35,587 nt of DNA, taken from NCBI GenBank assembly GCA_034659435.1, contig JAYEHJ010000091.1, positions 1 to 35,587 on the forward strand, in the 5' to 3' direction. This DNA comes from Patescibacteria group bacterium. Lineage in GTDB: Bacteria; Patescibacteriota; Patescibacteriia; Patescibacteriales; UBA12075. Under the pieces are notes generated by a model, which saw only the letters and a list, made by a program, of their open reading frames with translations, ran no database searches and was not told where the DNA came from. Position numbers and translations under genes: made by a program. Below, piece after piece: positions 1 through 35,587 of this stretch. How positions within the stretch are numbered: the first letter of the stretch is position 1; the number at the start of each line of letters is the position of its first letter.

Positions 1-687
1 GAAAAGGAATACGGACAAGCGCTGTACACGGAAAATAATAAAAGCCAAACAATAACCATTCAATTCGCGAGCAATCAAGTTATTAACGCGGATAAAAAGT
101 TTCAATTGGATGTTCCTGACACGTCGTATTCGCTGGGAGATAAATTAAGCGGCCACATACTTTTGCAAGTGGAGTCTCATGGAGAAGCCTGGTATATTGA
201 TACTGTTTCCGGAAAGCGGTATTATATGAAGGACGGCAACACAGCTTATGAGATGTTAAGAGAATTCGGTTTGGGAATCACCAATGAAGATTTGAATAAA
301 ATTTCAATCGGACTGGATAATCGTTTTGATGAGTGGGATTATGACGGCGACATGGTTCCTGACAAAATGGAAGAAGCTTTGGGAACAGATACGCGTAATT
401 GGGATAGCGACAGCGATGGATATAATGACGGGGAAGAAATTTTAAATTCTTTCAATCCGCTAGGCGCGGGAAAAACAGAAATTAACATCGCTTTAACTGA
501 AAAATTAAAAGGCAAAATTCTCTTGCAAGTTGAATCGCGAGGCGAGGCTTGGTATTTAAATCCAAGCGACATGAGGCGCTATTACATGAAAGACGGAGAA
601 TCAGCTTATGAAATTATGCGCTTTTTATCACTTGGAATCACCAATGAAAATTTGGAAAAAATAGAGAGCGGTACGGTTGGGGAGTAA
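1..687 (+). CDS. 5'-truncated secreted/cell-surface repeat protein: two ~50-aa domains separated by Asp-rich, thrombospondin-type-3-like Ca-binding motifs
   Basis: Frame 1 is open from base 1, with no stop before the TTG at 106; stop TAA 685-687. Internal duplication: GHILLQVESHGEAWYIDTVSGKRYYMKDGNTAYEMLREFGLGITNEDLNKI vs GKILLQVESRGEAWYLNPSDMRRYYMKDGESAYEIMRFLSLGITNENLEKI. DYDGD and DSDSDGYNDGEE motifs lie between the copies. Confidence 0.6.
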   Translation, partial: EKEYGQALYTENNKSQTITIQFASNQVINADKKFQLDVPDTSYSLGDKLSGHILLQVESHGEAWYIDTVSGKRYYMKDGNTAYEMLREFGLGITNEDLNKISIGLDNRFDEWDYDGDMVPDKMEEALGTDTRNWDSDSDGYNDGEEILNSFNPLGAGKTEINIALTEKLKGKILLQVESRGEAWYLNPSDMRRYYMKDGESAYEIMRFLSLGITNENLEKIESGTVGE

Positions 688-698
688 ATTTTTAACTT

Positions 699-1880
699 TT
701 ACTCCAAAATCAATATCTCCCGCCAAACTCTTTGTCCTTGGCGGCCGTAAATAATCGCGCCTCTTTTGCTTAAAACATTTTTATATTTTTCCAATAGTTT
801 TTCCGGCAAAGGAGAGACTGTTTTAAATTGTGAAAAATTTGGATTTATAAAAATTTTCTTATTCCTTCCCAAATTAAAAACAGGTAAAATCATTACAATT
901 CTACTTTTTTGCTTTAAAATTTTAGCAAATCGCGCGAAAGTTTTCGTGTATAACTCTTCTAATTCTTTTATTGTTTTTTTAATATCAACTCGCCCTCTTT
1001 GCGGACCTAAATACGGCTCAGTTGCAATCGCGTCAATTGATTTTTTTTTAATTTTATTCGCGATTTTTTTTATGTCGCATTCAAATATTTTTACATTATT
1101 TTTTTCTTTGTTTTTTATCGCCCAGTTAATATTTTTTTTCGCGTCTAAAACAGCCTTGGAAGAAATATCTGTTCCAATAATATTTTTGTTTCCAATCAAG
1201 CAAGCCTCGGTTATAAGCGTGCCTGAACCGCAGAACGGATCAAGCAGAATCGCGTCCTCTTTGCTTGCAAAAGGCGCGAGCGCCAAATTTATCATTATCT
1301 GCGCCAGCTTTGGCGGAAGCATTCCCGAATGGTCGTCGCGCGCCGGTCGCCCGTAATCCCTAAAAGACAATTTTTTAAAAGGTTGGACGGCAATGGTCTT
1401 GCCAATTAAAAAATTTTTCCCGTCTTCTATTATAGCCAATTCAAAGCCTTTTTTAAGCAAATTATTTTGTTCCACAACAACGCTTGATAAAATATTTTCC
1501 TTGCTGTTTACCCAGCGGCTTGCCAGTCCTTTTTTTTTAAAATATTTTTTTATTTCCATGCCCAAAGGCTTTAAATTTATATTTTTATTTCCATAATAAG
1601 AAAATCCGAAAAAAATTTTTGTTTTTGTTTTTGTTTGTTTGTCTAAATATTCATTTAAGCTTTCCAAGCTTATTTTTTCAGCTTTTTCTAAAATAATTTT
1701 GCCGATTTTAATTACTCCGCCCATCCGCTCTATTAATTTTTTTCCGTCAAGTTCTGTTTCAGATTTTATAATTAATATTTTATTATTAATTATTTTATAA
1801 TTTTCGCGCGCGCCTAAAATTGAAAAAATTTCCGCGATTGACAGCGCCGGATTGTTGCCTAGTTCAAAAAAATATCGCAT
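699..1880 (-). CDS. class I SAM-dependent methyltransferase, UPF0020/Trm11-RlmL-like (probable RNA methylase)
   Basis: 393-aa ORF with ATG at 1880. SAM motif I LLDPFCGSGTLITEA and motif IV-like IATEPYLG. Confidence 0.6.
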   Translation of the reverse strand: MRYFFELGNNPALSIAEIFSILGARENYKIINNKILIIKSETELDGKKLIERMGGVIKIGKIILEKAEKISLESLNEYLDKQTKTKTKIFFGFSYYGNKNINLKPLGMEIKKYFKKKGLASRWVNSKENILSSVVVEQNNLLKKGFELAIIEDGKNFLIGKTIAVQPFKKLSFRDYGRPARDDHSGMLPPKLAQIMINLALAPFASKEDAILLDPFCGSGTLITEACLIGNKNIIGTDISSKAVLDAKKNINWAIKNKEKNNVKIFECDIKKIANKIKKKSIDAIATEPYLGPQRGRVDIKKTIKELEELYTKTFARFAKILKQKSRIVMILPVFNLGRNKKIFINPNFSQFKTVSPLPEKLLEKYKNVLSKRGAIIYGRQGQRVWREILILE

Positions 1881-2161
1881 ATTGTATGAAGTTTATTTTT
1901 AATTAATTCCTCTATTAAATTGGTTTTAGCTGCACGTTTCATATACATGACAATATTGTATCAAAAATGAAATAAGATATCAAGAAAAATAAAATTAGCC
2001 TTTTGTTTGCTTTTACGTTTATTTTTATGTTTATTTTTATTGACTTTTAATTAAAAACAATGTAATTTATAACAATAATCCGGAAGGAGTTTTCGGAGTA
2101 TTGTTTATTTTTGTTCGTTAACAATTAGTTTAACTCTAAAAAAGTGTATAGGAGGTATAAA

Positions 2162-3487
2162 ATGCCAATGTCAGATGATTTTAAAGAAAGGTTGTTTCCG
2201 ATAATAGGTGATGTTTTAGACAAATTTAGACCAAAATTACCAAATTTTCAAGGTATGCTTAATAATAGCATTACAAAAAGCGCTTTAAGTCCGGCCGCGC
2301 ATATTTTGGATGAAACAGGTATTAAAAAAACTATCACTGAAATGAAAAAATTATTGTTTACCGATTACAAGGGCAAAAATTTTTTTGCGGTTAAGGCCAA
2401 CCCTAATTTATGGGTTTTAAAGTTAATGTTGAAAATGGGTTTTGGCCTGGATTGCGCCTCTCCGACCGAACTAGTAAGAGCGCTTAAGGTTGGTGCGCGA
2501 TCAACGGATATAATGCTTACCAGTAATAACACGAGTGCTGAACTGCTTGAGCTGGCTTTGTATGTTGGCTGTATTTTAAATTTGGATGACATCAGTTTTT
2601 TGGAAAAAATTTCCGGGGTTCCTGAGTTAATTTGTTTTCGCTATAACCCGGGCAATCTAAGGACAACAGGAAGCAATAAAATTATCGGTAGTCCCCCGGA
2701 ACAAAAATACGGCGTAAGAGATGATCAGATCGTAGAAGCCTATAAAAGAGCCATTGATTTAGGAGCAAAAAAATTTGGTATTCATGTAATGTATTGTTCA
2801 AATCAAATGGATTATGTAAATTTGGCAGGAACCGCGAAAATGCAGTTAAATGTTGTTCGGAATGTGCAAGACAAACTTGGGATTCAATTTGAGTTTATCA
2901 ATATGGGCGGAGGATTGGGTATTCCTTATCATTACAACCAGCCACCGCTTAACATTTGGTTGATGGCGCAAAGCATCAACGATGCTTTGTATGATTTTGA
3001 AAAAGAAAATGGCTATGTGCCTGATTTTTTTACTGAATCAGGAAGATATGTTATGGGACCGCATGGAGTTCTTGCCGGCAAATGCGTCAATGTGATGCAA
3101 AAATATAAAAAATTTATTGGTGTTGATTTTTGCGATGCCGCTGATATTCTTAGGGCGGTAATCTATAAAGATTCTCACCACGAAATTAAAATTGTTGGCA
3201 AAGAAGAAATGGCAGAGAAGGTTGATATTGTCGGACCTCTTTGTGAAAATTTTAAGCTGGCAGAAAATCGGTTAATGCCGGCAATTATTGAAGGCGATAT
3301 ATTGGTTGTGCAAGACACAGGAGCGCATTGCAAGGCAATGACTTCAAATTACAATGGCTGGGGAGCTTCGCAGGTTTTAGCTTTTCATCCTGATAATTCC
3401 ATTACCAGGGTTGAACGAGCGCAAACTATTGAAGATCTTATGCGAACAGATACGGAATGTGATTTTAAGAAAATTAATTTTAATTAA
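2162..3487 (+). CDS. PLP-dependent fold-III decarboxylase (diaminopimelate/ornithine/arginine decarboxylase family)
   Basis: Motifs FAVKANPN (PLP lysine), GLDCASPTEL and NMGGGLGIPY. ATG 2162 lies 6 nt after AGGAGG (2150-2155), so the GTG 2144 in the ORF track is probably not the start. Confidence 0.75.
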   Translation: MPMSDDFKERLFPIIGDVLDKFRPKLPNFQGMLNNSITKSALSPAAHILDETGIKKTITEMKKLLFTDYKGKNFFAVKANPNLWVLKLMLKMGFGLDCASPTELVRALKVGARSTDIMLTSNNTSAELLELALYVGCILNLDDISFLEKISGVPELICFRYNPGNLRTTGSNKIIGSPPEQKYGVRDDQIVEAYKRAIDLGAKKFGIHVMYCSNQMDYVNLAGTAKMQLNVVRNVQDKLGIQFEFINMGGGLGIPYHYNQPPLNIWLMAQSINDALYDFEKENGYVPDFFTESGRYVMGPHGVLAGKCVNVMQKYKKFIGVDFCDAADILRAVIYKDSHHEIKIVGKEEMAEKVDIVGPLCENFKLAENRLMPAIIEGDILVVQDTGAHCKAMTSNYNGWGASQVLAFHPDNSITRVERAQTIEDLMRTDTECDFKKINFN

Positions 3488-3508
3488 ATTTAAAAACAGG
3501 AGGTTAAA

Positions 3509-4711
3509 ATGGCAAGAAAAAGCAGATTACCAAAAGGCGGAGAAAATCTTTTTCAAGAGATAAAAAAAGTGTGCACGCGAGCGGAAACGAATGACATAAA
3601 GCTTTATAAACTTTCAATTGGACAGCCGACAGGTCCTGCTTTATTGAGTGCAAGACAAGGAGCGGCAGAAGCGATTATGAGCGACGAGGAATCAATGCAC
3701 GAATATCAGGACAATGGTGAGCCGGGAGTCCCCGGTTTTAGCAAGGCATTTGTTCAAGCGAATGTTGGAAGTTTTGATTTGTCGTATGTTGAAGACATTG
3801 ACTACTTGCCGACTCCGGGAATTAAGCCCATGCTCGGACTTATTCCAATGGCGTGCGGGGAAATAAATAATCAGCATGTTCAAATTATGGTTCAAACGAT
3901 GACTGATCCTGGTTATCCTACTCCGAGTATTTGGTGTAATTATTTTAGTTTACCGAACAAACCAATTTATTTTGCTCCATACAACTATTTTATGTTTGAT
4001 CCCCGTAAGCAAGCTTATGGTAAAAATAGCTTATTTATGCTTAATTTTCCACATAATCCGTCTGGAGAAATTGCGACAAAAGGGTGGTGGAAATATTTGT
4101 GCGCGTTTTGTGAAAAACGTAATATTCGCGTATTTAACGACGCAGCATATGCTATGTTGGCTCATTCATCTATTGCCTGCACGCTAACCGAGGTGGCTGT
4201 TGGATTTCCTAATCTTTCGTGGGCAGAAGCTTTTTCCGCTTCAAAAGTAATTAGCAACGGGACTGGTTGGCGAATTGGAGCAATGGCAGGTTCTCCTGAT
4301 TTTATCGGGGATATTGCGACTATTAAAGGGAATACGGACAGTGGCTTTAATGCGGCGTTGGCATCGGGTGTTCTGCGGGCGATTAAGGATGATATGGAAA
4401 ATATTCAATTTATTAGACAGAGATATGAGATACGGATTCGTGCTCTCATAAATATTTTGACTCAAAGAGGAATGCAATTAGCAGTGGAGCCGAAAGCTGG
4501 ATTTTTTACTCTTTGGAAATGTCCCAAAAAGGCATTTGGAGAAGATGTAAGAGACGCGAAACATTTCAATTTTATGATGATTGAACGAACCGGCGTTGTT
4601 GGCGTACATTTTAATCCATATATTAGGTATGCTGTTGTTGCGCCTATTGAGCAAGTGAAGTTTACCGACGCGATTAAAAAAGCTTTTGATAAAGCAAAGG
4701 CAGAATATTAA
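3509..4711 (+). CDS. PLP-dependent class I/II aminotransferase (AspC/DapL-like)
   Basis: 400 aa. Motifs NFPHNPSGE, FNDAAYA and SASKVISNGTGWRIGAMAG (PLP-lysine context). AGGAGG at 3498-3503 precedes the ATG. The gap to the upstream decarboxylase is 21 nt, so the two are likely co-transcribed. Confidence 0.7.
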   Translation: MARKSRLPKGGENLFQEIKKVCTRAETNDIKLYKLSIGQPTGPALLSARQGAAEAIMSDEESMHEYQDNGEPGVPGFSKAFVQANVGSFDLSYVEDIDYLPTPGIKPMLGLIPMACGEINNQHVQIMVQTMTDPGYPTPSIWCNYFSLPNKPIYFAPYNYFMFDPRKQAYGKNSLFMLNFPHNPSGEIATKGWWKYLCAFCEKRNIRVFNDAAYAMLAHSSIACTLTEVAVGFPNLSWAEAFSASKVISNGTGWRIGAMAGSPDFIGDIATIKGNTDSGFNAALASGVLRAIKDDMENIQFIRQRYEIRIRALINILTQRGMQLAVEPKAGFFTLWKCPKKAFGEDVRDAKHFNFMMIERTGVVGVHFNPYIRYAVVAPIEQVKFTDAIKKAFDKAKAEY

Positions 4712-4834
4712 AACGAAAAATAACACGGGGTTCGCGTAAATAACACGCGAACCCTTTTGATTTTTGCTAAAACTAGCATTTAGTTTGCTTTTATTGTTAT
4801 TAAGTGATAATATAATAAATATCATTTATAGAAT

Positions 4835-7687
4835 ATGCCCAAAAAACAAAAAAAATTAATGATTATAGATGGGAATGCTTTGATTCATCGGAGTTTTCAT
4901 GCCTTGCCGCCTACTATGACGACAAAAGACGGAACAGTTGTGAATGCTGTTTACGGTTTTATGAGTTTTTTAATTAAAGCCATGCGGGATTTGCGCCCGG
5001 AATACGTGGTTTTAACATTGGATAAAAAAGGGCCGACATTCAGGCATAAAAAGTTTAAAGAATATAAAGCAAAGCGGGTGAAAGCGCCGGATGAACTTTA
5101 CGCGCAAATTCCAATGGTAAAAAAACTGGCTATTGACTTTAATATCCCTGTTTTTGAAAAGGACGGTTTTGAGGCGGATGATTTAATTGGGACGATTTCG
5201 TCAGGAATCAGGAATCAAGAATCAGGAATCAAGGATTTAGAATGTATTATCGTTACTGGCGATAAGGATACTTTACAGCTGGTTAATAAAGAAACAAAGG
5301 TTTATTCTATGAGCCGCGGGTTAAGTGACTCTATATTGTATGATGAGGCGCTTGTGAAAGAAAAAATGGGTGTTAACGTCGGGCAGGTGGTTGATTATAA
5401 AGCGTTGAGCGGAGACGCGAGCGATAATATTCCGGGAGTGCCGGGAATTGGCGCCAAAACAGCGGTTGCGCTGTTAAAAGAGTTTGGTAATTTGGATAAT
5501 TTGTACAAACACGCAACTCACAGCTCACAACTCATAACTAAAAAAATTAAGCCTCGTATTTTGGATTTGCTTGTTGAGCATAAAAAAAGCGCTTATTTGT
5601 CGCGCGAATTGGCAACTATTAAATGTGATGTGAAAATTAAATTTAATTTGGAGGCTATGCGATTTTTTGATTTGGATAAAGATAAAATTGTTAAAGCCTT
5701 AAGCGAGCTTGAATTTAAATCTTTATTGCCACGGGTACAAAGTTTGTTTAACGAAGTCGGGTTGGATACAAAAGAAAAAAAACAGCAAGCAACTGAAGAT
5801 AAATTTAAGCGCAATAAGAATAGTTTTAAATATATTTTTGTTAATAATGAAAATAAGTTTAAAATTTTTTTGGCTGAATTAAAAAAACAAAAATACTTTA
5901 CTTTTGACACGGAAACTTCCAGTTTTGATCCGATTACATGTGATTTGCTGGGGGTTAGTTTTTCCTGGAAGAAAGGAGAAGCGCATTTTGTTCAGTTAAG
6001 AATTAAGAATGAAGAATTAAGAATTAAGGATTGTGGTCAAGGGTCATTGTTTGGAGAAACAAAAAAATTTTGTGATGATGACAAAGGAAAGATTTGGCTG
6101 GAAAAATTAAAGCCGATTTTTGCTGATGAAAAAATTAAAAAAACAGCGCATAATGCCAAGTTTGATGCGCGGGTTTTGAAAAATAAAGGCGTTGTTGTTA
6201 ATGGTTTGGATTTTGATACTATGATTGCTTCTTATCTTTTGAATCCGGGAACGCGCGGGCATGGCTTGGACGCGCTTGCTTTTACCGAGTTGGGGTTTGA
6301 AAAAATATCCAAGAATGATTTATTAGGAACAGGAAAAGACAAAAAAACTTTTAGCGAAGTGGAAATGGAAAAATTAAGCCTTTACTCGTGCGAAGACGCG
6401 GATTTTACCGAACGGCTAAGGCATGCTTTAAAGCCAAAATTAAAAAAAGAAAATCTGGAAGCGCTTTTTAAAACAATAGAGATGCCGTTGATTAGCGCGC
6501 TTTCATGCATGGAAGACACCGGCGTAAAAATTAACTCTGAATTTTTGTCAGAAATGAGCAGGAAAATGGCAAAAAAAATCAAAGCGCTTGAAAAAAAAAT
6601 TCATGATTTGGCAGGAGAAATTTTTAACATAAAATCAACAAAACAATTAAAATATATTTTATTTGAAAAAATGGAATTACCGACAGAAGCGATCAAAAAA
6701 ACCAAAACCGGTTTTTCAACAGGCGCGGATGAATTGGAAAAATTAAAAGAATATAGTCCGATAATTTCCTTAATTCAAGAATACAGAGAATTAAATAAAT
6801 TAGTCAGTACATATATTGACGCTTTACCCGCGCTTGTTAATGAAAAAACCAAACGAGTTCATACAAGCTATAATCAAACAATTACAGCTACCGGCAGATT
6901 GTCCTCCACAAAACCGAATTTACAGAATATTCCGGTTAAAACAGATTTGGGAAATGAAATCAGGAAAGCGTTTATCGCGGACAAGGGCTATAAATTATTG
7001 GCTTTGGACTATTCACAAATTGAATTAAGGCTTGCGGCGCATATGTCCGGCGACAAAAAGATGATTAAAGCGTTTAATAATGGGGCGGATATTCACAGCG
7101 CGACAGCGGCGGAAATAAATAATGTTTCTTTAGATGAAGTTAGCGCGAAGATGCGCCGAGAGGCAAAAGCTATAAATTTTGGCATTCTTTACGGGCAAGG
7201 CCCGCGCGGACTTTCCCGCGGAGTTAATATTCCTTACGCGCGAGCCAAGGATTTTATTGATAATTATTTTAAAGTCTATTCGGGAATAAAAACATATGTG
7301 AATGAAAAAATCGCGTTCGCGCGCGAATATGGCTACGCGGAAACAATGTATAAAAGAAAAAGATATTTGCCTGAAATCAATTCAAGTATTTTACAGGTAA
7401 AAAAAGGCGCCGAGCGCATGGCGATAAATACTCCGATACAAGGAACAGCCGCGGATATAATTAAAATCGCCATGATTGAAGTTATGGATAAAGTTTGCAG
7501 CAGCAAAGCAAAAATGCTTATGCAGGTTCATGATGAGTTGATTTTTGAAGTTAAAGATAGCGAGGTTAAAAAAGAAGCTGAGAAAATTAAAAAAATCATG
7601 GAAAATGTTGTTAAACTAGACGTTCCGATTATTGTTGATGTTAAGGCCGGGGAGAATTGGGGGGAGATGGGGTCAATTCTCAATTAA
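4835..7687 (+). CDS. polA: DNA polymerase I (5' nuclease + 3'-5' exonuclease + polymerase domains)
   Basis: 950 aa. 5' nuclease: EADDLIGT...TGDKD and GVPGIGAKTA. Exo motifs: FDTETSS, NAKFDARVL, YSCEDADFT. Pol motifs: DYSQIELR, RREAKAINFGILYG, QVHDEL. Confidence 0.95.
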   Translation: MPKKQKKLMIIDGNALIHRSFHALPPTMTTKDGTVVNAVYGFMSFLIKAMRDLRPEYVVLTLDKKGPTFRHKKFKEYKAKRVKAPDELYAQIPMVKKLAIDFNIPVFEKDGFEADDLIGTISSGIRNQESGIKDLECIIVTGDKDTLQLVNKETKVYSMSRGLSDSILYDEALVKEKMGVNVGQVVDYKALSGDASDNIPGVPGIGAKTAVALLKEFGNLDNLYKHATHSSQLITKKIKPRILDLLVEHKKSAYLSRELATIKCDVKIKFNLEAMRFFDLDKDKIVKALSELEFKSLLPRVQSLFNEVGLDTKEKKQQATEDKFKRNKNSFKYIFVNNENKFKIFLAELKKQKYFTFDTETSSFDPITCDLLGVSFSWKKGEAHFVQLRIKNEELRIKDCGQGSLFGETKKFCDDDKGKIWLEKLKPIFADEKIKKTAHNAKFDARVLKNKGVVVNGLDFDTMIASYLLNPGTRGHGLDALAFTELGFEKISKNDLLGTGKDKKTFSEVEMEKLSLYSCEDADFTERLRHALKPKLKKENLEALFKTIEMPLISALSCMEDTGVKINSEFLSEMSRKMAKKIKALEKKIHDLAGEIFNIKSTKQLKYILFEKMELPTEAIKKTKTGFSTGADELEKLKEYSPIISLIQEYRELNKLVSTYIDALPALVNEKTKRVHTSYNQTITATGRLSSTKPNLQNIPVKTDLGNEIRKAFIADKGYKLLALDYSQIELRLAAHMSGDKKMIKAFNNGADIHSATAAEINNVSLDEVSAKMRREAKAINFGILYGQGPRGLSRGVNIPYARAKDFIDNYFKVYSGIKTYVNEKIAFAREYGYAETMYKRKRYLPEINSSILQVKKGAERMAINTPIQGTAADIIKIAMIEVMDKVCSSKAKMLMQVHDELIFEVKDSEVKKEAEKIKKIMENVVKLDVPIIVDVKAGENWGEMGSILN
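5201..5242 (+). repeat. 7-nt periodic array, purine-rich flavour, in-frame in the polA 5' nuclease domain
   Basis: TCAGGAA TCAGGAA TCAAGAA TCAGGAA TCAAGGA TTTAGAA, translated SGIRNQESGIKDLE. Confidence 0.85.
5508..5542 (+). repeat. 7-nt periodic array, CA flavour, in-frame in polA
   Basis: AACACGC AACTCAC AGCTCAC AACTCAT AACTAAA, translated HATHSSQLITK. It shares a 15-nt identical core with the reverse complement of 9217-9244. Confidence 0.85.
5996..6037 (+). repeat. 7-nt periodic array, purine-rich flavour, in-frame in the polA 3'-5' exonuclease domain
   Basis: TTAAGAA TTAAGAA TGAAGAA TTAAGAA TTAAGGA TTGTGGT, translated LRIKNEELRIKDCG. Confidence 0.85.
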
Positions 7688-7714
7688 AAATTACGAATTA
7701 CGAATTATTCATTT
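7687..7714 (+). repeat. 7-nt periodic array, AATTACG flavour, starting at the polA stop codon
   Basis: AAAATTA CGAATTA CGAATTA TTCATTT. Confidence 0.75.
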
Positions 7715-7749
7715 AAAATTTTAAAAATAAAAATGGCAGAGCGTTTATT

Positions 7750-9144
7750 ATGTCAAGTCTTCAATATAAAAATTTAGAAAAATTAAAAAATACAAAGTGC
7801 ACCCCAAGGGCATTTCCTGCGGAGTACATTTTGGGTAAAAAAATCTGCATTCTTGGATTTGGGATTGAAAATCAGGCGCTGGTTGAATTTTTGTTGAACA
7901 AAGAAATAGATTGTGAAATAACTATTTGCGATGCGCGGGAAAATACCGTAGGAACGCGTCGTGGCGCGTTCCTACGCAACAAAAACATCAAATGGCGCTT
8001 AGGCAAAAATTATGACAAAAATCTTAATGAATATGATATTATTTTCCGCATTGCAGGGTATCCGCTATTTTCTCCTGAAATTAAAAAAGCTCAAGAAACA
8101 GGAGTTGAGATTTCCAGCCCGATAAAATTGTTTTTTGAAATATGTCCGACAAAAAATATTATCGGCGTAACAGGGACAAAAGGCAAAGGCACGACATCAT
8201 CTTTGATTTATGAAATTTTAAAAGCAGGCGGCAAGCAAGCTTTTTTTGGCGGGAATATTGGAATTCCTGTATTTAGTTTTTTTGAAAAAATTAAAAAAGA
8301 CGATTATGTTGTTTTGGAACTTTCCAGTTTTCAGCTTGAAAATTCGCGAATTAATCCAAAAGTAGCCGTAATTACAAATTTTTTTCGCGAACATTTAAAA
8401 CCTGCCGATCCGAATAATCCAAACCACCATAAAACCCTTGAAGATTATTGGCAGGCGAAATTTAATATTATACGTTCACAAACAAAAAATAATTTTGCGA
8501 TTATTAATAAAAATTTAAAATTAAAAGTTAAAGACAGTTTTAAAAATATTTTTAACAACAACAGCAAAAGAATTTATTTTAACAAATCCGATTTAAAATC
8601 ACAGTTGATCGGCGAGCATAACAAAGAGAATATCGCGGCGGCTTTTGAGGCTGCTAAAATTTTAAAAATCAATAAGAAACATACTATTAAGGCGATTGCG
8701 AATTTTAAAGGGCTTGAACATCGTTTGGAATTCGCGGGAAAGAAAAATTCAATTGATTTCTATAACGACAGTTTTGCCACTATTCCGGAATCAGCGGTTA
8801 CAGCCTTAAAATCATTTAACTGCCCGATAATTTTAATAGCCGGCGGCGCTGACAAGGGTAATGATTTTAAGGATATGGCAAAAATGATTAAGAAAAAAGT
8901 TAAATTTTTAATTTTGTTTACCGGCAAAGGCTCTGTTAGGCTGAAAAATCGTTTGCGCGAAATATCATTTTCCGATAATAAAATTGTTATGGCTGACACC
9001 ATGGATAAAGCAATAAAAATTGCCGTTAAAAATGCTGGCGCCGGAGACGCGGTTTTATTATCTCCCGGCTGCGCGAGTTTTGGAGTGTTTAAAAATTATA
9101 AAGAGCGCGGGCGTTTGTTTAAGGATGAGGTTGGCAAGATGTGA
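7750..9144 (+). CDS. murD: UDP-N-acetylmuramoyl-L-alanine--D-glutamate ligase
   Basis: Motifs GVTGTKGKGTTSS, GGNIG, ELSSFQLE, GLEHRLEF, SPGCASF. The start is uncertain. ATG 7750 is the ORF-track start. An in-frame TTG at 7831 is preceded by GGAG (7821-7824) and would give a canonical short N-terminus, MGKKICILGFG. Confidence 0.85.
   Translation: MSSLQYKNLEKLKNTKCTPRAFPAEYILGKKICILGFGIENQALVEFLLNKEIDCEITICDARENTVGTRRGAFLRNKNIKWRLGKNYDKNLNEYDIIFRIAGYPLFSPEIKKAQETGVEISSPIKLFFEICPTKNIIGVTGTKGKGTTSSLIYEILKAGGKQAFFGGNIGIPVFSFFEKIKKDDYVVLELSSFQLENSRINPKVAVITNFFREHLKPADPNNPNHHKTLEDYWQAKFNIIRSQTKNNFAIINKNLKLKVKDSFKNIFNNNSKRIYFNKSDLKSQLIGEHNKENIAAAFEAAKILKINKKHTIKAIANFKGLEHRLEFAGKKNSIDFYNDSFATIPESAVTALKSFNCPIILIAGGADKGNDFKDMAKMIKKKVKFLILFTGKGSVRLKNRLREISFSDNKIVMADTMDKAIKIAVKNAGAGDAVLLSPGCASFGVFKNYKERGRLFKDEVGKM
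7802..7824. repeat. family C copy (2 nt shorter) in the 5' end or leader of murD
   Basis: CCCCAAGGGCATTTCCTGCGGAG followed by TA. If ATG 7750 is used, it translates as TPRAFPAE. Confidence 0.7.
7947..7976. repeat. perfect 12-bp stem / 6-nt loop palindrome inside the murD CDS
   Basis: CGTAGGAACGCG-TCGTGG-CGCGTTCCTACG. It is 30 nt (10 codons) and encodes part of TVGTRRGAFLR. Confidence 0.85.
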
Positions 9145-9216
9145 AATTTTTGAGATTGTTAAGATTTTGTTTGCGATGATTTTTTAAATAAAAGTTTTTA
9201 TTGTTAAACGCGGCTT

Positions 9217-9244
9217 GTTATAAGTTGTGAGTTGCGTGTTACGA
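9217..9244 (+). repeat. 7-nt periodic array, GU flavour on the sense strand, 5 nt upstream of the murI ATG
   Basis: GTTATAA GTTGTGA GTTGCGT GTTACGA. Confidence 0.85.
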
Positions 9245-9249
9245 GAAAC

Positions 9250-10056
9250 ATGATTGGAGTCTTTGATTCCGGGCTTGGCGGATTGACTGTTTTAAAAAGT
9301 TTTTTGCGTGTTTTGCCCGATTACAATTATATATATTTTGGCGACAGCGCCCGCGCGCCTTACGGCGGACGCTCGCAAGATGCGATATACGGCTATACAA
9401 AAGAGGCCGTTGATTTTTTGTTCGCGCGAAAGTGCGAGTTAATTATTATCGCGTGCAATTCCGCGTCTTCGCGGGCTTTGAGAAAAATCCAACAAGAGTA
9501 TTTGCCGCAAAAATATCCGGGAAAAAATGCGCTTGGCGTAATCATGCCATTAGTTGAAGAAGCTGCTAAAAATGAAAATATCAAGCGCGTTGGCGTAATT
9601 GGCACGCGAGCGGCAATTGAGTCAAATGCTTATAAAATAGAATTAGAAAAATTAAATCCTGATTTGGAAATTTTTCAAAAAAGCGCGCCTTTGCTTGTGC
9701 CTTTAATTGAAGAGGGGTGGGCCAATAAGCCGGAAACAAAAAAAATTCTTAAAAAATATCTGCATACGCTTAAGCTTAAACAAGTACAAATTTTAATTCC
9801 GGCATGTACGCATTATCCGATTCTTTTCAAGGAAATTAAAAAAATTATGACAAATCGCTGCCAAGTTTTAAATAGCAATAAAATTATCGCGGATAGCTTA
9901 AAAAACTATTTACCGAGGCATCCGGAATATAAAATTAATCCTGTTGAAAATTCAAGCGTAAATTTTTTCACAACCGATGATCCGGAACGATTTCGCATAA
10001 TGGCGAAAAAGTTTTTAGATATTGATGTTGAGAAAATTGAAAAGATTTGTTTTTAA
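9250..10056 (+). CDS. murI: glutamate racemase
   Basis: MIGVFDSGLGGLTVL N-terminus plus IIACNSAS and PACTHYP catalytic-Cys motifs. ATG 9250 is preferred over the upstream TTG 9232, which lies inside a repeat array. Confidence 0.9.
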   Translation: MIGVFDSGLGGLTVLKSFLRVLPDYNYIYFGDSARAPYGGRSQDAIYGYTKEAVDFLFARKCELIIIACNSASSRALRKIQQEYLPQKYPGKNALGVIMPLVEEAAKNENIKRVGVIGTRAAIESNAYKIELEKLNPDLEIFQKSAPLLVPLIEEGWANKPETKKILKKYLHTLKLKQVQILIPACTHYPILFKEIKKIMTNRCQVLNSNKIIADSLKNYLPRHPEYKINPVENSSVNFFTTDDPERFRIMAKKFLDIDVEKIEKICF

Positions 10057-10122
10057 AACAACTCCAATACCGAAGCAATTACCAGATGAAACGCGAGGTA
10101 TAATTGCTGAATTAAAAAAAAC

Positions 10123-10614
10123 TTACATTTGCTCCAATATCTTTAATTCCGGCTCTTCTCTTTTAAAATCCCAAACCGCGAAAGTGGCTTTTTGAAAAAG
10201 CGCGCCCAGAGTTCCGGGGTTAACAAATAAATAATTGTTTTTTTTCTCTATCCATGGCTTGTGGGTATGTCCGTAAAAAATTATATCGCACTCGCCTTTT
10301 TTTAAAACATAATCCAATAAAAACGGCTCATGGCAAAGGCCGATTTTTTTTTCCGCTAATTTGAAATTAGCAATCCGGCCCGAATAAATTATATTTTTGT
10401 ATTTTTTCGGCTCCTCTTCATCAAAAATTTCCATATTGCCATGCACTAAATATATTTCTTTTTGAAAATTATTTGCCAAAAATTTTAATGTCTCGGAATT
10501 TGTTACGTCCCCACAGCAAAAAACTTTTTCAATATTATTTGCCGCGCAATAAGCAAGGCATTTTTTTAAATTAGGGATATTATCGTGAATATCGGAGATT
10601 ATAGCAACTCTCAT
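10123..10614 (-). CDS. YfcE/MJ0936-family metallophosphoesterase
   Basis: 163 aa. Motifs ISDIHDN, CCGDV, HGNME, YGHTH. Confidence 0.75.
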   Translation of the reverse strand: MRVAIISDIHDNIPNLKKCLAYCAANNIEKVFCCGDVTNSETLKFLANNFQKEIYLVHGNMEIFDEEEPKKYKNIIYSGRIANFKLAEKKIGLCHEPFLLDYVLKKGECDIIFYGHTHKPWIEKKNNYLFVNPGTLGALFQKATFAVWDFKREEPELKILEQM

Positions 10615-10643
10615 ATAATATTATAAATTTTATATAAAATATT

Positions 10644-11810
10644 TTAGTTTATATTTTGCAATTTTGATGCTATTTCATAAATTATGCCAATGGCAAATAA
10701 TATCATCAACAAATAAACAAGCGCGTTTGGCGGCTTGGCCGTGAACATCGGCATTTTGTTTTTTTTCTTTTTTATTTTTAAAAATACGGTAAGCATTACA
10801 ATCGCGCAGAAACCGCCGCCAACAGCGCCTATAAAGCTTATAACTTCGATTAAGTCGGTAATTCCCGCCAAATATAAAATATAAGGCGTAAAAACCGCCA
10901 AAGCCCAAGAAAGCGTTTTGTTAATTTTAAAATCCCACCAAAGGGTTTCCTTGACTGATTCCGCCACTCCGATTATTGAAGTCATTATGCTGAATAATCC
11001 GAAAACCAGAACTAAAGTAATAACGCCGTTAGCAAGAATCTTCTGAACGCCGACAAGCGCGTCAGGAGTGGTGTCAGCGCCTGAAATTCCGACTATTACA
11101 AATACAAATAAAGTTAAAATCAATGAAGACAAAATCATGCTTGTCCTGATAACGCTTTTAAACAAAACCGCGTCTTTTTTTACCAGCCGTCCGACTATGG
11201 GCAAAGAGCCGTTCCCGTCCAAAGACATTAGCATGGCGCCGAACGGAAGCAAAGTATTTTTCCAATCAATTATTAGATAATTTTCCGCTTCAATCGCGTT
11301 CCAGCCTTTGTAGGCCATTATGCCAATAACAAAAAAAAGTAACGCCGACATATACAGCTCCGCTTTTGAAATCGCTCTTATGCCGCGGAATACTACAATC
11401 GCCGCTAAAATTACAACAATGCTTGCGTACAAAATTAAATTTTCTCCAAAAAACCGGCCCAGCAATTGCCTTAAAAAAATACTGGAAATAATAATATAAG
11501 CCAGTAAAGCGCCGTAATTTCCTATTAACTTAGCTAGAAAAACCGCCCATTTTCCTTTTAATCCCAAATATTTTTCAACATAACCGGGCAGGCGGTGAAA
11601 AGAGCCGTTGATCACGATCATATTGGCGTAAACCAAATGCAGCAAATATTGGGCCAGCCCCAGAACTACGAGTAAAACCGCGAATGCCAGCCAGCCGGCT
11701 CTAACCGTCAAATACGGCAGGCCAAACATGCCGACTCCGATAATATAACCGACCATCACCGCTATAGCCTGAAAATATTTTTTGTTTTTTTTATGTTTTT
11801 TTTTGAACAT
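10644..11810 (-). CDS. amino-acid permease (multi-pass membrane transporter, Trp/Tyr-permease-like)
   Basis: About 11 hydrophobic segments. N-terminal AVMVGYIIGVGMFGLPY resembles amino-acid transporter family N-termini. ATG 11810 is chosen because the longer ORF (to 11849) would overlap the upstream gene's stop at 11827. Confidence 0.6.
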   Translation of the reverse strand: MFKKKHKKNKKYFQAIAVMVGYIIGVGMFGLPYLTVRAGWLAFAVLLVVLGLAQYLLHLVYANMIVINGSFHRLPGYVEKYLGLKGKWAVFLAKLIGNYGALLAYIIISSIFLRQLLGRFFGENLILYASIVVILAAIVVFRGIRAISKAELYMSALLFFVIGIMAYKGWNAIEAENYLIIDWKNTLLPFGAMLMSLDGNGSLPIVGRLVKKDAVLFKSVIRTSMILSSLILTLFVFVIVGISGADTTPDALVGVQKILANGVITLVLVFGLFSIMTSIIGVAESVKETLWWDFKINKTLSWALAVFTPYILYLAGITDLIEVISFIGAVGGGFCAIVMLTVFLKIKKKKNKMPMFTAKPPNALVYLLMILFAIGIIYEIASKLQNIN

Positions 11811-11826
11811 TAAATATTGAAAAATA

Positions 11827-12396
11827 CTATTTCCTAATATTAATATCATAATTTATCTGCTCAATCTTTCTTAAGTTGCCTTTGGCTTGATCGTATTTGG
11901 TGCGCAAATAGCCTGTCATGTCAAATTCAACCAATTCATGCAGAATATCGCTTATAATATTTTTAATTTTTTTCACCTCCGCGTAATTTCCGGCTGACGC
12001 TTGATTAACCGCCCTTCTCACAAGCTCGCCTGTTAAATCGCAAATTCCGCCTAAATAGCTTTCATAGCTTAATTTAATATTTTTAAATTTATCAATTTTT
12101 TTATTATTCAAAACCATATAAAAAGTTTTTGCTTCAGCGTATTCTTCAACGCCGGCCCTGTATGAACCTTCTTGGTTTAAACGAACATAGCCGAATTTCT
12201 TTTCCAATTTTATTAATATTTTTTCAATTTCATTTAAACTCGCAAGAGCCTTTTCTTTATCAAAACGATGCAAAGCGAAAATCACCCGCTTTGAATCATG
12301 CAAAACAACATTTGCCAAACTGATAATCTGCCTGCGCTCGCTATTATTTTCCAAATAGTCCTTTTTTAATTTTTGGATAAACTTCTTGTTAATCAT
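11827..12396 (-). CDS. translin-family protein
   Basis: All-helical ~190 aa with the translin/TRAX-type signature YLGGICDLTGELVRRA. ATG 12396 is preferred over GTG 12411. Confidence 0.55.
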   Translation of the reverse strand: MINKKFIQKLKKDYLENNSERRQIISLANVVLHDSKRVIFALHRFDKEKALASLNEIEKILIKLEKKFGYVRLNQEGSYRAGVEEYAEAKTFYMVLNNKKIDKFKNIKLSYESYLGGICDLTGELVRRAVNQASAGNYAEVKKIKNIISDILHELVEFDMTGYLRTKYDQAKGNLRKIEQINYDINIRK

Positions 12397-12411
12397 TTTT
12401 TTATATGACAC

Positions 12412-12446
12412 ATATCACGCAACACACATCACACAACACGCATCAA
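12412..12446 (-). repeat. 7-nt periodic array, GU flavour on the sense (-) strand, just upstream of the translin-family start
   Basis: Plus strand: ATATCAC GCAACAC ACATCAC ACAACAC GCATCAA. Confidence 0.85.
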
Positions 12447-12481
12447 ATTAATTTTTAATTCGTAATTTGTAATTGAAAATT
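12447..12481 (-). repeat. 7-nt periodic array, AATTACG flavour, directly after the PilB/GspE stop codon
   Basis: Plus strand: ATTAATT TTTAATT CGTAATT TGTAATT GAAAATT. It is contiguous and in phase with the 12412-12446 array. Confidence 0.8.
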
Positions 12482-12483
12482 GA

Positions 12484-14202
12484 TTACTTTTCTTCAGCAA
12501 CCCTAAACACTTCGTCAACCGAAGTGATGCCGCTAGCCGCTTTTAAAAGGCCGTCTTGCGCCATGGAAATGGTGCCTTTTTCCGCGGCCGCGCCGCGTAT
12601 GTCATATTCGCTGATATTTCCTGATAAAATTAATTTTTCCATTTGCGCGTCAACAATTATTATTTCATATATTCCGATGCGGCCTTTGTAGCCGATCCCC
12701 TGGCAAGCATCACAGCCATCGCCTTGATAAAATTTTAAATTGCTAAAATCTATATTTGCTTGTTCTTCTTTGGGAAGTTTTTTTAATATTTCAAGCGCTT
12801 TTTTTAATTTTTCATCTTCAAGCTTAATTTCTTTTTTGCAATTTTCGCATATTTTTCTAACCAAGCGCTGGCCAATCATCGCGTTTAGAGCCGGGGCGAG
12901 TAGAAAAGGCTTTGTTCCCATTGACAAAAAGCGCGGCACTGTTCCGGCGGCGTCATTGGTATGGATTGTTGACAATACTAAATGGCCGGTTAAGGACGCT
13001 TGAATGGCGATTTCAGCGGTTTCTAAATCACGGATTTCCCCCACCATAATTATATCTGGATCTTGGCGCACTATTGATCTCAGTCCTTGAGCGAAAGTAT
13101 ATTTTTCGCTTATTTGCGATTGATTCACGCCTTCCAGCTGGTATTCAATCGGATCTTCAATGGTAATGATTTTTGTTTCCTGATTATTCAGTTTTTTTAA
13201 AATCGCGTAAAGAGTCGTGGTTTTGCCGCTGCCTGTCGGTCCGGTGGTAATAATCATGCCGTTCGGCCTTCCAACTTCTTTTTTTAATTGCTGAAAAGCG
13301 CGATCCCTAATCCCCAAATCTTCAAAACCCAGTCCGACTGAGCTTGATTTAAGAATACGCATTACCACGCTCTCGCCGAAATTTGTCGGCAAAAACGAAG
13401 CGCGGATATCAATTCTTTCTTTTGAGGTAATTAATGACAATCTCCCGTCCTGCGGCTTGTCGGTAATATTTATTTTTACTTTGGCTAAAACTTTTAAGCG
13501 GGAAATTATTTTTTTCCATAATTCTTTGTCAACCGCGGCAGCGTCATGCAAAACGCCGTCTACGCGAAAACGCACTTTTATTCCTTCTTCTTCTGCTTCA
13601 ATATGAACATCAGATGAATCCAGTTTTATTGAAGCGGACATAATCATAGTAACAATATCGGTAACTTTCGCCTTGTCAATTTCCGATTGCAGATCGCGAA
13701 AGCTTGAAAATTTTTCGCTGAATTTATTAAGATCCGCTTCGGTCAGCTCCACGCCGCGCGATACTTTTCTCACTTTTGGAATAGCCTTATAAAACCCCAA
13801 AGCGTAATCAAGGCTATTTTGCGAAATCAAATAAACCTCGCCATCACAATAAAGTTCCGTACATAGTTTTTGCAATACATCTATTACCTCCTTGTTTTGC
13901 GGAGTAATAGCGCCTAAACGAATTTTTTTGCCGTCATAAACAAAACAAACAGCCTTGATTTTTCCGGCATTTTCTTCTTTGATTAACGATAACGCTTCCG
14001 GACTGATTGGAAAACCAAACAAATTAATGTAAGACACTCCCATGCCGGCGGCTTCCGTCTCGGCTTTTCTTTCCATTTCCTTTATTTTAATTTGCTTTTG
14101 CCTGGATTGAAATTTCGCCTGAGCGCTTTCATCATCAACAACATTATTACTGTTTTTTGAAGCCGCAATCAGATCTTCAATTGATTGAATTTTTTGAGTC
14201 AT
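12484..14202 (-). CDS. type II/IV secretion-family ATPase (PilB/GspE)
   Basis: Walker A GPTGSGKTTT, Walker B IIMVGEIRD, His box STIHTND, and a C-terminal CxxC...CxxC zinc motif. The true start is taken as ATG 14202 (MTQKIQS...). The 62 extra N-terminal codons in the ORF track translate a repeat element. Confidence 0.9.
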   Translation of the reverse strand: MTQKIQSIEDLIAASKNSNNVVDDESAQAKFQSRQKQIKIKEMERKAETEAAGMGVSYINLFGFPISPEALSLIKEENAGKIKAVCFVYDGKKIRLGAITPQNKEVIDVLQKLCTELYCDGEVYLISQNSLDYALGFYKAIPKVRKVSRGVELTEADLNKFSEKFSSFRDLQSEIDKAKVTDIVTMIMSASIKLDSSDVHIEAEEEGIKVRFRVDGVLHDAAAVDKELWKKIISRLKVLAKVKINITDKPQDGRLSLITSKERIDIRASFLPTNFGESVVMRILKSSSVGLGFEDLGIRDRAFQQLKKEVGRPNGMIITTGPTGSGKTTTLYAILKKLNNQETKIITIEDPIEYQLEGVNQSQISEKYTFAQGLRSIVRQDPDIIMVGEIRDLETAEIAIQASLTGHLVLSTIHTNDAAGTVPRFLSMGTKPFLLAPALNAMIGQRLVRKICENCKKEIKLEDEKLKKALEILKKLPKEEQANIDFSNLKFYQGDGCDACQGIGYKGRIGIYEIIIVDAQMEKLILSGNISEYDIRGAAAEKGTISMAQDGLLKAASGITSVDEVFRVAEEK

Positions 14203-14215
14203 ATTTATATTTAAA

Positions 14216-14402
14216 GGGACTGCCGCCGAATGCCAGTTTTGGCATAAATTTTCAAATTTTGAGTAAACTTTTCTTAAAAAAATTTTGCTTATGTGATAAT
14301 ATACGCCCCGTAGGAAGTGCCCTTGGGGTAGGCCAAATTTTTTTAAGATAAATTTGCCAAAATTTGGGAATTTAGGGCAAACTGGCATTCGGCGACAGTC
14401 CC
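14216..14402. mobile_element. 187-bp MITE-like element, family A (terminal inverted repeats GGGACTGCCGCCGAATGCCAGTTTTGGCA / CAAACTGGCATTCGGCGACAGTCCC)
   Basis: The inverted termini were read directly. ATTTAAA lies on both flanks. The interior is non-coding and carries a nested family-C hairpin at 14304-14328. The element lies in the leader of the PilB/GspE gene. Confidence 0.8.
14304..14328. mobile_element. family C 25-nt hairpin micro-element (inverted) flanked by TA/TA, nested in the family A MITE
   Basis: TA[CGCCCCGTAGGAAGTGCCCTTGGGG]TA. Confidence 0.75.
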
Positions 14403-14463
14403 ATTTAAAATAAAGAAGACAAAAAGCCTTCTTTATTTAATATTTATAAATTTAATATTTATT

Positions 14464-15462
14464 TTAGGCCTTGCTTTCTTTTATTTTTTTATCAAATATT
14501 CTGGTAATTTTACTTATTCCGCCTTTTCCAATCAATTCCATAAAGAGATATGTCCATGAAGAAATTTGAAAAGTAGCAAGCATAGCGCCTATAAACACTA
14601 TTATAATTAAAAACAAAATAATAGCCGATACAATTATAAACCAAAAATTAAAATAAAATGCCATTTGGGAAAACATTAAAATAATAAACAAAAACGGCAC
14701 AGTTAAAATTAAAAGCAATAAAATTACCGCGAGTCCTACTAAAAAATTAATAGAAAACAGAATAATCGCCATTTCAATGCTTATAATCCAATTATTTTTA
14801 AATAAATTCCAGCCTGATTTTACTGCCTGAATTGTCTTTTGCCCCTTAATTACCACAAAAGCGATTGAATATTTTATTAAAAATGAAAATGCCAGGCTAA
14901 GCGGTATAAAAATTATAAACATTATAATATACCAGCCGCTTGCCAGCCCTGAATTTTTAAATACTTCCGAAAGCAAGGGCAGCGCGATTATACAAAACAT
15001 AATCGCTATTATGACGCGAGAGATGATATTTAAACTTAAAACCGGCCAAAAATTTTTCATGCCTGTGAGTATTCCGTTTTTAAAATCGTGTTCTTTATTA
15101 TGCTTTGTTTTTGCCGTGTTATGAACAATCGCCACTTGCGAAGTGATGCTGAGCCACAACAAAAACAAACTCAAAACCAAAATAATAAACAAAGTCATTA
15201 ACGCTAAAAATAAAGAAAAAGGATCTTCCCCTGCCATATGCCCCATATTACTTAAAGTTCCCTTGCTAAAAAAACCGGTTTCCAAAATTCTTTGCATGCC
15301 GACATAAAGATTATTTTTGCTCGGTCCGTCAAAACCCCTAAAAATTAATTCCAGCTCGCCGCCATTGCCCAATAGCGCCGCAAAAAGTCCGAAAAACCAT
15401 AAATATTTATGCCGCCATGTATTTTCCCATGCCCGCTTTAAAATTGTGCGATATAATGCCAT
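14464..15462 (-). CDS. hypothetical polytopic membrane protein
   Basis: 332 aa with about 7 hydrophobic spans. No catalytic motif recognised. Confidence 0.5.
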   Translation of the reverse strand: MALYRTILKRAWENTWRHKYLWFFGLFAALLGNGGELELIFRGFDGPSKNNLYVGMQRILETGFFSKGTLSNMGHMAGEDPFSLFLALMTLFIILVLSLFLLWLSITSQVAIVHNTAKTKHNKEHDFKNGILTGMKNFWPVLSLNIISRVIIAIMFCIIALPLLSEVFKNSGLASGWYIIMFIIFIPLSLAFSFLIKYSIAFVVIKGQKTIQAVKSGWNLFKNNWIISIEMAIILFSINFLVGLAVILLLLILTVPFLFIILMFSQMAFYFNFWFIIVSAIILFLIIIVFIGAMLATFQISSWTYLFMELIGKGGISKITRIFDKKIKESKA

Positions 15463-15498
15463 ATTTTTTAAATATAAAAATTATTTTATTATGGTTTT

Positions 15499-15526
15499 AT
15501 TATAACATATTTAGCATAAATAACAA
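15499..15526 (-). promoter_or_regulatory. sigma70-type promoter for the 14464-15462 membrane-protein gene
   Basis: On the - strand: TTGTTA, 16 nt, TATAAT with TG one nt upstream (extended -10). Confidence 0.45.
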
Positions 15527-15528
15527 AA

Positions 15529-17343
15529 TTAATCTTTTACCAACTCCTCAAATTTTTCCTTCTCAATTGTTTCATTTTTTAATAATTCTTTTACAACTTT
15601 TTCAATTTTATTTTTTTTATTTTTAATGATATCTTCGGCCATTTTGGCTGCGCGGGAAATAAAGGTAAATATTTCTTCATCTATTTTTTCAGCTATTTTT
15701 TCCGAATAATCGCGTTGTTCTGTAATTTCTCGTCCCAAAAATATCATTTCTTCTTTATTGCCAAAAGTGCGCGGCCCTAAAATTTCGCTCATGCCAAAAT
15801 CGGTAATCAAACGCCGAGCGATTGAGGTGGCGCGCCTAAGGTCGGAAGTGGCGCCTGTTGTAACCTCGCCGTATTTAATTTTTTCAGTTAAATACCCTCC
15901 CAAAAGAACCGCGATTTCTTCTATATATTCAGACTTGGTGTGCATATGCTTTTCTTCTGAGGGAAGTTTTATAGTGTAGCCGCCGGCCTGGCCGCGCGCG
16001 ATAATGGAAATTTTGTGCACCGGATCGGTATTTGGCAAAAAATGCGCCACAATCGCGTGTCCGGTTTCGTGGTAAGCGGTAATGTCTTTTTCTTTTTTGG
16101 TAATAACCCGCGATTTTCTCTCAGGACCAAGCATTACTTTTTCAATCGCGTCAAAAAGCTCGCCCATATCAATAATTTTTTTATTCTTTCTTGCCGCTAA
16201 AATCGCCGCCTCATTAAGAACATTAGCTAAATCAGCTCCGCTAAATCCCGGAGTGCGCTCCGCAATCCGGCGCAAACTAACATCTTTTGCAAATGGCTTT
16301 TTTTTGGCGTGCACTTTTAAAATCGCCTGTCTTTCATTGATATCCGGATTTTCCAAAACAACTTGGCGGTCAAAACGGCCCGGGCGCAAAAGTGCTTTGT
16401 CTAAAACATCAGGGCGATTGGTCGCGGCAAGCACTATAATATTGGTATTTAGCTCAAATCCGTCCATTTCAACCAATATCTGATTTAAAGTCTGCTCCCT
16501 TTCGTCATGAGAGCCGCCAAGGCCTGCGCCGCGTTTTCTGCCGACAGCATCAATTTCATCAATAAAAACAATGCAAGGCGTATTTTTTTTGGCTTTTTTA
16601 AATAAATCGCGCACGCGGGAAGCGCCGACCCCGACAAACATTTCAACAAACTCAGAGCCGGAAATATGAAAAAACGGCACTTTTGCCTCGCCGGCCGTGG
16701 CTCGCGCCAATAAGGTTTTGCCTGTGCCGGGACTTCCAAGAAGCAAAACTCCGCGCGGTATGCGAGCGCCTAAATCCAAAAATTTTTTTGGATTGCGCAA
16801 AAATTCAACCACTTCCTTAAGCTCCTCTTTAGCCTCTTTAACACCGGCAACATCTTTAAAAGTTATTTTGTTTTTTTCATCTTTGGTAAATTCCTTGGCC
16901 TGCGACTGTCCGAACATCATCGCGCGCGAATTAGCGCCTTGCACGCCGCGCATCATTAAAAATACAAAAAGGCCTATAAGCAAAAACGGCAGTAAAAACG
17001 GCAAAAGCGTTGCCAGCCAATAATCAAAACCTTCGCCTTCTCTTACTTCAATATTTAATTCCGCGATTTTTTCTTTTTCTACTCCAAAATTATTTAATAA
17101 TTCGGATAAAGATTCGCCTGTTTCCTTTTTTACAGTTTCTTTTTTGCCGTCTTTCAAATGCATCTCTATCTTTGTGCCTTCAACAATAATTTTTTCAAGC
17201 TCATTATTGTTAATGCGAGAAATAAGAACTCCGGTGCTAACTCTTTCTGATTCTTTTTTTGGTTCGCCCATAAAATTAAACAAAGCGATAATCAAAATAA
17301 ATATTATAAAAAATATTCCAAAATTTTTAAATAAATTTTTCAT
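15529..17343 (-). CDS. ftsH: ATP-dependent zinc metalloprotease FtsH
   Basis: N-terminal TM pair, Walker [12 protein letters not shown], Walker [10 protein letters not shown], zinc site HETGHA. Confidence 0.95.
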
Positions 17344-17436
17344 GTATTAATAAGATTGCCGTATTATTATATTGCTTTATGCTTAAAATAATACAACAAT
17401 GCGACAATTTAACAATTAAATTAAATTACTTATTTT

Positions 17437-17465
17437 AGTATACAATATGTATTTATACTTGGCAA
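17437..17465 (-). promoter_or_regulatory. sigma70-type promoter for ftsH
   Basis: On the - strand: TTGCCA, 17 nt, TATACT. The -35 lies inside the degenerate family A remnant. Confidence 0.45.
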
Positions 17466-17506
17466 ATGCCACTAACTATAATTTATTGCTATTCGGCGGC
17501 AGTCCC
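17459..17506. repeat. family A degenerate/solo right end
   Basis: TTGGCAAATGCC...ATTCGGCGGCAGTCCC followed by ATTTAAA, the same flank as the 14402 end. Confidence 0.6.
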
Positions 17507-17510
17507 ATTT

Positions 17511-17551
17511 AAAAAGCCGCGGAAAATTTAAAAATTTTTCCGCGGCTTTTT
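17511..17551 (-). terminator. rho-independent terminator after rpsA (bidirectional palindrome)
   Basis: AAAAAGCCGCGGAAAAATTT/AAAAATTTTTCCGCGGCTTTTT. Confidence 0.75.
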
Positions 17552-17579
17552 ATTTTCAGAATTTTAAAATTCCACAATC

Positions 17580-18707
17580 CTATTTTTTCACCTTCGCTTT
17601 CGCAATCTCATCAGAATAAGCCAGACCCAAGCGGTGCTCTTTCGGTTCAATTGACACGATTTCAAAATTCATTTTATCGCCTGCCTTGAATTTATCATTG
17701 ATTTTTTCTTTTGGCGCAAGCCTTATTTGGCTGATGTGCGCCAATCCGTGAATATCATCGTCAAGTTTTATAAACAGTCCGAATGGATTAATCTTAATAA
17801 TGGTTCCTTTGACGATCTGTCCGACTTTAAATTTTTCGCTAACTCCGTCCCACGGATCTTTAAGCAATTTTTTGGCGCTTAAAAATATTTTTGAATCTTT
17901 CAGATTGATTACTTCCGCCTTGATAACATCATCGACCTTATAAAGTTCGGCAGGATTGTCAATTCTCTGCCATGCCAATTCGGAAATATGGACAAGCCCT
18001 TCCAAATTTTCGCCAAAACTGATAAAAACGCCGAAATTGGTAATCGCGGTAATAGAGCCGTCAACAATCGTGCCGACTTTGTATTTGGAAATAATGTCTT
18101 TTTGTTTTTCTCCCCAAGCGTCTTTTTCCGAGAAAATAATTTTATCTTCATGCTCGTTCAAAGTCATTACTTTCACTTCAAACTCTTTGCCCGCGAAAGA
18201 TCTTAATTTTTCCAAAATCTTGCCTTTGTCGCCGCCATTAATTCTTGGATAATTCTCCGGCGCCAATTGCGAAACCGGCAAAAATCCGGCAATCTGGCGG
18301 TATTTTACCAGCAAGCCGCCCTTATTGGCATCAGCCACTTTTACTTTAATTGTATCTTTGCTTTCATGCGCGGTTCTAAGGCCTTCCCAGGCCTTTTCCT
18401 GTCCGGCATATTTAAAAGATAATTCCAATTCGCCATTTTCATTTTCCGGCTCCAAAACAGTCGCCTCAATCATGTCGCCGGCTTTAAGTCCGGCATACTC
18501 TTCATCTTCTTCGTATAATTCCGGACCGCGCACAACACCGGTCATAATTCCGTCAATATCAAGCTTTACTTCCGCTTTTGAAGCGGAAATTACCTCTCCT
18601 TTAATCAAATCTCCAGCTTGCGGAGTTTTAAATTTGTGACTATCTAATAATTTATCAAAGTCATCATGGCTTAAATTATTATTTTTGTTTTTTTTATCTT
18701 CCGGCAT
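17580..18707 (-). CDS. rpsA: 30S ribosomal protein S1 (short, four S1 domains)
   Basis: 375 aa with four repeats of the S1 OB-fold pattern (G..v.G.V....fG.fv......GlvH.Se). Confidence 0.85.
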   Translation of the reverse strand: MPEDKKNKNNNLSHDDFDKLLDSHKFKTPQAGDLIKGEVISASKAEVKLDIDGIMTGVVRGPELYEEDEEYAGLKAGDMIEATVLEPENENGELELSFKYAGQEKAWEGLRTAHESKDTIKVKVADANKGGLLVKYRQIAGFLPVSQLAPENYPRINGGDKGKILEKLRSFAGKEFEVKVMTLNEHEDKIIFSEKDAWGEKQKDIISKYKVGTIVDGSITAITNFGVFISFGENLEGLVHISELAWQRIDNPAELYKVDDVIKAEVINLKDSKIFLSAKKLLKDPWDGVSEKFKVGQIVKGTIIKINPFGLFIKLDDDIHGLAHISQIRLAPKEKINDKFKAGDKMNFEIVSIEPKEHRLGLAYSDEIAKAKVKK

Positions 18708-18855
18708 ATTTTTAAAAATTTTCCCAACAAAAAAACATATTTTAACCTTTCTCTATGTTTGAGATGAAGTTTTTTAGCCACCTCTTTAGCTAAAATCAGC
18801 TGAATACTCACTAAAAATTTATTATAGGTGTTTATTTGATTTTGATTATGGTTTT

Positions 18856-18883
18856 ATTATACAGTGTTTTTTAAAAAATGCAA
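18856..18883 (-). promoter_or_regulatory. sigma70-type promoter for rpsA (long leader)
   Basis: On the - strand: TTGCAT, 16 nt, TATAAT. Confidence 0.45.
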
Positions 18884-18930
18884 GGGAAAGTCTTGTCTCA
18901 TGGATAGAAGATATAATACATAATGTGATC

Positions 18931-18959
18931 TTGACTATAATCAATTAATTTGGTATATT
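18931..18959 (+). promoter_or_regulatory. sigma70-type promoter for tRNA-Arg
   Basis: TTGACT, 17 nt, TATATT, about 38 nt upstream of the tRNA. Confidence 0.5.
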
Positions 18960-18997
18960 ACATCTATTGCCAAATCTGTGGCAATTTTATTTTATAA

Positions 18998-19069
18998 GCG
19001 CCCATAGTTCAACGGATAGAACACCAGCCTTCTAAGCTGGTTATGGGGGTTCGATTCCCTCTGGGCGCA
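18998..19069 (+). tRNA. tRNA-Arg (anticodon TCT)
   Basis: Hand-folded cloverleaf: acceptor GCGCCCA/TGGGCGC, anticodon stem CCAGC/GCTGG, loop CTTCTAA, T-loop TTCGATT. No encoded CCA. Confidence 0.9.
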
Positions 19070-19126
19070 CATTGACAATATTAAAGCAAAAATTTATAGT
19101 TATAGATATAATATTACTAAAAATTT

Positions 19127-19675
19127 ATGCGTATTATCAATTTATTGGAAATTATATTTTTGCTTGTATTGGTTTTTTGGTTTTTCTTTTTTATAGCGCA
19201 GGCTTATAACATAATATTCAGAGGCTATGCCCCGTTTATTTCCACTAAGAAAAGTGTAATCAAAAAAATAATTGATAATATCGAGCTAGAAAATAACGCT
19301 GTTATCTGCGAGCTGGGCTGTGGGCGAGCCGGATTTTTGCGCTTTGCGCGAAAGAAATTTTCAAATTCAAAAATAATCGGCTATGAATACGCGCTGTTGC
19401 CGTTTTTTTTGGCGCAAGTCCAAAATTGGCTTGGAAAAAACAATCTTGATATTAGAAGAAATGATATATTCAAAGTCGATTTAAGCAAAACTGATTTGGT
19501 ATATTGTTTTTTAAGCGTAAAAATGATGAAATTGCTTAAAGATAAATTTTTAAAAGAATTAAAGCCGGGAGCGCAAATTGTCAGCTATCAATTCAGATTA
19601 CCGGAGTTTGAGCCGATAAAAGTTATTGCCGGAGACAAAAATACTGAGAAAATTTATTTTTATAAAATTAAATAA
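19127..19675 (+). CDS. small class I SAM-dependent methyltransferase with N-terminal TM helix
   Basis: 182 aa. Hydrophobic N-terminus LLEIIFLLVLVFWFFFFIAQA. SAM motif I ICELGCGRAGF. Confidence 0.6.
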   Translation: MRIINLLEIIFLLVLVFWFFFFIAQAYNIIFRGYAPFISTKKSVIKKIIDNIELENNAVICELGCGRAGFLRFARKKFSNSKIIGYEYALLPFFLAQVQNWLGKNNLDIRRNDIFKVDLSKTDLVYCFLSVKMMKLLKDKFLKELKPGAQIVSYQFRLPEFEPIKVIAGDKNTEKIYFYKIK

Positions 19676-19730
19676 TTCAATGTTAATCTTTAAATATTAA
19701 CATTTGTTAAATGTTAATTGTTTACATTAT

Positions 19731-19806
19731 GGTGGCTATAGTTCAACGGTTAGAACATCGGATTGTGGTTCCGATGATTCGGGTTCGATTCCCGATAGCC
19801 ACCCCA
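19731..19806 (+). tRNA. tRNA-His (anticodon GTG), with G-1 and encoded CCA
   Basis: G(-1)+GTGGCTA/TAGCCAC+C73, anticodon loop TTGTGGT, T-loop TTCGATT, CCA at 19804-19806. Confidence 0.9.
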
Positions 19807-19822
19807 GCGAGATTTTAAAAAC

Positions 19823-19849
19823 AAAAACAGGCGAATAAGCCTGTTTTTG
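19823..19849 (+). terminator. terminator after tRNA-His
   Basis: AAAAACAGGC-GAATAA-GCCTGTTTTTG. Confidence 0.75.
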
Positions 19850-19876
19850 TTATGTTATATATGTAGCAAAGATTTT

Positions 19877-19924
19877 ATGGGACTGTCGCCGAATGCCAAA
19901 ACCGGCATTCGGCGACAGTCCCAT
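19877..19924. repeat. family A short form: perfect 21-bp-stem palindrome
   Basis: ATGGGACTGTCGCCGAATGCC-AAAACC-GGCATTCGGCGACAGTCCCAT. Confidence 0.9.
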
Positions 19925-19966
19925 ATGAAATGAATTATGTCAACGTGTTGTACGAGATGTATCTAA

Positions 19967-20097
19967 GGGAGGTGAATTTGGGAAAAACTCGAGCCGAGAG
20001 TTTTTCCGCTTATTCCGTGCTAGGCGAGGGTCGGCGGAACGGAGTGAAGCGAAAGCGCAGCATCCCCGTAGCGTTTTCTTTCAAATTATATTTGTAA
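19967..20097 (+). other. GC-rich structured island: strong SD plus a 39-codon basic ORF, or an unclassified structured RNA
   Basis: GGGAGGTGA (19967-19975), then TTG 19978 to TAA 20095-20097. Perfect 10-bp hairpin GGAAAAACTC-GAGCCGA-GAGTTTTTCC at 19981-20007. Visibly more G+C-rich than its flanks. Confidence 0.3.
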
Positions 20098-20121
20098 ATT
20101 TATAATATGCAGCCACAAAAT

Positions 20122-20151
20122 TTGACAAACCCTGGAAATTTATGATATATT
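20122..20151 (+). promoter_or_regulatory. sigma70-type promoter for nusA
   Basis: TTGACA, 18 nt, TATATT. Confidence 0.5.
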
Positions 20152-20235
20152 GAATTTATATTTAGGCTAGTTATCTAATTTAAGATACACTAGCTTTTTT
20201 TATACTAATTTTATTTATTAATTTACATATATTAT

Positions 20236-20263
20236 GTGTCGCGTGATATATGTTATGTGAAAT
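20236..20263 (+). repeat. 7-nt periodic array, GU flavour, 3 nt upstream of the nusA ATG
   Basis: GTGTCGC GTGATAT ATGTTAT GTGAAAT. Confidence 0.8.
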
Positions 20264-20266
20264 TAT

Positions 20267-21679
20267 ATGTCAGAATTATCAAGTGCTATCAAACATGTTT
20301 GCGAGGAAAAAGGCTTGGATATGGACGCGGTAATATCTACCATTGAATACGCTTTGGCTGCCGCTTATCGCAAGGATTTTGGGCAAAAAAATCAAAATAT
20401 TATAGTTGAATTTGATACTGAAAAAGGGACTTCAAAAGTTTATGATGTTAAAACCGTGGTTGAGGATATTTTGGAAGAAGATGAACAGGAAAAAGAAAAA
20501 ATAAAGGATGAAAAAGTAAAAAGGGGCAAAGCTCCTGATGTTAAAAAAACGGATGGTAAAAAAGATGAAAAATCGGCTGAAGATAAAAATAAAAAAGAAG
20601 AAGATAAAAAGGACGAATCCGCCACCGCTAAAAAGTCGGCGGACTTGCCCGCCATAGCTTCAGCGGCGGAAGGCGAGGAAAGAAAATTTAATCCTAAAAC
20701 TGAAATTCAGATTAGTGATGCCAAAATGCTTAAAAAAACCGCGAAAATTGATGATGAAATTAAAACCAAGCTTGAAGTGCCGGATGCTTACGGACGCATG
20801 GCAGCGCAAACCGCCAAGCAGGTAATTATTCAAAGATTGCGGGAGGCAGAGCGGGAAATGATTTTTAATGATTTTAAAGACAAAGAACACGAGGTTGTTA
20901 GCGGCGTTATTCAAAGGCGCGAAGGCCGGATTATTTTGGTTGATTTGGGCAAGTCAGTCGGCGTTATTCCGCCGGATGAGCAAATTATCGGCGAGAAATA
21001 TAATACAGGCGACAGGGTTAAAGTTTATGTTAAAGAAGTTACTTTAAAGCCTAGGGGGCCGGAAATTATTCTTTCCCGCACTTCGGAAGAAATTTTGAAA
21101 AAAATATTTTATTTGGAAATTCCTGAAATTTCCAATGGCTTAATTGAGTTCAAAAGCGTGGCGCGCGAGGCAGGGTCGAGATCAAAGGTTGCCGTTTGGA
21201 CTGATTCGGAAAATGTTGATCCAATAGGTTCCTGCGTCGGCCAGCGCGGCTCTCGAATTCAAACTATTATCAATGAGCTTGGCGGGGAAAAAGTTGATAT
21301 CATTGAATATGATGACGATCTTAGCAGATATATTTCCAATGCTTTGTCTCCGGCAAAAATCGGTAAAATTGATATGAATGAAGAGACAAAAAAAGCCACA
21401 GTTACCGTTCCCAATGATCAGCTGTCTTTGGCAATCGGCAAAAGCGGACAAAACGCGCGTCTGGCAGCCAAGCTGACCGGTTGGAAAATTGATATTGTGG
21501 AAGATAAAGAGAATCAGGAATCAGGAATTAAGAATCAAGGAGAAGCTTCGGAAGATACCAAAAATGTTGATGATGTTGAAAATGCCGAAGAGAAAAACGA
21601 TGAACAGAATAAAGAGAAAATATCAAAAGATTCTGAAAATGTTAAAGCAGGCGAAGAAAAAGATGATGAAAAAAAATAA
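20267..21679 (+). CDS. nusA: transcription termination/antitermination factor NusA (with charged insertion and acidic tail)
   Basis: NTD, then RMAAQTAKQVIIQRLREAERE, S1 domain, and KH1/KH2 (GSCVGQRGSRIQ, AIGKSGQNARLAAKLTGWKIDI). Confidence 0.9.
   Translation: MSELSSAIKHVCEEKGLDMDAVISTIEYALAAAYRKDFGQKNQNIIVEFDTEKGTSKVYDVKTVVEDILEEDEQEKEKIKDEKVKRGKAPDVKKTDGKKDEKSAEDKNKKEEDKKDESATAKKSADLPAIASAAEGEERKFNPKTEIQISDAKMLKKTAKIDDEIKTKLEVPDAYGRMAAQTAKQVIIQRLREAEREMIFNDFKDKEHEVVSGVIQRREGRIILVDLGKSVGVIPPDEQIIGEKYNTGDRVKVYVKEVTLKPRGPEIILSRTSEEILKKIFYLEIPEISNGLIEFKSVAREAGSRSKVAVWTDSENVDPIGSCVGQRGSRIQTIINELGGEKVDIIEYDDDLSRYISNALSPAKIGKIDMNEETKKATVTVPNDQLSLAIGKSGQNARLAAKLTGWKIDIVEDKENQESGIKNQGEASEDTKNVDDVENAEEKNDEQNKEKISKDSENVKAGEEKDDEKK
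21514..21541 (+). repeat. 7-nt periodic array, purine-rich flavour, in-frame in the nusA C-terminal tail
   Basis: TCAGGAA TCAGGAA TTAAGAA TCAAGGA, translated QESGIKNQG. Confidence 0.85.
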
Positions 21680-21696
21680 AAATTAATTATTTTTTT

Positions 21697-21731
21697 ATGC
21701 CGCATGTTATATGCTGCGTGTTGCGTAATTA
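21697..21731 (+). repeat. 7-nt periodic array, GU flavour, 10 nt upstream of the ppaC ATG
   Basis: ATGCCGC ATGTTAT ATGCTGC GTGTTGC GTAATTA. Confidence 0.85.
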
Positions 21732-21741
21732 TACTAAAAAT

Positions 21742-22683
21742 ATGCTTCAAAAAATTTATATTATCGGCCATAAATCGCCTGATTTGGATTCGGTCGCGGC
21801 CGCCATTAGCTATGCTGGTTTTAAAAATAAACAGGAAAATACTGATATATATATGCCAGCAATAACTGAAGATATTAATCAGATAACAAAGTTTGTTTTA
21901 GATAAATTTAATCTGGAAACGCCGAAAATTTTAAATGACGCGAACGGTAAGAAAGTTATTTTGGTTGACCACAATGAAGCCAGTCAATCTTTGGAGGGAA
22001 TTAACGCGGCGGAAATTGTAGAAATTTTAGATCATCATAAATTAAATTTTCAATATGACCGGCCGATTGCGGCTAATATTAAGCCTTGGGGCGCAACCTG
22101 TTCAATTTTAGCGCAAATGTATTTGGATAATAATATTAATATTGATAAAAATTTAGCCGGTCTTATGCTGTCAGCCATTCTTGATGATACGTTAATTACA
22201 AAATCCCCCACTTGTACGGACAAAGACAAGGAATTAATTGAAAAATTAACCGGTTTAGCGGGAATAAGCGATTGGAAAGCATACGGTCTTGAAATGTTTA
22301 AAGTAAAGTCCAGCGTTAAAGATTTTACTGATTTGGAAATAATTAAAAACGATTTTAAAGATTTTGAATTTAAAGCCGGAAAATTCGGCATCGGCCAGGT
22401 GGAAACGGTTGATTTAAGCGAGTTTGACGCGCGCGCTGAAGCTTTGTTAGCGACAATGAAAAAAATGCGCGAAAAAGAAAATTATCATAGTGTTATTTTA
22501 TTTTTTACAGATGTTATTAAAGAGTGTTCGCGATTTTTAATTGCGTCAGATAATAAAAAAAATATTGTTAAAGCGCTTGGCGGAGAATTAAAAGATAATA
22601 AAGCGTGTACTCCAAGCATTTCCGGAATTATGTCCAGAAAAAAACAAGTTGTTCCTTTAATTTCAAAAGTTTTTGATAAATAA
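21742..22683 (+). CDS. ppaC: family II (Mn-dependent, DHH-DHHA2) inorganic pyrophosphatase
   Basis: Motifs GHKSPDLDS, LVDHNE, LDHHK, DTL..KSPT and C-terminal SRKKQVVP. ATG 21742 gives the canonical N-terminus. The ORF-track start at 21697 lies in a repeat array. Confidence 0.88.
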   Translation: MLQKIYIIGHKSPDLDSVAAAISYAGFKNKQENTDIYMPAITEDINQITKFVLDKFNLETPKILNDANGKKVILVDHNEASQSLEGINAAEIVEILDHHKLNFQYDRPIAANIKPWGATCSILAQMYLDNNINIDKNLAGLMLSAILDDTLITKSPTCTDKDKELIEKLTGLAGISDWKAYGLEMFKVKSSVKDFTDLEIIKNDFKDFEFKAGKFGIGQVETVDLSEFDARAEALLATMKKMREKENYHSVILFFTDVIKECSRFLIASDNKKNIVKALGGELKDNKACTPSISGIMSRKKQVVPLISKVFDK

Positions 22684-22699
22684 TTTAATACATATTTTT

Positions 22700-24007
22700 A
22701 TGCAAGTTAAAAAAAAAGATTTAGAAAAATCACAGATAGAATTAAACGTGGAGCTAGCCCTAGATGAATTTAAGCCGTTTATTAACAAGGCGGCGAAGCG
22801 AATTTCCAAGGAAGTAAAAATTGACGGTTTTCGCTCAAAGAATATTCCTTATGAAATTTTAAAGCAGAAAATCGGCGAGATGACGATTTTGGAAGAAGCC
22901 GCGCGCGCTGCCATTAGCGCAAAACTGGAAGAATTAATCAAGAATCATGTTGACGGCGATCCGGTCGGACAGCCCAAAGTTGATATTACCAAGCTTGCTC
23001 CTGAAAATCCTTTGGAGTTTAAGGCGGTTTTAGCTTTGTTGCCTGAAGTAACCTTGGGCAAGTATAAAGATTTAAAAATTAAAACGTCAAAAGCGGAAGT
23101 TACGGACGAAGACCTAAAAAAAGCCTTGGATGAAATATTGGAAATGCGGACAAAAGAAGCTTTGGTTGAGCGTGAAGTTAAAGAGGGAGACAAAGTTTTG
23201 GCTGATTTGCAAATGTTTTTGGACAATGTGCCGATTGAAGGCGGGCAAAACAAGGATACAGTGATTATAATGGGCAAGAATTATGTTATTCCGGGTTTTG
23301 ACAAACATCTTTTAGACGCTAAAAAAAATGAAGTTAAAGAGTTTAGCCTGCCTTACCCAAAAGATCATCATATGAAAAATTTAGCCGGAAAAATGGTTGA
23401 TTTTAAAGTAACAATTAAAGATGTTTACGAACGGATTAAACCGGAATTAAACGGTGATTTAGCCAAGAGTTTTGGCTTAAATAATATTGATGAGTTAAAA
23501 GAAAATATTAAAAAAAGCATAAAAGAGCAAAAGAAAAGAGATGTTGACACGCGAGCGGAAAGGGAAATGCTGGAAAGCATAGTTGCTAAAACAAAATTTA
23601 GCGATATTGCCGAAATGCTGGTTAAGCACGAGGGCGACAAGATGCTGGCTGAACTGGAACAGACAATCGCGCGGCAAGGCGGCAAGTTTGAAGATTATTT
23701 GCAAAGCATTGGCAAGAGCAGAGAACAGCTTACTTTGGATTTGCTTCCAGACGCTGTCAAGCGCGTTAAAACATCAATGATGATCAGGGAGGTGGCTAAA
23801 CGGGAAAAAATAAAAGTCGCTAATGAAGAATTAAATAAGCAAATTGAAGATATGAAAAAACATTATAAAGACGCCGGCAGCTCTTCTCTGGAAACAAAGC
23901 AAGCCTTGGCTCAAGTTAATACTCCCGAGTACAAATCTTATATTTATAATATTTTAAGCACTCGGAAAGTGGTGGGTAAATTAAAAGAGTGGAATGTAAT
24001 TGATTGA
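22700..24007 (+). CDS. tig: trigger factor
   Basis: N-terminal ribosome-binding signature IDGFRSKNIPYEIL (GFRxGxxP type), an FKBP-like middle domain and a helical C-terminal domain. Start taken at ATG 22700 (MQVKKKDLEKSQIELNVE). Confidence 0.85.
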   Translation: MQVKKKDLEKSQIELNVELALDEFKPFINKAAKRISKEVKIDGFRSKNIPYEILKQKIGEMTILEEAARAAISAKLEELIKNHVDGDPVGQPKVDITKLAPENPLEFKAVLALLPEVTLGKYKDLKIKTSKAEVTDEDLKKALDEILEMRTKEALVEREVKEGDKVLADLQMFLDNVPIEGGQNKDTVIIMGKNYVIPGFDKHLLDAKKNEVKEFSLPYPKDHHMKNLAGKMVDFKVTIKDVYERIKPELNGDLAKSFGLNNIDELKENIKKSIKEQKKRDVDTRAEREMLESIVAKTKFSDIAEMLVKHEGDKMLAELEQTIARQGGKFEDYLQSIGKSREQLTLDLLPDAVKRVKTSMMIREVAKREKIKVANEELNKQIEDMKKHYKDAGSSSLETKQALAQVNTPEYKSYIYNILSTRKVVGKLKEWNVID

Positions 24008-24058
24008 TAAAATCAACCAAGAGTTATTGAAAATTTGGAAATAATAATTTTAAATAAA

Positions 24059-24100
24059 GCGCCCCTGACCGCATGTGAACGCGTTCAGGGGCATTTTTTA
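24059..24100 (+). terminator. terminator after tig
   Basis: GCCCCTGA...TCAGGGGC stem followed by a T-run. Confidence 0.75.
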
Positions 24101-24340
24101 TTTTAAAATTGGTGAACAATCAAAATCTGGGATATATTTTTGCGGCAGTGGCGCTGAGACGATAATAATTTTTTCATGAGCCGTAGTTACCGTGTAGCCC
24201 AACTCCTTTAAACCGGCTTTGATTTCATAATCCTCAAAACCTATTGTTCGCAGTTTTGAGATGATATCATTTCCGGTATATCCCCTGCCTTCTAGCTCAA
24301 CGCTCAAATCTATAACCTTTTGTATTTCATTGTTTATCAT
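24098..24340 (-). CDS. hypothetical small protein (80 aa)
   Basis: ATG 24340 is preceded by a G-rich SD (AGGGGGGGGTAAA on the - strand). No recognisable motif. Confidence 0.45.
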   Translation of the reverse strand: MINNEIQKVIDLSVELEGRGYTGNDIISKLRTIGFEDYEIKAGLKELGYTVTTAHEKIIIVSAPLPQKYIPDFDCSPILK

Positions 24341-24385
24341 TTTACCCCCCCCTGATTTATGTGTTTATAGTAAACAATTTTTTGT

Positions 24386-24409
24386 TATGTGCCCGAGGCC
24401 GGACTCGAA
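24386..24409 (-). repeat. 24-nt direct duplicate of the tRNA-Leu 3' end plus trailer
   Basis: TATGTGCCCGAGGCCGGACTCGAA is identical at 24386-24409 and 24567-24590. The upstream copy lacks the rest of the tRNA. Confidence 0.85.
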
Positions 24410-24570
24410 GGGGCGGAAGCCCCACACCATCATTATTCACGTAGAGTATGTTTTATATTATTTTTTATAATTAATTATTTTTTCTCTTTTTATAAACTAT
24501 AATCAAACTGGTTCAAGCCTCGCCCTCGGGCACATATAAAAGACCTTTTTAAAAAGAGGTTTTTTATATG

Positions 24571-24654
24571 TGCCCGAGGCCGGACTCGAACCGGCACGGT
24601 GTCGCCACCAAGAGATTTTAAGTCTCTCGCGTATACCAATTTCGCCACTCGGGC
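24571..24654 (-). tRNA. tRNA-Leu (anticodon TAA), type II with long variable arm
   Basis: The reverse complement folds as GCCCGAG/CTCGGGC acceptor, anticodon stem AGAGA/TCTCT with loop CTTAAAA, a 16-nt variable arm, and T-arm GCCGG-TTCGAGT-CCGGC. Confidence 0.9.
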
Positions 24655-24666
24655 CAATTAAATTAT

Positions 24667-24759
24667 TTTATAGTCAAGGAATTTGAATACCCCAAGGGCA
24701 CTTCCTTCGGGGCGTATTCCCGACTACTGTTAGTGCCCCTTGCGGGTATAACTTGTAAA
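24667..24759 (-). repeat. family B two-hairpin element (~66-nt core) carrying a nested 27-nt family-C insertion
   Basis: Aligns end to end with the reverse complement of 27723-27786, except for the insert at 24690-24716. Lies between tRNA-Ala and tRNA-Leu and is co-oriented with them. Confidence 0.8.
24690..24714. mobile_element. family C 25-nt hairpin micro-element flanked by TA/TA
   Basis: TA[CCCCAAGGGCACTTCCTTCGGGGCG]TA. The paralogous site in the other family B copy reads ...AAATA|TTCCC with a single TA. Confidence 0.8.
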
Positions 24760-24810
24760 ATTAGTGCGTGCACCGCGTAGTTCTTAAGCGGCAAAGCCGC
24801 AAGAGCGAAG

Positions 24811-24887
24811 TGGTGGACCGTAAGGGATTCGAACCCTTGACCCCCTGCGTGCAAGGCAGGTGCTCTAGCCAGCTGAGCTAACGGCCC
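24811..24887 (-). tRNA. tRNA-Ala (anticodon TGC), encoded CCA
   Basis: The reverse complement is GGGCCGTTAGCTCAGCTGG...CCTGC-CTTGCAC-GCAGG...GGTTCGAATCC...ACGGTCCACCA. G3:U70 is present. Confidence 0.92.
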
Positions 24888-25171
24888 AATAAACAATTGC
24901 AACAAAAAACAATTAACCTTTAACTAATATTAGTTAATTGCTGTTTTGTTTTTTTGAATACATTATTTTTAGCTAGAAATAAGCTAAAATATTAATATAT
25001 CAAAATATTTTTATAATATTTAGATATTACATTATTTTTTAAAAATTTGCAAGTAAAAAGCCTTGCCAAATCGCGAAACATAGATTATAATAAATTTTAG
25101 TTGTAAAAAGGTAAGAAAATCAGCAAACACATAGTTATAAGCGGGTCTTGCCCGCCGAAGCTTCAGCGTAG

Positions 25172-25243
25172 GCGGGTATGGTATAGTGGCTATTACATTA
25201 CCTTGCCAAGGTAGAGAGACGGGTTCAATTCCCGTTACCCGCT
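25172..25243 (+). tRNA. tRNA-Gly (anticodon GCC)
   Basis: Acceptor GCGGGTA/TACCCGC, anticodon loop TTGCCAA, T-arm ACGGG-TTCAATT-CCCGT. Confidence 0.88.
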
Positions 25244-25248
25244 CAAAT

Positions 25249-25284
25249 AAAAATAATCCCGATTTAGGGATTATTTTTATTTTA
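25249..25284. terminator. bidirectional terminator shared by tRNA-Gly (+) and hup (-)
   Basis: AAAAATAATCCC-GATTTA-GGGATTATTTTT. Confidence 0.75.
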
Positions 25285-25291
25285 CAAATTT

Positions 25292-25582
25292 TTATTCTCC
25301 GCCTTTTCCTTTTAACGCGTCTTTTAGAGTTTTTCCTGTTTTAAATTTAGCAACCATTACTTCCGGAATTTGAATTCGTTCGGAAGGCTTTTGCGGGTTA
25401 ACTCCGCCGCGGGCATGGCGAGTGCGGGACAGGAATGTTCCAAAACCGGTAATTGTTACTTCGTTGCCGGCTTTAAGCTCGGAGATAATAATTTTTACCA
25501 AACCGTCAAGCATAGCTTCGGCTTCTTTTTTTGTGCTAGCCGTTTCAGCGGCAATGCGCTCAATTAGAGATGCTTTGTTCAT
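25292..25582 (-). CDS. hup: HU-family DNA-binding protein
   Basis: 96 aa. MNKASLIERIA...GFGTF..R.R.AR.GRNP-type arm (GFGTFLSRTRHARGGVNPQKPSERIQIP). Confidence 0.9.
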   Translation of the reverse strand: MNKASLIERIAAETASTKKEAEAMLDGLVKIIISELKAGNEVTITGFGTFLSRTRHARGGVNPQKPSERIQIPEVMVAKFKTGKTLKDALKGKGGE

Positions 25583-25673
25583 ATTTTTTTATAAAGTTTA
25601 TTAAAATATTAGTTTAAAAAATTAATTAGTTTTTTATTTCAATAAATTTCTGCAATTAACATGCATATCCACA

Positions 25674-25702
25674 ATTATAGCAGATAAATTTTTATCAGGC
25701 AA
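25674..25702 (-). promoter_or_regulatory. sigma70-type promoter for hup
   Basis: On the - strand: TTGCCT, 17 nt, TATAAT. Confidence 0.5.
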
Positions 25703-25739
25703 GTAAAGTTTGCTAATATTTCATCCAATTTATAAAAGG

Positions 25740-25760
25740 GGCATTCGGCGGCAGTCTCAT
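25740..25760. repeat. family A solo right end
   Basis: GGCATTCGGCGGCAGTCTCAT. Confidence 0.6.
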
Positions 25761-25803
25761 GTTAGCATAAGCGATGATATTGCGCGAATTGGGGATTGTA
25801 GGC

Positions 25804-25847
25804 AAAAACACAGAAACGCGCCGCGGCGCGTTTCTGTGTTTTTTTAA
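25804..25847 (-). terminator. terminator after rny
   Basis: AAAAACACAGAAACGCGCC-GC-GGCGCGTTTCTGTGTTTTTTT. Confidence 0.8.
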
Positions 25848-25865
25848 AATTTTATTTTAACAATC

Positions 25866-27380
25866 CTATCGCGCGTATTCAATCACCCTCATCTCGCGTA
25901 TTACATTAACTTTAATCTCACCGGGATACTTAAGCTCGGCTTCAATTTTTTTCGCGACTTCGCGCGCTAATTCATGCGCTTTAAAATCATCAACTTCGTC
26001 CGCGGAAACAAACACGCGCACTTCGCGTCCGGCTTGAATCGCGTAAGTTTTTTCAATACCGTCAAAAGAGCCGGCGATTTTTTCCAATTCTTCCAAACGT
26101 TGGATATATTGTTCAAAGCTGTCGTGCCTAGCTCCCGGTCTGGCGCCCGACATAGCGTCCGCGACTTTTACGATAATTGAAATTAATCCGCGCGGCCGGT
26201 CATCATGATGGGTTTCAATCGGATCAATTATTTCCTGAGGCAAATTGAATTTTTTGGCAATATCACGGCCGATTTCCGGATGAGTGCCTTTTACCTCGTG
26301 GTCAACCGCTTTGCCGATATCATGCAGTATTCCTGCCTTTTTGGCGATAGTTGCGTCCGCGCCCAGCTCTTCGGCCAATAAAGCTGAAAGGTGCGCGACT
26401 TCCAAAGAATGGCGAAGCGCGTTTTGTCCGTAGCTGGTGCGGTATTTAAGCCGTCCTATAATCTGCACTAATTTCGGATCAAGTCCGGCAATGCCAATCT
26501 CGTATAAAGCGTCTTCTCCTGCTTTTTTAATATCAAGCGCCAATTCTTTCTTGGATTCTTCAATAGCGTTTTCAATTTTTGTCGGATGAATCCTACCATC
26601 AAGAATTAATTTTTCCAATGTTTTTTTGGCAATGTGCCGCCTAATAGGCGAAAAAGCCGAAACAGTAATCGTGTTCGGCGTATCATCAACAATAATTTCC
26701 GTGCCTGTTATCTGCTCAATTACCTTAATATTTCTGCCTTCGCGGCCGATAATGCGCCCTTTCATTTCATCGCTTGGCAAGTCAACTGAAGAGGTGGTAA
26801 TTTCGGTCGTGTAATTTGACACCAAGCGCTGCATTATACCGGCCATCACATCGCGCGCCTTTTTTTCCAATGTTTCCGTGTCAAGCGCTTCCTGCTTGCG
26901 AACGCGTGATATTAAGTCTTCTTTCATTTTTTCTTCCAAATTTTTTAATAAAATCCCCTGCGCTTCATCCTTTGACATGCCGGCGATTTTTTCCAGCTTT
27001 TCCATTTGATCCTTTTTGATTTTATAGATCGTGCTTTTTACTTCTTCAACTTTTTCAATTTTATTGTATAGTTTTTGCTGCTTATCTTGTAATTCCAGCA
27101 ATTTTTGCGAAAAAAGAGTTTCTCTTTTTTCAAGCCTGGCTTGCAAATTGTTAATTTGGAGATTACGATTTTTTTCTTCTTGCTTGGCTTCATCAATAAT
27201 TTTTACCGCTTTTCCCTGAGCACTTAAAATTATTTCGTTTTTTTTGGTTTTAACTTCAGCCAGCCTTTTTTCCGCTTTTTCTTCGGCTGATTTAATTTTA
27301 GTGTCAATGTTTTTCTTTCTTATCCAGTAACCGACAAAAAAACCGCCCGCAAGAACAATAACGTATATTAAATATTCCAT
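25866..27380 (-). CDS. rny: ribonuclease Y
   Basis: N-terminal TM helix, coiled coil, KH domain (GRIIGREGRNIKVIEQITG) and HD domain (LHDIGKA...HH). Confidence 0.92.
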   Translation of the reverse strand: MEYLIYVIVLAGGFFVGYWIRKKNIDTKIKSAEEKAEKRLAEVKTKKNEIILSAQGKAVKIIDEAKQEEKNRNLQINNLQARLEKRETLFSQKLLELQDKQQKLYNKIEKVEEVKSTIYKIKKDQMEKLEKIAGMSKDEAQGILLKNLEEKMKEDLISRVRKQEALDTETLEKKARDVMAGIMQRLVSNYTTEITTSSVDLPSDEMKGRIIGREGRNIKVIEQITGTEIIVDDTPNTITVSAFSPIRRHIAKKTLEKLILDGRIHPTKIENAIEESKKELALDIKKAGEDALYEIGIAGLDPKLVQIIGRLKYRTSYGQNALRHSLEVAHLSALLAEELGADATIAKKAGILHDIGKAVDHEVKGTHPEIGRDIAKKFNLPQEIIDPIETHHDDRPRGLISIIVKVADAMSGARPGARHDSFEQYIQRLEELEKIAGSFDGIEKTYAIQAGREVRVFVSADEVDDFKAHELAREVAKKIEAELKYPGEIKVNVIREMRVIEYAR

Positions 27381-27690
27381 ATATTAAGCCGTTATTGCTG
27401 CCGGGAGATTAAAAGTAGAGTTTTTATTTAAATTAGATAAACAAATTAAAAACTTTCAAATAAAGTTAAATATTTTTTTGAAAAGTTTATTTGTTTTTTT
27501 AGCAATTTTTTGCGAAATTGAATTTTTTATAAATATAAATTGAGTATTCACAAATTTTACACTAATTTTAGATAAATTCTATAAACCGTTAAATTTGTCC
27601 CGAACAGCAAAACAATTAATTTTTTAATTCAAACAAGCACTTTTTTTAAGAGCTTGTTGTTATAAATATCTTAACATAAGAAAACCAGCT

Positions 27691-27719
27691 TTGCAAGTTT
27701 TGGTAAAATTTGCTATACT
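27691..27719 (+). promoter_or_regulatory. sigma70-type promoter for the 27807 gene
   Basis: TTGCAA, 17 nt, TATACT. The family B element then falls in the 5' UTR. Confidence 0.55.
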
Positions 27720-27722
27720 TAA

Positions 27723-27786
27723 TTTACAAGTTATGCCCAAAGGGCACTAACAGTAGTCGGGAATATTTAAATTCCTTGACTATAAA
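27723..27786 (+). repeat. family B two-hairpin element (uninterrupted copy) in the 5' UTR of the 27807 gene
   Basis: TTTACAAGTTATGCCCAAAGGGCACTAACAGTAGTCGGGAATATTTAAATTCCTTGACTATAAA. Hairpins GCCC-AAA-GGGC and AGTC.GGAAT-loop-ATTCC..GACT. Confidence 0.8.
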
Positions 27787-27806
27787 TTATTAACTAATAA
27801 AAAACT

Positions 27807-28940
27807 ATGAAAAAAATTTTAGTTATTGTTCTTGTTTGCGCGTTTGTTTTTTCAGTATCTTTGGTTAGCGAAATTTCGGCAAGCACCGCAGACAGTTTGC
27901 CGGCCGGCACGGTAATCAAAGGAGAAGGGCTTTCCACTCTTTATTACATCGGAGAAGACGGAAAGCGCTATGTTTTTCCAAACTCAAACATTTTTTTCTC
28001 TTGGTATGACGATTTTTCAGAAGTAGTGGAAGTTTCCTTGGAAACTTTGTATGAATATCCCTTAGGCGGCAATGCACGTTATAAACCCGGAGCTCTTTTA
28101 GTAAAAATTCAAACCGACCCGAAAGTTTACGCGGTTGGACATAACGGTAAACTTCATTGGATTAAAACCGAGCCAATCGCCAGAGCGCTTTATGGAAATA
28201 ATTGGAATAAATTAGTTGACGATGTGCCGGATTCGTTTTTTACAAATTATGAAGTAGGCGGCGAAGTTGACGGAGAAGATGATTTTGACCCAACATCAAC
28301 AGAAGAAGAAACACCAAGCATAAGCCATAATCGCGGTTTTAAAGCTAAAGTTGCCGCGCGTATTAAAAATAGAAATGAAAGAATTTGCGATCAGTTGGAT
28401 AGCGCCGTAAATCGTTTGCAAAAACGGCTTGTTCGCTGGGAAATAGCGCTCCCAGACATAGGAAAAAATTTAATGAAGATATGCTATGGCTTAGGCAGTG
28501 ATGGCAAAATGACCGGCAACGCGTTGCGTTCCGTAAAAAAAGCTACTCTTTGCCACGAAGGAAAAACTATCAGCGTAGACCTTTCAGCTATCGGCGCCCA
28601 TTTAAAGCAGGGCGGCTTTATGGGGGCATGCGAAGATGATAGTGCTGAACCGGATACAACAGCCCCTAAAATTACGGATGATCCGCACGTAGCCACGAGC
28701 AGCAGAACAGCGGTCATTACATGGACAACTGATGAATTATCAGACAGCAAAGTAATTTATGCCGAGGGGTCATTTGAAACAGCAAGCCCAAACGAGGCAA
28801 CAAGCACCGATCTCGTCCTGGAACACAGTGTAGAATTAATCAACCTTTCCGTTTCAACCACTTATTCTTACAAAGTTGAATCCAAAGACGCGGCAGGCAA
28901 CCTTGCGACAAGCAGTGAAGCAACTTTCGTGATTGAATAA
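27807..28940 (+). CDS. secreted hypothetical protein with C-terminal Fn3/Ig-like domain
   Basis: Signal peptide MKKILVIVLVCAFVFSVSLVSEISA. C-terminal beta-rich module TAVITWTTDELSDSKVIY...YSYKVESKDAAGN. Confidence 0.6.
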   Translation: MKKILVIVLVCAFVFSVSLVSEISASTADSLPAGTVIKGEGLSTLYYIGEDGKRYVFPNSNIFFSWYDDFSEVVEVSLETLYEYPLGGNARYKPGALLVKIQTDPKVYAVGHNGKLHWIKTEPIARALYGNNWNKLVDDVPDSFFTNYEVGGEVDGEDDFDPTSTEEETPSISHNRGFKAKVAARIKNRNERICDQLDSAVNRLQKRLVRWEIALPDIGKNLMKICYGLGSDGKMTGNALRSVKKATLCHEGKTISVDLSAIGAHLKQGGFMGACEDDSAEPDTTAPKITDDPHVATSSRTAVITWTTDELSDSKVIYAEGSFETASPNEATSTDLVLEHSVELINLSVSTTYSYKVESKDAAGNLATSSEATFVIE

Positions 28941-28962
28941 AAATTTGTTTTTACATAAATTT

Positions 28963-28997
28963 AAAAGCCGTTTCAAAATCTTTGAAACGGCTTTTTG
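28963..28997 (+). terminator. terminator after the secreted-protein gene
   Basis: AAAAGCCGTTTCAAA-ATC-TTTGAAACGGCTTTTT. Confidence 0.8.
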
Positions 28998-29040
28998 TTT
29001 TATTTTTATTTAACATTAGCAAATAATAGACTTGTCCACA

Positions 29041-29069
29041 TTGACTGAAATCTTAATTTATGATATACT
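29041..29069 (+). promoter_or_regulatory. sigma70-type promoter for the 46-aa ORF
   Basis: TTGACT, 17 nt, TATACT. Confidence 0.5.
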
Positions 29070-29123
29070 TATTTTATAAGCGTAGAGATACGCGAAAATA
29101 AAAATAAAAATAAAAATAAAAAA

Positions 29124-29264
29124 ATGGAAAATGAAACAATCCAAGCTTGTGACAAGCTTGAAGAAAAACAGGTTCCCTTTGGGGATAAATTCGCTTATTT
29201 GGCGATTTCAGCGACAGTTGCATATACCTACATGGTGATAAATGTAATGTCCTACATATCGTAA
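29124..29264 (+). CDS. candidate 46-aa tail-anchored small membrane protein
   Basis: Not in the ORF track because it is under 60 aa. Sequence: MENETIQACDKLEEKQVPFGDKFAYLAISATVAYTYMVINVMSYIS. It has its own TTGACT-17-TATACT promoter (29041-29069) and a terminator (29297-29328). No SD; the leader is A-rich. Confidence 0.35.
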   Translation: MENETIQACDKLEEKQVPFGDKFAYLAISATVAYTYMVINVMSYIS

Positions 29265-29296
29265 AATTTTAAAACTATTTTTATTTTAAAAATGCC

Positions 29297-29328
29297 AAAA
29301 ACAACCCAGCAATTGGGTTGTTTTTTTA
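29297..29328. terminator. bidirectional terminator between the small ORF (+) and the helicase (-)
   Basis: AAAAACAACCCA-GCAAT-TGGGTTGTTTTTTT. Confidence 0.75.
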
Positions 29329-29362
29329 TTTAACATTTTTTTGATAAAAAAATTTGAAACCC

Positions 29363-30697
29363 CTAAAAGGGACTGTCGCCAAATGCCAAAACTGGCATTC
29401 GGCGACAGTCCCTTATTTTTCGCAAATTTTTTAAATCTTCCTCTGATTGCTTGATATATTCTTTGTCCCTTTTCACAATATCGGGGTTGACTTGCAAAGA
29501 CATTTTATTCAGACCTAATAACTCCATTCCGCTAAGCGATCTTACTCTTGACAGGGCGACATAGCCCATACCATAATCAAAAGCGTCCCGCAAATCAACA
29601 ATCATCTCATCAAGGCTCATGCCCTGGCTTTTATGAACCGTAATCGCCCATGCCAGCCGCAAAGGCACTTGGCTTATTTTGGCAACCGTTTCATTGCCCT
29701 CCTCAACCGCCCACTCTCTTGGATAAGCGATAATTTGCCTATCGTCATTAGTTTTAACAATCGGATAATTATCAAATTCGCTAAAGCCGATAATTTTCCC
29801 AAGCGTGCCATTGACATAATGGGCAAAGCCGGATTCGCTGAATTTATTTTTTACAAACATTACTACCGCCCCTTTTTTTAAAACAAGCCTTGACGGCGCC
29901 ATGCAATTTTTTATTAAAAAATCAACCAATTGCTTTCGTCCTTTTTTATAAGATGATTTCATTTGATAGACTGTTTCGCTTTGTTTTATTTTTGCCAATT
30001 CAAAATCGTTTATGGCGTTAACGTCCTTGTTATTGGTGAACAATTTTGTCGGAGTAATATTTCCGCAAACCGGCCGGTTAAGCCTTGATTTTAATGTCAT
30101 CAAAGTATCTTTATCTATCTTGTTATTTCTGATGCTATTTAAAACTTTGATAAATTTTTTATCGCTATGCCTGTGCTGTTCATTTAAATAGCAGACTTTT
30201 AAACAAGATTCATTCCAAACGTTTGCCTTAAAAGCGTATTCATTATTTTCTTCTTTGCCGTTGACCGGCGGTAATTGAAAAAAATCACCGCAAAAAATAA
30301 CCTGAATTCCGCCAAAAGGCGCGATGCTGTTTTTGAAAGACATGCAAATATTGTTAACCAAGTCCAGCCTGTCGGCATCAAGCATTGATATCTCATCAAT
30401 AATCAATACTTTTGTTTTAAGCATCCTGTTCTTTAGATATCTTTTATTTAAAATGGTTTTAAATTCCGCTTTGCTTAATTGCTTGGCGATTCCCATCCCG
30501 CACCAGGAATGAATTGTTATGCCGCCGATATGCGTAGCCGCGATGCCTGTTGAAGCCGTAACTGCCGCGCTAATATGCTTTGACTTTAAATAGCTGATAT
30601 ATTTATTTAAAAGAAAAGTCTTCCCGCTTCCGGCAGGACCTGTCAAAAAAACATTAGCGCCCAGTTTTAATAATTGAAAAGCTTCTTCTTGTTTCAT
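29363..30697 (-). CDS. SF1B Pif1/RecD-like ATP-dependent DNA helicase
   Basis: Walker A GPAGSGKTF, Walker B LIIDEISM, C-terminal ITVHKSQGMSLD and YVALSRV motifs. The last 16 codons and the stop are encoded by a palindromic repeat. Confidence 0.8.
   Translation of the reverse strand: MKQEEAFQLLKLGANVFLTGPAGSGKTFLLNKYISYLKSKHISAAVTASTGIAATHIGGITIHSWCGMGIAKQLSKAEFKTILNKRYLKNRMLKTKVLIIDEISMLDADRLDLVNNICMSFKNSIAPFGGIQVIFCGDFFQLPPVNGKEENNEYAFKANVWNESCLKVCYLNEQHRHSDKKFIKVLNSIRNNKIDKDTLMTLKSRLNRPVCGNITPTKLFTNNKDVNAINDFELAKIKQSETVYQMKSSYKKGRKQLVDFLIKNCMAPSRLVLKKGAVVMFVKNKFSESGFAHYVNGTLGKIIGFSEFDNYPIVKTNDDRQIIAYPREWAVEEGNETVAKISQVPLRLAWAITVHKSQGMSLDEMIVDLRDAFDYGMGYVALSRVRSLSGMELLGLNKMSLQVNPDIVKRDKEYIKQSEEDLKNLRKIRDCRRMPVLAFGDSPF
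29367..29414. repeat. family A short form overlapping the 3' end of the helicase CDS
   Basis: AAGGGACTGTCGCCAAATGCC-AAAACT-GGCATTCGGCGACAGTCCCTT, with one A/C mismatch in the stem. Confidence 0.9.
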
Positions 30698-30736
30698 TTG
30701 TTTTTGAAATGATTATATTATGATGTCTTTGTTTTT

Positions 30737-30764
30737 ATTTTAACATTATGTCAGGCGCAGTCAA
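30737..30764 (-). promoter_or_regulatory. sigma70-type promoter for the helicase gene
   Basis: On the - strand: TTGACT, 16 nt, TAAAAT. Confidence 0.45.
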
Positions 30765-30774
30765 TTAATTTTAT

Positions 30775-30820
30775 TTATCAAAAAAATGTACGTACAAATG
30801 TACGTACATTTTTTTGATAA
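30775..30820. promoter_or_regulatory. 46-bp perfect palindrome containing two tandem TGTACGTACA boxes
   Basis: TTATCAAAAAAATGTACGTACA-AA-TGTACGTACATTTTTTTGATAA. It lies just upstream of the helicase promoter, between the divergent helicase and uvrA genes. Confidence 0.6.
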
Positions 30821-30934
30821 CAGTAAAAATACGCGATTTGCTAAATGACATTGAATTTAATGAAATAATGTCAATGGAACCTTTTTCGCAATTGGCTTTA
30901 TAAAAAATTATTGCGAATATTTTTTAAAAAACAG

Positions 30935-30950
30935 CCTAAGCGGCAGTCCC
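30935..30950. repeat. family A degenerate solo end
   Basis: CCTAAGCGGCAGTCCC. Confidence 0.4.
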
Positions 30951-31083
30951 TTTATAAGATTAATAGATACAAGTTTATCCAAATCATATATTTTTAATTT
31001 TCTGTCCAATTCATTTTCAATTATTTCAATATTTTGTTCATTAGCAAAAGCATATTCGGGTTTCAAATTTTTATTTGCTCTTC

Positions 31084-31112
31084 TTGCAAAAATCGAAAAT
31101 TTTGTGTATAAT
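31084..31112 (+). promoter_or_regulatory. sigma70-type promoter for uvrA
   Basis: TTGCAA, 17 nt, TATAAT, with TGTG directly upstream of the -10 (extended -10). Confidence 0.55.
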
Positions 31113-31143
31113 GAAGCAGTTATTTAAAAATAATTTTATATAA

Positions 31144-34089
31144 ATGCCAAATTCTAAAAATAATAATTTTATTAAAATTAAAGGCGCGCGCGTTCATAAT
31201 TTAAAAAATATTAATGTGGATATTCCGAGGAATAAATTTACGGTTATTACCGGACTTTCCGGCTCGGGAAAATCTTCACTTGCTTTTGACACGATTTACG
31301 CCGAAGGCCAAAGGCGATATGTTGAATCATTATCAGCCTACGCGCGGCAATTTGTCGGTCTTATGGACAAGCCTGATGTGGATTTAATTGAGGGACTCTC
31401 GCCGGCAATATCAATTGACCAAAAAACCGCGCCGCGCAATCCGCGCTCAACAGTCGGAACGGTTACGGAAATATATGACTATATGCGCCTTTTATACGCC
31501 CGTATCGGCATTCCGCACTGCCCTGATTGCGGCAATAAAATTCGTCCGTACACGGTTGATGAAATAGTTGAGCAAATCAATAAAAATTTTTTAGATCAAG
31601 AAACAATTATTCTCGCGCCAATTGTCAAAGATAAAAAAGGCGAGCATAAAAATATTCTTGACGGAATCGCCAAAGCCGGCTTTAGCCGCCTGCGTTTTGA
31701 CAAAGTCATTTACACTTTGGAAGAAATAGAAGATATGGAAGTTAACAAGCAAAAAAAACATACGGTTGAAATTATAATTGACCGCGTAAAAATCAAAAAA
31801 AATAAAGAAGACCAAGCGCGCCTAACAGAAGCGATTGAAAAAGCGCTTGATTTATCCAACGGACTTATCACGGTTTTACCAGCAATTCAACAATTTAACA
31901 ATGAAACAATAAAAAAGTCAAATAAAAATACAAAACGCGCCCCAAGGGCATTTCCCGCGGGGCGCCCTTTGGATAAAAAAACAAACGAAATCACTTATTC
32001 AAAATTATTCGCCTGCCCTGACTGCGGAATCAGCCTTGCTGAATTGGAGCCGCGCAGCTTTTCTTTTAATTCGCCGCACGGAGCCTGTGAAGAATGTTCG
32101 GGAATAGGAACTAAGCTGGAAATTGACCCGAAATTAATTGTTAATCCAAATTTAACAATCGCGCAGGGCGGAATCAAATCATGGATGCACGGAAGCGCCG
32201 GGCAAACATGGCTAATGCGTATTTTAGGAACCGTTGCCGTTAAAAACGGTTTTGATTTGAATACGCCAATCAAAGATTTAAGCAAAAAACAGCTTGACAT
32301 TGTCTTCTACGGCACCGGCGATAAAAATTACAATGTTGATTACGACAGCGATCGCTTTTCAGGAGAGCTAAACACCGGATTTGAAGGAGTAATTCCCAAT
32401 TTAGAAAAAAGATATAATCGCACCGAATCGGATTGGGTTAGAAAAGATATTGAACAATATATGCGCGTTTTAATATGCCCTAAATGCAAAGGCCAAAGGC
32501 TTAAAAAAGAAGTTTTAGCCGTAAAAATTCTTGGCCGTTCCATTCATGATGTCAGCATCAAAACAATCAATGAAGCAAAAAGATTTTTTTGCTCGCTTGA
32601 AACCGCGAAAGAGTTAAGCGCTCGCGATAAAAAAATAGCAAATCAAATAATTAAGGAAATCCGCACGCGGCTTGATTTTCTTCTTAATGTCGGCTTGAAT
32701 TATTTAACCCTGAACCGCGCCGCCAATACTCTTTCCGGCGGCGAAGCTCAGCGCATACGGCTGGCAAACCAAATCGGCACATCATTGGTAGGTGTTTTAT
32801 ACATTTTAGATGAACCGTCAATCGGCTTGCATCAAAGAGATAATAAAAAATTAATTTCCACTATTAAAAAATTAAGGGATATCGGTAATACAGTAATCGT
32901 GGTTGAGCATGACGAGGAAACCATGATGTCCGCTGATTGGATTATTGATGTCGGACCCGGCGCGGGCGCTAAAGGCGGAGAGATTATCGCGGCCGGAACC
33001 CCCGCGCGGATTAAAAAATCAGCCAAATCTTTAACAGGACAATATCTTGCCAATAAAAAATCAATTCCCACTCCAAGCAAATACCGCTTTGGCCTTAAAC
33101 AATCAATAAAAATCATCGGCGCGTCAGAACATAATTTAAAAAATATTGACGCAAAATTTCCTTTGGGAAAATTCATAGCCATTACCGGAGTATCAGGATC
33201 CGGCAAATCCACCCTTATGACTGATATTTTGGCAAAAGCCTTAAACAAAAAATTTTATCGCGCCAAAGCCGAAGCAGGCGCGCATAAACGAATTGAAGGG
33301 CTTGGCTTTATTAATAAAGTAATCAACATTGATCAATCGCCGATAGGACGCACTCCTCGTTCCAACCCCGCCACATATACCGGCGCATTCACTCCAATCC
33401 GCGACTTATTCGCGCAATTGCCGGAAGCGAAAATCCGCGGCTACAAAGCCGGGCGTTTTTCTTTTAATGTCGTTGGCGGCCGCTGCGAAGCCTGCTCCGG
33501 CGACGGCATGGTAAAAATTGAAATGCAATTTCTGCCGGATGTTTACGTGGAATGCGAAGTCTGCCGCGGGCAAAGATACAATAAAGAGGCTTTAGATATT
33601 TATTATAAAGAAAAAAATATTTCCGATGTTTTAAACATGACGATTGAAGAGGCAATGAAATTTTTTAAAAATATTCCGGCAATCCATATAAAAATGAAAA
33701 CCTTGCATGAAGTCGGCTTGGGCTATATAAAACTAGGGCAATCCGCAACCACTCTTTCCGGCGGAGAAGCCCAGCGCGTTAAGCTCGCAACGGAGCTTTC
33801 CCGCCGCGCGACAGGCAAAACTTTGTACATTTTGGACGAACCGACAACCGGCTTGCATTTTGAAGATATTAAAAAACTTTTAAGCGTCCTAAACAAATTG
33901 GTTGACAAAGGAAACACTGTTTTAATTATTGAGCATAATCTGGATGTAATTAAATCCGTTGACCATATCATTGACTTGGGTCCGGAAGGAGGCGGCAAAG
34001 GCGGAAAAATCGTAGCGCAGGGCACGCCTAGAGAAGTGGCAAAAACCAATACGCATACAGGGAAATTTTTGAAGAAAGTGTTGAAATAA
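31144..34089 (+). CDS. uvrA: excinuclease ABC subunit A
   Basis: 981 aa. Two ABC modules ([22 protein letters not shown]; LSGGEAQR twice) and zinc modules CPDCG...CEEC and CEAC...CEVC. Confidence 0.95.
31940..31964. repeat. family C copy in-frame inside uvrA
   Basis: CCCCAAGGGCATTTCCCGCGGGGCG, translated as part of [14 protein letters not shown]. Confidence 0.8.
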
Positions 34090-34174
34090 TAATTTTATTA
34101 TAAACTTTCACCATTGCCAAAAAAGCAAAAAAGTTATAAAATTATAGTATTGATAATAAATAAAAATAATTCCC

Positions 34175-35542
34175 ATGAAAAAAATCGCGATTTGCCATTA
34201 TCGGGTCGGAGGAACCGATGGCGTGTCTTTGGAAATTGAAAAAAGAAAAAAAATCTTGGAAAAACACGGGCATAAAGTAAAATTAATTGCCGGCGGCAGA
34301 AGCAACGGCGCTGATTATACTATCAAGGAAATGGAATGGGACAACGGCATGATTCCCATTATTAAAGAAAACGGCTTTGTTCATTTTGGCCGCAATGATT
34401 TAAGCGCGCAAGAATTAAAAAGAAAAATGAATAAGGTTTCTTTGATGATTGAAGAAAGGCTTGAGGAAATCCAAAAAAAAGAAAAGTTTGATTTGTGCCT
34501 AGTGCATAACATTTTTTCTTTTGGCGGGCATATTGCGGCCGCCAAGGCATTCAGCAAATGGATAAACAGGCACAGGCTTCCAACGCTCGCGACTCATCAT
34601 GATTTTTTTTGGGAAAGAAAAGAATTTGAAATACCGATTAACGAATATTTGCGCAGCTATTTAAAAAAATTCATGCCGCCGAAATCCGCGTATATTAAGC
34701 ATGTTGTAATCAATTCTCTGGCGCGAAAAGAATTAAAAAGGCGAAACGATATAGAAGCATGCGTTATGCCGGATGTATTTGATTTTAAGAAAAAACCATG
34801 GGTAAAAGATAAATTTAACAGCGATTTTTTGCAAGAATTTGATATTAAAGAAAATGATTTAATAATACTCCAAGCCACAAGAGTAATACCCCGCAAAGGA
34901 ATTGAACTGGCTTTTGACTACGCGGCCGCGATGCAGAAAAAGATACAAAGCGCGCCTTGGCTGAAAACATTGCGCGGAAAAAAAATTTATAATAATAAAA
35001 GGCTGCCGATTAATCCGAGAATAACCTTGATACTGGCAGGATACGCTGAAGATGAAAAAAGAGACTATTTATTTAAATTAAAATCAAAAGCTTTTGACAG
35101 CCGGCTTAATGTCAAATTTATTTCAGGGCATGTAACGTCTTCCAGAAAATTCAGCAACGGCATAAAGACTTATTCGCTTTGGGATGCCTATGTTTACGCT
35201 GATATTATCAGCTTCCCAAGCGTTTGGGAAGGCTGGGGCAACCAATTTATTGAAGCGATTTTCGCGAAAAAACCTATTGTTATACACGAATATCCGGTTT
35301 ATGCGAAAGATATCAAGCAGGAAGGATATGAGATTATCTCTTTGGGAAATAACTCTGTAAAAAAAGATGAAAACGGCCTTTACACGCTTCCACAGGAAAA
35401 TATTGATAAAGCCGTGGAACAAACGCTTGAATGTCTCCATGATAAAAATTTGCAAAAAAAACTTGAGAAAAATTTTCAAATCGGAAAAAAATATCATGAT
35501 TATGAGGTTTTGGAGAGATTTTTGATTGATAATATTGGATAA
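34175..35542 (+). CDS. GT-B fold glycosyltransferase (GT4/group-1 like)
   Basis: 455 aa. N-terminal HYRVGGTDGVS. C-terminal EX7E-type motif FPSVWEGWGNQFIEAIFAKKPIV. Confidence 0.65.
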   Translation: MKKIAICHYRVGGTDGVSLEIEKRKKILEKHGHKVKLIAGGRSNGADYTIKEMEWDNGMIPIIKENGFVHFGRNDLSAQELKRKMNKVSLMIEERLEEIQKKEKFDLCLVHNIFSFGGHIAAAKAFSKWINRHRLPTLATHHDFFWERKEFEIPINEYLRSYLKKFMPPKSAYIKHVVINSLARKELKRRNDIEACVMPDVFDFKKKPWVKDKFNSDFLQEFDIKENDLIILQATRVIPRKGIELAFDYAAAMQKKIQSAPWLKTLRGKKIYNNKRLPINPRITLILAGYAEDEKRDYLFKLKSKAFDSRLNVKFISGHVTSSRKFSNGIKTYSLWDAYVYADIISFPSVWEGWGNQFIEAIFAKKPIVIHEYPVYAKDIKQEGYEIISLGNNSVKKDENGLYTLPQENIDKAVEQTLECLHDKNLQKKLEKNFQIGKKYHDYEVLERFLIDNIG

Positions 35543-35587
35543 AAATTTTAGAGAGGCCGAACCTCTACGATTTAACAGCTCCTTAAG

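What the first reader, a model, noticed from the sequence alone, without database searches (positions are those of the whole stretch)
5201..5242. Purine-rich 7-nt-periodic array translated inside the polA 5' nuclease domain
TCAGGAA TCAGGAA TCAAGAA TCAGGAA TCAAGGA TTTAGAA is strictly 7-periodic, which does not fit codon periodicity. Even so, it is read through as SGIRNQESGIKDLE between the conserved EADDLIGT and TGDKD motifs. From memory, this segment is about 5 residues longer than the equivalent E. coli Pol I segment. Near-identical arrays occur at 5996-6037 (polA exonuclease domain) and 21514-21541 (nusA tail). One of these is in a different reading frame, so the similarity is at the DNA level and not the protein level. 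A dispersed 7-mer array that tolerates translation in more than one frame points to a mobile or recombinogenic DNA element.
Basis: partly seen in the sequence, partly recalled or inferred. Interest (0 to 1): 0.75.

Follow-up and report, generated by a model that had tools for sequence, protein, structure and literature searches.

The report
Translated 7-base microsatellites in polA
The 7-base repeat inside the DNA polymerase I gene is real: it is a slippage-prone microsatellite read through as protein, one of many that sit in surface loops of housekeeping genes in these tiny Patescibacteria (CPR) bacteria. That placement is unusual, because elsewhere such repeats avoid coding sequence.

Summary
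The polA gene (4835-7687) holds 7-nt arrays at 5201-5242 and 5996-6030, and nusA holds one at 21511-21541. TYARGAA x3 gives 9 hits against 0.01 expected. I found two more arrays: 5514-5541 in polA and 7689-7707 just after the polA stop.

The organism is a Parcubacteria/Patescibacteria bacterium. In 1.05 Mb of related polA loci, period 7 gives 74 arrays, while periods 4-6, 8-13 and 15 give 12 or fewer. Outside polA, 24 of 33 arrays lie in long open frames. In other phyla the figure is 20 of 85.

In polA the arrays cluster at a few surface loops. The exonuclease-loop array is orthologous across lineages, but its unit changes (TTAAGAA, TTACAAA, GTCAAAA, AATGTCG and others) and tracks phylogeny. 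The nusA array has 4 units here and 13 in a sister genome, a difference of 63 nt. In one relative, near-identical contigs differ by a single 7-nt unit and a single 8-nt unit, which splits polA or restores its frame.

Best reading: these are heptanucleotide simple-sequence repeats evolving by slippage and out-of-register recombination, filtered by reading frame, stop codons and loop tolerance. The "different frame" argument is flawed, because any 7-nt repeat encodes the same cyclic heptapeptide in all frames. Mobility is not shown. I rate it a new variant of a known kind.

The parts
4835..7687 (+). polA (DNA polymerase I, 950 aa), host gene of four arrays, with a fifth just after its stop codon
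   Evidence: Pfam hits to 5_3_exonuc_N, 5_3_exonuc, DNA_pol_A_exo1 and DNA_pol_A. Closest homologs are named Candidatus Parcubacteria or Patescibacteria DNA polymerase I.
5201..5242 (+). Heptanucleotide array, site 1 (the finding): TCAGGAA TCAGGAA TCAAGAA TCAGGAA TCAAGGA TTTAGAA, reading SGIRNQESGIKDLE (residues 123-136)
   Evidence: The sister genome L001 has GTAGGAA (TCAGGAA)4 TTTAGAA at the same place. Most homologs have a loop 7 aa shorter. In the AlphaFold model this is the end of helix 114-126 plus a coil before strand 135-141.
5514..5541 (+). Degenerate heptanucleotide array: CAACTCA CAGCTCA CAACTCA TAACTAA, reading ATHSSQLITK (residues 227-236)
   Evidence: It coincides with an 8-aa insertion relative to Taq and M. 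smegmatis Pol I. It also coincides with a hot spot where L144, L145 and L160 carry perfect or near-perfect arrays.
5996..6030 (+). Heptanucleotide array, site 2, in the 3'-5' exonuclease domain: TTAAGAA TTAAGAA TGAAGAA TTAAGAA TTAAGGA, reading LRIKNEELRIKD (residues 388-399)
   Evidence: The third unit is TGAAGAA exactly where TTAAGAA would be read as AAT TAA, a stop. 20 of the 30 arrays found in 81 polA genes map to residues 386-395. The model shows the end of a strand followed by a low-confidence loop.
7689..7707 (+). Short array AATTACG AATTACG AATTA directly after the polA stop codon, in the polA-murD spacer
   Evidence: Arrays lie at the same 3' end of polA in L001 (5327-5345), in L149 and L150 where they are translated as ITNYELR, and in L198.
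20267..21679 (+). nusA (470 aa), host gene of the tail array
   Evidence: Pfam hits to NusA_N, S1, KH_5 and KH_NusA_C.
21511..21541 (+). Heptanucleotide array in the NusA C-terminal tail: (GAA) TCAGGAA TCAGGAA TTAAGAA TCAAGGA, reading NQESGIKNQG
   Evidence: The array is orthologous in relatives. The sister genome L204 has 13 units between the same flanks, a difference of 9 units, 63 nt or 21 codons.
12449..12474 (-). Degenerate AATTACG-type array (TAATTTT TAATTCG TAATTTG TAATTGA on the + strand), about 10 nt 3' of the stop of the T2SSE/PilB-like gene (12484-14388, - strand)
   Evidence: This is the same unit family and the same position relative to a stop codon as 7689-7707. Membership is tentative because the array is weak.

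Best explanation
The feature is a heptanucleotide simple-sequence repeat (a 7-nt microsatellite) embedded in frame in polA. It belongs to a population of such arrays that pervades Patescibacteria genomes.

Inferred mechanism: the arrays are created, homogenised, lengthened and shortened at the DNA level by strand slippage and out-of-register recombination or repair between units.

Three filters decide which arrays survive inside genes.
1. Frame. One unit shifts the frame by +1. Only net changes of 3 units (21 nt, one heptapeptide), or single-unit changes compensated nearby, keep the protein intact.
2. Stops. All three phases of the unit are read in turn, so only units without TAA, TAG or TGA on the sense strand can be perfect. 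Units such as TTAAGAA persist only with a substitution in every third unit.
3. Location. Only surface loops, linkers, tails and gene ends tolerate the extra peptide.

Because 7 and 3 are coprime, the encoded peptide is the same cyclic heptapeptide in every frame. The peptide is probably a passenger with no function of its own.

Shown: the periodicity, the excess, the placement, orthology with unit turnover, and the length polymorphisms.
Inferred: the slippage or recombination mechanism and the neutrality of the peptide.
For: 1. Excess of period 7. In 1.05 Mb of related loci there are 74 arrays at period 7, against 12 or fewer at periods 4-6, 8-13 and 15 and 0-1 in shuffles. The 11 arrays at period 14 are probably the same arrays with alternating units. 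Outside polA the counts are 33 against 6 or fewer.

2. DNA level, not protein level. The sister genome L001 has perfect (TCAGGAA)4 at site 1 and perfect (TTACAAA)4 at site 2, where the window has TTAAGAA-type units. Other lineages have perfect (AATGTCG)4.5, (AAACTCA)4.5 and (AAGTCAA)4.5 at the same residues. In PolA proteins, exact i/i+7 peptide runs of 4 or more number 33, against 5 or fewer at any other lag.

3. Vertical descent with concerted evolution. Unit distance at site 2 correlates with PolA divergence (Spearman -0.43, permutation p = 0.0025). L140 and L142 differ by the same T/C change in two adjacent units with no change in length.

4. Length change in frame-preserving quanta. The nusA array has 4 units in the window and 13 in L204, a difference of 63 nt. 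In L204 the unit in the stop-prone phase is never TTAAGAA. Site 1 is +21 nt relative to the common loop.

5. Single-unit slippage in nature. L126, L206 and L205 are identical in the flanks shown.
- L126 carries (AATGTCG)4 + (AAAAACAC)4 and polA is intact.
- L206 carries 4 + 3 units, and polA is split into 428-aa and 539-aa ORFs.
- L205 carries 3 + 3 units (-15 nt), and the frame is restored after 11 out-of-frame codons.

6. Permissive sites. The arrays map to helix ends, coils and low-pLDDT loops and to insertions relative to solved Pol I structures.

7. No RNA structure. Fold z-scores are +0.38 to +1.87, and there are no Rfam hits at the arrays.

8. Literature. Heptanucleotide repeats are the most abundant long-SSR class in many prokaryotes, and polymerase slippage has been proposed as the cause (Mrazek et al. 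2007, as summarised in PMC4679880 and PMC4692102).
Against: - Slippage alone does not explain why three arrays in 35 kb share the TYARGAA family and the same terminal variant TYAAGGA. It also does not explain why arrays within a locus share units more often than arrays from different loci (24% against 9.5% at distance 1 or less, p = 0.001).
- Homogenising 7-nt units without frameshift intermediates requires out-of-register conversion, which I did not observe directly.
- The window's own arrays are interrupted and short, with at most 2 identical adjacent units. They may now be nearly static.
- No population data exist for this genome: its protein cluster has a single member.
- Why the period is 7 rather than 5 or 8 remains unexplained.
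Confidence: 0.72

Rival explanations
1. Mobile or copied element. Pre-formed heptamer arrays spread to new sites within a genome, for example by ectopic gene conversion or templated repair between arrays, or by an unknown insertion activity. This would make them selfish DNA inserted in frame, like the Rickettsia palindromic elements.
For: - The same unit family and the same terminal variant unit occur at three sites in the window.
- Units are shared within loci more than between loci (p = 0.001). L149 has GAATTAC arrays at three or more sites.
- Site 1 is occupied only in the window and L001 clade.
- In the next clade (L002/L003) both array sites carry the same roughly 31-nt hairpin element, and it occurs nowhere else in 23 kb. 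This suggests either exchange between the two sites or targeting of them.
Against: - There are no terminal inverted repeats, target-site duplications or fixed element length.
- Arrays are orthologous and vertically inherited. Unit similarity tracks PolA phylogeny, and the nusA array has the same flanks in relatives.
- Length changes occur in unit steps in situ.
- Unit sharing within a genome could also come from genome-specific base composition and peptide tolerance.
Confidence: 0.15
2. Adaptive contingency (phase-variation) switch. Single-unit slippage reversibly frameshifts polA, for example switching off the proofreading exonuclease or splitting the enzyme, and this is selected as a mutator or regulatory switch.
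For: - The unit length is not a multiple of 3.
- Near-identical natural contigs carry intact, split and compensated polA alleles that differ by one 7-nt unit and one 8-nt unit.
Against: - The host genes are housekeeping genes (polA, nusA, murD-like), not surface or restriction-modification genes.
- The arrays are short, 4-6 units. In the window they are interrupted, which stabilises them.
- The same arrays occur in C-terminal tails and just after stop codons, where a frameshift has little effect.
- The frameshift alleles could simply be deleterious variants caught in passing.
Confidence: 0.08
3. Protein-level selection. The heptad-like peptides (SGIRNQE, LRIKNEE) are functional structural repeats, and the DNA periodicity is a by-product.
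For: - The peptides are hydrophilic and lie on the protein surface.
- The site 2 segment has a fairly constant length of about 10-12 aa across many homologs.
Against: - The same site holds unrelated peptides in different lineages: LRIKNEE, LQITNYK, VKSQKSK, MSNVECR, NFQFPIS, CRMPNAE.
- Repeats use identical codons and are perfect at the nucleotide level.
- A 7-aa repeat in which every codon is a phase-shifted reading of one 7-mer cannot be produced by selection on the protein.
- Model confidence is low at site 2.
- Most homologs lack the site 1 insert.
Confidence: 0.04
4. Chance, composition or assembly artefact.
For: The genome is AT-rich (37% GC), and its proteins are rich in K, E and N.
Against: - Dinucleotide-preserving shuffles give 0.01 expected hits against 9 observed, and 0-1 arrays against 74.
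- The arrays recur at orthologous sites in independent assemblies from NCBI, ENA and JGI.
- The arrays (20-40 nt) are shorter than the assemblers' k-mers (contigs are named k141_), so copy-number collapse is unlikely.
Confidence: 0.01

Closest known systems
Long simple-sequence repeats with 7-nt units in prokaryotes (Mrazek, Guo & Shah 2007, as summarised in PMC4679880 and PMC4692102)
   Same: - Tandem 7-nt units, far more common than neighbouring periods.
- Unit-step length variation.
- Polymerase slippage proposed as the cause.
   Different: - Those repeats are reported as mostly intergenic, and only units that are multiples of 3 were noted as common in coding regions.
- In the Patescibacteria loci studied here, 73% of arrays outside polA lie in long open frames, about the coding fraction.
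- In heptamer-rich loci of other phyla the figure is 24%.
TAACTGA heptamer direct repeats of Beggiatoaceae, cyanobacteria and Bacteroidetes (MacGregor 2015, PMC4679880)
   Same: - Dispersed same-unit heptamer arrays of 2-6 copies.
- Indels in 7-nt steps between strains.
- A few copies lie inside ORFs in the stop-free orientation, translated as LSVISYQ. The authors noted that stop codons dictate orientation.
   Different: - TAACTGA sets lie overwhelmingly just upstream of start codons and use a single unit per genome. A regulatory role was proposed for them.
- Here there are many different units. They sit in internal loops of conserved enzymes, and the unit changes at orthologous sites.
Cyanobacterial STRR heptanucleotides and GGGNATC repeats of Xanthomonas and Nostoc (PMC4692102)
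   Same: Dispersed tandem heptamers with variable copy number.
   Different: - Those are G-rich and form G-quadruplexes.
[quoted passage not shown]
- The window's units are A-rich, unstructured and translated.
Rickettsia palindromic elements (Ogata et al. 2000; from my own knowledge, not checked here)
   Same: Repetitive DNA tolerated in frame within surface loops of conserved housekeeping proteins, with presence or absence differing between orthologs.
   Different: - RPEs are elements of about 100-150 bp with defined length and palindromic structure, and they are not tandem.
- The 7-mer arrays have no hairpin and no fixed length.
- The roughly 31-nt hairpin element in L002 polA resembles RPEs more than the arrays do.
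Contingency loci of Haemophilus and Neisseria (tetranucleotide repeats in genes; 7-bp repeats in the hmw1A promoter, PMC8262952)
   Same: The repeat unit is not a multiple of 3, so slippage toggles the reading frame. Natural alleles with a broken or a restored frame were seen in a relative.
   Different: - Contingency loci have long perfect tracts in surface or restriction-modification genes, and their switching has been demonstrated.
- Here the arrays are short and often interrupted, and they sit in housekeeping genes. No adaptive switching has been shown.

Membership tests
Prokaryotic heptanucleotide simple-sequence repeats (long SSRs) | Three or more head-to-tail copies of a 7-nt unit | tested here: met
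   TRF reports period 7 with 4.4, 5.3 and 3.9 copies. The units are listed.
Prokaryotic heptanucleotide simple-sequence repeats (long SSRs) | More frequent than expected from composition, and more frequent than neighbouring periods | tested here: met
   9 hits against 0.01 expected. Period 7 gives 74 arrays, against 12 or fewer for the other non-multiple periods, in 1.05 Mb. Outside polA the counts are 33 against 6 or fewer.
Prokaryotic heptanucleotide simple-sequence repeats (long SSRs) | Copy number varies in unit steps between related genomes | tested here: met
   The nusA array has 4 units in the window and 13 in L204. (AATGTCG) has 4 or 3 copies between near-identical contigs. Variation within the window's own population could not be tested.
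Prokaryotic heptanucleotide simple-sequence repeats (long SSRs) | Predominantly intergenic and depleted from coding sequence | tested here: not met
   24 of 33 arrays outside polA lie in open frames of 120 codons or more, against 79% for random segments (p = 0.39). In other phyla the figure is 20 of 85 against 86% (Fisher odds ratio 8.7, p = 1.3e-6). This is a usual property of the family rather than a defining one.
Phase-variable contingency locus | Repeat within a coding sequence, with a unit that is not a multiple of 3 | tested here: met
Phase-variable contingency locus | Long uninterrupted tract that mutates at high rate | tested here: not met
   The window's arrays have at most two identical adjacent units. 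Relatives do have 4-5 perfect units.
Phase-variable contingency locus | On and off alleles coexisting within populations, with a phenotype | tested here: inconclusive
   Intact, split and compensated polA alleles occur in near-identical contigs from different samples. There are no read-level frequencies, no phenotype, and no data for the window's own genome.
In-frame selfish insertion elements (Rickettsia palindromic element type) | Dispersed copies of one element with defined length and ends | tested here: not met
   Array lengths range from 18 to 91 nt, and there are no conserved ends.
In-frame selfish insertion elements (Rickettsia palindromic element type) | Palindromic or hairpin-forming sequence | tested here: not met
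   RNA fold z-scores are +0.38 to +1.87.
In-frame selfish insertion elements (Rickettsia palindromic element type) | In-frame presence in surface loops of conserved proteins, absent from some orthologs | tested here: met
TAACTGA / STRR dispersed heptamer families | Family-specific unit sequence (TAACTGA; CCCCAGT, TTGGTCA, CAACAGT; GGGNATC) | tested here: not met
   The units here are TCAGGAA, TTAAGAA, CAACTCA and AATTACG.
TAACTGA / STRR dispersed heptamer families | Placement just upstream of start codons or between ORFs | tested here: not met
   Four of the window's arrays are internal to coding sequences. One or two lie just after stop codons.

The most novel reading that the evidence does not exclude
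Patescibacteria carry a lineage-wide class of self-perpetuating, translated heptanucleotide microsatellites. On this reading they seed themselves into the same permissive loops of essential genes, exchange sequence between sites by ectopic conversion, and through single-unit slippage produce reversible split or frameshifted alleles of polA. That would amount to a built-in switch affecting proofreading and mutation rate. A related version is that the arrays are the footprint of a 7-nt slippage bias specific to the replication and repair machinery of these reduced genomes, which would make the old question 'why seven?' testable.
Probability: 0.15. Interest if true: 0.75.

Novelty: new variant of a known kind. 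Interest (0 to 1): 0.55.

Why it matters
Heptanucleotide repeats are a known but unexplained excess in prokaryotic genomes, and they are described as avoiding genes. In these loci the picture is different.
- They sit inside essential enzymes at about the rate expected from coding density.
- They persist at orthologous loops while their unit sequence turns over.
- They generate natural frameshift and compensated alleles.

This matters for three reasons.
1. It gives a clean natural system for studying how non-triplet microsatellites are born, homogenised and filtered by translation.
2. It explains odd heptad-like peptides (SGIRNQE, ITNYELR, CRMPNAE, NFQFPIS) that appear in CPR protein predictions and can mislead alignment, domain calling and gene calling.
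3. It flags array sites as likely sources of split-gene calls in metagenome-assembled genomes.

Tried and rejected
- RNA explanation. The arrays fold no better than shuffled sequence, and Rfam finds only five tRNAs in the window. Rejected.
- Protein-repeat explanation. Rejected because unrelated peptides occupy the same site and the DNA arrays are perfect.
- Global peptide search with (SGIRNQE)6. It returned only 46-74 aa hypothetical ORFs in cyanobacteria, Accumulibacter and others, probably spurious ORFs over long intergenic arrays. It was uninformative for short arrays in real genes.
- Genome-collection scan for TYARGAA x3. Most hits outside CPR are perfect intergenic (TTAAGAA)n or (TTAGGAA)n arrays, which carry stop codons.
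- The metagenome polA scan returned no relative above 65% identity, so there is no strain-level comparison for the window's own arrays.
- NusA lag-7 peptide statistics are swamped by K/E-rich low complexity. The DNA comparison was needed instead.
- Literature searches linking heptamer or simple-sequence repeats with CPR or Patescibacteria found nothing. This shows absence from the held library only.
- The hairpin element of L002 was searched for in the window and in all fetched loci. It was found only at the two polA sites of L002 and L003.
- I did not test whether mismatch-repair genes are absent.
Full report
**1. The observation**

The sequence at 5201-5242 is TCAGGAA TCAGGAA TCAAGAA TCAGGAA TCAAGGA TTTAGAA. 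It lies in frame in a 950-aa ORF (4835-7687). That ORF has the 5'-nuclease, 3'-5' exonuclease and family A polymerase domains, and its closest relatives are DNA polymerase I of Candidatus Parcubacteria and Patescibacteria. The array is read as SGIRNQESGIKDLE between EADDLIGT and TGDKD.

The two other arrays are also there.
- 5996-6030: TTAAGAA TTAAGAA TGAAGAA TTAAGAA TTAAGGA, reading LRIKNEELRIKD in the exonuclease domain.
- 21511-21541: TCAGGAA TCAGGAA TTAAGAA TCAAGGA, reading NQESGIKNQG in the NusA tail.

TRF calls period 7 at all three. TYARGAA x3 with up to 2 mismatches gives 9 overlapping hits against 0.01 expected from dinucleotide-preserving shuffles.

- 5514-5541: CAACTCA CAGCTCA CAACTCA TAACTAA, reading ATHSSQLITK.
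- 7689-7707: AATTACG AATTACG AATTA, immediately after the polA stop.

**2. A point of logic**

A 7-nt unit repeated three times is 21 nt, or 7 codons, and those codons run through all three phases of the unit. Every frame therefore gives the same cyclic heptapeptide: SGIRNQE, QESGIRN, RNQESGI. The nusA and polA peptides are in fact similar. The DNA-level origin is correct, but for other reasons given below.

**3. Orthologs**

*Site 1.* Aligning 120 PolA homologs shows that most have a short loop here (GTI-AKKVDGK-VEKIIVTGD). The window is 7 residues longer, which is 21 nt or 3 units. A minority of homologs carry other 7-periodic peptides at this site, such as ITNYELRITN and EVRSKKLEVRS.

*Site 2.* Most homologs carry a 10-12 aa segment that is 7-periodic, but the sequence differs by lineage: LRIKNEELRI, LQITNYKLQI, LSIINYQLSI, MQNAKCKMQN, IKNQKSKIKN, VESRKLKVES, VDCRMPNAEL.

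*DNA confirms it.* The sister genome L001 (84% identical PolA) has GTAGGAA (TCAGGAA)4 at site 1 and a perfect (TTACAAA)4 at site 2. Metagenome relatives have perfect (AATGTCG)4.5, (AAACTCA)4.5, (AAGTCAA)4.5 and (AATTTTC)4.5 at the same residues.

*Hot spots.* Across 81 polA genes, 30 arrays cluster at residue 123, residues 226-230, residues 386-395 (20 arrays), residues 409-410 and the C-terminus. The window occupies four of these hot spots.

*Peptide statistics.* Exact i/i+7 peptide runs of 4 or more occur 33 times in these PolA proteins, against 5 or fewer at any other lag from 3 to 12.

*Phylogeny.* Unit similarity at site 2 tracks PolA relatedness (Spearman -0.43, permutation p = 0.0025). 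This argues for one old array evolving in concert rather than repeated unrelated insertions.

**4. A genome-wide habit**

In 1.05 Mb made up of the window, L001, L002 and 80 metagenome polA loci, arrays passing the same score number 74 at period 7. Periods 4-6, 8-13 and 15 give 12 or fewer, and shuffles give 0-1. Period 14 gives 11, probably the same arrays with alternating units.

With polA removed (833 kb of flanks, deduplicated), the counts are 33 at period 7 against 6 or fewer for periods 4-12. That is about one array per 25 kb. Of these, 24 of 33 lie in open frames of 120 codons or more, which does not differ from random segments (79%, p = 0.39).

The heptamer-rich loci of other phyla, recovered by the pattern scan, behave differently. 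Their other period-7 arrays lie in open frames in only 20 of 85 cases, against 86% for random segments (p = 5e-38). Comparing the two groups gives a Fisher odds ratio of 8.7 (p = 1.3e-6). That scan also showed that perfect (TTAAGAA)n and (TTAGGAA)n arrays, which contain stop codons, are intergenic in many phyla, while the stop-free (TCAGGAA)n arrays sit inside long ORFs.

**5. Dynamics**

*The nusA array.* It is orthologous in relatives. Between the same flanks the window has 4 units and the sister genome L204 has 13. The difference is 9 units, 63 nt or 21 codons. In L204, every unit that falls in the phase where TTAAGAA would read as TAA is instead TGAAGAA, TCAAGAA, TGAGGAA, TGAAAAA or TCAGGAA. 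This produces a 21-nt super-period. The window's site 2 shows the same fix in its third unit.

*Single-unit changes in nature.* Within one 90%-identity PolA cluster, three contigs from different samples are identical across the aligned flanks.
- L126 carries (AATGTCG)4 + (AAAAACAC)4, and polA is intact.
- L206 carries (AATGTCG)4 + (AAAAACAC)3, and polA is split into 428-aa and 539-aa ORFs.
- L205 carries (AATGTCG)3 + (AAAAACAC)3. The total change is -15 nt, and the frame is restored after 11 out-of-frame codons.

The arrays are shorter than the assembler's k-mer, so collapse during assembly is unlikely.

*Homogenisation without length change.* L140 and L141 differ from L142 by the same T-to-C change in two adjacent units with no change in array length. 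This is what out-of-register conversion would produce.

**6. Structure and RNA**

Against Taq and M. smegmatis Pol I, the window has +5 residues at site 1 and +8 at residues 226-233.

An AlphaFold2 model (mean pLDDT 84.6) places the arrays as follows.
- Site 1 is at the end of helix 114-126 plus a coil before strand 135-141.
- Site 2 is at the end of strand 382-390 and runs into a stretch with pLDDT below 50 (residues 400-413).
- Residue 227 lies between two short helices.

The arrays fold no better than shuffled RNA (z = +0.38 to +1.87). Rfam finds only tRNAs in the window.

**7. Explanation**

The best-supported reading is a heptanucleotide simple-sequence repeat that evolves by slippage and out-of-register recombination. 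Inside genes it is filtered by three things.
- Frame: changes of 3 units, or compensated changes.
- Stops: only sense-open units, or phase-locked substitutions.
- Position: only permissive loops, tails and gene ends.

The periodicity, the excess, the placement, the orthology and the polymorphisms are shown. The molecular mechanism and the neutrality of the peptide are inferred.

The main unexplained points:
- Why the period is 7.
- Why arrays in one genome tend to share a unit family. Within loci, 24% of array pairs are at distance 1 or less, against 9.5% between loci (p = 0.001). The window's three TYARGAA arrays share even the terminal TYAAGGA unit.
- Why, in the neighbouring clade (L002/L003), both polA array sites carry the same roughly 31-nt hairpin element, which occurs nowhere else in 23 kb.

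These points keep a copying or mobility component alive at about 15%. An adaptive phase-variation role is possible but unsupported, at about 8%.

**8. Comparison with what is known**

Heptanucleotide repeats are the most abundant long-SSR class in many prokaryotes, and polymerase slippage has been proposed as the cause. They are reported as mainly intergenic, and the GGGNATC family is under-represented in coding regions. MacGregor (2015) described dispersed TAACTGA repeats with 7-nt indels between strains. A few of these lie in ORFs in the stop-free orientation, translated as LSVISYQ.

The present case belongs to that kind. It differs in three ways: abundant in-frame residence in conserved housekeeping enzymes, recurrent use of the same loops, and unit turnover at orthologous sites. 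I found no paper linking such repeats with CPR or Patescibacteria in the held library. Rickettsia palindromic elements are a functional analogy only (from my own knowledge). The tested features of defined length and hairpin formation are not met.

**9. Verdict**

- Novelty: a new variant of a known kind.
- Interest: 0.55.

Noticed in passing
L002:10375-10406 and L002:11221-11252 (also L003): A roughly 31-nt GC-rich hairpin element (TCCNCCCGTAGGAACAGGGCACTGCCCTGTT; RNA fold -22.8 kcal/mol, z = -2.5) is translated in frame as S(S/T)RRNRALPC. It sits at both polA array sites of this clade and nowhere else in the 23-kb locus. It resembles in-frame palindromic selfish elements. Its restriction to the two array sites is unexplained.
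   Followed up: partly
L126:8250-8285, L205 and L206 (alignment A1 columns 95-135): An 8-nt tandem repeat (AAAAACAC)3-4 lies inside polA, 37 nt downstream of the 7-nt array. It is polymorphic by one unit between near-identical contigs, and in L206 it splits polA into 428-aa and 539-aa ORFs.
   Followed up: yes
PolA homologs P0038, P0058, P0066; P0014, P0016; P0025, P0046 (site 2 region): Other short peptide motifs recur in the same loop of distantly related PolA proteins: SSRRFAPQDD, KPIQQVQGRQENN and SGxPEPSSxSAG. They may come from further small dispersed DNA elements tolerated in frame in CPR genes.
   Followed up: no
window:12408-12445: An intergenic CA-rich period-7/14 array (CACATAT CACGCAA CACACAT CACACAA CACGCAT) lies between two minus-strand genes. 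Similar GTGTTGC-type arrays are intergenic in the sister genome, at L204 9196-9259 and 11522-11538.
   Followed up: no
L059:3036-3116 and six further sites in 7 kb (Chloroflexia contig): Pairs of (AATTAAG)4 arrays in inverted orientation, 18 nt apart, recur at intervals of about 850 nt. These are long potential hairpins made of heptamer arrays, within a repeated unit of unknown nature.
   Followed up: no
window:20267-21679 (NusA residues ~75-135): The NusA N-terminal domain is interrupted by a long K/E/D-rich low-complexity insertion; Pfam matches NusA_N in two stretches. Relatives carry different insertions there, one with a 7-periodic KLKIKNEKLK segment (P0134).
   Followed up: partly
P0097 against P0278 (90%-identity PolA cluster, residues ~392-420): Within one 90%-identity cluster the loop after site 2 carries either a KSEIRNPKS array-type peptide or an unrelated PPFEKPVSLEACRGGGVGGL insert. 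Turnover of small inserts at this loop is therefore very fast.
   Followed up: no
window:18998-19069, 19732-19803, 24571-24654, 24814-24887, 25172-25243: Five tRNA genes (Rfam RF00005). They are unrelated to the finding.
   Followed up: no

Follow-up and report, generated by a model that had tools for sequence, protein, structure and literature searches.

The Rickettsia palindromic elements (RPEs) are palindromic mobile elements of 100-150 nt with a defined consensus. Ogata et al. reportedly described them in 2000 in frame in conserved proteins, and Mazel et al. are said to have described the short tandemly repeated repetitive (STRR) heptanucleotides of cyanobacteria in 1990. Simple sequence repeats of 1-7 nt are the basis of phase-variable contingency loci, for instance the heptanucleotide repeats of Haemophilus hmw (PMC8262952), and GGGAATC/GGGGAYT repeats of Xanthomonas and Nostoc were reported by Rehm et al. 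2015 (PMC4692102). The latter paper mentions an over-representation of heptamers and a slippage hypothesis, citing Mrazek 2007.

A fourth system, the TAACTGA direct repeats of marine Beggiatoaceae, some cyanobacteria and Bacteroidetes, was described by MacGregor 2015 (PMC4679880). Each set consists of 2-6 tandem copies, and most sets share one orientation and lie within a few nucleotides of the start codon that follows, often overlapping the stop codon of the preceding gene, at genes without Shine-Dalgarno motifs. Within ORFs the repeats are found in frame in the opposite orientation, because the forward strand holds stop codons in all frames. The downstream genes show no functional pattern, there is no known mechanism of mobility, and the repeats were proposed to be sites for RNA- or ssDNA-binding proteins (PMC4679880).

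The locus described here lies in a 35,587-nt stretch of DNA from an uncultured member of the Patescibacteria, or CPR (contig JAYEHJ010000091.1), the whole of which is referred to as the window. A segment of its polA gene, at 5508-5542, probably belongs to a population of heptanucleotide tandem repeats that extends through the genome and the clade, and is neither a regulatory site nor a discrete mobile element (we put the probability at about 0.6). The segment looks like tolerated repeat DNA, and not like a regulatory site, because it is one of many arrays in genes and spacers across the group.

A heptamer array read in frame in polA

The polA segment (Table 1) is a run of 35 bases in imperfect heptamers that is translated with the rest of polA and gives DNA polymerase I a small additional loop on its surface. 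Its sequence and coordinates proved exact on re-reading. Codons 5510-5542 of the polA frame give HATHSSQLITK, a loop insertion that directly follows the H3TH motif in the 5' nuclease domain, as the first-pass annotation had proposed from a helix-hairpin-helix; Pfam confirms the identity of polA and places the segment within the 5_3_exonuc/H3TH domain (residues 182-281). The segment consists of more than three head-to-tail 7-nt units, with Tandem Repeats Finder reporting period 7, 3.7 copies and 84% matches over 5514-5539, and it scores 10 in a purpose-made period-7 detector. Its description as a coding insertion also held, since the segment adds 8 residues relative to the Pol I structures solved for Taq and M. 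smegmatis, whose alignment puts it in an insertion-tolerant gap, and 6 relative to baseline relatives. The array is located in a permissive surface loop, which it lengthens by 6-8 residues. An exact-protein look-up returned no record of an identical PolA.

Only the AACTCAC strand of the segment can code, as the complementary GTGAGTT strand has stop codons in 3/3 frames. This closure accounts for the inverted appearance of the family in polA relative to gene leaders; stop codons on the opposite strand would force the orientation of the array.

Two further arrays are read in frame in polA. The first, at 5201-5231, is a 5-residue insertion relative to Taq and M. smegmatis Pol I, and its GAATCAG family recurs in the C-terminal tail of NusA (21511-21539). 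In the other, at 5994-6032, the third unit is GAATGAA, avoiding an in-frame TAA, and k-mer depth reaches 800-1170 vs about 17 in the flanks.

Table 1. Heptamer arrays of the window, in order of position
Feature	Position	Strand	Units	Context
Second in-frame polA array	5201..5231	+	GAATCAG/GAATCAA, 4.4 copies	SGIRNQESGIK in loop of 5' nuclease N-domain
polA segment under study, imperfect heptamer array	5508..5542	+	AACACGC AACTCAC AGCTCAC AACTCAT AACTAAA	In frame in polA
Third in-frame polA array	5994..6032	+	GAATTAA, 5.3 copies	LRIKNEELRIKD in loop of 3'-5' exonuclease domain
polA-stop array	7682..7707	+	AATTAAA/AATTACG	Includes polA stop codon; fills start of polA-murD spacer
murI-leader array, GT-rich, reverse-complement partner of polA segment	9217..9244	+	GTTATAA GTTGTGA GTTGCGT GTTACGA	Ends 6 nt upstream of murI ATG 9250
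GT-rich leader array, polA/murI unit family	12410..12444	-	GATGCGT GTTGTGT GATGTGT GTTGCGT GATATGT	14 nt upstream of ATG 12396, Translin-family gene
pilB-stop array	12448..12483	-	AATTACA/AATTACG	Directly after pilB (T2SSE) stop codon
GT-rich heptamer-like leader array, weaker polA/murI family member	20231..20262	+	ATTATGT GTCGCGT GATATAT GTTATGT	Just before nusA ATG 20267
In-frame nusA array	21511..21539	+	GAATCAG	In NusA C-terminal tail; 31 nt at 90% identity with polA 5205-5235
Array at head of DHH/DHHA2 ORF, polA/murI family	21697..21731	+	ATGCCGC ATGTTAT ATGCTGC GTGTTGC GTAATTA	GCGTGTT is a rotation of GTTGCGT

The inverted partner upstream of murI

The partner of the polA segment precedes a murI-like Asp/Glu racemase ORF (9250-10056), and its reverse complement is TCGTAACACGCAACTCACAACTTATAAC. 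The inverted match that had first drawn attention to the pair was recovered in full: polA 5508-5522 is identical over 15 nt to the inverse of 9226-9240, polA then has one extra 7-nt unit, and the match resumes at 8/9 (ACTCATAAC vs ACTTATAAC).

By itself the 15-mer is only marginal, because 0.54 exact inverted 15-mers at matching G+C are expected per shuffled window (43% of shuffles have at least one) and a fixed-query local alignment gives at least the observed score in 4/200 shuffles. When up to two mismatches are allowed, there are 3 matches in the window vs 0.04 expected, the third in the leader array at 12410-12444. Furthermore, there are 6 period-7 arrays in the window vs 0.45 in shuffles, and five window arrays, together with the polA arrays of two relatives (L001 and L002), align in one heptamer register. 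Both partners are arrays of a single unit family, AAC-W-C-R-Y / R-Y-G-W-GTT, which is also present in three further gene leaders of the window. The period-7 excess, the excess of near-matches and the common register make the family relation of the two arrays real, but the two sites need not be direct copies of one another. The shuffling comparison suggested in the first-pass annotation therefore has a divided outcome, the 15-mer alone not exceeding expectation and the array family exceeding it.

One might suppose that two unrelated low-complexity heptamer arrays simply coincide in a 15-mer. The shuffled expectation and alignment scores are compatible with this, as is a scan of a huge metagenome collection in which the 15-mer occurs at least 120 times, for the most part in contexts unrelated to the arrays; among the matches listed, only about 12-15 sit in arrays of the polA/murI unit family. 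By our estimate two consecutive units in common would also be likely if both arrays drew on a set of four unit variants. However, period-7 arrays are rare, with 6 in 35.6 kb, and both partners are of this kind; the match resumes after exactly one unit, and three more leader arrays of the window fall in the same register. The polA/murI unit family makes up only about 3/128 arrays in relatives, and hence four to five members in one 35-kb window would be unlikely by chance. Coincidence is unlikely on balance, while retaining some weight.

Heptamer arrays in the window and across the clade

The arrays of the window are not confined to one unit family. The polA-stop array has a counterpart at the pilB stop codon, 35 nt long and 89% identical, whose orientation to its gene is the same. 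The array at the head of the DHH/DHHA2 ORF is probably a leader array as well, with ATG 21742 as the true start. Small palindromic elements were also observed in frame in murD and uvrA, two conserved genes of the window.

A census of 1.21 Mb around the PolA genes of 80 relatives yielded 128 period-7 arrays vs 2-17 for any other period between 4 and 12 and none in shuffles, so that period 7 exceeds other periods and shuffles in the relatives, and exceeds shuffles in the window. Array density was 1.1-1.75 per 10 kb in CPR loci vs 0.30 in loci not labelled CPR. The arrays occupy leaders, span stop codons and run in frame through ORFs, in both orientations; 83 of the 128 lie within ORFs (54 of these in homology-verified polA or murD), and for 34 of the 83 the antisense strand is closed in 3/3 frames. 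Units are held in common by 28% of array pairs within a locus vs 13% between loci (permutation p about 0.001), and the same-unit pairs, which include leader/ORF pairs in loci L054 and L062, comprise 11 direct and 10 inverted. The window likewise holds several arrays of one unit family, the five in a single register. Near polA in relatives the AAC-N-C-R-C family is rare, being confined to the L001 ortholog, L016 and L045. AATTAMG-type arrays at the polA stop codon occur in L001 and in at least 12 relatives in all, down to 47% PolA identity, with whole-unit changes in copy number between the window and L001 and L017. Heptamer arrays are a clade-wide feature at the DNA level, and full-text literature searches found no description of a comparable pattern in CPR bacteria.

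Age and stability of the arrays

Three loops of PolA bear arrays recurrently, with units that differ between genomes; loop 2, the site of the segment at 5508-5542, has perfect 5-copy arrays in L016 and L023. Small palindromic elements lie in frame in loops 1 and 3 of L002 and L003. The alignment of PolA orthologs called for in the first-pass annotation revealed a diverged ortholog of the loop-2 array in L001-L003. By our count the window array is 71% identical to that of L001 vs about 82% over the whole gene, and there is no difference in unit number among the window, L001 and L002. In loop 3 every unit of the window array differs from that of L001 at two positions, which are the same throughout. 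These comparisons show that the polA array has been inherited vertically since before the split from L001-L003 and evolves faster than the rest of PolA, and that concerted change of all units in an array can occur between close relatives.

The murI leader of L001, the closest relative, has a different array of about 9-nt units and a hairpin element in place of the heptamers. We infer that the murI-leader array is a lineage-specific and younger member of the unit family of the polA array. The situation that the first-pass annotation had named as telling against a dispersed repeat, the peptide present without its nucleotide partner, is found in L001, where the array peptide occurs and the murI-leader array does not.

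A discrete miniature mobile element of the MITE, REP or RPE kind, with one insertion in polA and a second, in the opposite orientation, before murI, would also account for the pair, and in-frame small palindromic elements (those of murD, uvrA and PolA loops 1 and 3 mentioned above) are present in these genomes. No terminal inverted repeats, target duplications, hairpin or palindrome were found at either the polA or the murI-leader array, the homology between them stops exactly at the array borders, and in four metagenomes both arrays have the k-mer depth of single-copy sequence. The features of such elements (inverted termini or a stem, defined ends, many near-identical copies) do not describe the polA array, which is moreover ancient and orthologous in relatives, the leader copy being lineage-specific. 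A mobile element is thus very improbable. The idea of a dispersed DNA repeat survives as a DNA-level repeat family in leaders, at stop codons and in ORFs in both orientations; that of one element in two copies does not.

The polA array is identical and free of indels in contigs of 4 metagenome runs, and a variant strain in run X3 has a murI-leader array with 2 SNPs and no indel. No copy-number variation of the polA array was seen in the assembled contigs of the four metagenomes, although contigs hide rare variants.

Regulatory and RNA-level readings

The placement of the leader arrays raises the question of whether they act as functional 5'-leader cis-elements, bound for instance by S1, Csp, CsrA or the Translin-family protein encoded nearby, the polA copy being incidental or a decoy. 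In 4/4 GT-rich leader arrays the GT-rich strand is the sense strand and the array ends 5-20 nt before the ATG of a gene without a Shine-Dalgarno motif, and the longest precedes the Translin-family gene itself, at 11827-12396. The layout of the TAACTGA repeats is reproduced in the window, with forward copies before starts, reverse copies in ORFs and a closed forward strand, except that the murI-leader array has one open frame; the unit is not TAACTGA, as units here are GTTGCGT, GTGAGTT and similar. Such a function is nevertheless rather improbable, for the units differ among leaders, the orthologous murI leader of the closest relative bears a different array, and arrays occur equally in both orientations and also inside ORFs. 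An Rfam scan returned only tRNAs and no family at the arrays, so that, given the L001 leader, the murI array does not behave as a conserved cis-regulatory leader; scans for sigma-70-like promoters and terminators on the sense strand of three array leaders found nothing. The array leaders are also more structured than others, with MFE values of -9.3 to -9.8 in 3/4 (and -4.7 for the sequence at the called DHH start 21697) and a median near -4 for other leaders. A separate proposal, under which the arrays would keep leaders free of structure, was dismissed because those three fold more stably than other leaders. The earlier view that these are not independently evolved regulatory sites is borne out by same-unit arrays across leaders, stop codons and ORFs in both orientations. 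The same-sense GT-rich leaders and the persistent AATTAMG arrays at the polA stop do give a hint that spacer arrays serve some role under selection.

Pairing of the polA segment with the murI leader at the RNA level, in trans or within a polA-murD-murI transcript, might in principle couple expression. The predicted duplex energy, -33 to -36 kcal/mol, is no outlier, as other 50-nt windows reach -34.7, and the pairing is not conserved in L001; a specific polA-murI duplex was rejected on these two grounds, leaving a function of this kind extremely improbable. What speaks for it is the 15 perfect base pairs with 8 more adjacent to the murI start, and the arrangement of polA, murD and murI on the same strand with short spacers, no terminator-like site having been found within 9050-9300. 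A search of RNA runs for the locus found no run containing it.

A possible origin of the arrays

Slipped-strand mispairing favoring 7-nt units would create and renew the arrays, and the preference for seven may reflect a polymerase footprint, an idea attributed to Mrazek et al. 2007 (cited in PMC4692102). We infer that ectopic templated repair, template switching or gene conversion carries the same units from one permissive site to another; selection would then retain arrays only in spacers and tolerant loops, in-frame stops being edited out.

A bolder proposal is that an active process in the CPR/Patescibacteria writes short heptanucleotide arrays, or copies them, into many sites of double-strand DNA, the polA/murI pair recording an inverted copying over 3.7 kb. 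The writer could be an enzyme or a repair pathway, with the Translin-family and PIF1-like genes of the window as conceivable players, and the arrays would be modular punctuation: stops in all frames after genes, GT-rich units before starts without Shine-Dalgarno motifs, and loops with a 7-residue period in essential enzymes. We consider this decidedly improbable.

Significance and comparison with known systems

The polA/murI match is minor in itself, but it opens onto a broader pattern, in which the dominant simple repeat of tiny CPR genomes has a 7-nt unit and lies in frame in genes in two thirds of cases. Among the sites occupied are orthologous loops of Pol I, MurD and NusA, and from one close relative to the next the units of an array are exchanged together. 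For annotation, they mimic coiled-coil-like 7-residue repeats and fragment assemblies, and contigs of the source metagenomes break at heptamer arrays. For protein evolution, they are a steady supply of loop insertions to essential enzymes. One old question is why heptamers are the favored long simple sequence repeat in bacteria, and since arrays have arisen independently by the hundreds at identical sites in CPR genomes, it becomes testable comparatively.

Like contingency loci, the polA array has a tandem unit whose length is not a multiple of 3, so that gain or loss of one unit would shift the frame. Unlike them, it resides in a housekeeping polymerase gene, and as an imperfect and decaying array it is a poor substrate for slippage; no unit-number polymorphism was seen in contigs of 4 runs, which may hide rare variants. 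With RPEs it has in common that repeat DNA is tolerated as an in-frame surface peptide in essential proteins of a reduced-genome bacterium, but it is a direct tandem array without a palindrome. True RPE-like mini-palindromes do exist elsewhere in the window and in L002 and L003.

The STRR and GGGAATC/GGGGAYT repeats resemble the CPR arrays in their genome-wide period-7 excess, the small number of unit families per genome, the use of both strands (sometimes as inverted pairs), and the variation of length and sequence at the same intergenic site between close relatives. They are, however, mainly intergenic, and those of Rehm et al. are G-rich and form G-quadruplexes, whereas the arrays described here are short, at 3-5 units, rich in A/T or in AC/GT, and for the most part read in frame inside genes. 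The TAACTGA system likewise has tandem 7-nt units, start-proximal in one direction and in frame within ORFs in the other. It differs in that the units of the window and of CPR relatives are heterogeneous, dozens and not one, and in its clade, here CPR/Patescibacteria; furthermore, two thirds of CPR arrays lie in ORFs, including internal loops of the essential enzymes PolA, MurD and NusA, in contrast to the few, mostly at protein ends, of Beggiatoaceae. The arrays are thus of modest novelty, a type of repeat known from elsewhere that is found here in a new clade and unusually often within genes.

A heptamer array in polA and its partner upstream of murI

The array in polA (Table) lies within an ORF (4835-7687, 950 aa) for a full-length DNA polymerase I, with the Pfam domains 5_3_exonuc_N, 5_3_exonuc (H3TH, residues 182-281), DNA_pol_A_exo1 and DNA_pol_A. 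Codons 5510-5542, following GIGAKTAVALLKEFGNLDNLYK, specify HATHSSQLITK, in which THSSQLIT is an 8-residue insertion between the post-H3TH helix and the next helix, relative to the M. smegmatis (6VDE) and Taq (1TAQ/1BGX) enzymes. TCGTAACACGCAACTCACAACTTATAAC is the reverse complement of an array whose 3' end lies 6 nt upstream of the start codon (ATG, 9250) of murI, the Asp/Glu racemase gene, which is preceded on the same strand by murD (7750-9144) and polA. The reverse complement of the murI-leader array matches the polA array exactly over 15 nt, beyond which polA has one additional unit (GCTCACA) and then ACTCATAAC opposite ACTTATAAC; MAFFT provides a second option, an ungapped alignment with 23/29 identities. 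Such ambiguity is typical of tandem arrays and makes 15 identical positions plus one extra unit one of two equally valid readings. All factual statements of the first-pass annotation were correct.

Positions of arrays and hairpins, in window coordinates unless a relative's PolA locus (L002, L003) is named
Feature	Position	Strand	Units
polA array	5508-5542	+	AACACGC AACTCAC AGCTCAC AACTCAT AACTAAA
GT-rich leader array of murI	9217-9244
GT-rich leader array of Translin-family gene	12410-12444	-
GT-rich leader array of nusA	about 20231-20262
GT-rich leader array of DHH/DHHA2 gene	21697-21731
GC-rich hairpins	14213-14245, 14379-14410, 17491-17514, 19876-19926, 25743-25766, 29366-29416
GGAACAGGGCACTGCCCTGTTC core sites, L002	3245-3340, 4031-4200
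GGAACAGGGCACTGCCCTGTTC core sites, L003	10319-10410, 11135-11310

By itself, the shared 15-mer is no more than chance: dinucleotide-shuffled windows hold a mean of 8.9 exact inverted 15-mers (0.54 of comparable G+C), and the observed local alignment score, with polA 5500-5550 as fixed query, was reached by 4/200 shuffles. The non-random aspect of the pair is the class of object, period-7 arrays. Tandem Repeats Finder assigns period 7 to 5514-5539, and the window has six period-7 arrays versus 0.45 in shuffles. Furthermore, GTTN4GTTN4GTTN4GTT occurs twice (0.00 expected), and at two or fewer mismatches the 15-mer has three matches versus 0.04 expected, the third (12414-12428) being inside another start-proximal array. 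A single heptamer register, in which AAC/AC columns are invariant at intervals of 7 nt, accommodates the four GT-rich leader arrays, the polA array and its orthologs from two relatives. As judged from their nucleotides, the comparison shows the polA and murI-leader arrays to be of the same family, and one was possibly copied from the other. The earlier proposal of a dispersed DNA repeat, present as a 5' leader on one strand and a coding insertion on the other, is partly supported: family membership of both arrays holds, but the pairing demonstrates neither a discrete element nor a function common to the two. Mixed GTGAGTT/GCGTGTT arrays were also found by a 15-mer scan of metagenomes, in contigs with G+C from 0.30 to 0.66, so the unit family is not confined to this genome; some are adjacent inverted arrays (contigs L097, L140 and L195).

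Heptamer arrays across the clade

The nearest relatives of the PolA are from metagenome-assembled Patescibacteria (Parcubacteria/Falkowbacteria), with 83-85% identity for the loci L001-L003 and about 60% for many others; the window sequence itself is found in four brine-metagenome runs. A census of the window and 80 PolA loci (1.21 Mb), made with our own array detector, returned 128 arrays of period 7, whereas the remaining periods between 4 and 12 gave 2-17 each and shuffled sequence gave no period-7 array. Density per 10 kb is 1.1-1.75 in Patescibacteria (CPR) loci versus 0.30 in loci labelled as other phyla. Long ORFs contain 83 of the 128 arrays, including 54 in polA or murD genes verified by homology, and the 45 intergenic arrays are mostly positioned across stop codons or just upstream of starts.

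The polA array is a member of this heptanucleotide simple sequence repeat (SSR) population and a tolerated loop insertion in PolA. Arrays recur at about residues 123-133, 226-236 and 388-400 of the protein (loops 1 to 3), with units that vary by genome. Loop 1 is a 5-residue insertion relative to solved Pol I structures. At loop 2, the site of the polA array, the window and L001 have units of the AACTCAC type, L002 has decayed ones of the AACA type, and (AAAACAC)x5 and (GAAGTCA)x5 are found in L016 and L023, respectively. Many relatives lack an array at this site, where their protein is 6 residues shorter. At loop 3 almost all genomes have an array, and more than 12 different units occur. In three brine metagenomes, k-mer depth over (AAGAATT)n at 5996-6030 is 800-1170 versus about 17 in the flanks, which means massive repetition of the unit in the community; this array is entered by many contigs that differ in their flanks, and assemblies break there.

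In MurD, heptamer arrays lie in frame and recur at two places along the protein (relative positions 0.18-0.20 and 0.50-0.58), and the murD density, 3.96 per 10 kb, is the highest measured. The orthologs concerned are those of loci L010, L011, L018, L023, L027, L029, L030, L041, L046, L054, L055, L062 and L069.

In the window (7682-7707), an AATTAAA/AATTACG-type array contains the polA stop codon, as is the case in at least 12 relatives, the most distant with 47% PolA identity; this array reaches 117 nt in L017 (12868-12984). An array of the same family and sense orientation follows the pilB stop (12448-12483; 35 nt, 89% identical to the polA-stop array). Since three copies of the AATTAMG unit place TAA in every frame, such an array acts as an all-frame stop. 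In L001, the post-polA AATTACG array (5327-5395) is interrupted by a 22-nt insert (ACCCGTCAAGCGAGTACAAGCG).

Possible copying, inheritance and reading frame

A common unit, allowing 1 mismatch, any rotation and either strand, is seen in 28% of array pairs within a locus and 13% across loci; 0/1000 label permutations reached the observed within-locus value. Within loci, 11 identical-unit pairs are direct and 10 inverted, including leader/ORF pairs like polA/murI; the AAGACGT arrays of L054 and L062 both flank genes and lie in frame in murD, and L016 has one unit common to PolA loops 2 and 3. Two GAATYAR arrays in polA and a third in nusA, all in the window, are 81-90% identical over 31 nt. Furthermore, in loop 3 the same two positions differ in every unit between the window and L001 (GAATTAA vs CAAATTA), which requires homogenization or wholesale replacement rather than point mutation. 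The arrays are evidence for a DNA-level intragenomic process.

The loop-2 array is orthologous in the window and L001-L003, of equal length in the window, L001 and L002, with scattered substitutions; its identity to that of L001 is about 71%, versus about 82% for the whole gene. On these grounds it is old and decaying, vertically inherited and under relaxed constraint. The murI leader of L001, the closest syntenic relative, has no GT-rich array, and the leader copy is thus lineage-specific; its place in L001 is taken by a long hairpin element together with an array of the AATCCCAAT type (roughly 9 nt). By our own count, the murI leader matches the window's polA array at 24/25 positions (gapped) and that of L001 at 18/23. 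Copying or homogenization between the two arrays after the split would fit the sequences, which is not proof. The polA array has the identical sequence in four metagenomes, free of indels and at single-copy k-mer depth; the murI-leader array has two SNPs and no indel in one variant strain. The murD-murI spacer of L001 has a 100-nt perfect hairpin element absent from the window.

The inverted orientation of the polA array relative to the leaders is explained by stop-codon constraints. On its complement, TTTAGTTATGAGTTGTGAGCTGTGAGTTGCGTGTT, each frame is closed by a stop (TGA, TGA, TAG), so a GTGAGTT array cannot be coding and only the AACTCAC strand can survive inside an ORF. The constraint is general, with the antisense strand closed in all frames for 34/83 ORF arrays. 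Loop 3 also shows selection on frame: GAATGAA replaces GAATTAA as its third unit, removing an in-frame TAA.

GT-rich leader arrays

Four genes have a GT-rich array upstream, built of heptamers that follow the pattern G-T/A-T-R-Y-G-W. For the DHH/DHHA2 ORF the called start is ATG 21697, but its conserved N-terminus (MLQKIYIIGHKSPDLDS) begins at ATG 21742, probably the true start; the initial 15 codons are probably leader, not protein. In all four leader arrays the GT strand is sense and a short A/T-rich spacer precedes the ATG. Because this arrangement, and the retention of AATTAMG arrays at the polA stop across deep divergence, are otherwise unexplained, a regulatory or punctuation role for spacer arrays is kept as a minority alternative to tolerated SSRs. 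Rfam has no match at the arrays, and neither a sigma-70-like promoter nor a terminator is predicted on the sense strand of three array leaders. For three of the four array leaders, more structure is predicted than for the window's other leaders, which rules out arrays as unstructured landing pads. A specific polA-murI RNA duplex was likewise rejected: its predicted energy (-33 to -36 kcal/mol) is equalled by unrelated windows (-34.7), and conservation of the pairing does not extend to L001.

A clear GGAGG Shine-Dalgarno motif precedes only 2 of about 21 window genes (2162, 3509). Upstream of most starts the sequence is A/T-rich and has TATAAT-like boxes at a distance of 10-30 nt, suggesting that leaders are short or absent. 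The longest GT-rich array is directly 5' of a bacterial Translin-family gene (11827-12396, minus strand), and a PIF1-like helicase gene lies at 29363-30697 (minus strand). Eukaryotic Translin binds GT-rich ssDNA and GU-rich RNA; a connection of either protein with repeat DNA is pure conjecture.

Palindromic elements and hairpins

A GC-rich palindromic mini-element (58 nt, 83% identical, ...CACCCCAAGGGCATTTCC...) is found at 7786-7843 and 31924-31981, with further sites at 14301-14330 and 24688-24717. It lies in frame in the MurD N-terminus and in UvrA between the interaction and DNA-binding domains, is absent from L001 MurD, and at 7787 depth rises and contigs break. By analogy, the MurD/UvrA element behaves like an in-frame MITE of the Rickettsia palindromic element (RPE) type. 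A family of GC-rich perfect hairpins (GGGACTGTCGCCGAATGCC...GGCATTCGGCGACAGTCCC), REP-like or terminator-like, is found at gene ends, and one overlaps the called pilB start. A palindromic 22-nt core (GGAACAGGGCACTGCCCTGTTC, peptide RRNRALPC) is in frame in two different PolA loops of L002 and L003; loop 2 of L003 and loop 3 of L023 have additional GC-rich in-frame inserts.

Relation to known repeats

Full-text literature searches on repeats in CPR, Patescibacteria or Parcubacteria returned no description of such arrays, which is not proof of novelty. Rehm et al. (PMC4692102) credit Mrazek et al. 2007 with the over-representation of heptamers and the idea of slippage. Closest among described systems are the direct TAACTGA repeats known from marine Beggiatoaceae, from cyanobacteria and from Bacteroidetes (PMC4679880). 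Forward copies lie within a few nucleotides upstream of starts and overlap upstream stop codons, reverse copies are in frame in ORFs because the forward strand stops in all frames, and no mobility mechanism is known (PMC4679880). The two systems have this start/ORF orientation logic in common. Unlike the TAACTGA repeats, the arrays described here are in another clade (CPR), comprise many unit families rather than one, and lie mostly inside ORFs, at internal loops of essential enzymes.

Follow-up and report, generated by a model that had tools for sequence, protein, structure and literature searches.

The 87-nt gap between a PilB/GspE-type ATPase gene and a translin-family gene of a Patescibacteria group bacterium is built almost entirely of heptanucleotides. 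In the reading preferred here, which is given a probability of about 0.6 and is drawn from sequence comparison, this spacer consists of two adjoining, partly decayed heptanucleotide SSR arrays that turn over by slippage and lie passively in a probably co-transcribed gap. The window is the whole stretch of 35,587 nt that was analysed (contig JAYEHJ010000091.1, assembly GCA_034659435.1). Loci used for comparison are referred to by L numbers.

Flanking genes and extent of the spacer

Both flanking genes are encoded on the minus strand. The gene for the PilB/GspE-type ATPase (T2SSE; Pfam PF00437, E = 6e-121) comprises positions 12484..14202 and ends with the stop codon TAA at 12486-12484. Its likely start is ATG 14202 (MTQKIQ..., with ATGACTCAA at this site) and not the ORF start at 14388, since orthologues are 571 aa long. 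The 634-aa 'PilB' ORF carries a spurious 62-residue N-terminal extension (14203-14388), which runs across a pair of 21-nt repeats. A 21-nt dispersed repeat, ATGGGACTGTCGCCGAATGCC, is present in 8 copies in the window, where 0 are expected. Its sites are 14214-14234, 14384-14404, 17488-17508, 19877-19924, 25740-25760 and 29367-29414, often as inverted pairs that yield perfect hairpins of ~21 bp upstream of genes or at gene ends. This repeat resembles REP or MITE elements and matches no Rfam family.

The translin-family gene (189 aa; Pfam PF01997, E = 2e-23) is located at 11827..12396, and its 3' end overlaps the next gene, which encodes a Trp/Tyr permease, by 23 nt. About 70 orthologues as well as independent gene calls on other contigs let translin begin at ATG 12396 with the residues M-I-N/K. 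This means that the spacer has a length of 87 nt (12397-12483). The first-pass annotation had ended it at GTG 12411, a codon that lies inside the array. Heptamer arrays can mislead ORF callers in this way: here, translin was given a GTG start within the repeat. The orthologues likewise carry an A/T-rich tail before the translin ATG. Translin homologues (1,226, mostly named Patescibacteria) are widespread in that group, and the proteins that cluster with UvrA and translin of the window bear the name Candidatus Parcubacteria bacterium. S1, FtsH, DUF7544, PilB, translin and permease follow each other in a conserved order.

Two heptamer arrays in the spacer

Read on the minus strand, the PilB stop codon is followed by the dinucleotide TC, a stop-proximal array (A half, 12447..12481), a start-proximal array (B half, 12405..12446), the A-rich non-repeat tail ATAAAAAA (8 nt, 12397..12404) and, directly thereafter, the translin ATG. 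Eleven consecutive 7-nt units make up 77 nt of this spacer. The A half begins 2 nt past the PilB stop and reads AATTTTC AATTACA AATTACG AATTAAA AATTAAT, with an invariant AATT core and an A-rich sense strand. The B half reads TTGATGC GTGTTGT GTGATGT GTGTTGC GTGATAT GTGTCAT. Its sense strand is G/T-rich, and it ends 8 nt 5' of the translin ATG, with no Shine-Dalgarno (SD) site. Tandem Repeats Finder (TRF) detects both halves alike and assigns the B half a super-period of 14 nt (87% matches). No non-repeat linker separates the two halves.

The period-7 self-match of the 87-nt spacer amounts to 0.625, whereas all other periods below 14 score 0.20-0.40. In 20,000 shuffles that preserve dinucleotides, the score never exceeded 0.525. 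With the pattern GTGNTNNx3, the B half is the single locus in the window, with 0.02 expected. The same spacer sequence is found in two further assemblies of the same strain. Hence, it is not an assembly artefact, and the three independent assemblies display no variation within the strain.

The first-pass annotation had seen ten heptamers of one phase that fill the spacer, five of an AATTACG and five of a GTGWTRY flavour. The array is real and its period-7 score exceeds that of the shuffles, but there are 11 units, the eleventh being GTGTCAT, and an 8-nt tail follows them. Five units with an AATT core do exist, although only one of the five is an exact AATTACG. Similarly, the G/T array is present, but its first unit is TTGATGC, it follows a 14-nt super-period and a sixth unit has to be added. 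The arrays do abut without a linker. Their single phase, however, is partly a matter of notation, since a differing unit can be assigned any register.

Conventional signals and co-transcription

The earlier statement that the spacer has no room for conventional signals is supported, as simple scans for sigma-70-like promoters, intrinsic terminators and SD sites were all empty. No sigma-70-type promoter (-35/-10, 16-18 nt apart) was detected on the minus strand of the spacer by a scan that misses non-canonical CPR promoters, and a simple scan found no rho-independent terminator (G+C-rich hairpin and U tract) in 12397-12483. Compared with shuffles, the spacer RNA is unstructured (MFE -17.8 kcal/mol, shuffle mean -17.2, z = -0.22). 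A hairpin or terminator between the halves was considered and rejected, since the fold is no better than that of shuffled sequence. No Rfam family matches the spacer: the Rfam matches at gathering score in the window are five tRNAs only, and four related loci yielded no Rfam match. The lack of an SD site in the spacer is uninformative because 23 of the 24 window genes do not have one either. Only the gene with the start at 3509 has a recognisable SD site, and the sequence 5' of the starts is A/T-rich. As neither a promoter nor a terminator nor a structure was found in the spacer, PilB and translin are likely co-transcribed.

The 14-nt period creates three chained mini-ORFs on the minus strand (12393..12443): MRVV* (12443-12429), MCVA* (12429-12415) and MCHIKK* (12413-12393). 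The first two are joined by a UGAUG overlap, and the UGA of the third overlaps the translin AUG (AUGA). This chain is probably incidental, since GTT-type arrays 5' of other genes contain no ATG.

In several orthologues, a AATTTGTAGATT motif recurs 6-14 nt before the translin ATG (L124, 9960-10000; L133, L150, L162). In L124, it is preceded by TTGACA 18 nt upstream. This motif looks like a promoter of translin's own, the leader of which would be very short or missing altogether. The window does not contain the motif.

Separate histories of the two halves

The two flavours had been interpreted as one composite element. Comparison with relatives speaks against this interpretation and reveals separate evolutionary histories for the AATT and the GTG half. 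In L196-L201, whose translin falls into the window's 90% cluster, an insertion of 2.8 kb with four genes separates PilB from translin. There, the PilB 3' flank reads TAA TT AATTTTC AATTATC AATTACG AATTAAA, i.e. the A half has stayed at the stop codon, and the translin 5' flank is devoid of a GTG array. Further loci whose translin is at least 90% identical have no GTG array either: L366/367 contain a 40-nt spacer with a (NNTTAAC)4 remnant, L368-370 a 124-nt spacer with a hairpin, and in L202-205, a different gene is located upstream of translin. Altogether, spacers of 40, 81, 87 and 124 nt are found among relatives at this level of identity.

Among close relatives, only L123 (translin 97% identical) carries both halves. 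Its B half has 5 units compared with 6 in the window and is more uniform, (GTGATGC)n. The A half and the 2-nt linker are identical at 37 of 37 positions between the window and L123, compared with 78% for the third codon positions of PilB (P about 1e-4), which hints at a local constraint on the A half. The same stretch is identical at 31 of 37 positions in L196 and at 16 of 37 in L366, which is as close as L123 but has a replaced flank. Uniform purifying selection on the A half is contradicted by L366. The values of 37/37 and 16/37 at equal distance instead point to turnover by replacement or indel and not by substitution.

Among distant orthologues, the spacer contains AATT arrays only (L124, L131, L146, L170), G/T arrays only (L132, L149) or two different arrays (L156). 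Inverted heptamer arrays that form long hairpins are found in L134 and L138, and some orthologues have a short A/T-rich spacer without any array. In L140, L141, L142, L144, L152, L175, L176, L190, L194 and L195, a conserved 109-111-nt spacer (AACCCCTTTAACAAAGGGGTTGCCCGCAAGGGCGGGGGATTT...) is present instead of heptamers. In this sublineage, the spacer is G+C-rich and highly self-complementary and has no Rfam match.

Other junctions with the same composite, which the first-pass annotation had suggested looking for, were not found: there is no second copy in the 35.6-kb window, where the GTG array is unique, and none in 690 kb of related loci except for the orthologous L123. A dispersed composite repeat of the REP/MITE type was also considered and rejected, as AATT arrays occur without a GTG array and the composite does not recur. 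One such lone array, in L196, precedes a convergent gene; another is found at the polA stop codon of the window (see below).

Array position and strand composition

Among the matches listed from a cross-phylum scan (see below), about 39% of the (AATTACG)n arrays begin or end no more than 6 nt from an ORF stop, compared with about 5% of random intergenic points (ORFs of at least 80 codons, either orientation). These stop-near arrays, again among the matches listed, comprise 34 in sense and 32 in antisense orientation. The absence of a strand bias suggests a DNA-level cause and speaks against a function that depends on the RNA sequence. Of about 15 AATTNNN arrays with at least 4 units in the Parcubacteria loci, 12 start -12 to +10 nt from a stop codon. 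Half of the (GTKNNNN)x4 arrays with at least 4 units (7/14) precede a start codon by 2-8 nt in sense orientation, and none does so in antisense. The genes preceded by them encode translin, a glutamate racemase and an RNase H-like protein; the array at 9217-9244 in the window is one of the seven.

In same-strand spacers, stop-abutting arrays have a mean AT skew of +0.20 (A-rich) and start-abutting arrays one of -0.25 (T-rich), with p = 0.0013 in a Mann-Whitney test on samples that are small and partly non-independent. When all heptamer arrays in same-strand spacers are pooled, no significant stop bias is seen (25 vs 18, p = 0.36); only the position bias split by composition is significant. The L124 spacer illustrates the arrangement: it consists of stop codon, (AACGCAT)3, intrinsic terminator, intervening sequence, (GTTACGA)4, GAAT and ATG. 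The terminator between the arrays places the two array positions in different transcripts. The labels stop-proximal and start-proximal, which had been applied to two halves of one element, are therefore retained in part. They denote real tendencies of two independent modules that happen to touch in the window: arrays near stops tend to be A-rich, those near starts T/G-rich.

Other heptamer arrays in the window

Period 7 is the top repeat class of the window, with 10 segments compared with 0.3 in shuffles. A second array of the AATTACG family, TCAATTC TCAATTA AAAATTA CGAATTA CGAATTA TTCATTT (7675..7720, plus strand), overlaps the polA stop codon and is not followed by a GTG array. Its orthologue in L363 is split by a 22-nt insert, and L364 has no such array. 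In L363, where the array is located at 5333-5396, the insert is ACCCGTCAAGCGAGTACAAGCG, and short inserts likewise interrupt (AATTACG)n in the Nostoc loci L011 and L084. These three cases suggest that small mobile elements may target AATTACG arrays. A third stop-abutting array (14434..14461, minus strand, TRF), which reads (TATTTAA)n on the plus strand, begins 2 nt past the stop of the DUF7544 gene. A second start-abutting G/T array, GTTATAA GTTGTGA GTTGCGT GTTACGA (9217..9244, plus strand), is followed by GAAAC and then by ATG 9250, where the glutamate racemase gene begins. At this junction, the gene pair of L364 overlaps and has no spacer. The 5' flank of nusA (20235-20266) reads ATGTGTC GCGTGAT ATATGTT ATGTGAA and has GCGTGATAT in common with the B half. 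This flank resembles a start-proximal G/T heptamer array in a state of decay.

Arrays are also found in frame inside genes. A (TCAGGAA)n array within polA (5201..5231, plus strand, TRF) is read SGIRNQESGIKD. Sister arrays in variable linkers are located at 5505-5547 and 5996-6032 in polA and at 21511-21537 in nusA; the readings in both genes are SGIRNQESGIKD, LRIKNEELRIKD and NQESGIKNQ. One linker site of polA is occupied by (AATTAAG)5 in the window and by a perfect (AAATTAC)4 in L363, which is 84% identical. In the former, the in-frame TAA has become GAA, so that the frame stays open. At another polA site, a GGAATCA array is degenerate in the window and perfect in L363. Other PolI orthologues display TNYELRITN at the array sites, which corresponds to AATTACG read in frame. 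In this way, heptamer arrays introduce 7-residue repeats into essential proteins (PolI, NusA).

Occurrence in the lineage and in other phyla

Among the TRF arrays in 733 kb of related loci, period 7 ranks first, together with 14 and 21, and these arrays are mostly intergenic despite 87% coding sequence. Heptamer arrays thus predominate among the tandem repeats of this Parcubacteria lineage, and they come in many flavours. Near-identical loci carry 9.9 (L158), 10.9 (L159) and 8.9 (L161) copies of (TATGCGA)n, which indicates length change in steps of one unit. Such arrays could serve as strain markers.

A cross-phylum scan for exact matches to AATTACRAATTACGAATTA, with one genome per GTDB species, yielded at least 120 stretches. 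Among the matches listed, (AATTACG)n is found in Nostocales, Planktothrix, Bacteroidota, Ignavibacteria, Chloroflexia, Acidobacteriota, Planctomycetota, Calditrichota, Microgenomates and Paceibacterota, including many Nostoc, Anabaena and Calothrix genomes. In these loci, again among the matches listed, period 7 dominates with 217 arrays, whereas no period outside the multiples of 7 exceeds 28. A further 63 unit classes occur there, often directly abutting the AATTACG array, which makes flavour switches without a linker a generic feature. On viral contigs, (AATTACG)n occurs in 91 stretches and three composition-matched heptamers in 28, 32 and 6 (a 3-15x excess). AATTACG is favoured, though not unique, so that some unit preference exists. 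In several cross-phylum loci (L015, L016, L023, L024, L039, L081, L111, L118 and others), inverted (AATTACG)n pairs flank a G+C-rich hairpin and lengthen terminator-like stems by 20-30 A/T-rich bp. In the literature searched, neither an (AATTACG)n array nor an NYELRIT peptide was in print, and nothing linked heptamers to Patescibacteria.

Origin of the arrays and alternative explanations

Slipped-strand mispairing in 7-nt or 14-nt steps would generate arrays of this kind and drive their turnover, and point mutations would then let them decay towards A/T. While expanding into DNA, they would be halted at the coding boundary. They may pile up against the stop codon because this is the least constrained DNA of a compact genome. 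The variable positions of the A half fall mostly where AATTACG has C or G, which suggests that the A half is an older (AATTACG)n array that decayed under A/T pressure. The arrays may be tolerated since initiation here is SD-independent and the RNA unstructured. At most, they would be passive, unstructured filler that keeps the PilB stop at a given distance from the A-rich, SD-less start of translin, and not a sequence-specific device. The variants of the in-frame arrays in polA and nusA fit mutation combined with expansion and contraction, filtered by selection for open frames. Against such a passive role count the positional and compositional split of the arrays, which pure neutrality does not predict, the complete identity of the A half with L123 and the preference for the AATTACG unit.

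Alternatively, the arrays might be independent functional UTR modules, an A-rich 3'-UTR element and a T/G-rich 5'-UTR aid to initiation. The latter might, by analogy with the TAACTGA repeats, be a standby site or bind S1 or a cold-shock protein. This is rather unlikely, although bimodal placement with opposite sense-strand skew, the sense-only start-proximal GTKNNNN arrays, the L124 layout with an array on either side of the terminator and its intervening sequence, and the conservation of the A half above the synonymous rate in L123 all speak for it. Furthermore, the genome is almost SD-free, and a role of this kind has been proposed for TAACTGA repeats (MacGregor, 2015, PMC4679880). On the other hand, the arrays are dispensable in equally close relatives, their unit sequences are highly diverse, and the cross-phylum AATTACG arrays among the matches listed are divided almost evenly between sense and antisense. 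The G/T richness of the sense strand may be no more than a consequence of the strong GC skew of coding strands in this genome, and the position and composition samples are small and partly non-independent. The wider proposal that the arrays are selected UTR modules of SD-less genomes, with the AATT core marking 3' ends and T/G-rich units promoting (re)initiation, is quite unlikely. If it were true, AATTACG would be common to at least 7 phyla via a conserved factor or a mobile process, and the PilB-translin spacer would be a minimal case, in which two modules touch with nothing else between them. GUUACGA is complementary to the conserved 16S segment UCGUAAC. This match is weak evidence, because the segment is base-paired in the ribosome and only a 7-mer is involved. 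Should the positional split be functional, it would, together with the reuse of AATTACG across phyla, bear on UTR organisation in genomes without SD sites.

A composite element that hands ribosomes on from the end of PilB to the beginning of translin, by coupling or 70S scanning and perhaps via a mini-ORF relay, would explain why terminator, promoter and SD site are missing and why the B half encodes chained mini-ORFs, the last with an AUGA overlap at translin. In addition, stop- and start-abutting array classes recur in related loci, and the L156 spacer holds two arrays. Nevertheless, it is very unlikely: L196-L201 carry the halves cleanly apart, and four groups of relatives whose translin is at least 90% identical have no B half. 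A-type arrays stand alone after polA and before the convergent gene in L196, and the 35.6 kb contain no second composite. A mini-ORF relay is not general, as the GTT-type start-proximal arrays of other genes are without ATG, and in L124 the array types flank a canonical terminator and belong to different transcripts. Autoregulation was considered, too. Translin binds GT-rich single-stranded nucleic acid, and its gene is closely preceded by GT-rich arrays in the window, L123, L132, L149, L156 and, partly, L131, so that the B half might be a binding site for the translin protein. Such a site is hardly credible, since L196-L205 and L366-L370, with translin at least 90% identical, have no such array, the same array type precedes the glutamate racemase and RNase H-like genes, and other orthologues carry the promoter-like AATTTGTAGATT motif instead. 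For the first two of these reasons, autoregulation through a GT-rich array was rejected. Finally, the spacer might be a contingency (phase-variable) locus, in which gain or loss of 7-nt units tunes translin through spacing or mini-ORF frames. The unit-step difference between the window and L123, the copy-number polymorphism of (TATGCGA)n in near-identical strains and the 7-nt indels reported for Cyanothece strains (PMC4679880) are compatible with this idea. It is highly improbable, however: both arrays are interrupted and degenerate, which suppresses slippage, three independent assemblies agree on one and the same spacer, and no surface or virulence gene is involved.

Comparison with known systems

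The spacer shares several properties with translational coupling: a same-strand gene pair, the absence of terminator and promoter consensus and the final AUGA overlap between mini-ORF and translin. Unlike in termination-reinitiation coupling, PilB stop and translin start are 87 nt apart, and the arrangement is not conserved in close relatives. Mazel et al. are said to have described, in 1990, the cyanobacterial STRR heptamers CCCCAGT, TTGGTCA and CAACAGT. STRR heptamers are dispersed tandem intergenic copies that are occasionally translated as 7-residue peptide repeats. The spacer does not belong to them: its units differ from these three, and its host is a CPR bacterium and not a heterocystous cyanobacterium.

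More is shared with the TAACTGA repeats (MacGregor, 2015, PMC4679880). In both cases, one heptamer is found across distant phyla and mixed with other heptamers, many arrays lie just upstream of starts without a canonical ribosome-binding site, and relatives have shorter, repeat-free spacers and indels in 7-nt steps. The start-proximal placement without a ribosome-binding site and the relatives lacking repeats were reported in that work, and mixed heptamer arrays with 7-nt-step indels are described for cyanobacteria, Bacteroidetes and Beggiatoaceae (PMC4679880). However, the units are AATTNNN and GTGWTRY here and not TAACTGA. AATT arrays abut stop codons, whereas TAACTGA repeats abut starts. 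A forward orientation near a start without ribosome-binding site, as is typical of the TAACTGA family, is found for the B half only and, elsewhere, for 7 of 14 GTKNNNN arrays.

The best match are the long heptanucleotide SSRs. According to Mrazek et al. (2007), as related in PMC4679880, heptanucleotide units are the most abundant long-SSR class in many prokaryotes. In the same account, these SSRs are, like the spacer, longer than chance, mostly intergenic, sporadic across phyla and subject to unit-step change, with polymerase slippage as the proposed origin. The head-to-tail units of the spacer fall within the 5-11 nt of this class and extend further than composition predicts. Whole-unit length steps between related strains are seen in the B half compared with L123 and in (TATGCGA)n, and the window, the related loci and the cross-phylum loci all display an excess of the same period. 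Unlike the SSRs described there, the spacer is degenerate, two flavours abut in it, and its arrays are split into stop-abutting and start-abutting ones. Taken together, it appears to be an ordinary, if striking, case of a heptanucleotide SSR that extends the phenomenon to Parcubacteria.

Follow-up and report, generated by a model that had tools for sequence, protein, structure and literature searches.

Short palindromic repeats known as REPs, 20–40 bp in length, are found in many phyla and have also been reported inside uvrA and polA (Di Nocera et al. 2013, PMC3733652). For two groups of them, the GTAG- and the CGTC-tagged families, RAYT tyrosine (HUH) transposases are the presumed movers (PMC3733652). 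REPs and SDRs are abundant, yet instances of their movement have seldom been captured, and what moves them has mostly been a matter of inference. Regarding the SDRs (small dispersed repeats), Elhai et al. reportedly described in 2008 eight types from Nostoc and its relatives, SDR1 to SDR8, which are said to measure 21–27 nt, to have hairpin potential, and to occur nested in MITEs and in themselves. Their recent mobility was reportedly inferred from comparisons of filled and empty sites, and the SDR enzyme is said to be unknown.

Here we describe a repeat unit of 27 nt that looks mobile and ranks among the smallest DNA elements of this kind. Its assets for the study of such repeats are the exact filled and empty sites available in unrelated lineages, the sharpness of the 27-nt unit, and a simple target rule. 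The unit was met in a chromosome piece of a genome of the candidate phyla radiation (CPR), whose best named relatives are Candidatus Falkowbacteria / Parcubacteria. This piece is referred to below as the window, i.e., the whole 35.6-kb stretch of DNA that was analysed, which has ~37% G+C and encodes PolA, MurD, a PilB-like ATPase, FtsH, NusA, trigger factor, HU, RNase Y, a Pif1 helicase, UvrA, and five tRNAs. Rfam 15 recognized only the tRNAs in the window, and across 18 loci its sole match was an unrelated pemK RNA. No published paper with the sequence was found when its forward, reverse, and RNA forms were searched.

Copies of the unit in the window

The spacer between tRNA-Leu and tRNA-Ala contains a copy of a repeat, here termed family B, at 24667–24759 on the plus strand, with a length of ~62 nt once its insert is subtracted. 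The insert, TA followed by CCCCAAGGGCACTTCCTTCGGGGCG, occupies 24688–24714 on the same strand, sits in the apical loop of the first family B hairpin, and has no mismatch to the consensus of the hairpin family. The second family B copy, at 27723–27786 on the minus strand, is empty and reads GGAATTTAAA/TATTCCC at the corresponding point (here and below, a slash within a sequence marks the junction). Written out, the 24.7-kb copy is GGAATTTGAATA, CCCCAAGGGCACTTCCTTCGGGGCG, and TATTCCCGAC in direct succession, and the 27.7-kb copy is GGAATTTAAATA/TTCCCGAC. The two ~65-nt copies align from end to end with a sole gap of 27 columns, just as the initial annotation had described them, differing at one point by a net 27 nt, and the position of this gap is ambiguous by the dinucleotide TA.

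All five family B copies recovered from metagenomes with a gap-tolerant pattern search are empty, as are four more in sister contigs (two loci in each of the near-identical L139 and L140), and the tally is one filled copy versus at least eight empty ones. In addition, sister contigs L138, L135, and L136, whose trigger factor is 89–90% identical to that of the window, read TTATTTTAT/AAAATTAGTGCG in their orthologous tRNA-Leu/tRNA-Ala spacer, and because these spacers are without both family B and the insert, family B is itself an insertion in the tRNA spacer, with the 27-mer nested inside it. The empty copies and the sister spacers bear out the polarity that had been proposed from the window, and confirm that a tiny hairpin repeat was recently inserted, adding the 27 bases, and that the other copy has not lost them by deletion. 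No full copy is present in ~138 kb of sister DNA (partly redundant), compared with four in the 35.6 kb of the window: the arrival or expansion of the element in this lineage is recent. L134, a contig of the same strain, stops short of the element and adds no information.

The minimum-energy fold of the unit is the bulged hairpin CCCC.AAGG / CCTT(C)GGGG, in agreement with the hairpin read earlier from the letters, and its stems are only 8–9 bp long. The energy of the main variant is only 1.5–2.5 sd better than that of shuffles, which is ordinary for a G+C-rich 30-mer, and the CATTT...GCA variant folds no better than shuffles.

The 25-mer finds three matches in the window at up to three mismatches, against 0.00 expected from 100 shuffles, and its 16-nt core occurs exactly at 7802, 14313, 24690, and 31940, making four window copies where none is expected. 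The copy at 14304–14330 (minus strand; TA followed by CCCCAAGGGCACTTCCTACGGGGCG), whose 25-mer at 14304–14328 has one mismatch, is at the centre of the long form of a palindromic element, family A (14213–14403, strand not assigned), and is flanked by TA on both sides; this nested position and its TA...TA bracket, already noticed in the initial annotation, were confirmed. An inverted repeat surrounds this copy, with arms at 14247–14291 and 14329–14373, and the 44-nt palindrome of family A is found at five window places, including the 44-nt short forms at 19879–19922 and 29369–29412.

As had also been claimed, the unit occurs inside coding sequence, and the remaining two copies are both in frame. 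One of them, CG followed by CCCCAAGGGCATTTCCCGCGGGGCG (31938–31964, plus strand), lies in the hypervariable linker of uvrA, at about amino acids 265–274, and its 25-mer (31940–31964) carries three mismatches. The other, CA followed by CCCCAAGGGCATTTCCTGCGGAGTA with a decayed 3′ end (7800–7826, plus strand), lies in the N-terminal region of murD. Each is part of a composite in which an 18-nt motif C (TACAAAGTG...CATTTTGGGTA) surrounds the 27-nt unit: the murD composite spans 7791–7837 on the plus strand, and the same composite, recorded as the 58-nt repeat D15, recurs in the uvrA linker at 31929–31975, with motif C flanks at 31929–31937 and 31965–31975. The opposite strand of motif C reads TA-CCCCAAGGGCACTT-TG-TA, which is an abbreviated version of the hairpin element itself.

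The murD copy adds 15 codons to the N-terminus. Sisters L139 and L140 keep the ATGTCAAGTCTTCAA start without the 45 nt present in the window, a surplus made of the 27-nt unit inside the 18-nt motif C, and thus provide, after the tRNA spacer, a second orthologous site at which sister genomes are without the unit; in a further sister, L141, this place in murD is taken by an unrelated hairpin rich in G+C. The uvrA linker is ~30 residues longer than that of the Geobacillus (Bacillus) stearothermophilus protein (PDB 2r6f) and is hypervariable among CPR genomes. In the closest uvrA (93% identical, contigs L125 and L126), motif C stands alone at the matching place, which is suggestive of an empty site for the UvrA copy, with the qualification that MAFFT sets the gap elsewhere and that the linker varies too much to be aligned firmly.

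The tolerance of the unit within these two proteins is explained by its length of nine codons and by the absence of a stop in any of its six frames. The initial annotation had expected every insertion to preserve the frame automatically, and this stands for the window, where the unit is 27 nt, open in six frames, and in frame in both coding copies; it does not extend to the family, because roughly one unit in two elsewhere measures 26 nt. Moreover, copies inside real genes are rare elsewhere, and most are intergenic.

The 27-nt unit and its target

The unit is far from confined to its four loci in the window. An exact-pattern scan with CCCCAAGGGCAYTTCCNNCGG, which requires 19 exact bases and was run on one genome per bacterial species, returned at least 131 copies at a minimum of 119 loci. 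The consensus unit is 5′-YA-CCCCAAGGGCAYTTCCTNCGG(G)GCR-3′. The invariance seen at 19 positions is partly an artefact, because the scan itself demanded these bases. At the positions that the search left free, T is found at position 17 in 135 of 138 copies and any base at position 18, among the matches listed; in the same matches the G run has four residues in 69 copies and three in 66, the latter giving the 26-nt units that make up approximately half of the family. Positions 12 and 25 are linked among the matches listed (C-G in 113 copies, T-A in 18, with three exceptions), which may be the mark of two subfamilies by shared descent, or of a contact. The free position 18, the covariation of 12 with 25, and a Burkholderia variant had prompted a two-hairpin RNA model, composed of CCC(CAA)GGG and a stem with a C(UNCG)G tetraloop, that was dropped since it costs ~8 kcal/mol versus the long hairpin.

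The boundaries of the unit were obtained from filled and empty pairs, found by joining the flanks of each copy and searching all loci for uninterrupted versions. There are eight independent pairs, from Thiodiazotropha, Desulfobacterota, a proteobacterial MAG, and the lineage of the window, and in all of them the difference is exactly YA plus the 25-mer, i.e., 27 nt, a length that drops to 26 nt in units with a G run of three residues. The unit is mostly placed between G and Y, and some of the sites are without TA. The empty sites of Thiodiazotropha read caaggcg/cgaggag, cagggcg/tattgg, and ttcaggcg/caaccc, those of Desulfobacterota gccttg/tatatgg and catatg/cctg, and that of the proteobacterial MAG caaggg/cataag; several of them, such as caaggcg/cgaggag and catatg/cctg, have neither TA nor CA at the junction.

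At its 5′ end, the unit begins with CA or TA in 124 of the 131 copies listed, usually after a G and with CA in 56%; the contexts are GCA (62 copies), GTA (43), and TCA (10), followed by a paired C. The 3′ flank is less regular among the copies listed, with CA in 37, CC in 29, TA in 22, CG in 16, and CT in 13, so that YA accounts for only 43%. The dinucleotides on the two sides are the same at 17 of 69 independent sites among the matches listed, where 14.9 are expected (P=0.27), and the coding copies of the window are not flanked by TA either, with CG..CC around the UvrA copy (31940) and CA..CA around the MurD copy (7802). Because flank identity is at chance and some junctions have no TA or CA, the YA travels with the element: the mobile unit is 27 nt long, includes its own YA, and makes no target-site duplication. 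The earlier description as a 25-nt element that duplicates a TA target, and with it the expectation of TA at the flanks, is therefore given up.

The logo of 64 independent sites among the matches listed has Y at −4 (81%), G at −3 (73%), Y at +1 (94%), and A at +2 (48%). This target, approximately YG/YA, mimics the junction CG/YA of two units placed head to tail, and the likeness explains how arrays grow: tandem arrays with a period of 27 nt are found at L024, L060, and L095. The array at L060 is located upstream of etfB; its interpretation as coding sequence was rejected, since the ORF that spans it is not genuine. No covariation beyond base preference was seen between the flanks at positions (−3,+1), (−4,+2), and beyond. 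Targeting of hairpin apices was likewise discarded as a general rule, given that, after removal of the unit, 5 of 64 sites fall in predicted loops, compared with 14% of random positions.

Hosts and genomic setting

The loci, at least 119 in number, span at least five phyla with a near-invariant sequence and a patchy distribution. The hosts comprise many Desulfobacterota, Gamma-, Beta-, and Alphaproteobacteria, Campylobacterota, Bacillota, and the CPR genome of the window. Among the Gammaproteobacteria they include Thiodiazotropha, Sedimenticolaceae, and Chromatiales, besides others, and further hosts are Rhodocyclaceae, Dechloromonas, one alphaproteobacterial MAG, and Sulfurovum. Also among the carriers are Ruminococcus, Oscillospiraceae, and other Clostridia, as well as Fuchsiella. 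Most of the carrier genomes are MAGs; the cultured or closed ones include Ruminococcus flavefaciens FD-1, Fuchsiella alkaliacetigena Z-7100, and Desulfosarcina widdelii PP31, and the symbiont Candidatus Thiodiazotropha endolucinida is also a carrier.

In addition, BLAST was run with a query of two units head to tail, one copy for each main variant, which added Sulfurovum mangrovi and replicons of Burkholderia and Paraburkholderia. This query matched nothing among 50,697 records of cultured phages, nothing among 5,426 E. coli genomes, and only four plasmids or chromids; three viral contigs carry the unit. No cyanobacterial host is named in the titles of the loci among the matches listed, and no flanks were seen to be shared between phyla. 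One locus is labelled Neomarinimicrobiota, and its flanks are 94–97% identical to a Desulfobacteraceae MAG, so that the label is probably a binning error.

Regarding the position relative to genes, the intergenic copies among the matches listed are found between co-directional genes in 44 cases, convergent genes in 20, and divergent genes in five. Between co-directional genes the unit points in the same direction as the genes by 34 to 10 in these matches, or 16 to 7 after related sites are collapsed. Such a convergent and co-directional pattern is expected of REP-like elements and of the insertion of one specific strand into the lagging-strand template. An ORF-based test placed ten copies inside ORFs of at least 150 aa, nine of them in sense orientation, although most of these ORFs are not real genes. 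In 75 of 134 copies among the matches listed, no open stretch that spans the copy reaches 100 aa.

Nesting in other repeats is recurrent: besides families A and B and motif C, the unit is found at the centre of a Desulfobacterota MITE, in the loop of a Sulfurovum REP, in arrays, and in split copies. Loci with two copies mostly have them on the same strand (L001, L024, L041, L044, L053, L060, and L095), and L057 is the only close inverted pair among the matches listed.

Movers and known small repeats

The window has no gene for a transposase, recombinase, or reverse transcriptase across its 35.6 kb, and no RAYT, IS200/IS605, other transposase, or reverse transcriptase was found in the 8-kb pieces around the copies at the loci scanned (at least 119). 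A search for neighbour genes enriched around the unit as candidate mobilisers, with 1,973 ORFs clustered from 122 loci, yielded nothing but housekeeping families, sensor kinases, ABC ATPases, and dehydrogenases among them.

The reading that we prefer, with a probability of about one half, is that of a REP-like hairpin unit moved in trans. The block at 24688–24714 would then be one copy of a non-autonomous 27-nt repeat, pasted into DNA without target duplication and preferably between G and a pyrimidine. Because the unit encodes nothing, a factor made elsewhere in the genome would have to move it, and because near-identical units are found in distant phyla, we infer that either the mover or the element spreads horizontally. 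The likeliest mover would be an enzyme whose substrate is a single-stranded hairpin, which it would recognise, nick, and rejoin in the manner of the HUH tyrosine transposases (RAYT, IS200/IS605 TnpA). The HUH/Y1 class fits best because a unit of one hairpin inserts without duplication beside a very short motif; the attribution to an enzyme of this family acting on single strands is put forward tentatively. In the CPR genome, the unit would have landed in other small repeats, namely families A and B and motif C. Points that speak against a REP-like reading are the lack of a mover gene near the copies, the mismatch of the tag, the small number of inverted doublets, the identity across phyla, and the unremarkable hairpin energy. 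A broader formulation, in which the 27-mer would be the product of an undescribed and horizontally transmissible "writer", either a hairpin nicking-joining enzyme or a reverse transcriptase with its template RNA, seems to us rather doubtful.

The second type of writer can be spelled out as a reverse transcriptase that copies a 27-nt cassette from a small template RNA onto a nicked 3′ end, the enzyme-RNA pair spreading horizontally and repeated copying yielding the tandem units. Identical sequence across phyla, arrays in phase with the 27-nt period, the bias of copies to the sense strand of transcription units, and targets that end in (Y)G like the unit, some sharing GGCG or GGGCG with its 3′ end, would all suit such a process, and an RNA intermediate was reportedly proposed by Elhai et al. 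in 2008 for the cyanobacterial SDRs of 21–27 nt. However, no reverse transcriptase gene, conserved master locus, or cross-phylum flank was seen around the copies, microhomology at the junctions amounts to no more than about 2 nt in the 64-site logo of the matches listed, and there is no poly-A and no series of 5′ truncations, partial copies being rare; we regard RNA-templated writing as unlikely. Microhomology is also the basis of an explanation without a dedicated enzyme, in which replication stalled at hairpins, or break repair there, would take over a short patch from another copy, by recombination or template switching at ...G / GGCG. The 4–5 nt of microhomology at some sites and the frequent location of copies inside palindromic repeats (families A and B, the Desulfobacterota MITE, the Sulfurovum REP loop) agree with it, whereas boundaries that agree to the nucleotide between dozens of unrelated sites, and the 5 of 64 sites at hairpin apices against 14% of control positions, do not; since it also leaves the identity across phyla unexplained, we consider it improbable.

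The initial annotation had pointed to a transposase of the IS630/Tc1-mariner type, acting on a 25-bp miniature inverted-repeat element with duplication of TA. Two of the four window copies are indeed bracketed TA...TA, and among the matches listed a TA in the 3′ flank is accompanied by TA at the 5′ side at 9 of 12 independent sites, which may reflect AT-rich hosts. Yet flank identity is at chance overall, some empty sites have neither TA nor CA, and 56% of the listed copies begin with CA. The loss of a former duplication by decay cannot account for flanks that differ at 75% of the listed sites, because the 25-nt element bodies are almost unmutated. With stems of only 8–9 bp and no transposase in the window or near the listed copies, an IS630-type origin has become very improbable, and that part of the initial annotation is abandoned. 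Least probable of all, and in our judgement close to negligible, is that the block is not mobile, being either an extra stem-loop that a structured family B RNA may have or lack, or a stretch that the 27.7-kb copy has lost by deletion. Its location exactly in the apical loop of a family B hairpin, where one more helix would leave the structure undisturbed, is what such a reading has in its favour; against it, the same 27 nt recur in unrelated contexts of the window and in at least five phyla, all other family B copies are without the block, and no Rfam family corresponds to it.

For the preferred reading, that of a hairpin unit moved in trans, the presence of one sequence in at least five phyla means that a comparison of carrier and non-carrier genomes could point to the responsible gene. 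If the mover were a compact enzyme that places a defined short DNA at loose sites, it might become a tool, and if the writer reading were true, the unit would be the smallest mobile element common to several phyla, from CPR bacteria to Firmicutes and Proteobacteria. At a more practical level, the unit marks assembly break points and odd insertions in gene calls, and in a reduced CPR genome its stop-free inserts of nine codons lengthen the linkers of essential proteins (UvrA and MurD).

In comparison with known systems, the family has much in common with REPs, which are imperfect palindromes of 20–40 nt, as the bulged hairpin of 27 nt is here. Both have a short conserved unpaired tag at one end, occur as singles, dimers, or clusters in several phyla, have no coding capacity, and are mostly extragenic, downstream of genes, with occasional in-frame copies in DNA-repair genes (uvrA, polA). 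The tag, however, is here G-Y-A followed by a paired C, with only partial likeness to GTAG, and is thus neither GTAG nor CGTC; no RAYT was found in the 8-kb pieces around the listed copies; and the unit forms singles and head-to-tail arrays, where inverted doublets are typical of REPINs. Further differences are the near-identity across phyla, as opposed to the mostly lineage-specific REP families, and the clear filled and empty sites with exact boundaries.

With the SDRs, compared here by description only, the unit shares its size and its nesting in MITEs, in tandem repeats, and in its own copies, and it differs by its presence in at least five phyla, whereas SDRs belong to one cyanobacterial subgroup. 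The MITEs of the IS630/Tc1-mariner type and the Correia elements of Neisseria are also small non-autonomous repeats, and two window copies have the TA...TA bracket in common with them; they measure 100–500 bp, with roughly 80–500 bp taken as the range for IS630/Tc1-mariner MITEs, their terminal inverted repeats are long, and their TA duplication is genuine, while the unit described here has 27 (or 26) nt and a negative duplication test. The palindromic elements of Rickettsia and the GC clusters of yeast mitochondria resemble the unit as GC-rich palindromes of AT-rich genomes that insert in frame into protein-coding genes, whose surface loops or linkers tolerate them. The former, however, are ~100–150 bp long and found in Rickettsia only, the latter in mitochondria only, and neither is common to several phyla. 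We therefore file the 27-nt family with the very small mobile palindromic repeats, among which its unusual trait is near-identity across phyla.

Family B and family A repeats

The family B element is, judging from the sequences compared, mobile in its own right, because the orthologous tRNA spacer of the sister genomes is without it. Its conserved sequence of ~62 nt, TTTAYAGTCAAGGAATTTGAATATTCCCGACTACTGTTAGTGCCCTTTGGGCATAACTTGT, contains two hairpins, and copies are found in the window (24667–24759 and 27723–27786), in the compared contigs L127–L131, and in two sister contigs, L139 (at 14074 and 15887) and L140 (at 9470 and 11283), covering several related CPR genomes in AT-rich, intergenic contexts that are mutually unrelated. 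The motif TTGACT on the reverse strand of the element lies directly upstream of both tRNA-Leu and ORF 27807, where it could act as a candidate outward-facing promoter.

The tRNA-Leu/tRNA-Ala spacer of sister genomes carries a different insert of ~100 nt, TTTGTGCATAGATTGCAG...CAACAGTTAA (5727–5830 in L138, 5146–5260 in L135, and 5030–5144 in L136), which is missing from the window.

Family A is a near-perfect palindrome of 44 nt, GGGACTGTCGCCGAATGCC-loop-GGCATTCGGCGACAGTCCC, present in the window as one long form of 190 nt (14213–14403), two short forms, and two half copies (17488–17506, 19879–19922, 25740–25758, and 29369–29412). When searched for in the sister contigs and the other loci, it gave zero copies there.

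Insertion sites in coding sequence

In murD, small insertions seem to favour the site of the 45-nt insert as a hot spot, since the sister genome L141 has a hairpin insert, ATCAGCCCGAGATTGATCCGCCTTGGGCG (3660–3705), that is unrelated to that of the window and occupies the identical position. Where the copy of the 27-nt unit in murD has decayed at its 3' end (window 7821–7833), the sequence reads GGAG, with an in-frame TTG six bases on, and these are plausible as a putative internal ribosome-binding site and start in murD; the conserved start in sister genomes is an ATG upstream of this TTG.

The linker of UvrA (window residues 245–280) was compared among CPR relatives (proteins P0031, P0033, P0037, P0040, and others), and in many Falkowbacteria-like proteins this one shared linker holds differing short G+C-rich inserts, with PPLNKGG, PLYQGG, and SPLIKGV as recurrent peptides. 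Because such inserts recur there, the comparison suggests that this tolerant spot is used by other hairpin repeat families too.

Internal runs of a 7-nt unit, GAATCAG/GAATCAA, occur in two essential genes, polA (5191–5249 and 6000–6030) and nusA (21511–21541); the runs in both genes code for one shared peptide, ..NQESGIK.., and they look like another family of small in-frame inserts in coding sequence.

The minus strand of this CPR genome also encodes, at 11827–12411 of the window, a protein of the Translin family (Pfam PF01997, E = 2e-23), a family known chiefly from eukaryotes and archaea.

The unit nested in other repeats

On the viral contig L120 (4280–4590), a repeat of ~57 nt, GGAAACGGAGACTTTAGTCCCGAACAGCGGAGGCGAAGCCTTCCGATTCC, occurs three times in tandem, and in one of the three the dinucleotide AG is replaced by the 27-nt unit; the insertion there is therefore not perfectly clean. 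In a Sulfurovum mangrovi replicon (L133, 1490–1535), the unit sits within a REP-like loop, in the arrangement TGTC-ATTCCCAA-cttg-unit-TTGGGAAT, and its host looks like a CGTC-type REP, a resemblance to a described family that would make this a small repeat within a small repeat.

Follow-up and report, generated by a model that had tools for sequence, protein, structure and literature searches.

Rickettsia palindromic elements (RPEs) are palindromic repeats that lie in frame in many genes, essential ones included, where they are assumed to be translated and to be tolerated in surface regions. RPE-1, attributed to Ogata et al. in 2000, reportedly measures about 100–150 bp, and we know of no RPEs outside Rickettsia. 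The SDR elements of heterocystous cyanobacteria, attributed to Elhai et al. in 2008, are said to be 21–27 nt long, some of them palindromic, to be nested, and to differ in presence and absence. IS200/IS605 elements and REP/RAYT systems (HUH Y1) act on a hairpin in the DNA and insert on the 3′ side of a fixed short motif, with no duplication of the target; since the element ends 3′ in a sequence resembling that target, tandem arrays are possible.

REPs inside genes are treated in passages of Di Nocera, De Gregorio & Rocco (2013, BMC Genomics 14:522, PMC3733652), where GTAG- and CGTC-tagged REPs appear as 20–40-bp GC-rich hairpins that are mostly intergenic, some of them in frame and adding 7–30 residues. 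Repair genes are conspicuous hosts in these passages, among them the genes for excinuclease A in Opitutus terrae and in Thioalkalivibrio and the uvrB gene in R. conorii; the REP-bearing UvrAs listed there are 1889–1995 aa long and carry the insert at positions other than the one studied here. The same parts of the paper argue that the inserts occupy linkers or loops, and equate RPE-4 and RPE-6 with CGTC REPs (PMC3733652). The title 'Very small mobile repeated elements in cyanobacterial genomes' (Elhai et al. 2008) is cited in passages of PMC3116915 and PMC2884548.

The locus described here lies in the uvrA gene of a member of the Patescibacteria. Within a 35.6-kb window (the whole stretch of DNA analysed), the 25-nt sequence CCCCAAGGGCATTTCCCGCGGGGCG is located at 31940–31964 on the + strand, inside an ORF of 981 aa (31144..34089, + strand). 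ORF translation and repeat searches bear out the starting claim of the initial annotation, that a hairpin copy at these positions is in frame inside uvrA, and the translated peptide agrees with the one given there. That annotation had compared it with the RPEs. The comparison is apt as a mechanistic analogy; the closer precedent is provided by small REP-type hairpins, which have been reported in uvrA, uvrB and other repair genes.

Like an RPE, the repeat, which we refer to as family C, is an in-frame palindrome in conserved genes, but at 27 nt and with copies in several phyla it is set apart from RPEs by size and host. It shares with the intragenic REPs a small, GC-rich, dispersed hairpin that is in frame in uvrA and sits in a linker, and differs in that its host belongs to the Patescibacteria and in that the unit is nested in another mini-hairpin. 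Family C also lacks both the GTAG and the CGTC tag, having YA on its 5′ side and CG-YA or CN on its 3′ side; membership in the tagged REP super-families was rejected, no terminal tag being present among 92 copies. It resembles the SDR elements in size, nesting and presence/absence differences, while the phylum differs and the sequences are not known to match, and our focus is on in-frame genic copies. IS200/IS605 and REP/RAYT offer a mechanistic analogy only: tandem arrays are possible there and occur in family C, but the 5′ motif of family C is YA or YGYA rather than GTAG. In-frame REP and RPE hairpins, uvrA included, are already described (PMC3733652). Searches of the literature on Patescibacteria with in-frame palindromic repeats found no description, and searches by the repeat's sequence strings returned only irrelevant human and mouse primers. 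In-frame hairpin decoration of essential proteins, known before in the form of the RPEs of Rickettsia and of the REPs of Proteobacteria, Verrucomicrobia and other groups, now reaches the Candidate Phyla Radiation (CPR).

The insert in uvrA is a composite. An 18-nt outer mini-hairpin (31930–31937 and 31965–31974) holds in its loop a 27-nt family-C unit (31938..31964, + strand), which consists of the 25-nt hairpin plus two flanking bases, has a GC content of 0.78, and is read as nine codons, (R)APRAFPAGR. The 45-nt whole (31930..31974, + strand) starts in codon phase 0 and has a GC content of 0.64, against 0.42 for the gene. The 9-aa block of the initial annotation corresponds to the nine codons of the inner unit; the whole repeat-derived peptide is longer, at 15 aa, because this unit is nested in the older mini-hairpin. 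The 25-nt core is a short imperfect palindrome of the size that defines a REP in the broad sense (20–40 bp): it folds through CCCC/GGGG and AAGG/CCTT pairing around a 6-nt loop, and the pairing is kept in loop variants. The RNA of the composite has a predicted folding energy of −23.3 kcal/mol (z = −2.8 sense, −4.1 antisense). The flanks of the uvrA unit are CG…CC rather than the canonical YA, and its loop is unlike that of the intergenic copies.

The host gene is intact. Pfam and structure matches identify its 981-aa product as UvrA (class I excinuclease ABC subunit A), with two ABC ATPase modules, three zinc modules and the inserted domains for UvrB interaction and DNA binding present: UvrA_inter at residues 137–245, UvrA_DNA-bind at 328–438 and also ABC_tran, together with full-length matches to 2r6f, 3uwx and 9gxk (E = 0 for 2r6f and 3uwx). 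The Cys pairs 126/129, 291/294, 315/318, 445/448, 781/784 and 804/807 are fully or nearly invariant in the homologue alignment, and all zinc-module cysteines and Walker and signature residues fall in invariant or near-invariant columns. Against relatives, the dN/dS of uvrA is 0.05–0.10; it is 0.05–0.08 upstream and downstream of the insert alike, which indicates strong purifying selection on both halves. ORF integrity and this selection suggest that the element is translated.

The peptide falls in a hypervariable linker (aa 245–284; 31876..31995, + strand) defined by a break in the phmmer alignments, by pLDDT and by homologue lengths. The linker runs from the last strand of the UvrB-interaction domain to C291/C294, the second Cys pair, in zinc module 1. 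Alignments by phmmer with solved UvrAs split at query residues 244/281, where the chains from G. stearothermophilus and T. maritima have 5–6 residues and the protein studied here has 36. From V244 to Y285 there are 40 aa here; in the 120 homologues nearest to it, which are from Patescibacteria, the stretch spans 9–59 aa, with a median of 17. The earlier figure of about 9 residues at this position in E. coli UvrA is about right, because the linker has 5–6 aa in solved UvrAs and 9–59 aa in homologues. The AlphaFold2 model, proposed as a check on whether the insertion occupies a surface loop, gives this variable-length linker very low confidence: residues 251–279 have a pLDDT below 50 (about 30) and are flanked by confident strands; the linker is likely to be disordered. 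Around the mini-hairpin its coding sequence is A-rich and encodes Lys and Asn.

We compared the uvrA DNA of four relatives with 86–89% nucleotide identity (L197, L001, L002 and L004). The 27 nt and its peptide are absent from all four. L002 has the 18-nt mini-hairpin only, ACAAAGTGCCCTTGGGGT, and L197 and L004 have neither part. The initial annotation had reasoned that a homologous peptide carried across the clade, with no nucleotide similarity to the intergenic copies, would speak against its reading; the alignment gave the opposite, with the peptide in none of the four relatives and the uvrA copy identical to intergenic copies at 22 of 25 nt. A separate assembly, L198, carries the identical insertion, with 1 mismatch in 4799 nt. 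The difference in uvrA probably arose through insertion rather than deletion, although, with relatives that form a star-like set at 86–89% identity, a gain in the lineage of the window cannot be rigorously polarised against exact loss of the 27 nt in the others. At the same linker site, the UvrAs of other Patescibacteria carry unrelated hairpins rich in GC, or units in tandem; when these were searched for extra copies (16-mer and blastn), such copies were found only for L126, within its 14-kb contig.

A second 45-nt composite, TKCTPRAFPAEYILG, occupies codons 15–29 of murD (7792..7836, + strand; inner 27-nt unit 7801–7827). The murD ORF (7750..9144, + strand) was assigned from Pfam Mur ligase domains and the N-terminus of orthologues. 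We considered whether the copy lies in a 5′ UTR, as a TTG at 7831 follows GGAG and the Pfam MurD_N match starts at aa 30, and rejected this: orthologues keep an N-terminal MSSLQ..KL.N motif ahead of KKICILG. Because this motif lies upstream of the insert, ATG 7750 is the true start of murD and the copy is coding. It is read TPRAFPAE, with the same architecture and codon phase as in uvrA, which upholds the earlier statement that the copy at the murD 5′ end uses the same frame (PRAFPA). Both uvrA and murD thus carry an in-frame insertion with the ORF kept, as the RPE hosts do. In the predicted MurD, the peptide spanning the insert would read CTPRAFPAEYILGK. Relatives again differ: L194 has no insert in murD, L193 the 18-nt mini-hairpin only, and L195 the mini-hairpin with a different inner hairpin, so that relatives and window together give the series none, 18 nt and 18+27 nt, as in uvrA. 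Many unrelated hairpins appear to have landed in two hot spots, the linker of UvrA ahead of zinc module 1 and the N-terminus of MurD.

The repeat is also present between genes. A search of the window with the 25-mer at up to 3 mismatches gave 3 matches, against 0.00 expected, and the 15-mer CCCAAGGGCAYTTCC at up to 2 mismatches gave 4, against 0.08. The four copies are at 7803 (+), 14313 (−), 24691 (+) and 31941 (+), and two of the four are intergenic, each having the form TA + 25 nt + TA. One (14302..14330, − strand) lies upstream of a T2SSE ATPase gene, in the middle of nested palindromes; in the mechanical ORF the T2SSE Pfam match begins at aa 238, and an ATG follows the palindromes at 14202. 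The other (24688..24716, + strand) is in the hairpin loop of a promoter/terminator cassette (24659–24760) between tRNA-Ala and tRNA-Leu. A paralogous cassette (27724..27795, − strand) is empty, …AAATA/TTCCCGAC…, and this empty/filled pair differs by exactly 27 nt. The relative L194 has further empty copies of the cassette, and L009 a filled copy at a non-orthologous locus. Empty/filled differences of 27 nt also exist inside contig L140 and among further contigs from sediment, in copies of an unrelated repeat, where a different 27-nt hairpin can fill the same site. The 27-nt unit behaves as a discrete insertion module, because it is present or absent between copies of two unrelated repeats, the window cassette and the sediment one. 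All resolvable insertion points in the window are in hairpin loops or palindrome centres. The flanking dinucleotides are TA/TA, TA/TA and CA/CA in three window copies, CG/CC in uvrA, and TA/TA in L140. Rfam, at gathering and E-value thresholds, gave no family match at the copies or in the 19 loci bearing them.

The explanation that we consider probable is that the loop of an older mini-hairpin in the UvrA linker received a very small REP-like hairpin, which kept the frame and is translated and neutral or nearly so. The element would comprise a 25-nt core, CCCCAAGGGCAYTTCC-NNN-GGGGCG, and two flanking bases, or 27 nt and 9 codons. The 18-nt mini-hairpin would have come to sit in the A-rich, disordered linker first, and the 27-nt element would then have entered its loop, with the same nested arrangement arising at the MurD N-terminus. 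The reading frame survives because 18 and 27 nt are both multiples of three and the canonical 27-mer is free of stops in all six frames. The ribosome would read through, and a linker tolerant of almost any length would gain 15 residues, of which the inner unit supplies 9; selection would filter only frame and site. Against this explanation stand the non-canonical flanks and the differing loop of the uvrA copy, its similarity to the murD copy, the scarcity of matching flanks across phyla and the lack of a transposase in the window or beside copies elsewhere. The element is presumably selfish, and may spread via a trans-acting enzyme that recognises hairpins or single-stranded DNA (for example HUH/Y1, RAYT-like, inserting 3′ of YA) or by hairpin gene conversion. 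Insertions of this kind would give a concrete explanation for odd Pro/Gly/Arg-rich peptides and length jumps in CPR proteins, and in practice such inserts should be masked in CPR protein alignments, phylogenies and structure predictions.

The strongest competitor, which we nonetheless regard as unlikely, involves no transposition into uvrA. Gene conversion, or recombinational repair after cleavage of a hairpin, would have carried the 27 nt from the mini-hairpin of one gene, murD or uvrA, to that of the other, with the shared 18-nt arms as homology, or the palindrome would have grown in place by template switching; in relatives with 18 nt only, slippage would have deleted the inner hairpin, hairpins being known substrates for such deletions. 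The two sites do share 58 nt at 83% (31924-31981 in uvrA, the 7792..7836 region in murD), along with the host arms, the codon phase and, in GGGCATTTCC, a derived T. The inner unit's left arm is also the reverse complement of the host's right half (GTGCCCTTGGGG), which makes the composite one long palindrome. The shared T and the 58-nt similarity fit gene conversion or duplication between the genes as well as two independent insertions. However, the unique part TTCC-NNN-GGGGCG also occurs in intergenic copies without the 18-nt arms and in other phyla, and template switching at the site is unable to make it. Empty/filled pairs are found in quite different host sequences, and with the genic copies only 83% alike any conversion was not recent.

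Retention of the insert for a function appears less probable still. It could act as an mRNA hairpin (ribosome pausing or transcript protection), as a terminator on the antisense strand, or as a peptide tuning the UvrA–UvrB contact. The fold is strong on both strands, the site adjoins UvrA_inter, a mild 2:1 sense-orientation bias exists across loci (40 vs 19), and Di Nocera et al. speculate that the presence of REPs in repair genes is no accident (PMC3733652). Against this, close relatives live without the insert, homologues have unrelated sequence of any length at the same place, and the linker is modelled at very low confidence. The antisense intrinsic terminator was rejected: one terminator-like site is called at the hairpin (minus strand, 31950-31938), yet uvrA as a whole has 5, not above the 5.5 in shuffles. 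That the hairpin is untranslated, being removed from the mRNA or bypassed, or that uvrA is a pseudogene or an assembly artefact, is hardly credible. The hairpin is stable and phage T4 gene 60 is a known case of hairpin bypass, but here the frame continues with neither a stop codon nor a take-off/landing codon pair, no intron class corresponds to a hairpin of 25–45 nt, which also gave no Rfam match, and zinc module 1 needs both of the selected uvrA halves in one chain. An artefact is contradicted by the identical insertion in the separate assembly.

The distribution of family C extends beyond this CPR genome. Family-C hairpins are found in Proteobacteria (including Gammaproteobacteria), Campylobacterota, Desulfobacterota, Firmicutes (including Clostridia) and others, where hairpin-type copies are nearly all intergenic or at gene boundaries and many contigs end at a copy; the repeat is dispersed, multi-copy and mainly intergenic, as REPs in the broad sense are. 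A 16-mer search of the collection gave 134 matches, with about 550 expected by chance for the whole collection on our estimate, and chance was rejected for 92 of them, and for about 25 more, on shared features outside the search pattern: the 92 have the YA prefix, a 3–4-nt loop and GGG(G)CG, and the 25 a long-loop variant. Roughly 15 are true chance matches, in coding DNA and without these features. Of the 92 copies, 90 have CA or TA as 5′ flank (commonest CGCA, TGCA and CGTA); at the 3′ end GGG(G)CG is followed by CA, CG, TA or CC. A 2-bp target-site duplication is not supported as a general rule, the flanking dinucleotides matching in only 22 of 92 copies across phyla. The flanks would be explained equally well by a 2-bp duplication, as in a MITE with terminal inverted repeats and a target-site duplication of fixed length, and by a unit with CGYA at its end that inserts 3′ of YA. 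Phage carriage was rejected (one match in 2.9 million viral contigs). The Pfam matches of 23 window ORFs of at least 100 aa contain no transposase, RAYT or other Y1 enzymes included; at multi-copy loci elsewhere the copies flank alaS, parB and genes for a thiolase, a short-chain dehydrogenase and a porin, and no transposase gene.

We suggest, tentatively and with more doubt than belief, that these copies belong to a previously undescribed, untagged REP-like micro-element, YA-CCCCAAGGGCAYTTCC-NNN-GGG(G)CG, that is near-identical in many phyla and inserts into hairpin loops as nested 'Russian-doll' palindromes; in AT-rich CPR genomes it may be a general source of linker length, with the UvrA linker and the MurD N-terminus as recurrent landing pads. 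A 27-nt module with clean empty and filled sites in unrelated lineages is a tractable entry to how the smallest bacterial repeats move. Tandem 27-nt arrays are present in L005, L065 and L187, and in L187 the same element is read in frame, in antisense orientation and as 2 tandem units, in the linker of a lipoprotein.

The family-C hairpin, a 25-nt GC-rich core that grows to 27 nt with its two flanking bases, lies in the window within uvrA (31940–31964, + strand; CCCCAAGGGCATTTCCCGCGGGGCG), within murD (7802–7826, +) and in intergenic DNA (14304–14328, −; 24690–24714, +). The 25-mer occurs three times in the window at up to three mismatches (0.00 expected), and the 15-mer CCCAAGGGCAYTTCC four times at up to two mismatches (0.08 expected). 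In the core, stems CCCC/GGGG and AAGG/CCTT enclose a GCAYTT loop. Flanking bases lengthen the stem of the uvrA copy (GCGCCCC/GGGGCGC), whose predicted fold is −23.3 kcal/mol (z = −2.8). The window is 37% GC and carries ordinary housekeeping genes (polA-murD-murI, ftsH, nusA, tig, rny and others).

The sole long ORF around the uvrA copy runs from 31144 to 34089 (+) and encodes 981 residues. It contains the Pfam domains UvrA_inter (137–245), UvrA_DNA-bind (328–438) and ABC_tran, and phmmer aligned it with the solved UvrAs 2r6f/3uwx, 9gxk, 3zqj and 3pih at E=0; from these matches we identify it as a complete class I UvrA. The nearest named homologue, at 81% identity, is from Candidatus Falkowbacteria, and its 90% cluster also includes a member labelled Candidatus Parcubacteria; these labels place the window in a Patescibacteria (CPR) genome. 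The initial annotation had placed the repeat in frame inside uvrA, and translating 31144..34089 recovered the same peptide.

We gathered UvrA homologues, fetched the DNA of the nearest and read the gene in four relatives (L197, L001, L002 and L004), whose uvrA is 86–89% identical to that of the window. As proposed in the initial annotation, we aligned these orthologues: the hairpin is absent from all four at the DNA level, and P0241, another protein in that 90% cluster, lacks the peptide at the protein level. The linker is plain A-rich DNA coding Lys, Asn and Ser in L197 and L004, and is shorter in L001. L002 carries an 18-nt mini-hairpin, ACAAAGTGCCCTTGGGGT (TKCPWG), at the insert site; in the window, that 18-mer is split into ACAAAACG and CCCTTTGGAT, with the 27 nt CGCCCCAAGGGCATTTCCCGCGGGGCG in between. 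The resulting 45-nt composite (31930–31974) encodes 15 residues in codon phase 0, and its GC fraction is 0.64 (0.78 in the inner 27-nt unit), against 0.42 for the gene. L198, a separate assembly drawn from a different data source (Logan, run SRR26901925), differs at one base in 4799 and carries the identical insert, making an assembly artefact unlikely. Compared with L002, the window uvrA also lacks 30 nt (CCGCAAAACAAGAAAAGTCCGATAAAAAAA) between two TAAAAAAAC direct repeats, at 31975–31981, which looks like a slippage deletion that would mark fast turnover of the linker.

The insert follows the final strand of the UvrB-interaction domain and precedes the second Cys pair of zinc module 1 (C291/C294). 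In solved UvrAs, 5–6 unaligned residues occupy this position, compared with 36 in the window protein; among the 120 closest homologues the linker spans 9–59 residues (median 17). The insert had been suggested for mapping on a predicted structure, and in the AlphaFold2 model it falls in a low-confidence linker (block-mean pLDDT 36, 29 and 33 over residues 251–280) between strands 241–246 and 283–286, which lie in blocks averaging ~80. Every catalytic and zinc residue is conserved, and dN/dS against three relatives is 0.05–0.08 in both codons 1–244 and codons 285–981. Because zinc module 1 needs both halves of UvrA in one chain, we infer that translation straight through the insert is the only simple reading.

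In the UvrAs of other Patescibacteria the Gly/Ala/Arg/Pro fraction is 0.32 in long linkers versus 0.17 in short ones, and the long linkers for which we fetched DNA (L124–L127) are made up of GC-rich hairpins or tandem units that are not related to family C, with GC fractions of 0.52–0.67 against 0.43–0.52 for their genes. They comprise four 30-nt units coding PRSLGEGGLA in L124 (10221–10382), CCCCCCCTTATTAAGAGGGGG and CCCCTCCTTTACAAGGAGGGG in L125 (2950–3057), the hairpin TCCCCTCCTTACTAAGGAGGGG in L126 (7066–7200), and other GC-rich hairpin or tandem units in L127 (6860–7015). The L126 hairpin recurs in two intergenic positions (206–227 and 6318–6340) and within a Memo/AMMECR1 gene (10878–10911). 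Judged from these sequences, the UvrA linker appears to be a recurrent landing pad for hairpins.

The MurD N-terminus is apparently a second hot spot. We considered placing the murD copy upstream of the true start (TTG 7831 after GGAG) and rejected this, as the orthologues keep an N-terminal motif: M..L..KL.N is conserved immediately ahead of KKICILGFG in 60 MurD orthologues, which sets the start at ATG 7750. Between KL.N and KKICILG the sequence varies, several orthologues reading NISPRLIRLGR (P0123, P0125, P0126 and P0151). Among relatives' murD loci, L194 (77% amino acid identity) lacks the insert between ...CAAAAC and AAAAAAATC, L193 has an 18-nt mini-hairpin, ACAAAGTACCCTTTGGGT (TKYPLG), and L195 (400–470) has the mini-hairpin with its loop filled by a different 18-nt hairpin (CCTTTGCGCCTAAAGGGCA). 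In the window (7792–7836) the loop of the mini-hairpin holds 27 nt (ACCCCAAGGGCATTTCCTGCGGAGTAC), and the whole is read as TKCTPRAFPAEYILG.

The likeliest mechanism, which we regard as probable, is that a REP-like 27-nt module inserted into the loop of an older mini-hairpin situated in a disordered linker; such an insertion would preserve the reading frame and be neutral. Its main rival is that the uvrA copy arose through gene conversion involving the murD site. This alternative draws on the likeness of the two composites, which align over 58 nt at 83% identity, share the same phase and have a derived T in common (GGGCATTTCC), which makes each composite the nearest relative of the other. The frame PRAFPA, which the initial annotation had correctly described as common to both copies, would accordingly be explained by descent or conversion, not by independent selection.

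Di Nocera et al. (2013; PMC3733652) showed that genes of several species contain REP hairpins of 20–40 bp, among them uvrB in R. conorii and the excinuclease A subunit in both Opitutus terrae and Thioalkalivibrio, and treated RPE-4 and RPE-6 as equivalent to small CGTC REPs; the in-frame hairpin is thus a phenomenon of known kind. Unlike those intragenic REPs, family C has no GTAG/CGTC tag, its uvrA unit is nested in a mini-hairpin and occupies a different UvrA site, and the host is a CPR bacterium. Our literature search found no paper describing in-frame hairpin insertions of this kind in Patescibacteria. Overall, the observation of an in-frame hairpin in uvrA was confirmed and the interpretation given in the initial annotation supported; RPE-1 and cyanobacterial SDRs can be seen as analogues of the element.

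Intergenic copies also occur in empty and filled states. A ~75-nt promoter/terminator cassette (...GTTATGCCCAAAGGGCACTAAC AGTAGTCGGGAATATTYAAATTCC TTGACT...) is present twice in the window. The empty copy (27724–27795, −) runs from ...AAATA directly into TTCCCGAC..., whereas the filled copy upstream of tRNA-Leu (24659–24760, +) has CCCCAAGGGCACTTCCTTCGGGGCGTA between ...GAATA and TTCCCGAC..., the additional 27 nt being placed in the loop of a GGAAT...ATTCC hairpin. L194 has two empty cassettes (14040–14110 and 15900–15960), and L009, a Parcubacteria MAG, has a filled one at a locus that is not orthologous (640–760). The conserved cassette is built of two hairpins with TTGACT-N17-TAAT-like promoter hexamers after them. 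It precedes tRNA-Leu and ORF 27807..28940, has further copies in other Parcubacteria, and might act as a portable terminator-promoter module. Another family-C copy (14302–14330), upstream of a T2SSE ATPase gene, lies precisely at the midpoint of two nested palindromes. There, family-A arms (GGGACTGYCGCCGAATGCCAG; 14193–14239 and 14379–14425) surround AT-rich arms (14247–14291 and 14329–14373), leaving the family-C hairpin as the innermost of three nested palindromes. The mechanical ORF 12484..14388 extends across this region (14193–14425), and the ATPase gene itself probably begins at ATG 14202. All resolvable insertion points in the window are hairpin loops or palindrome centres, and the 27 nt behave as a discrete module.

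Family C reaches well beyond this genome. Scanning one genome per species for CCCCAAGGGCAYTTCC returned at least 119 DNA stretches. Among the 134 matches listed with enough flank, 92 share features absent from the search pattern: CA or TA directly 5' (90 of the 92), then after the core a variable 3–4-nt loop (TGC, TTC, GTT and others) and GGG(G)CG. Some 25 of the 134 have a long-loop variant in common, and about 15 are plain chance matches within coding DNA. Hosts among the matches listed include Thiodiazotropha, Thiomicrorhabdus, Sulfurovum, Sulfurimonas, Desulfobacterales, Ruminococcus/Faecousia, alphaproteobacterial MAGs, one Asgard-labelled MAG and Parcubacteria. The 25–27-nt hairpin YA-CCCCAAGGGCAYTTCC-NNN-GGG(G)CG is nearly base-for-base alike in very distant taxa (genome contigs L005–L123, metagenome contigs L128–L192); a search by sequence found no description of it, and an Rfam search no family matching family C. 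Copies are almost always intergenic or at gene ends, with a mild sense bias between co-directional genes (40 versus 19); at the multi-copy loci examined, the neighbouring genes are housekeeping genes, not transposases. Scanning 2.9 million viral contigs gave a single match.

Tandem 27-nt arrays occur in L005 (3090) and L065 (6125/6152). The dinucleotides on the two sides match in just 22 of the 92 listed copies, so a 2-bp target duplication does not hold generally; a 27-nt unit ending CGYA that would insert 3' of YA is consistent with the data. Scanning metagenomes for the TA-flanked version found 65 loci, mostly sediment contigs of ~50% GC, where the hairpin forms the core of a repeat at least 90 nt long (...CTGAAAAACCACAACGCCTTG TA TATGGGCC...). 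This host repeat is empty at L140:3491 (...GCCTTG TA TATGGGCC...) and L074:2705, and filled at L140:1580 (...GTCTTT TA, then CCCC...GGGGCGTA, then TATGGGTC...); at L064:4897 and in L164 the same TA carries a different 27-nt hairpin, TTATCCCGCTGATTTTTAGCGGGGGTA, which suggests a class of interchangeable modules. Family C also appears to be read in frame in another gene, on a 143-kb metagenome contig (L187:626–683), where two tandem 27-nt units in a lipoprotein gene with a Pfam Gly-zipper 2TM domain are read antisense as YAPQEVPLG x2 directly after the lipobox LAGC.

In the window, a family-A palindrome, GGGACTGTCGCCGAATGCCAGTTTTGGCATTTGGCGACAGTCCC (29363–29416), codes the last 16 residues (RDCRRMPVLAFGDSPF) of a Pif1-like helicase ORF (29363..30697, −) and borders its stop codon; here, at a C-terminus, a further hairpin repeat may be read as protein. 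A purine-rich 31-nt motif of 7-nt GAATCAR units, GAATCAGGAATCAAGAATCAGGAATCAAGGA, lies in frame in polA (5191–5249 and 6000–6030; SGIRNQESGIKD; RIKNEELRIKD) and nusA (21511–21541; ENQESGIKNQG), and may be low-complexity coding sequence or another short dispersed repeat.
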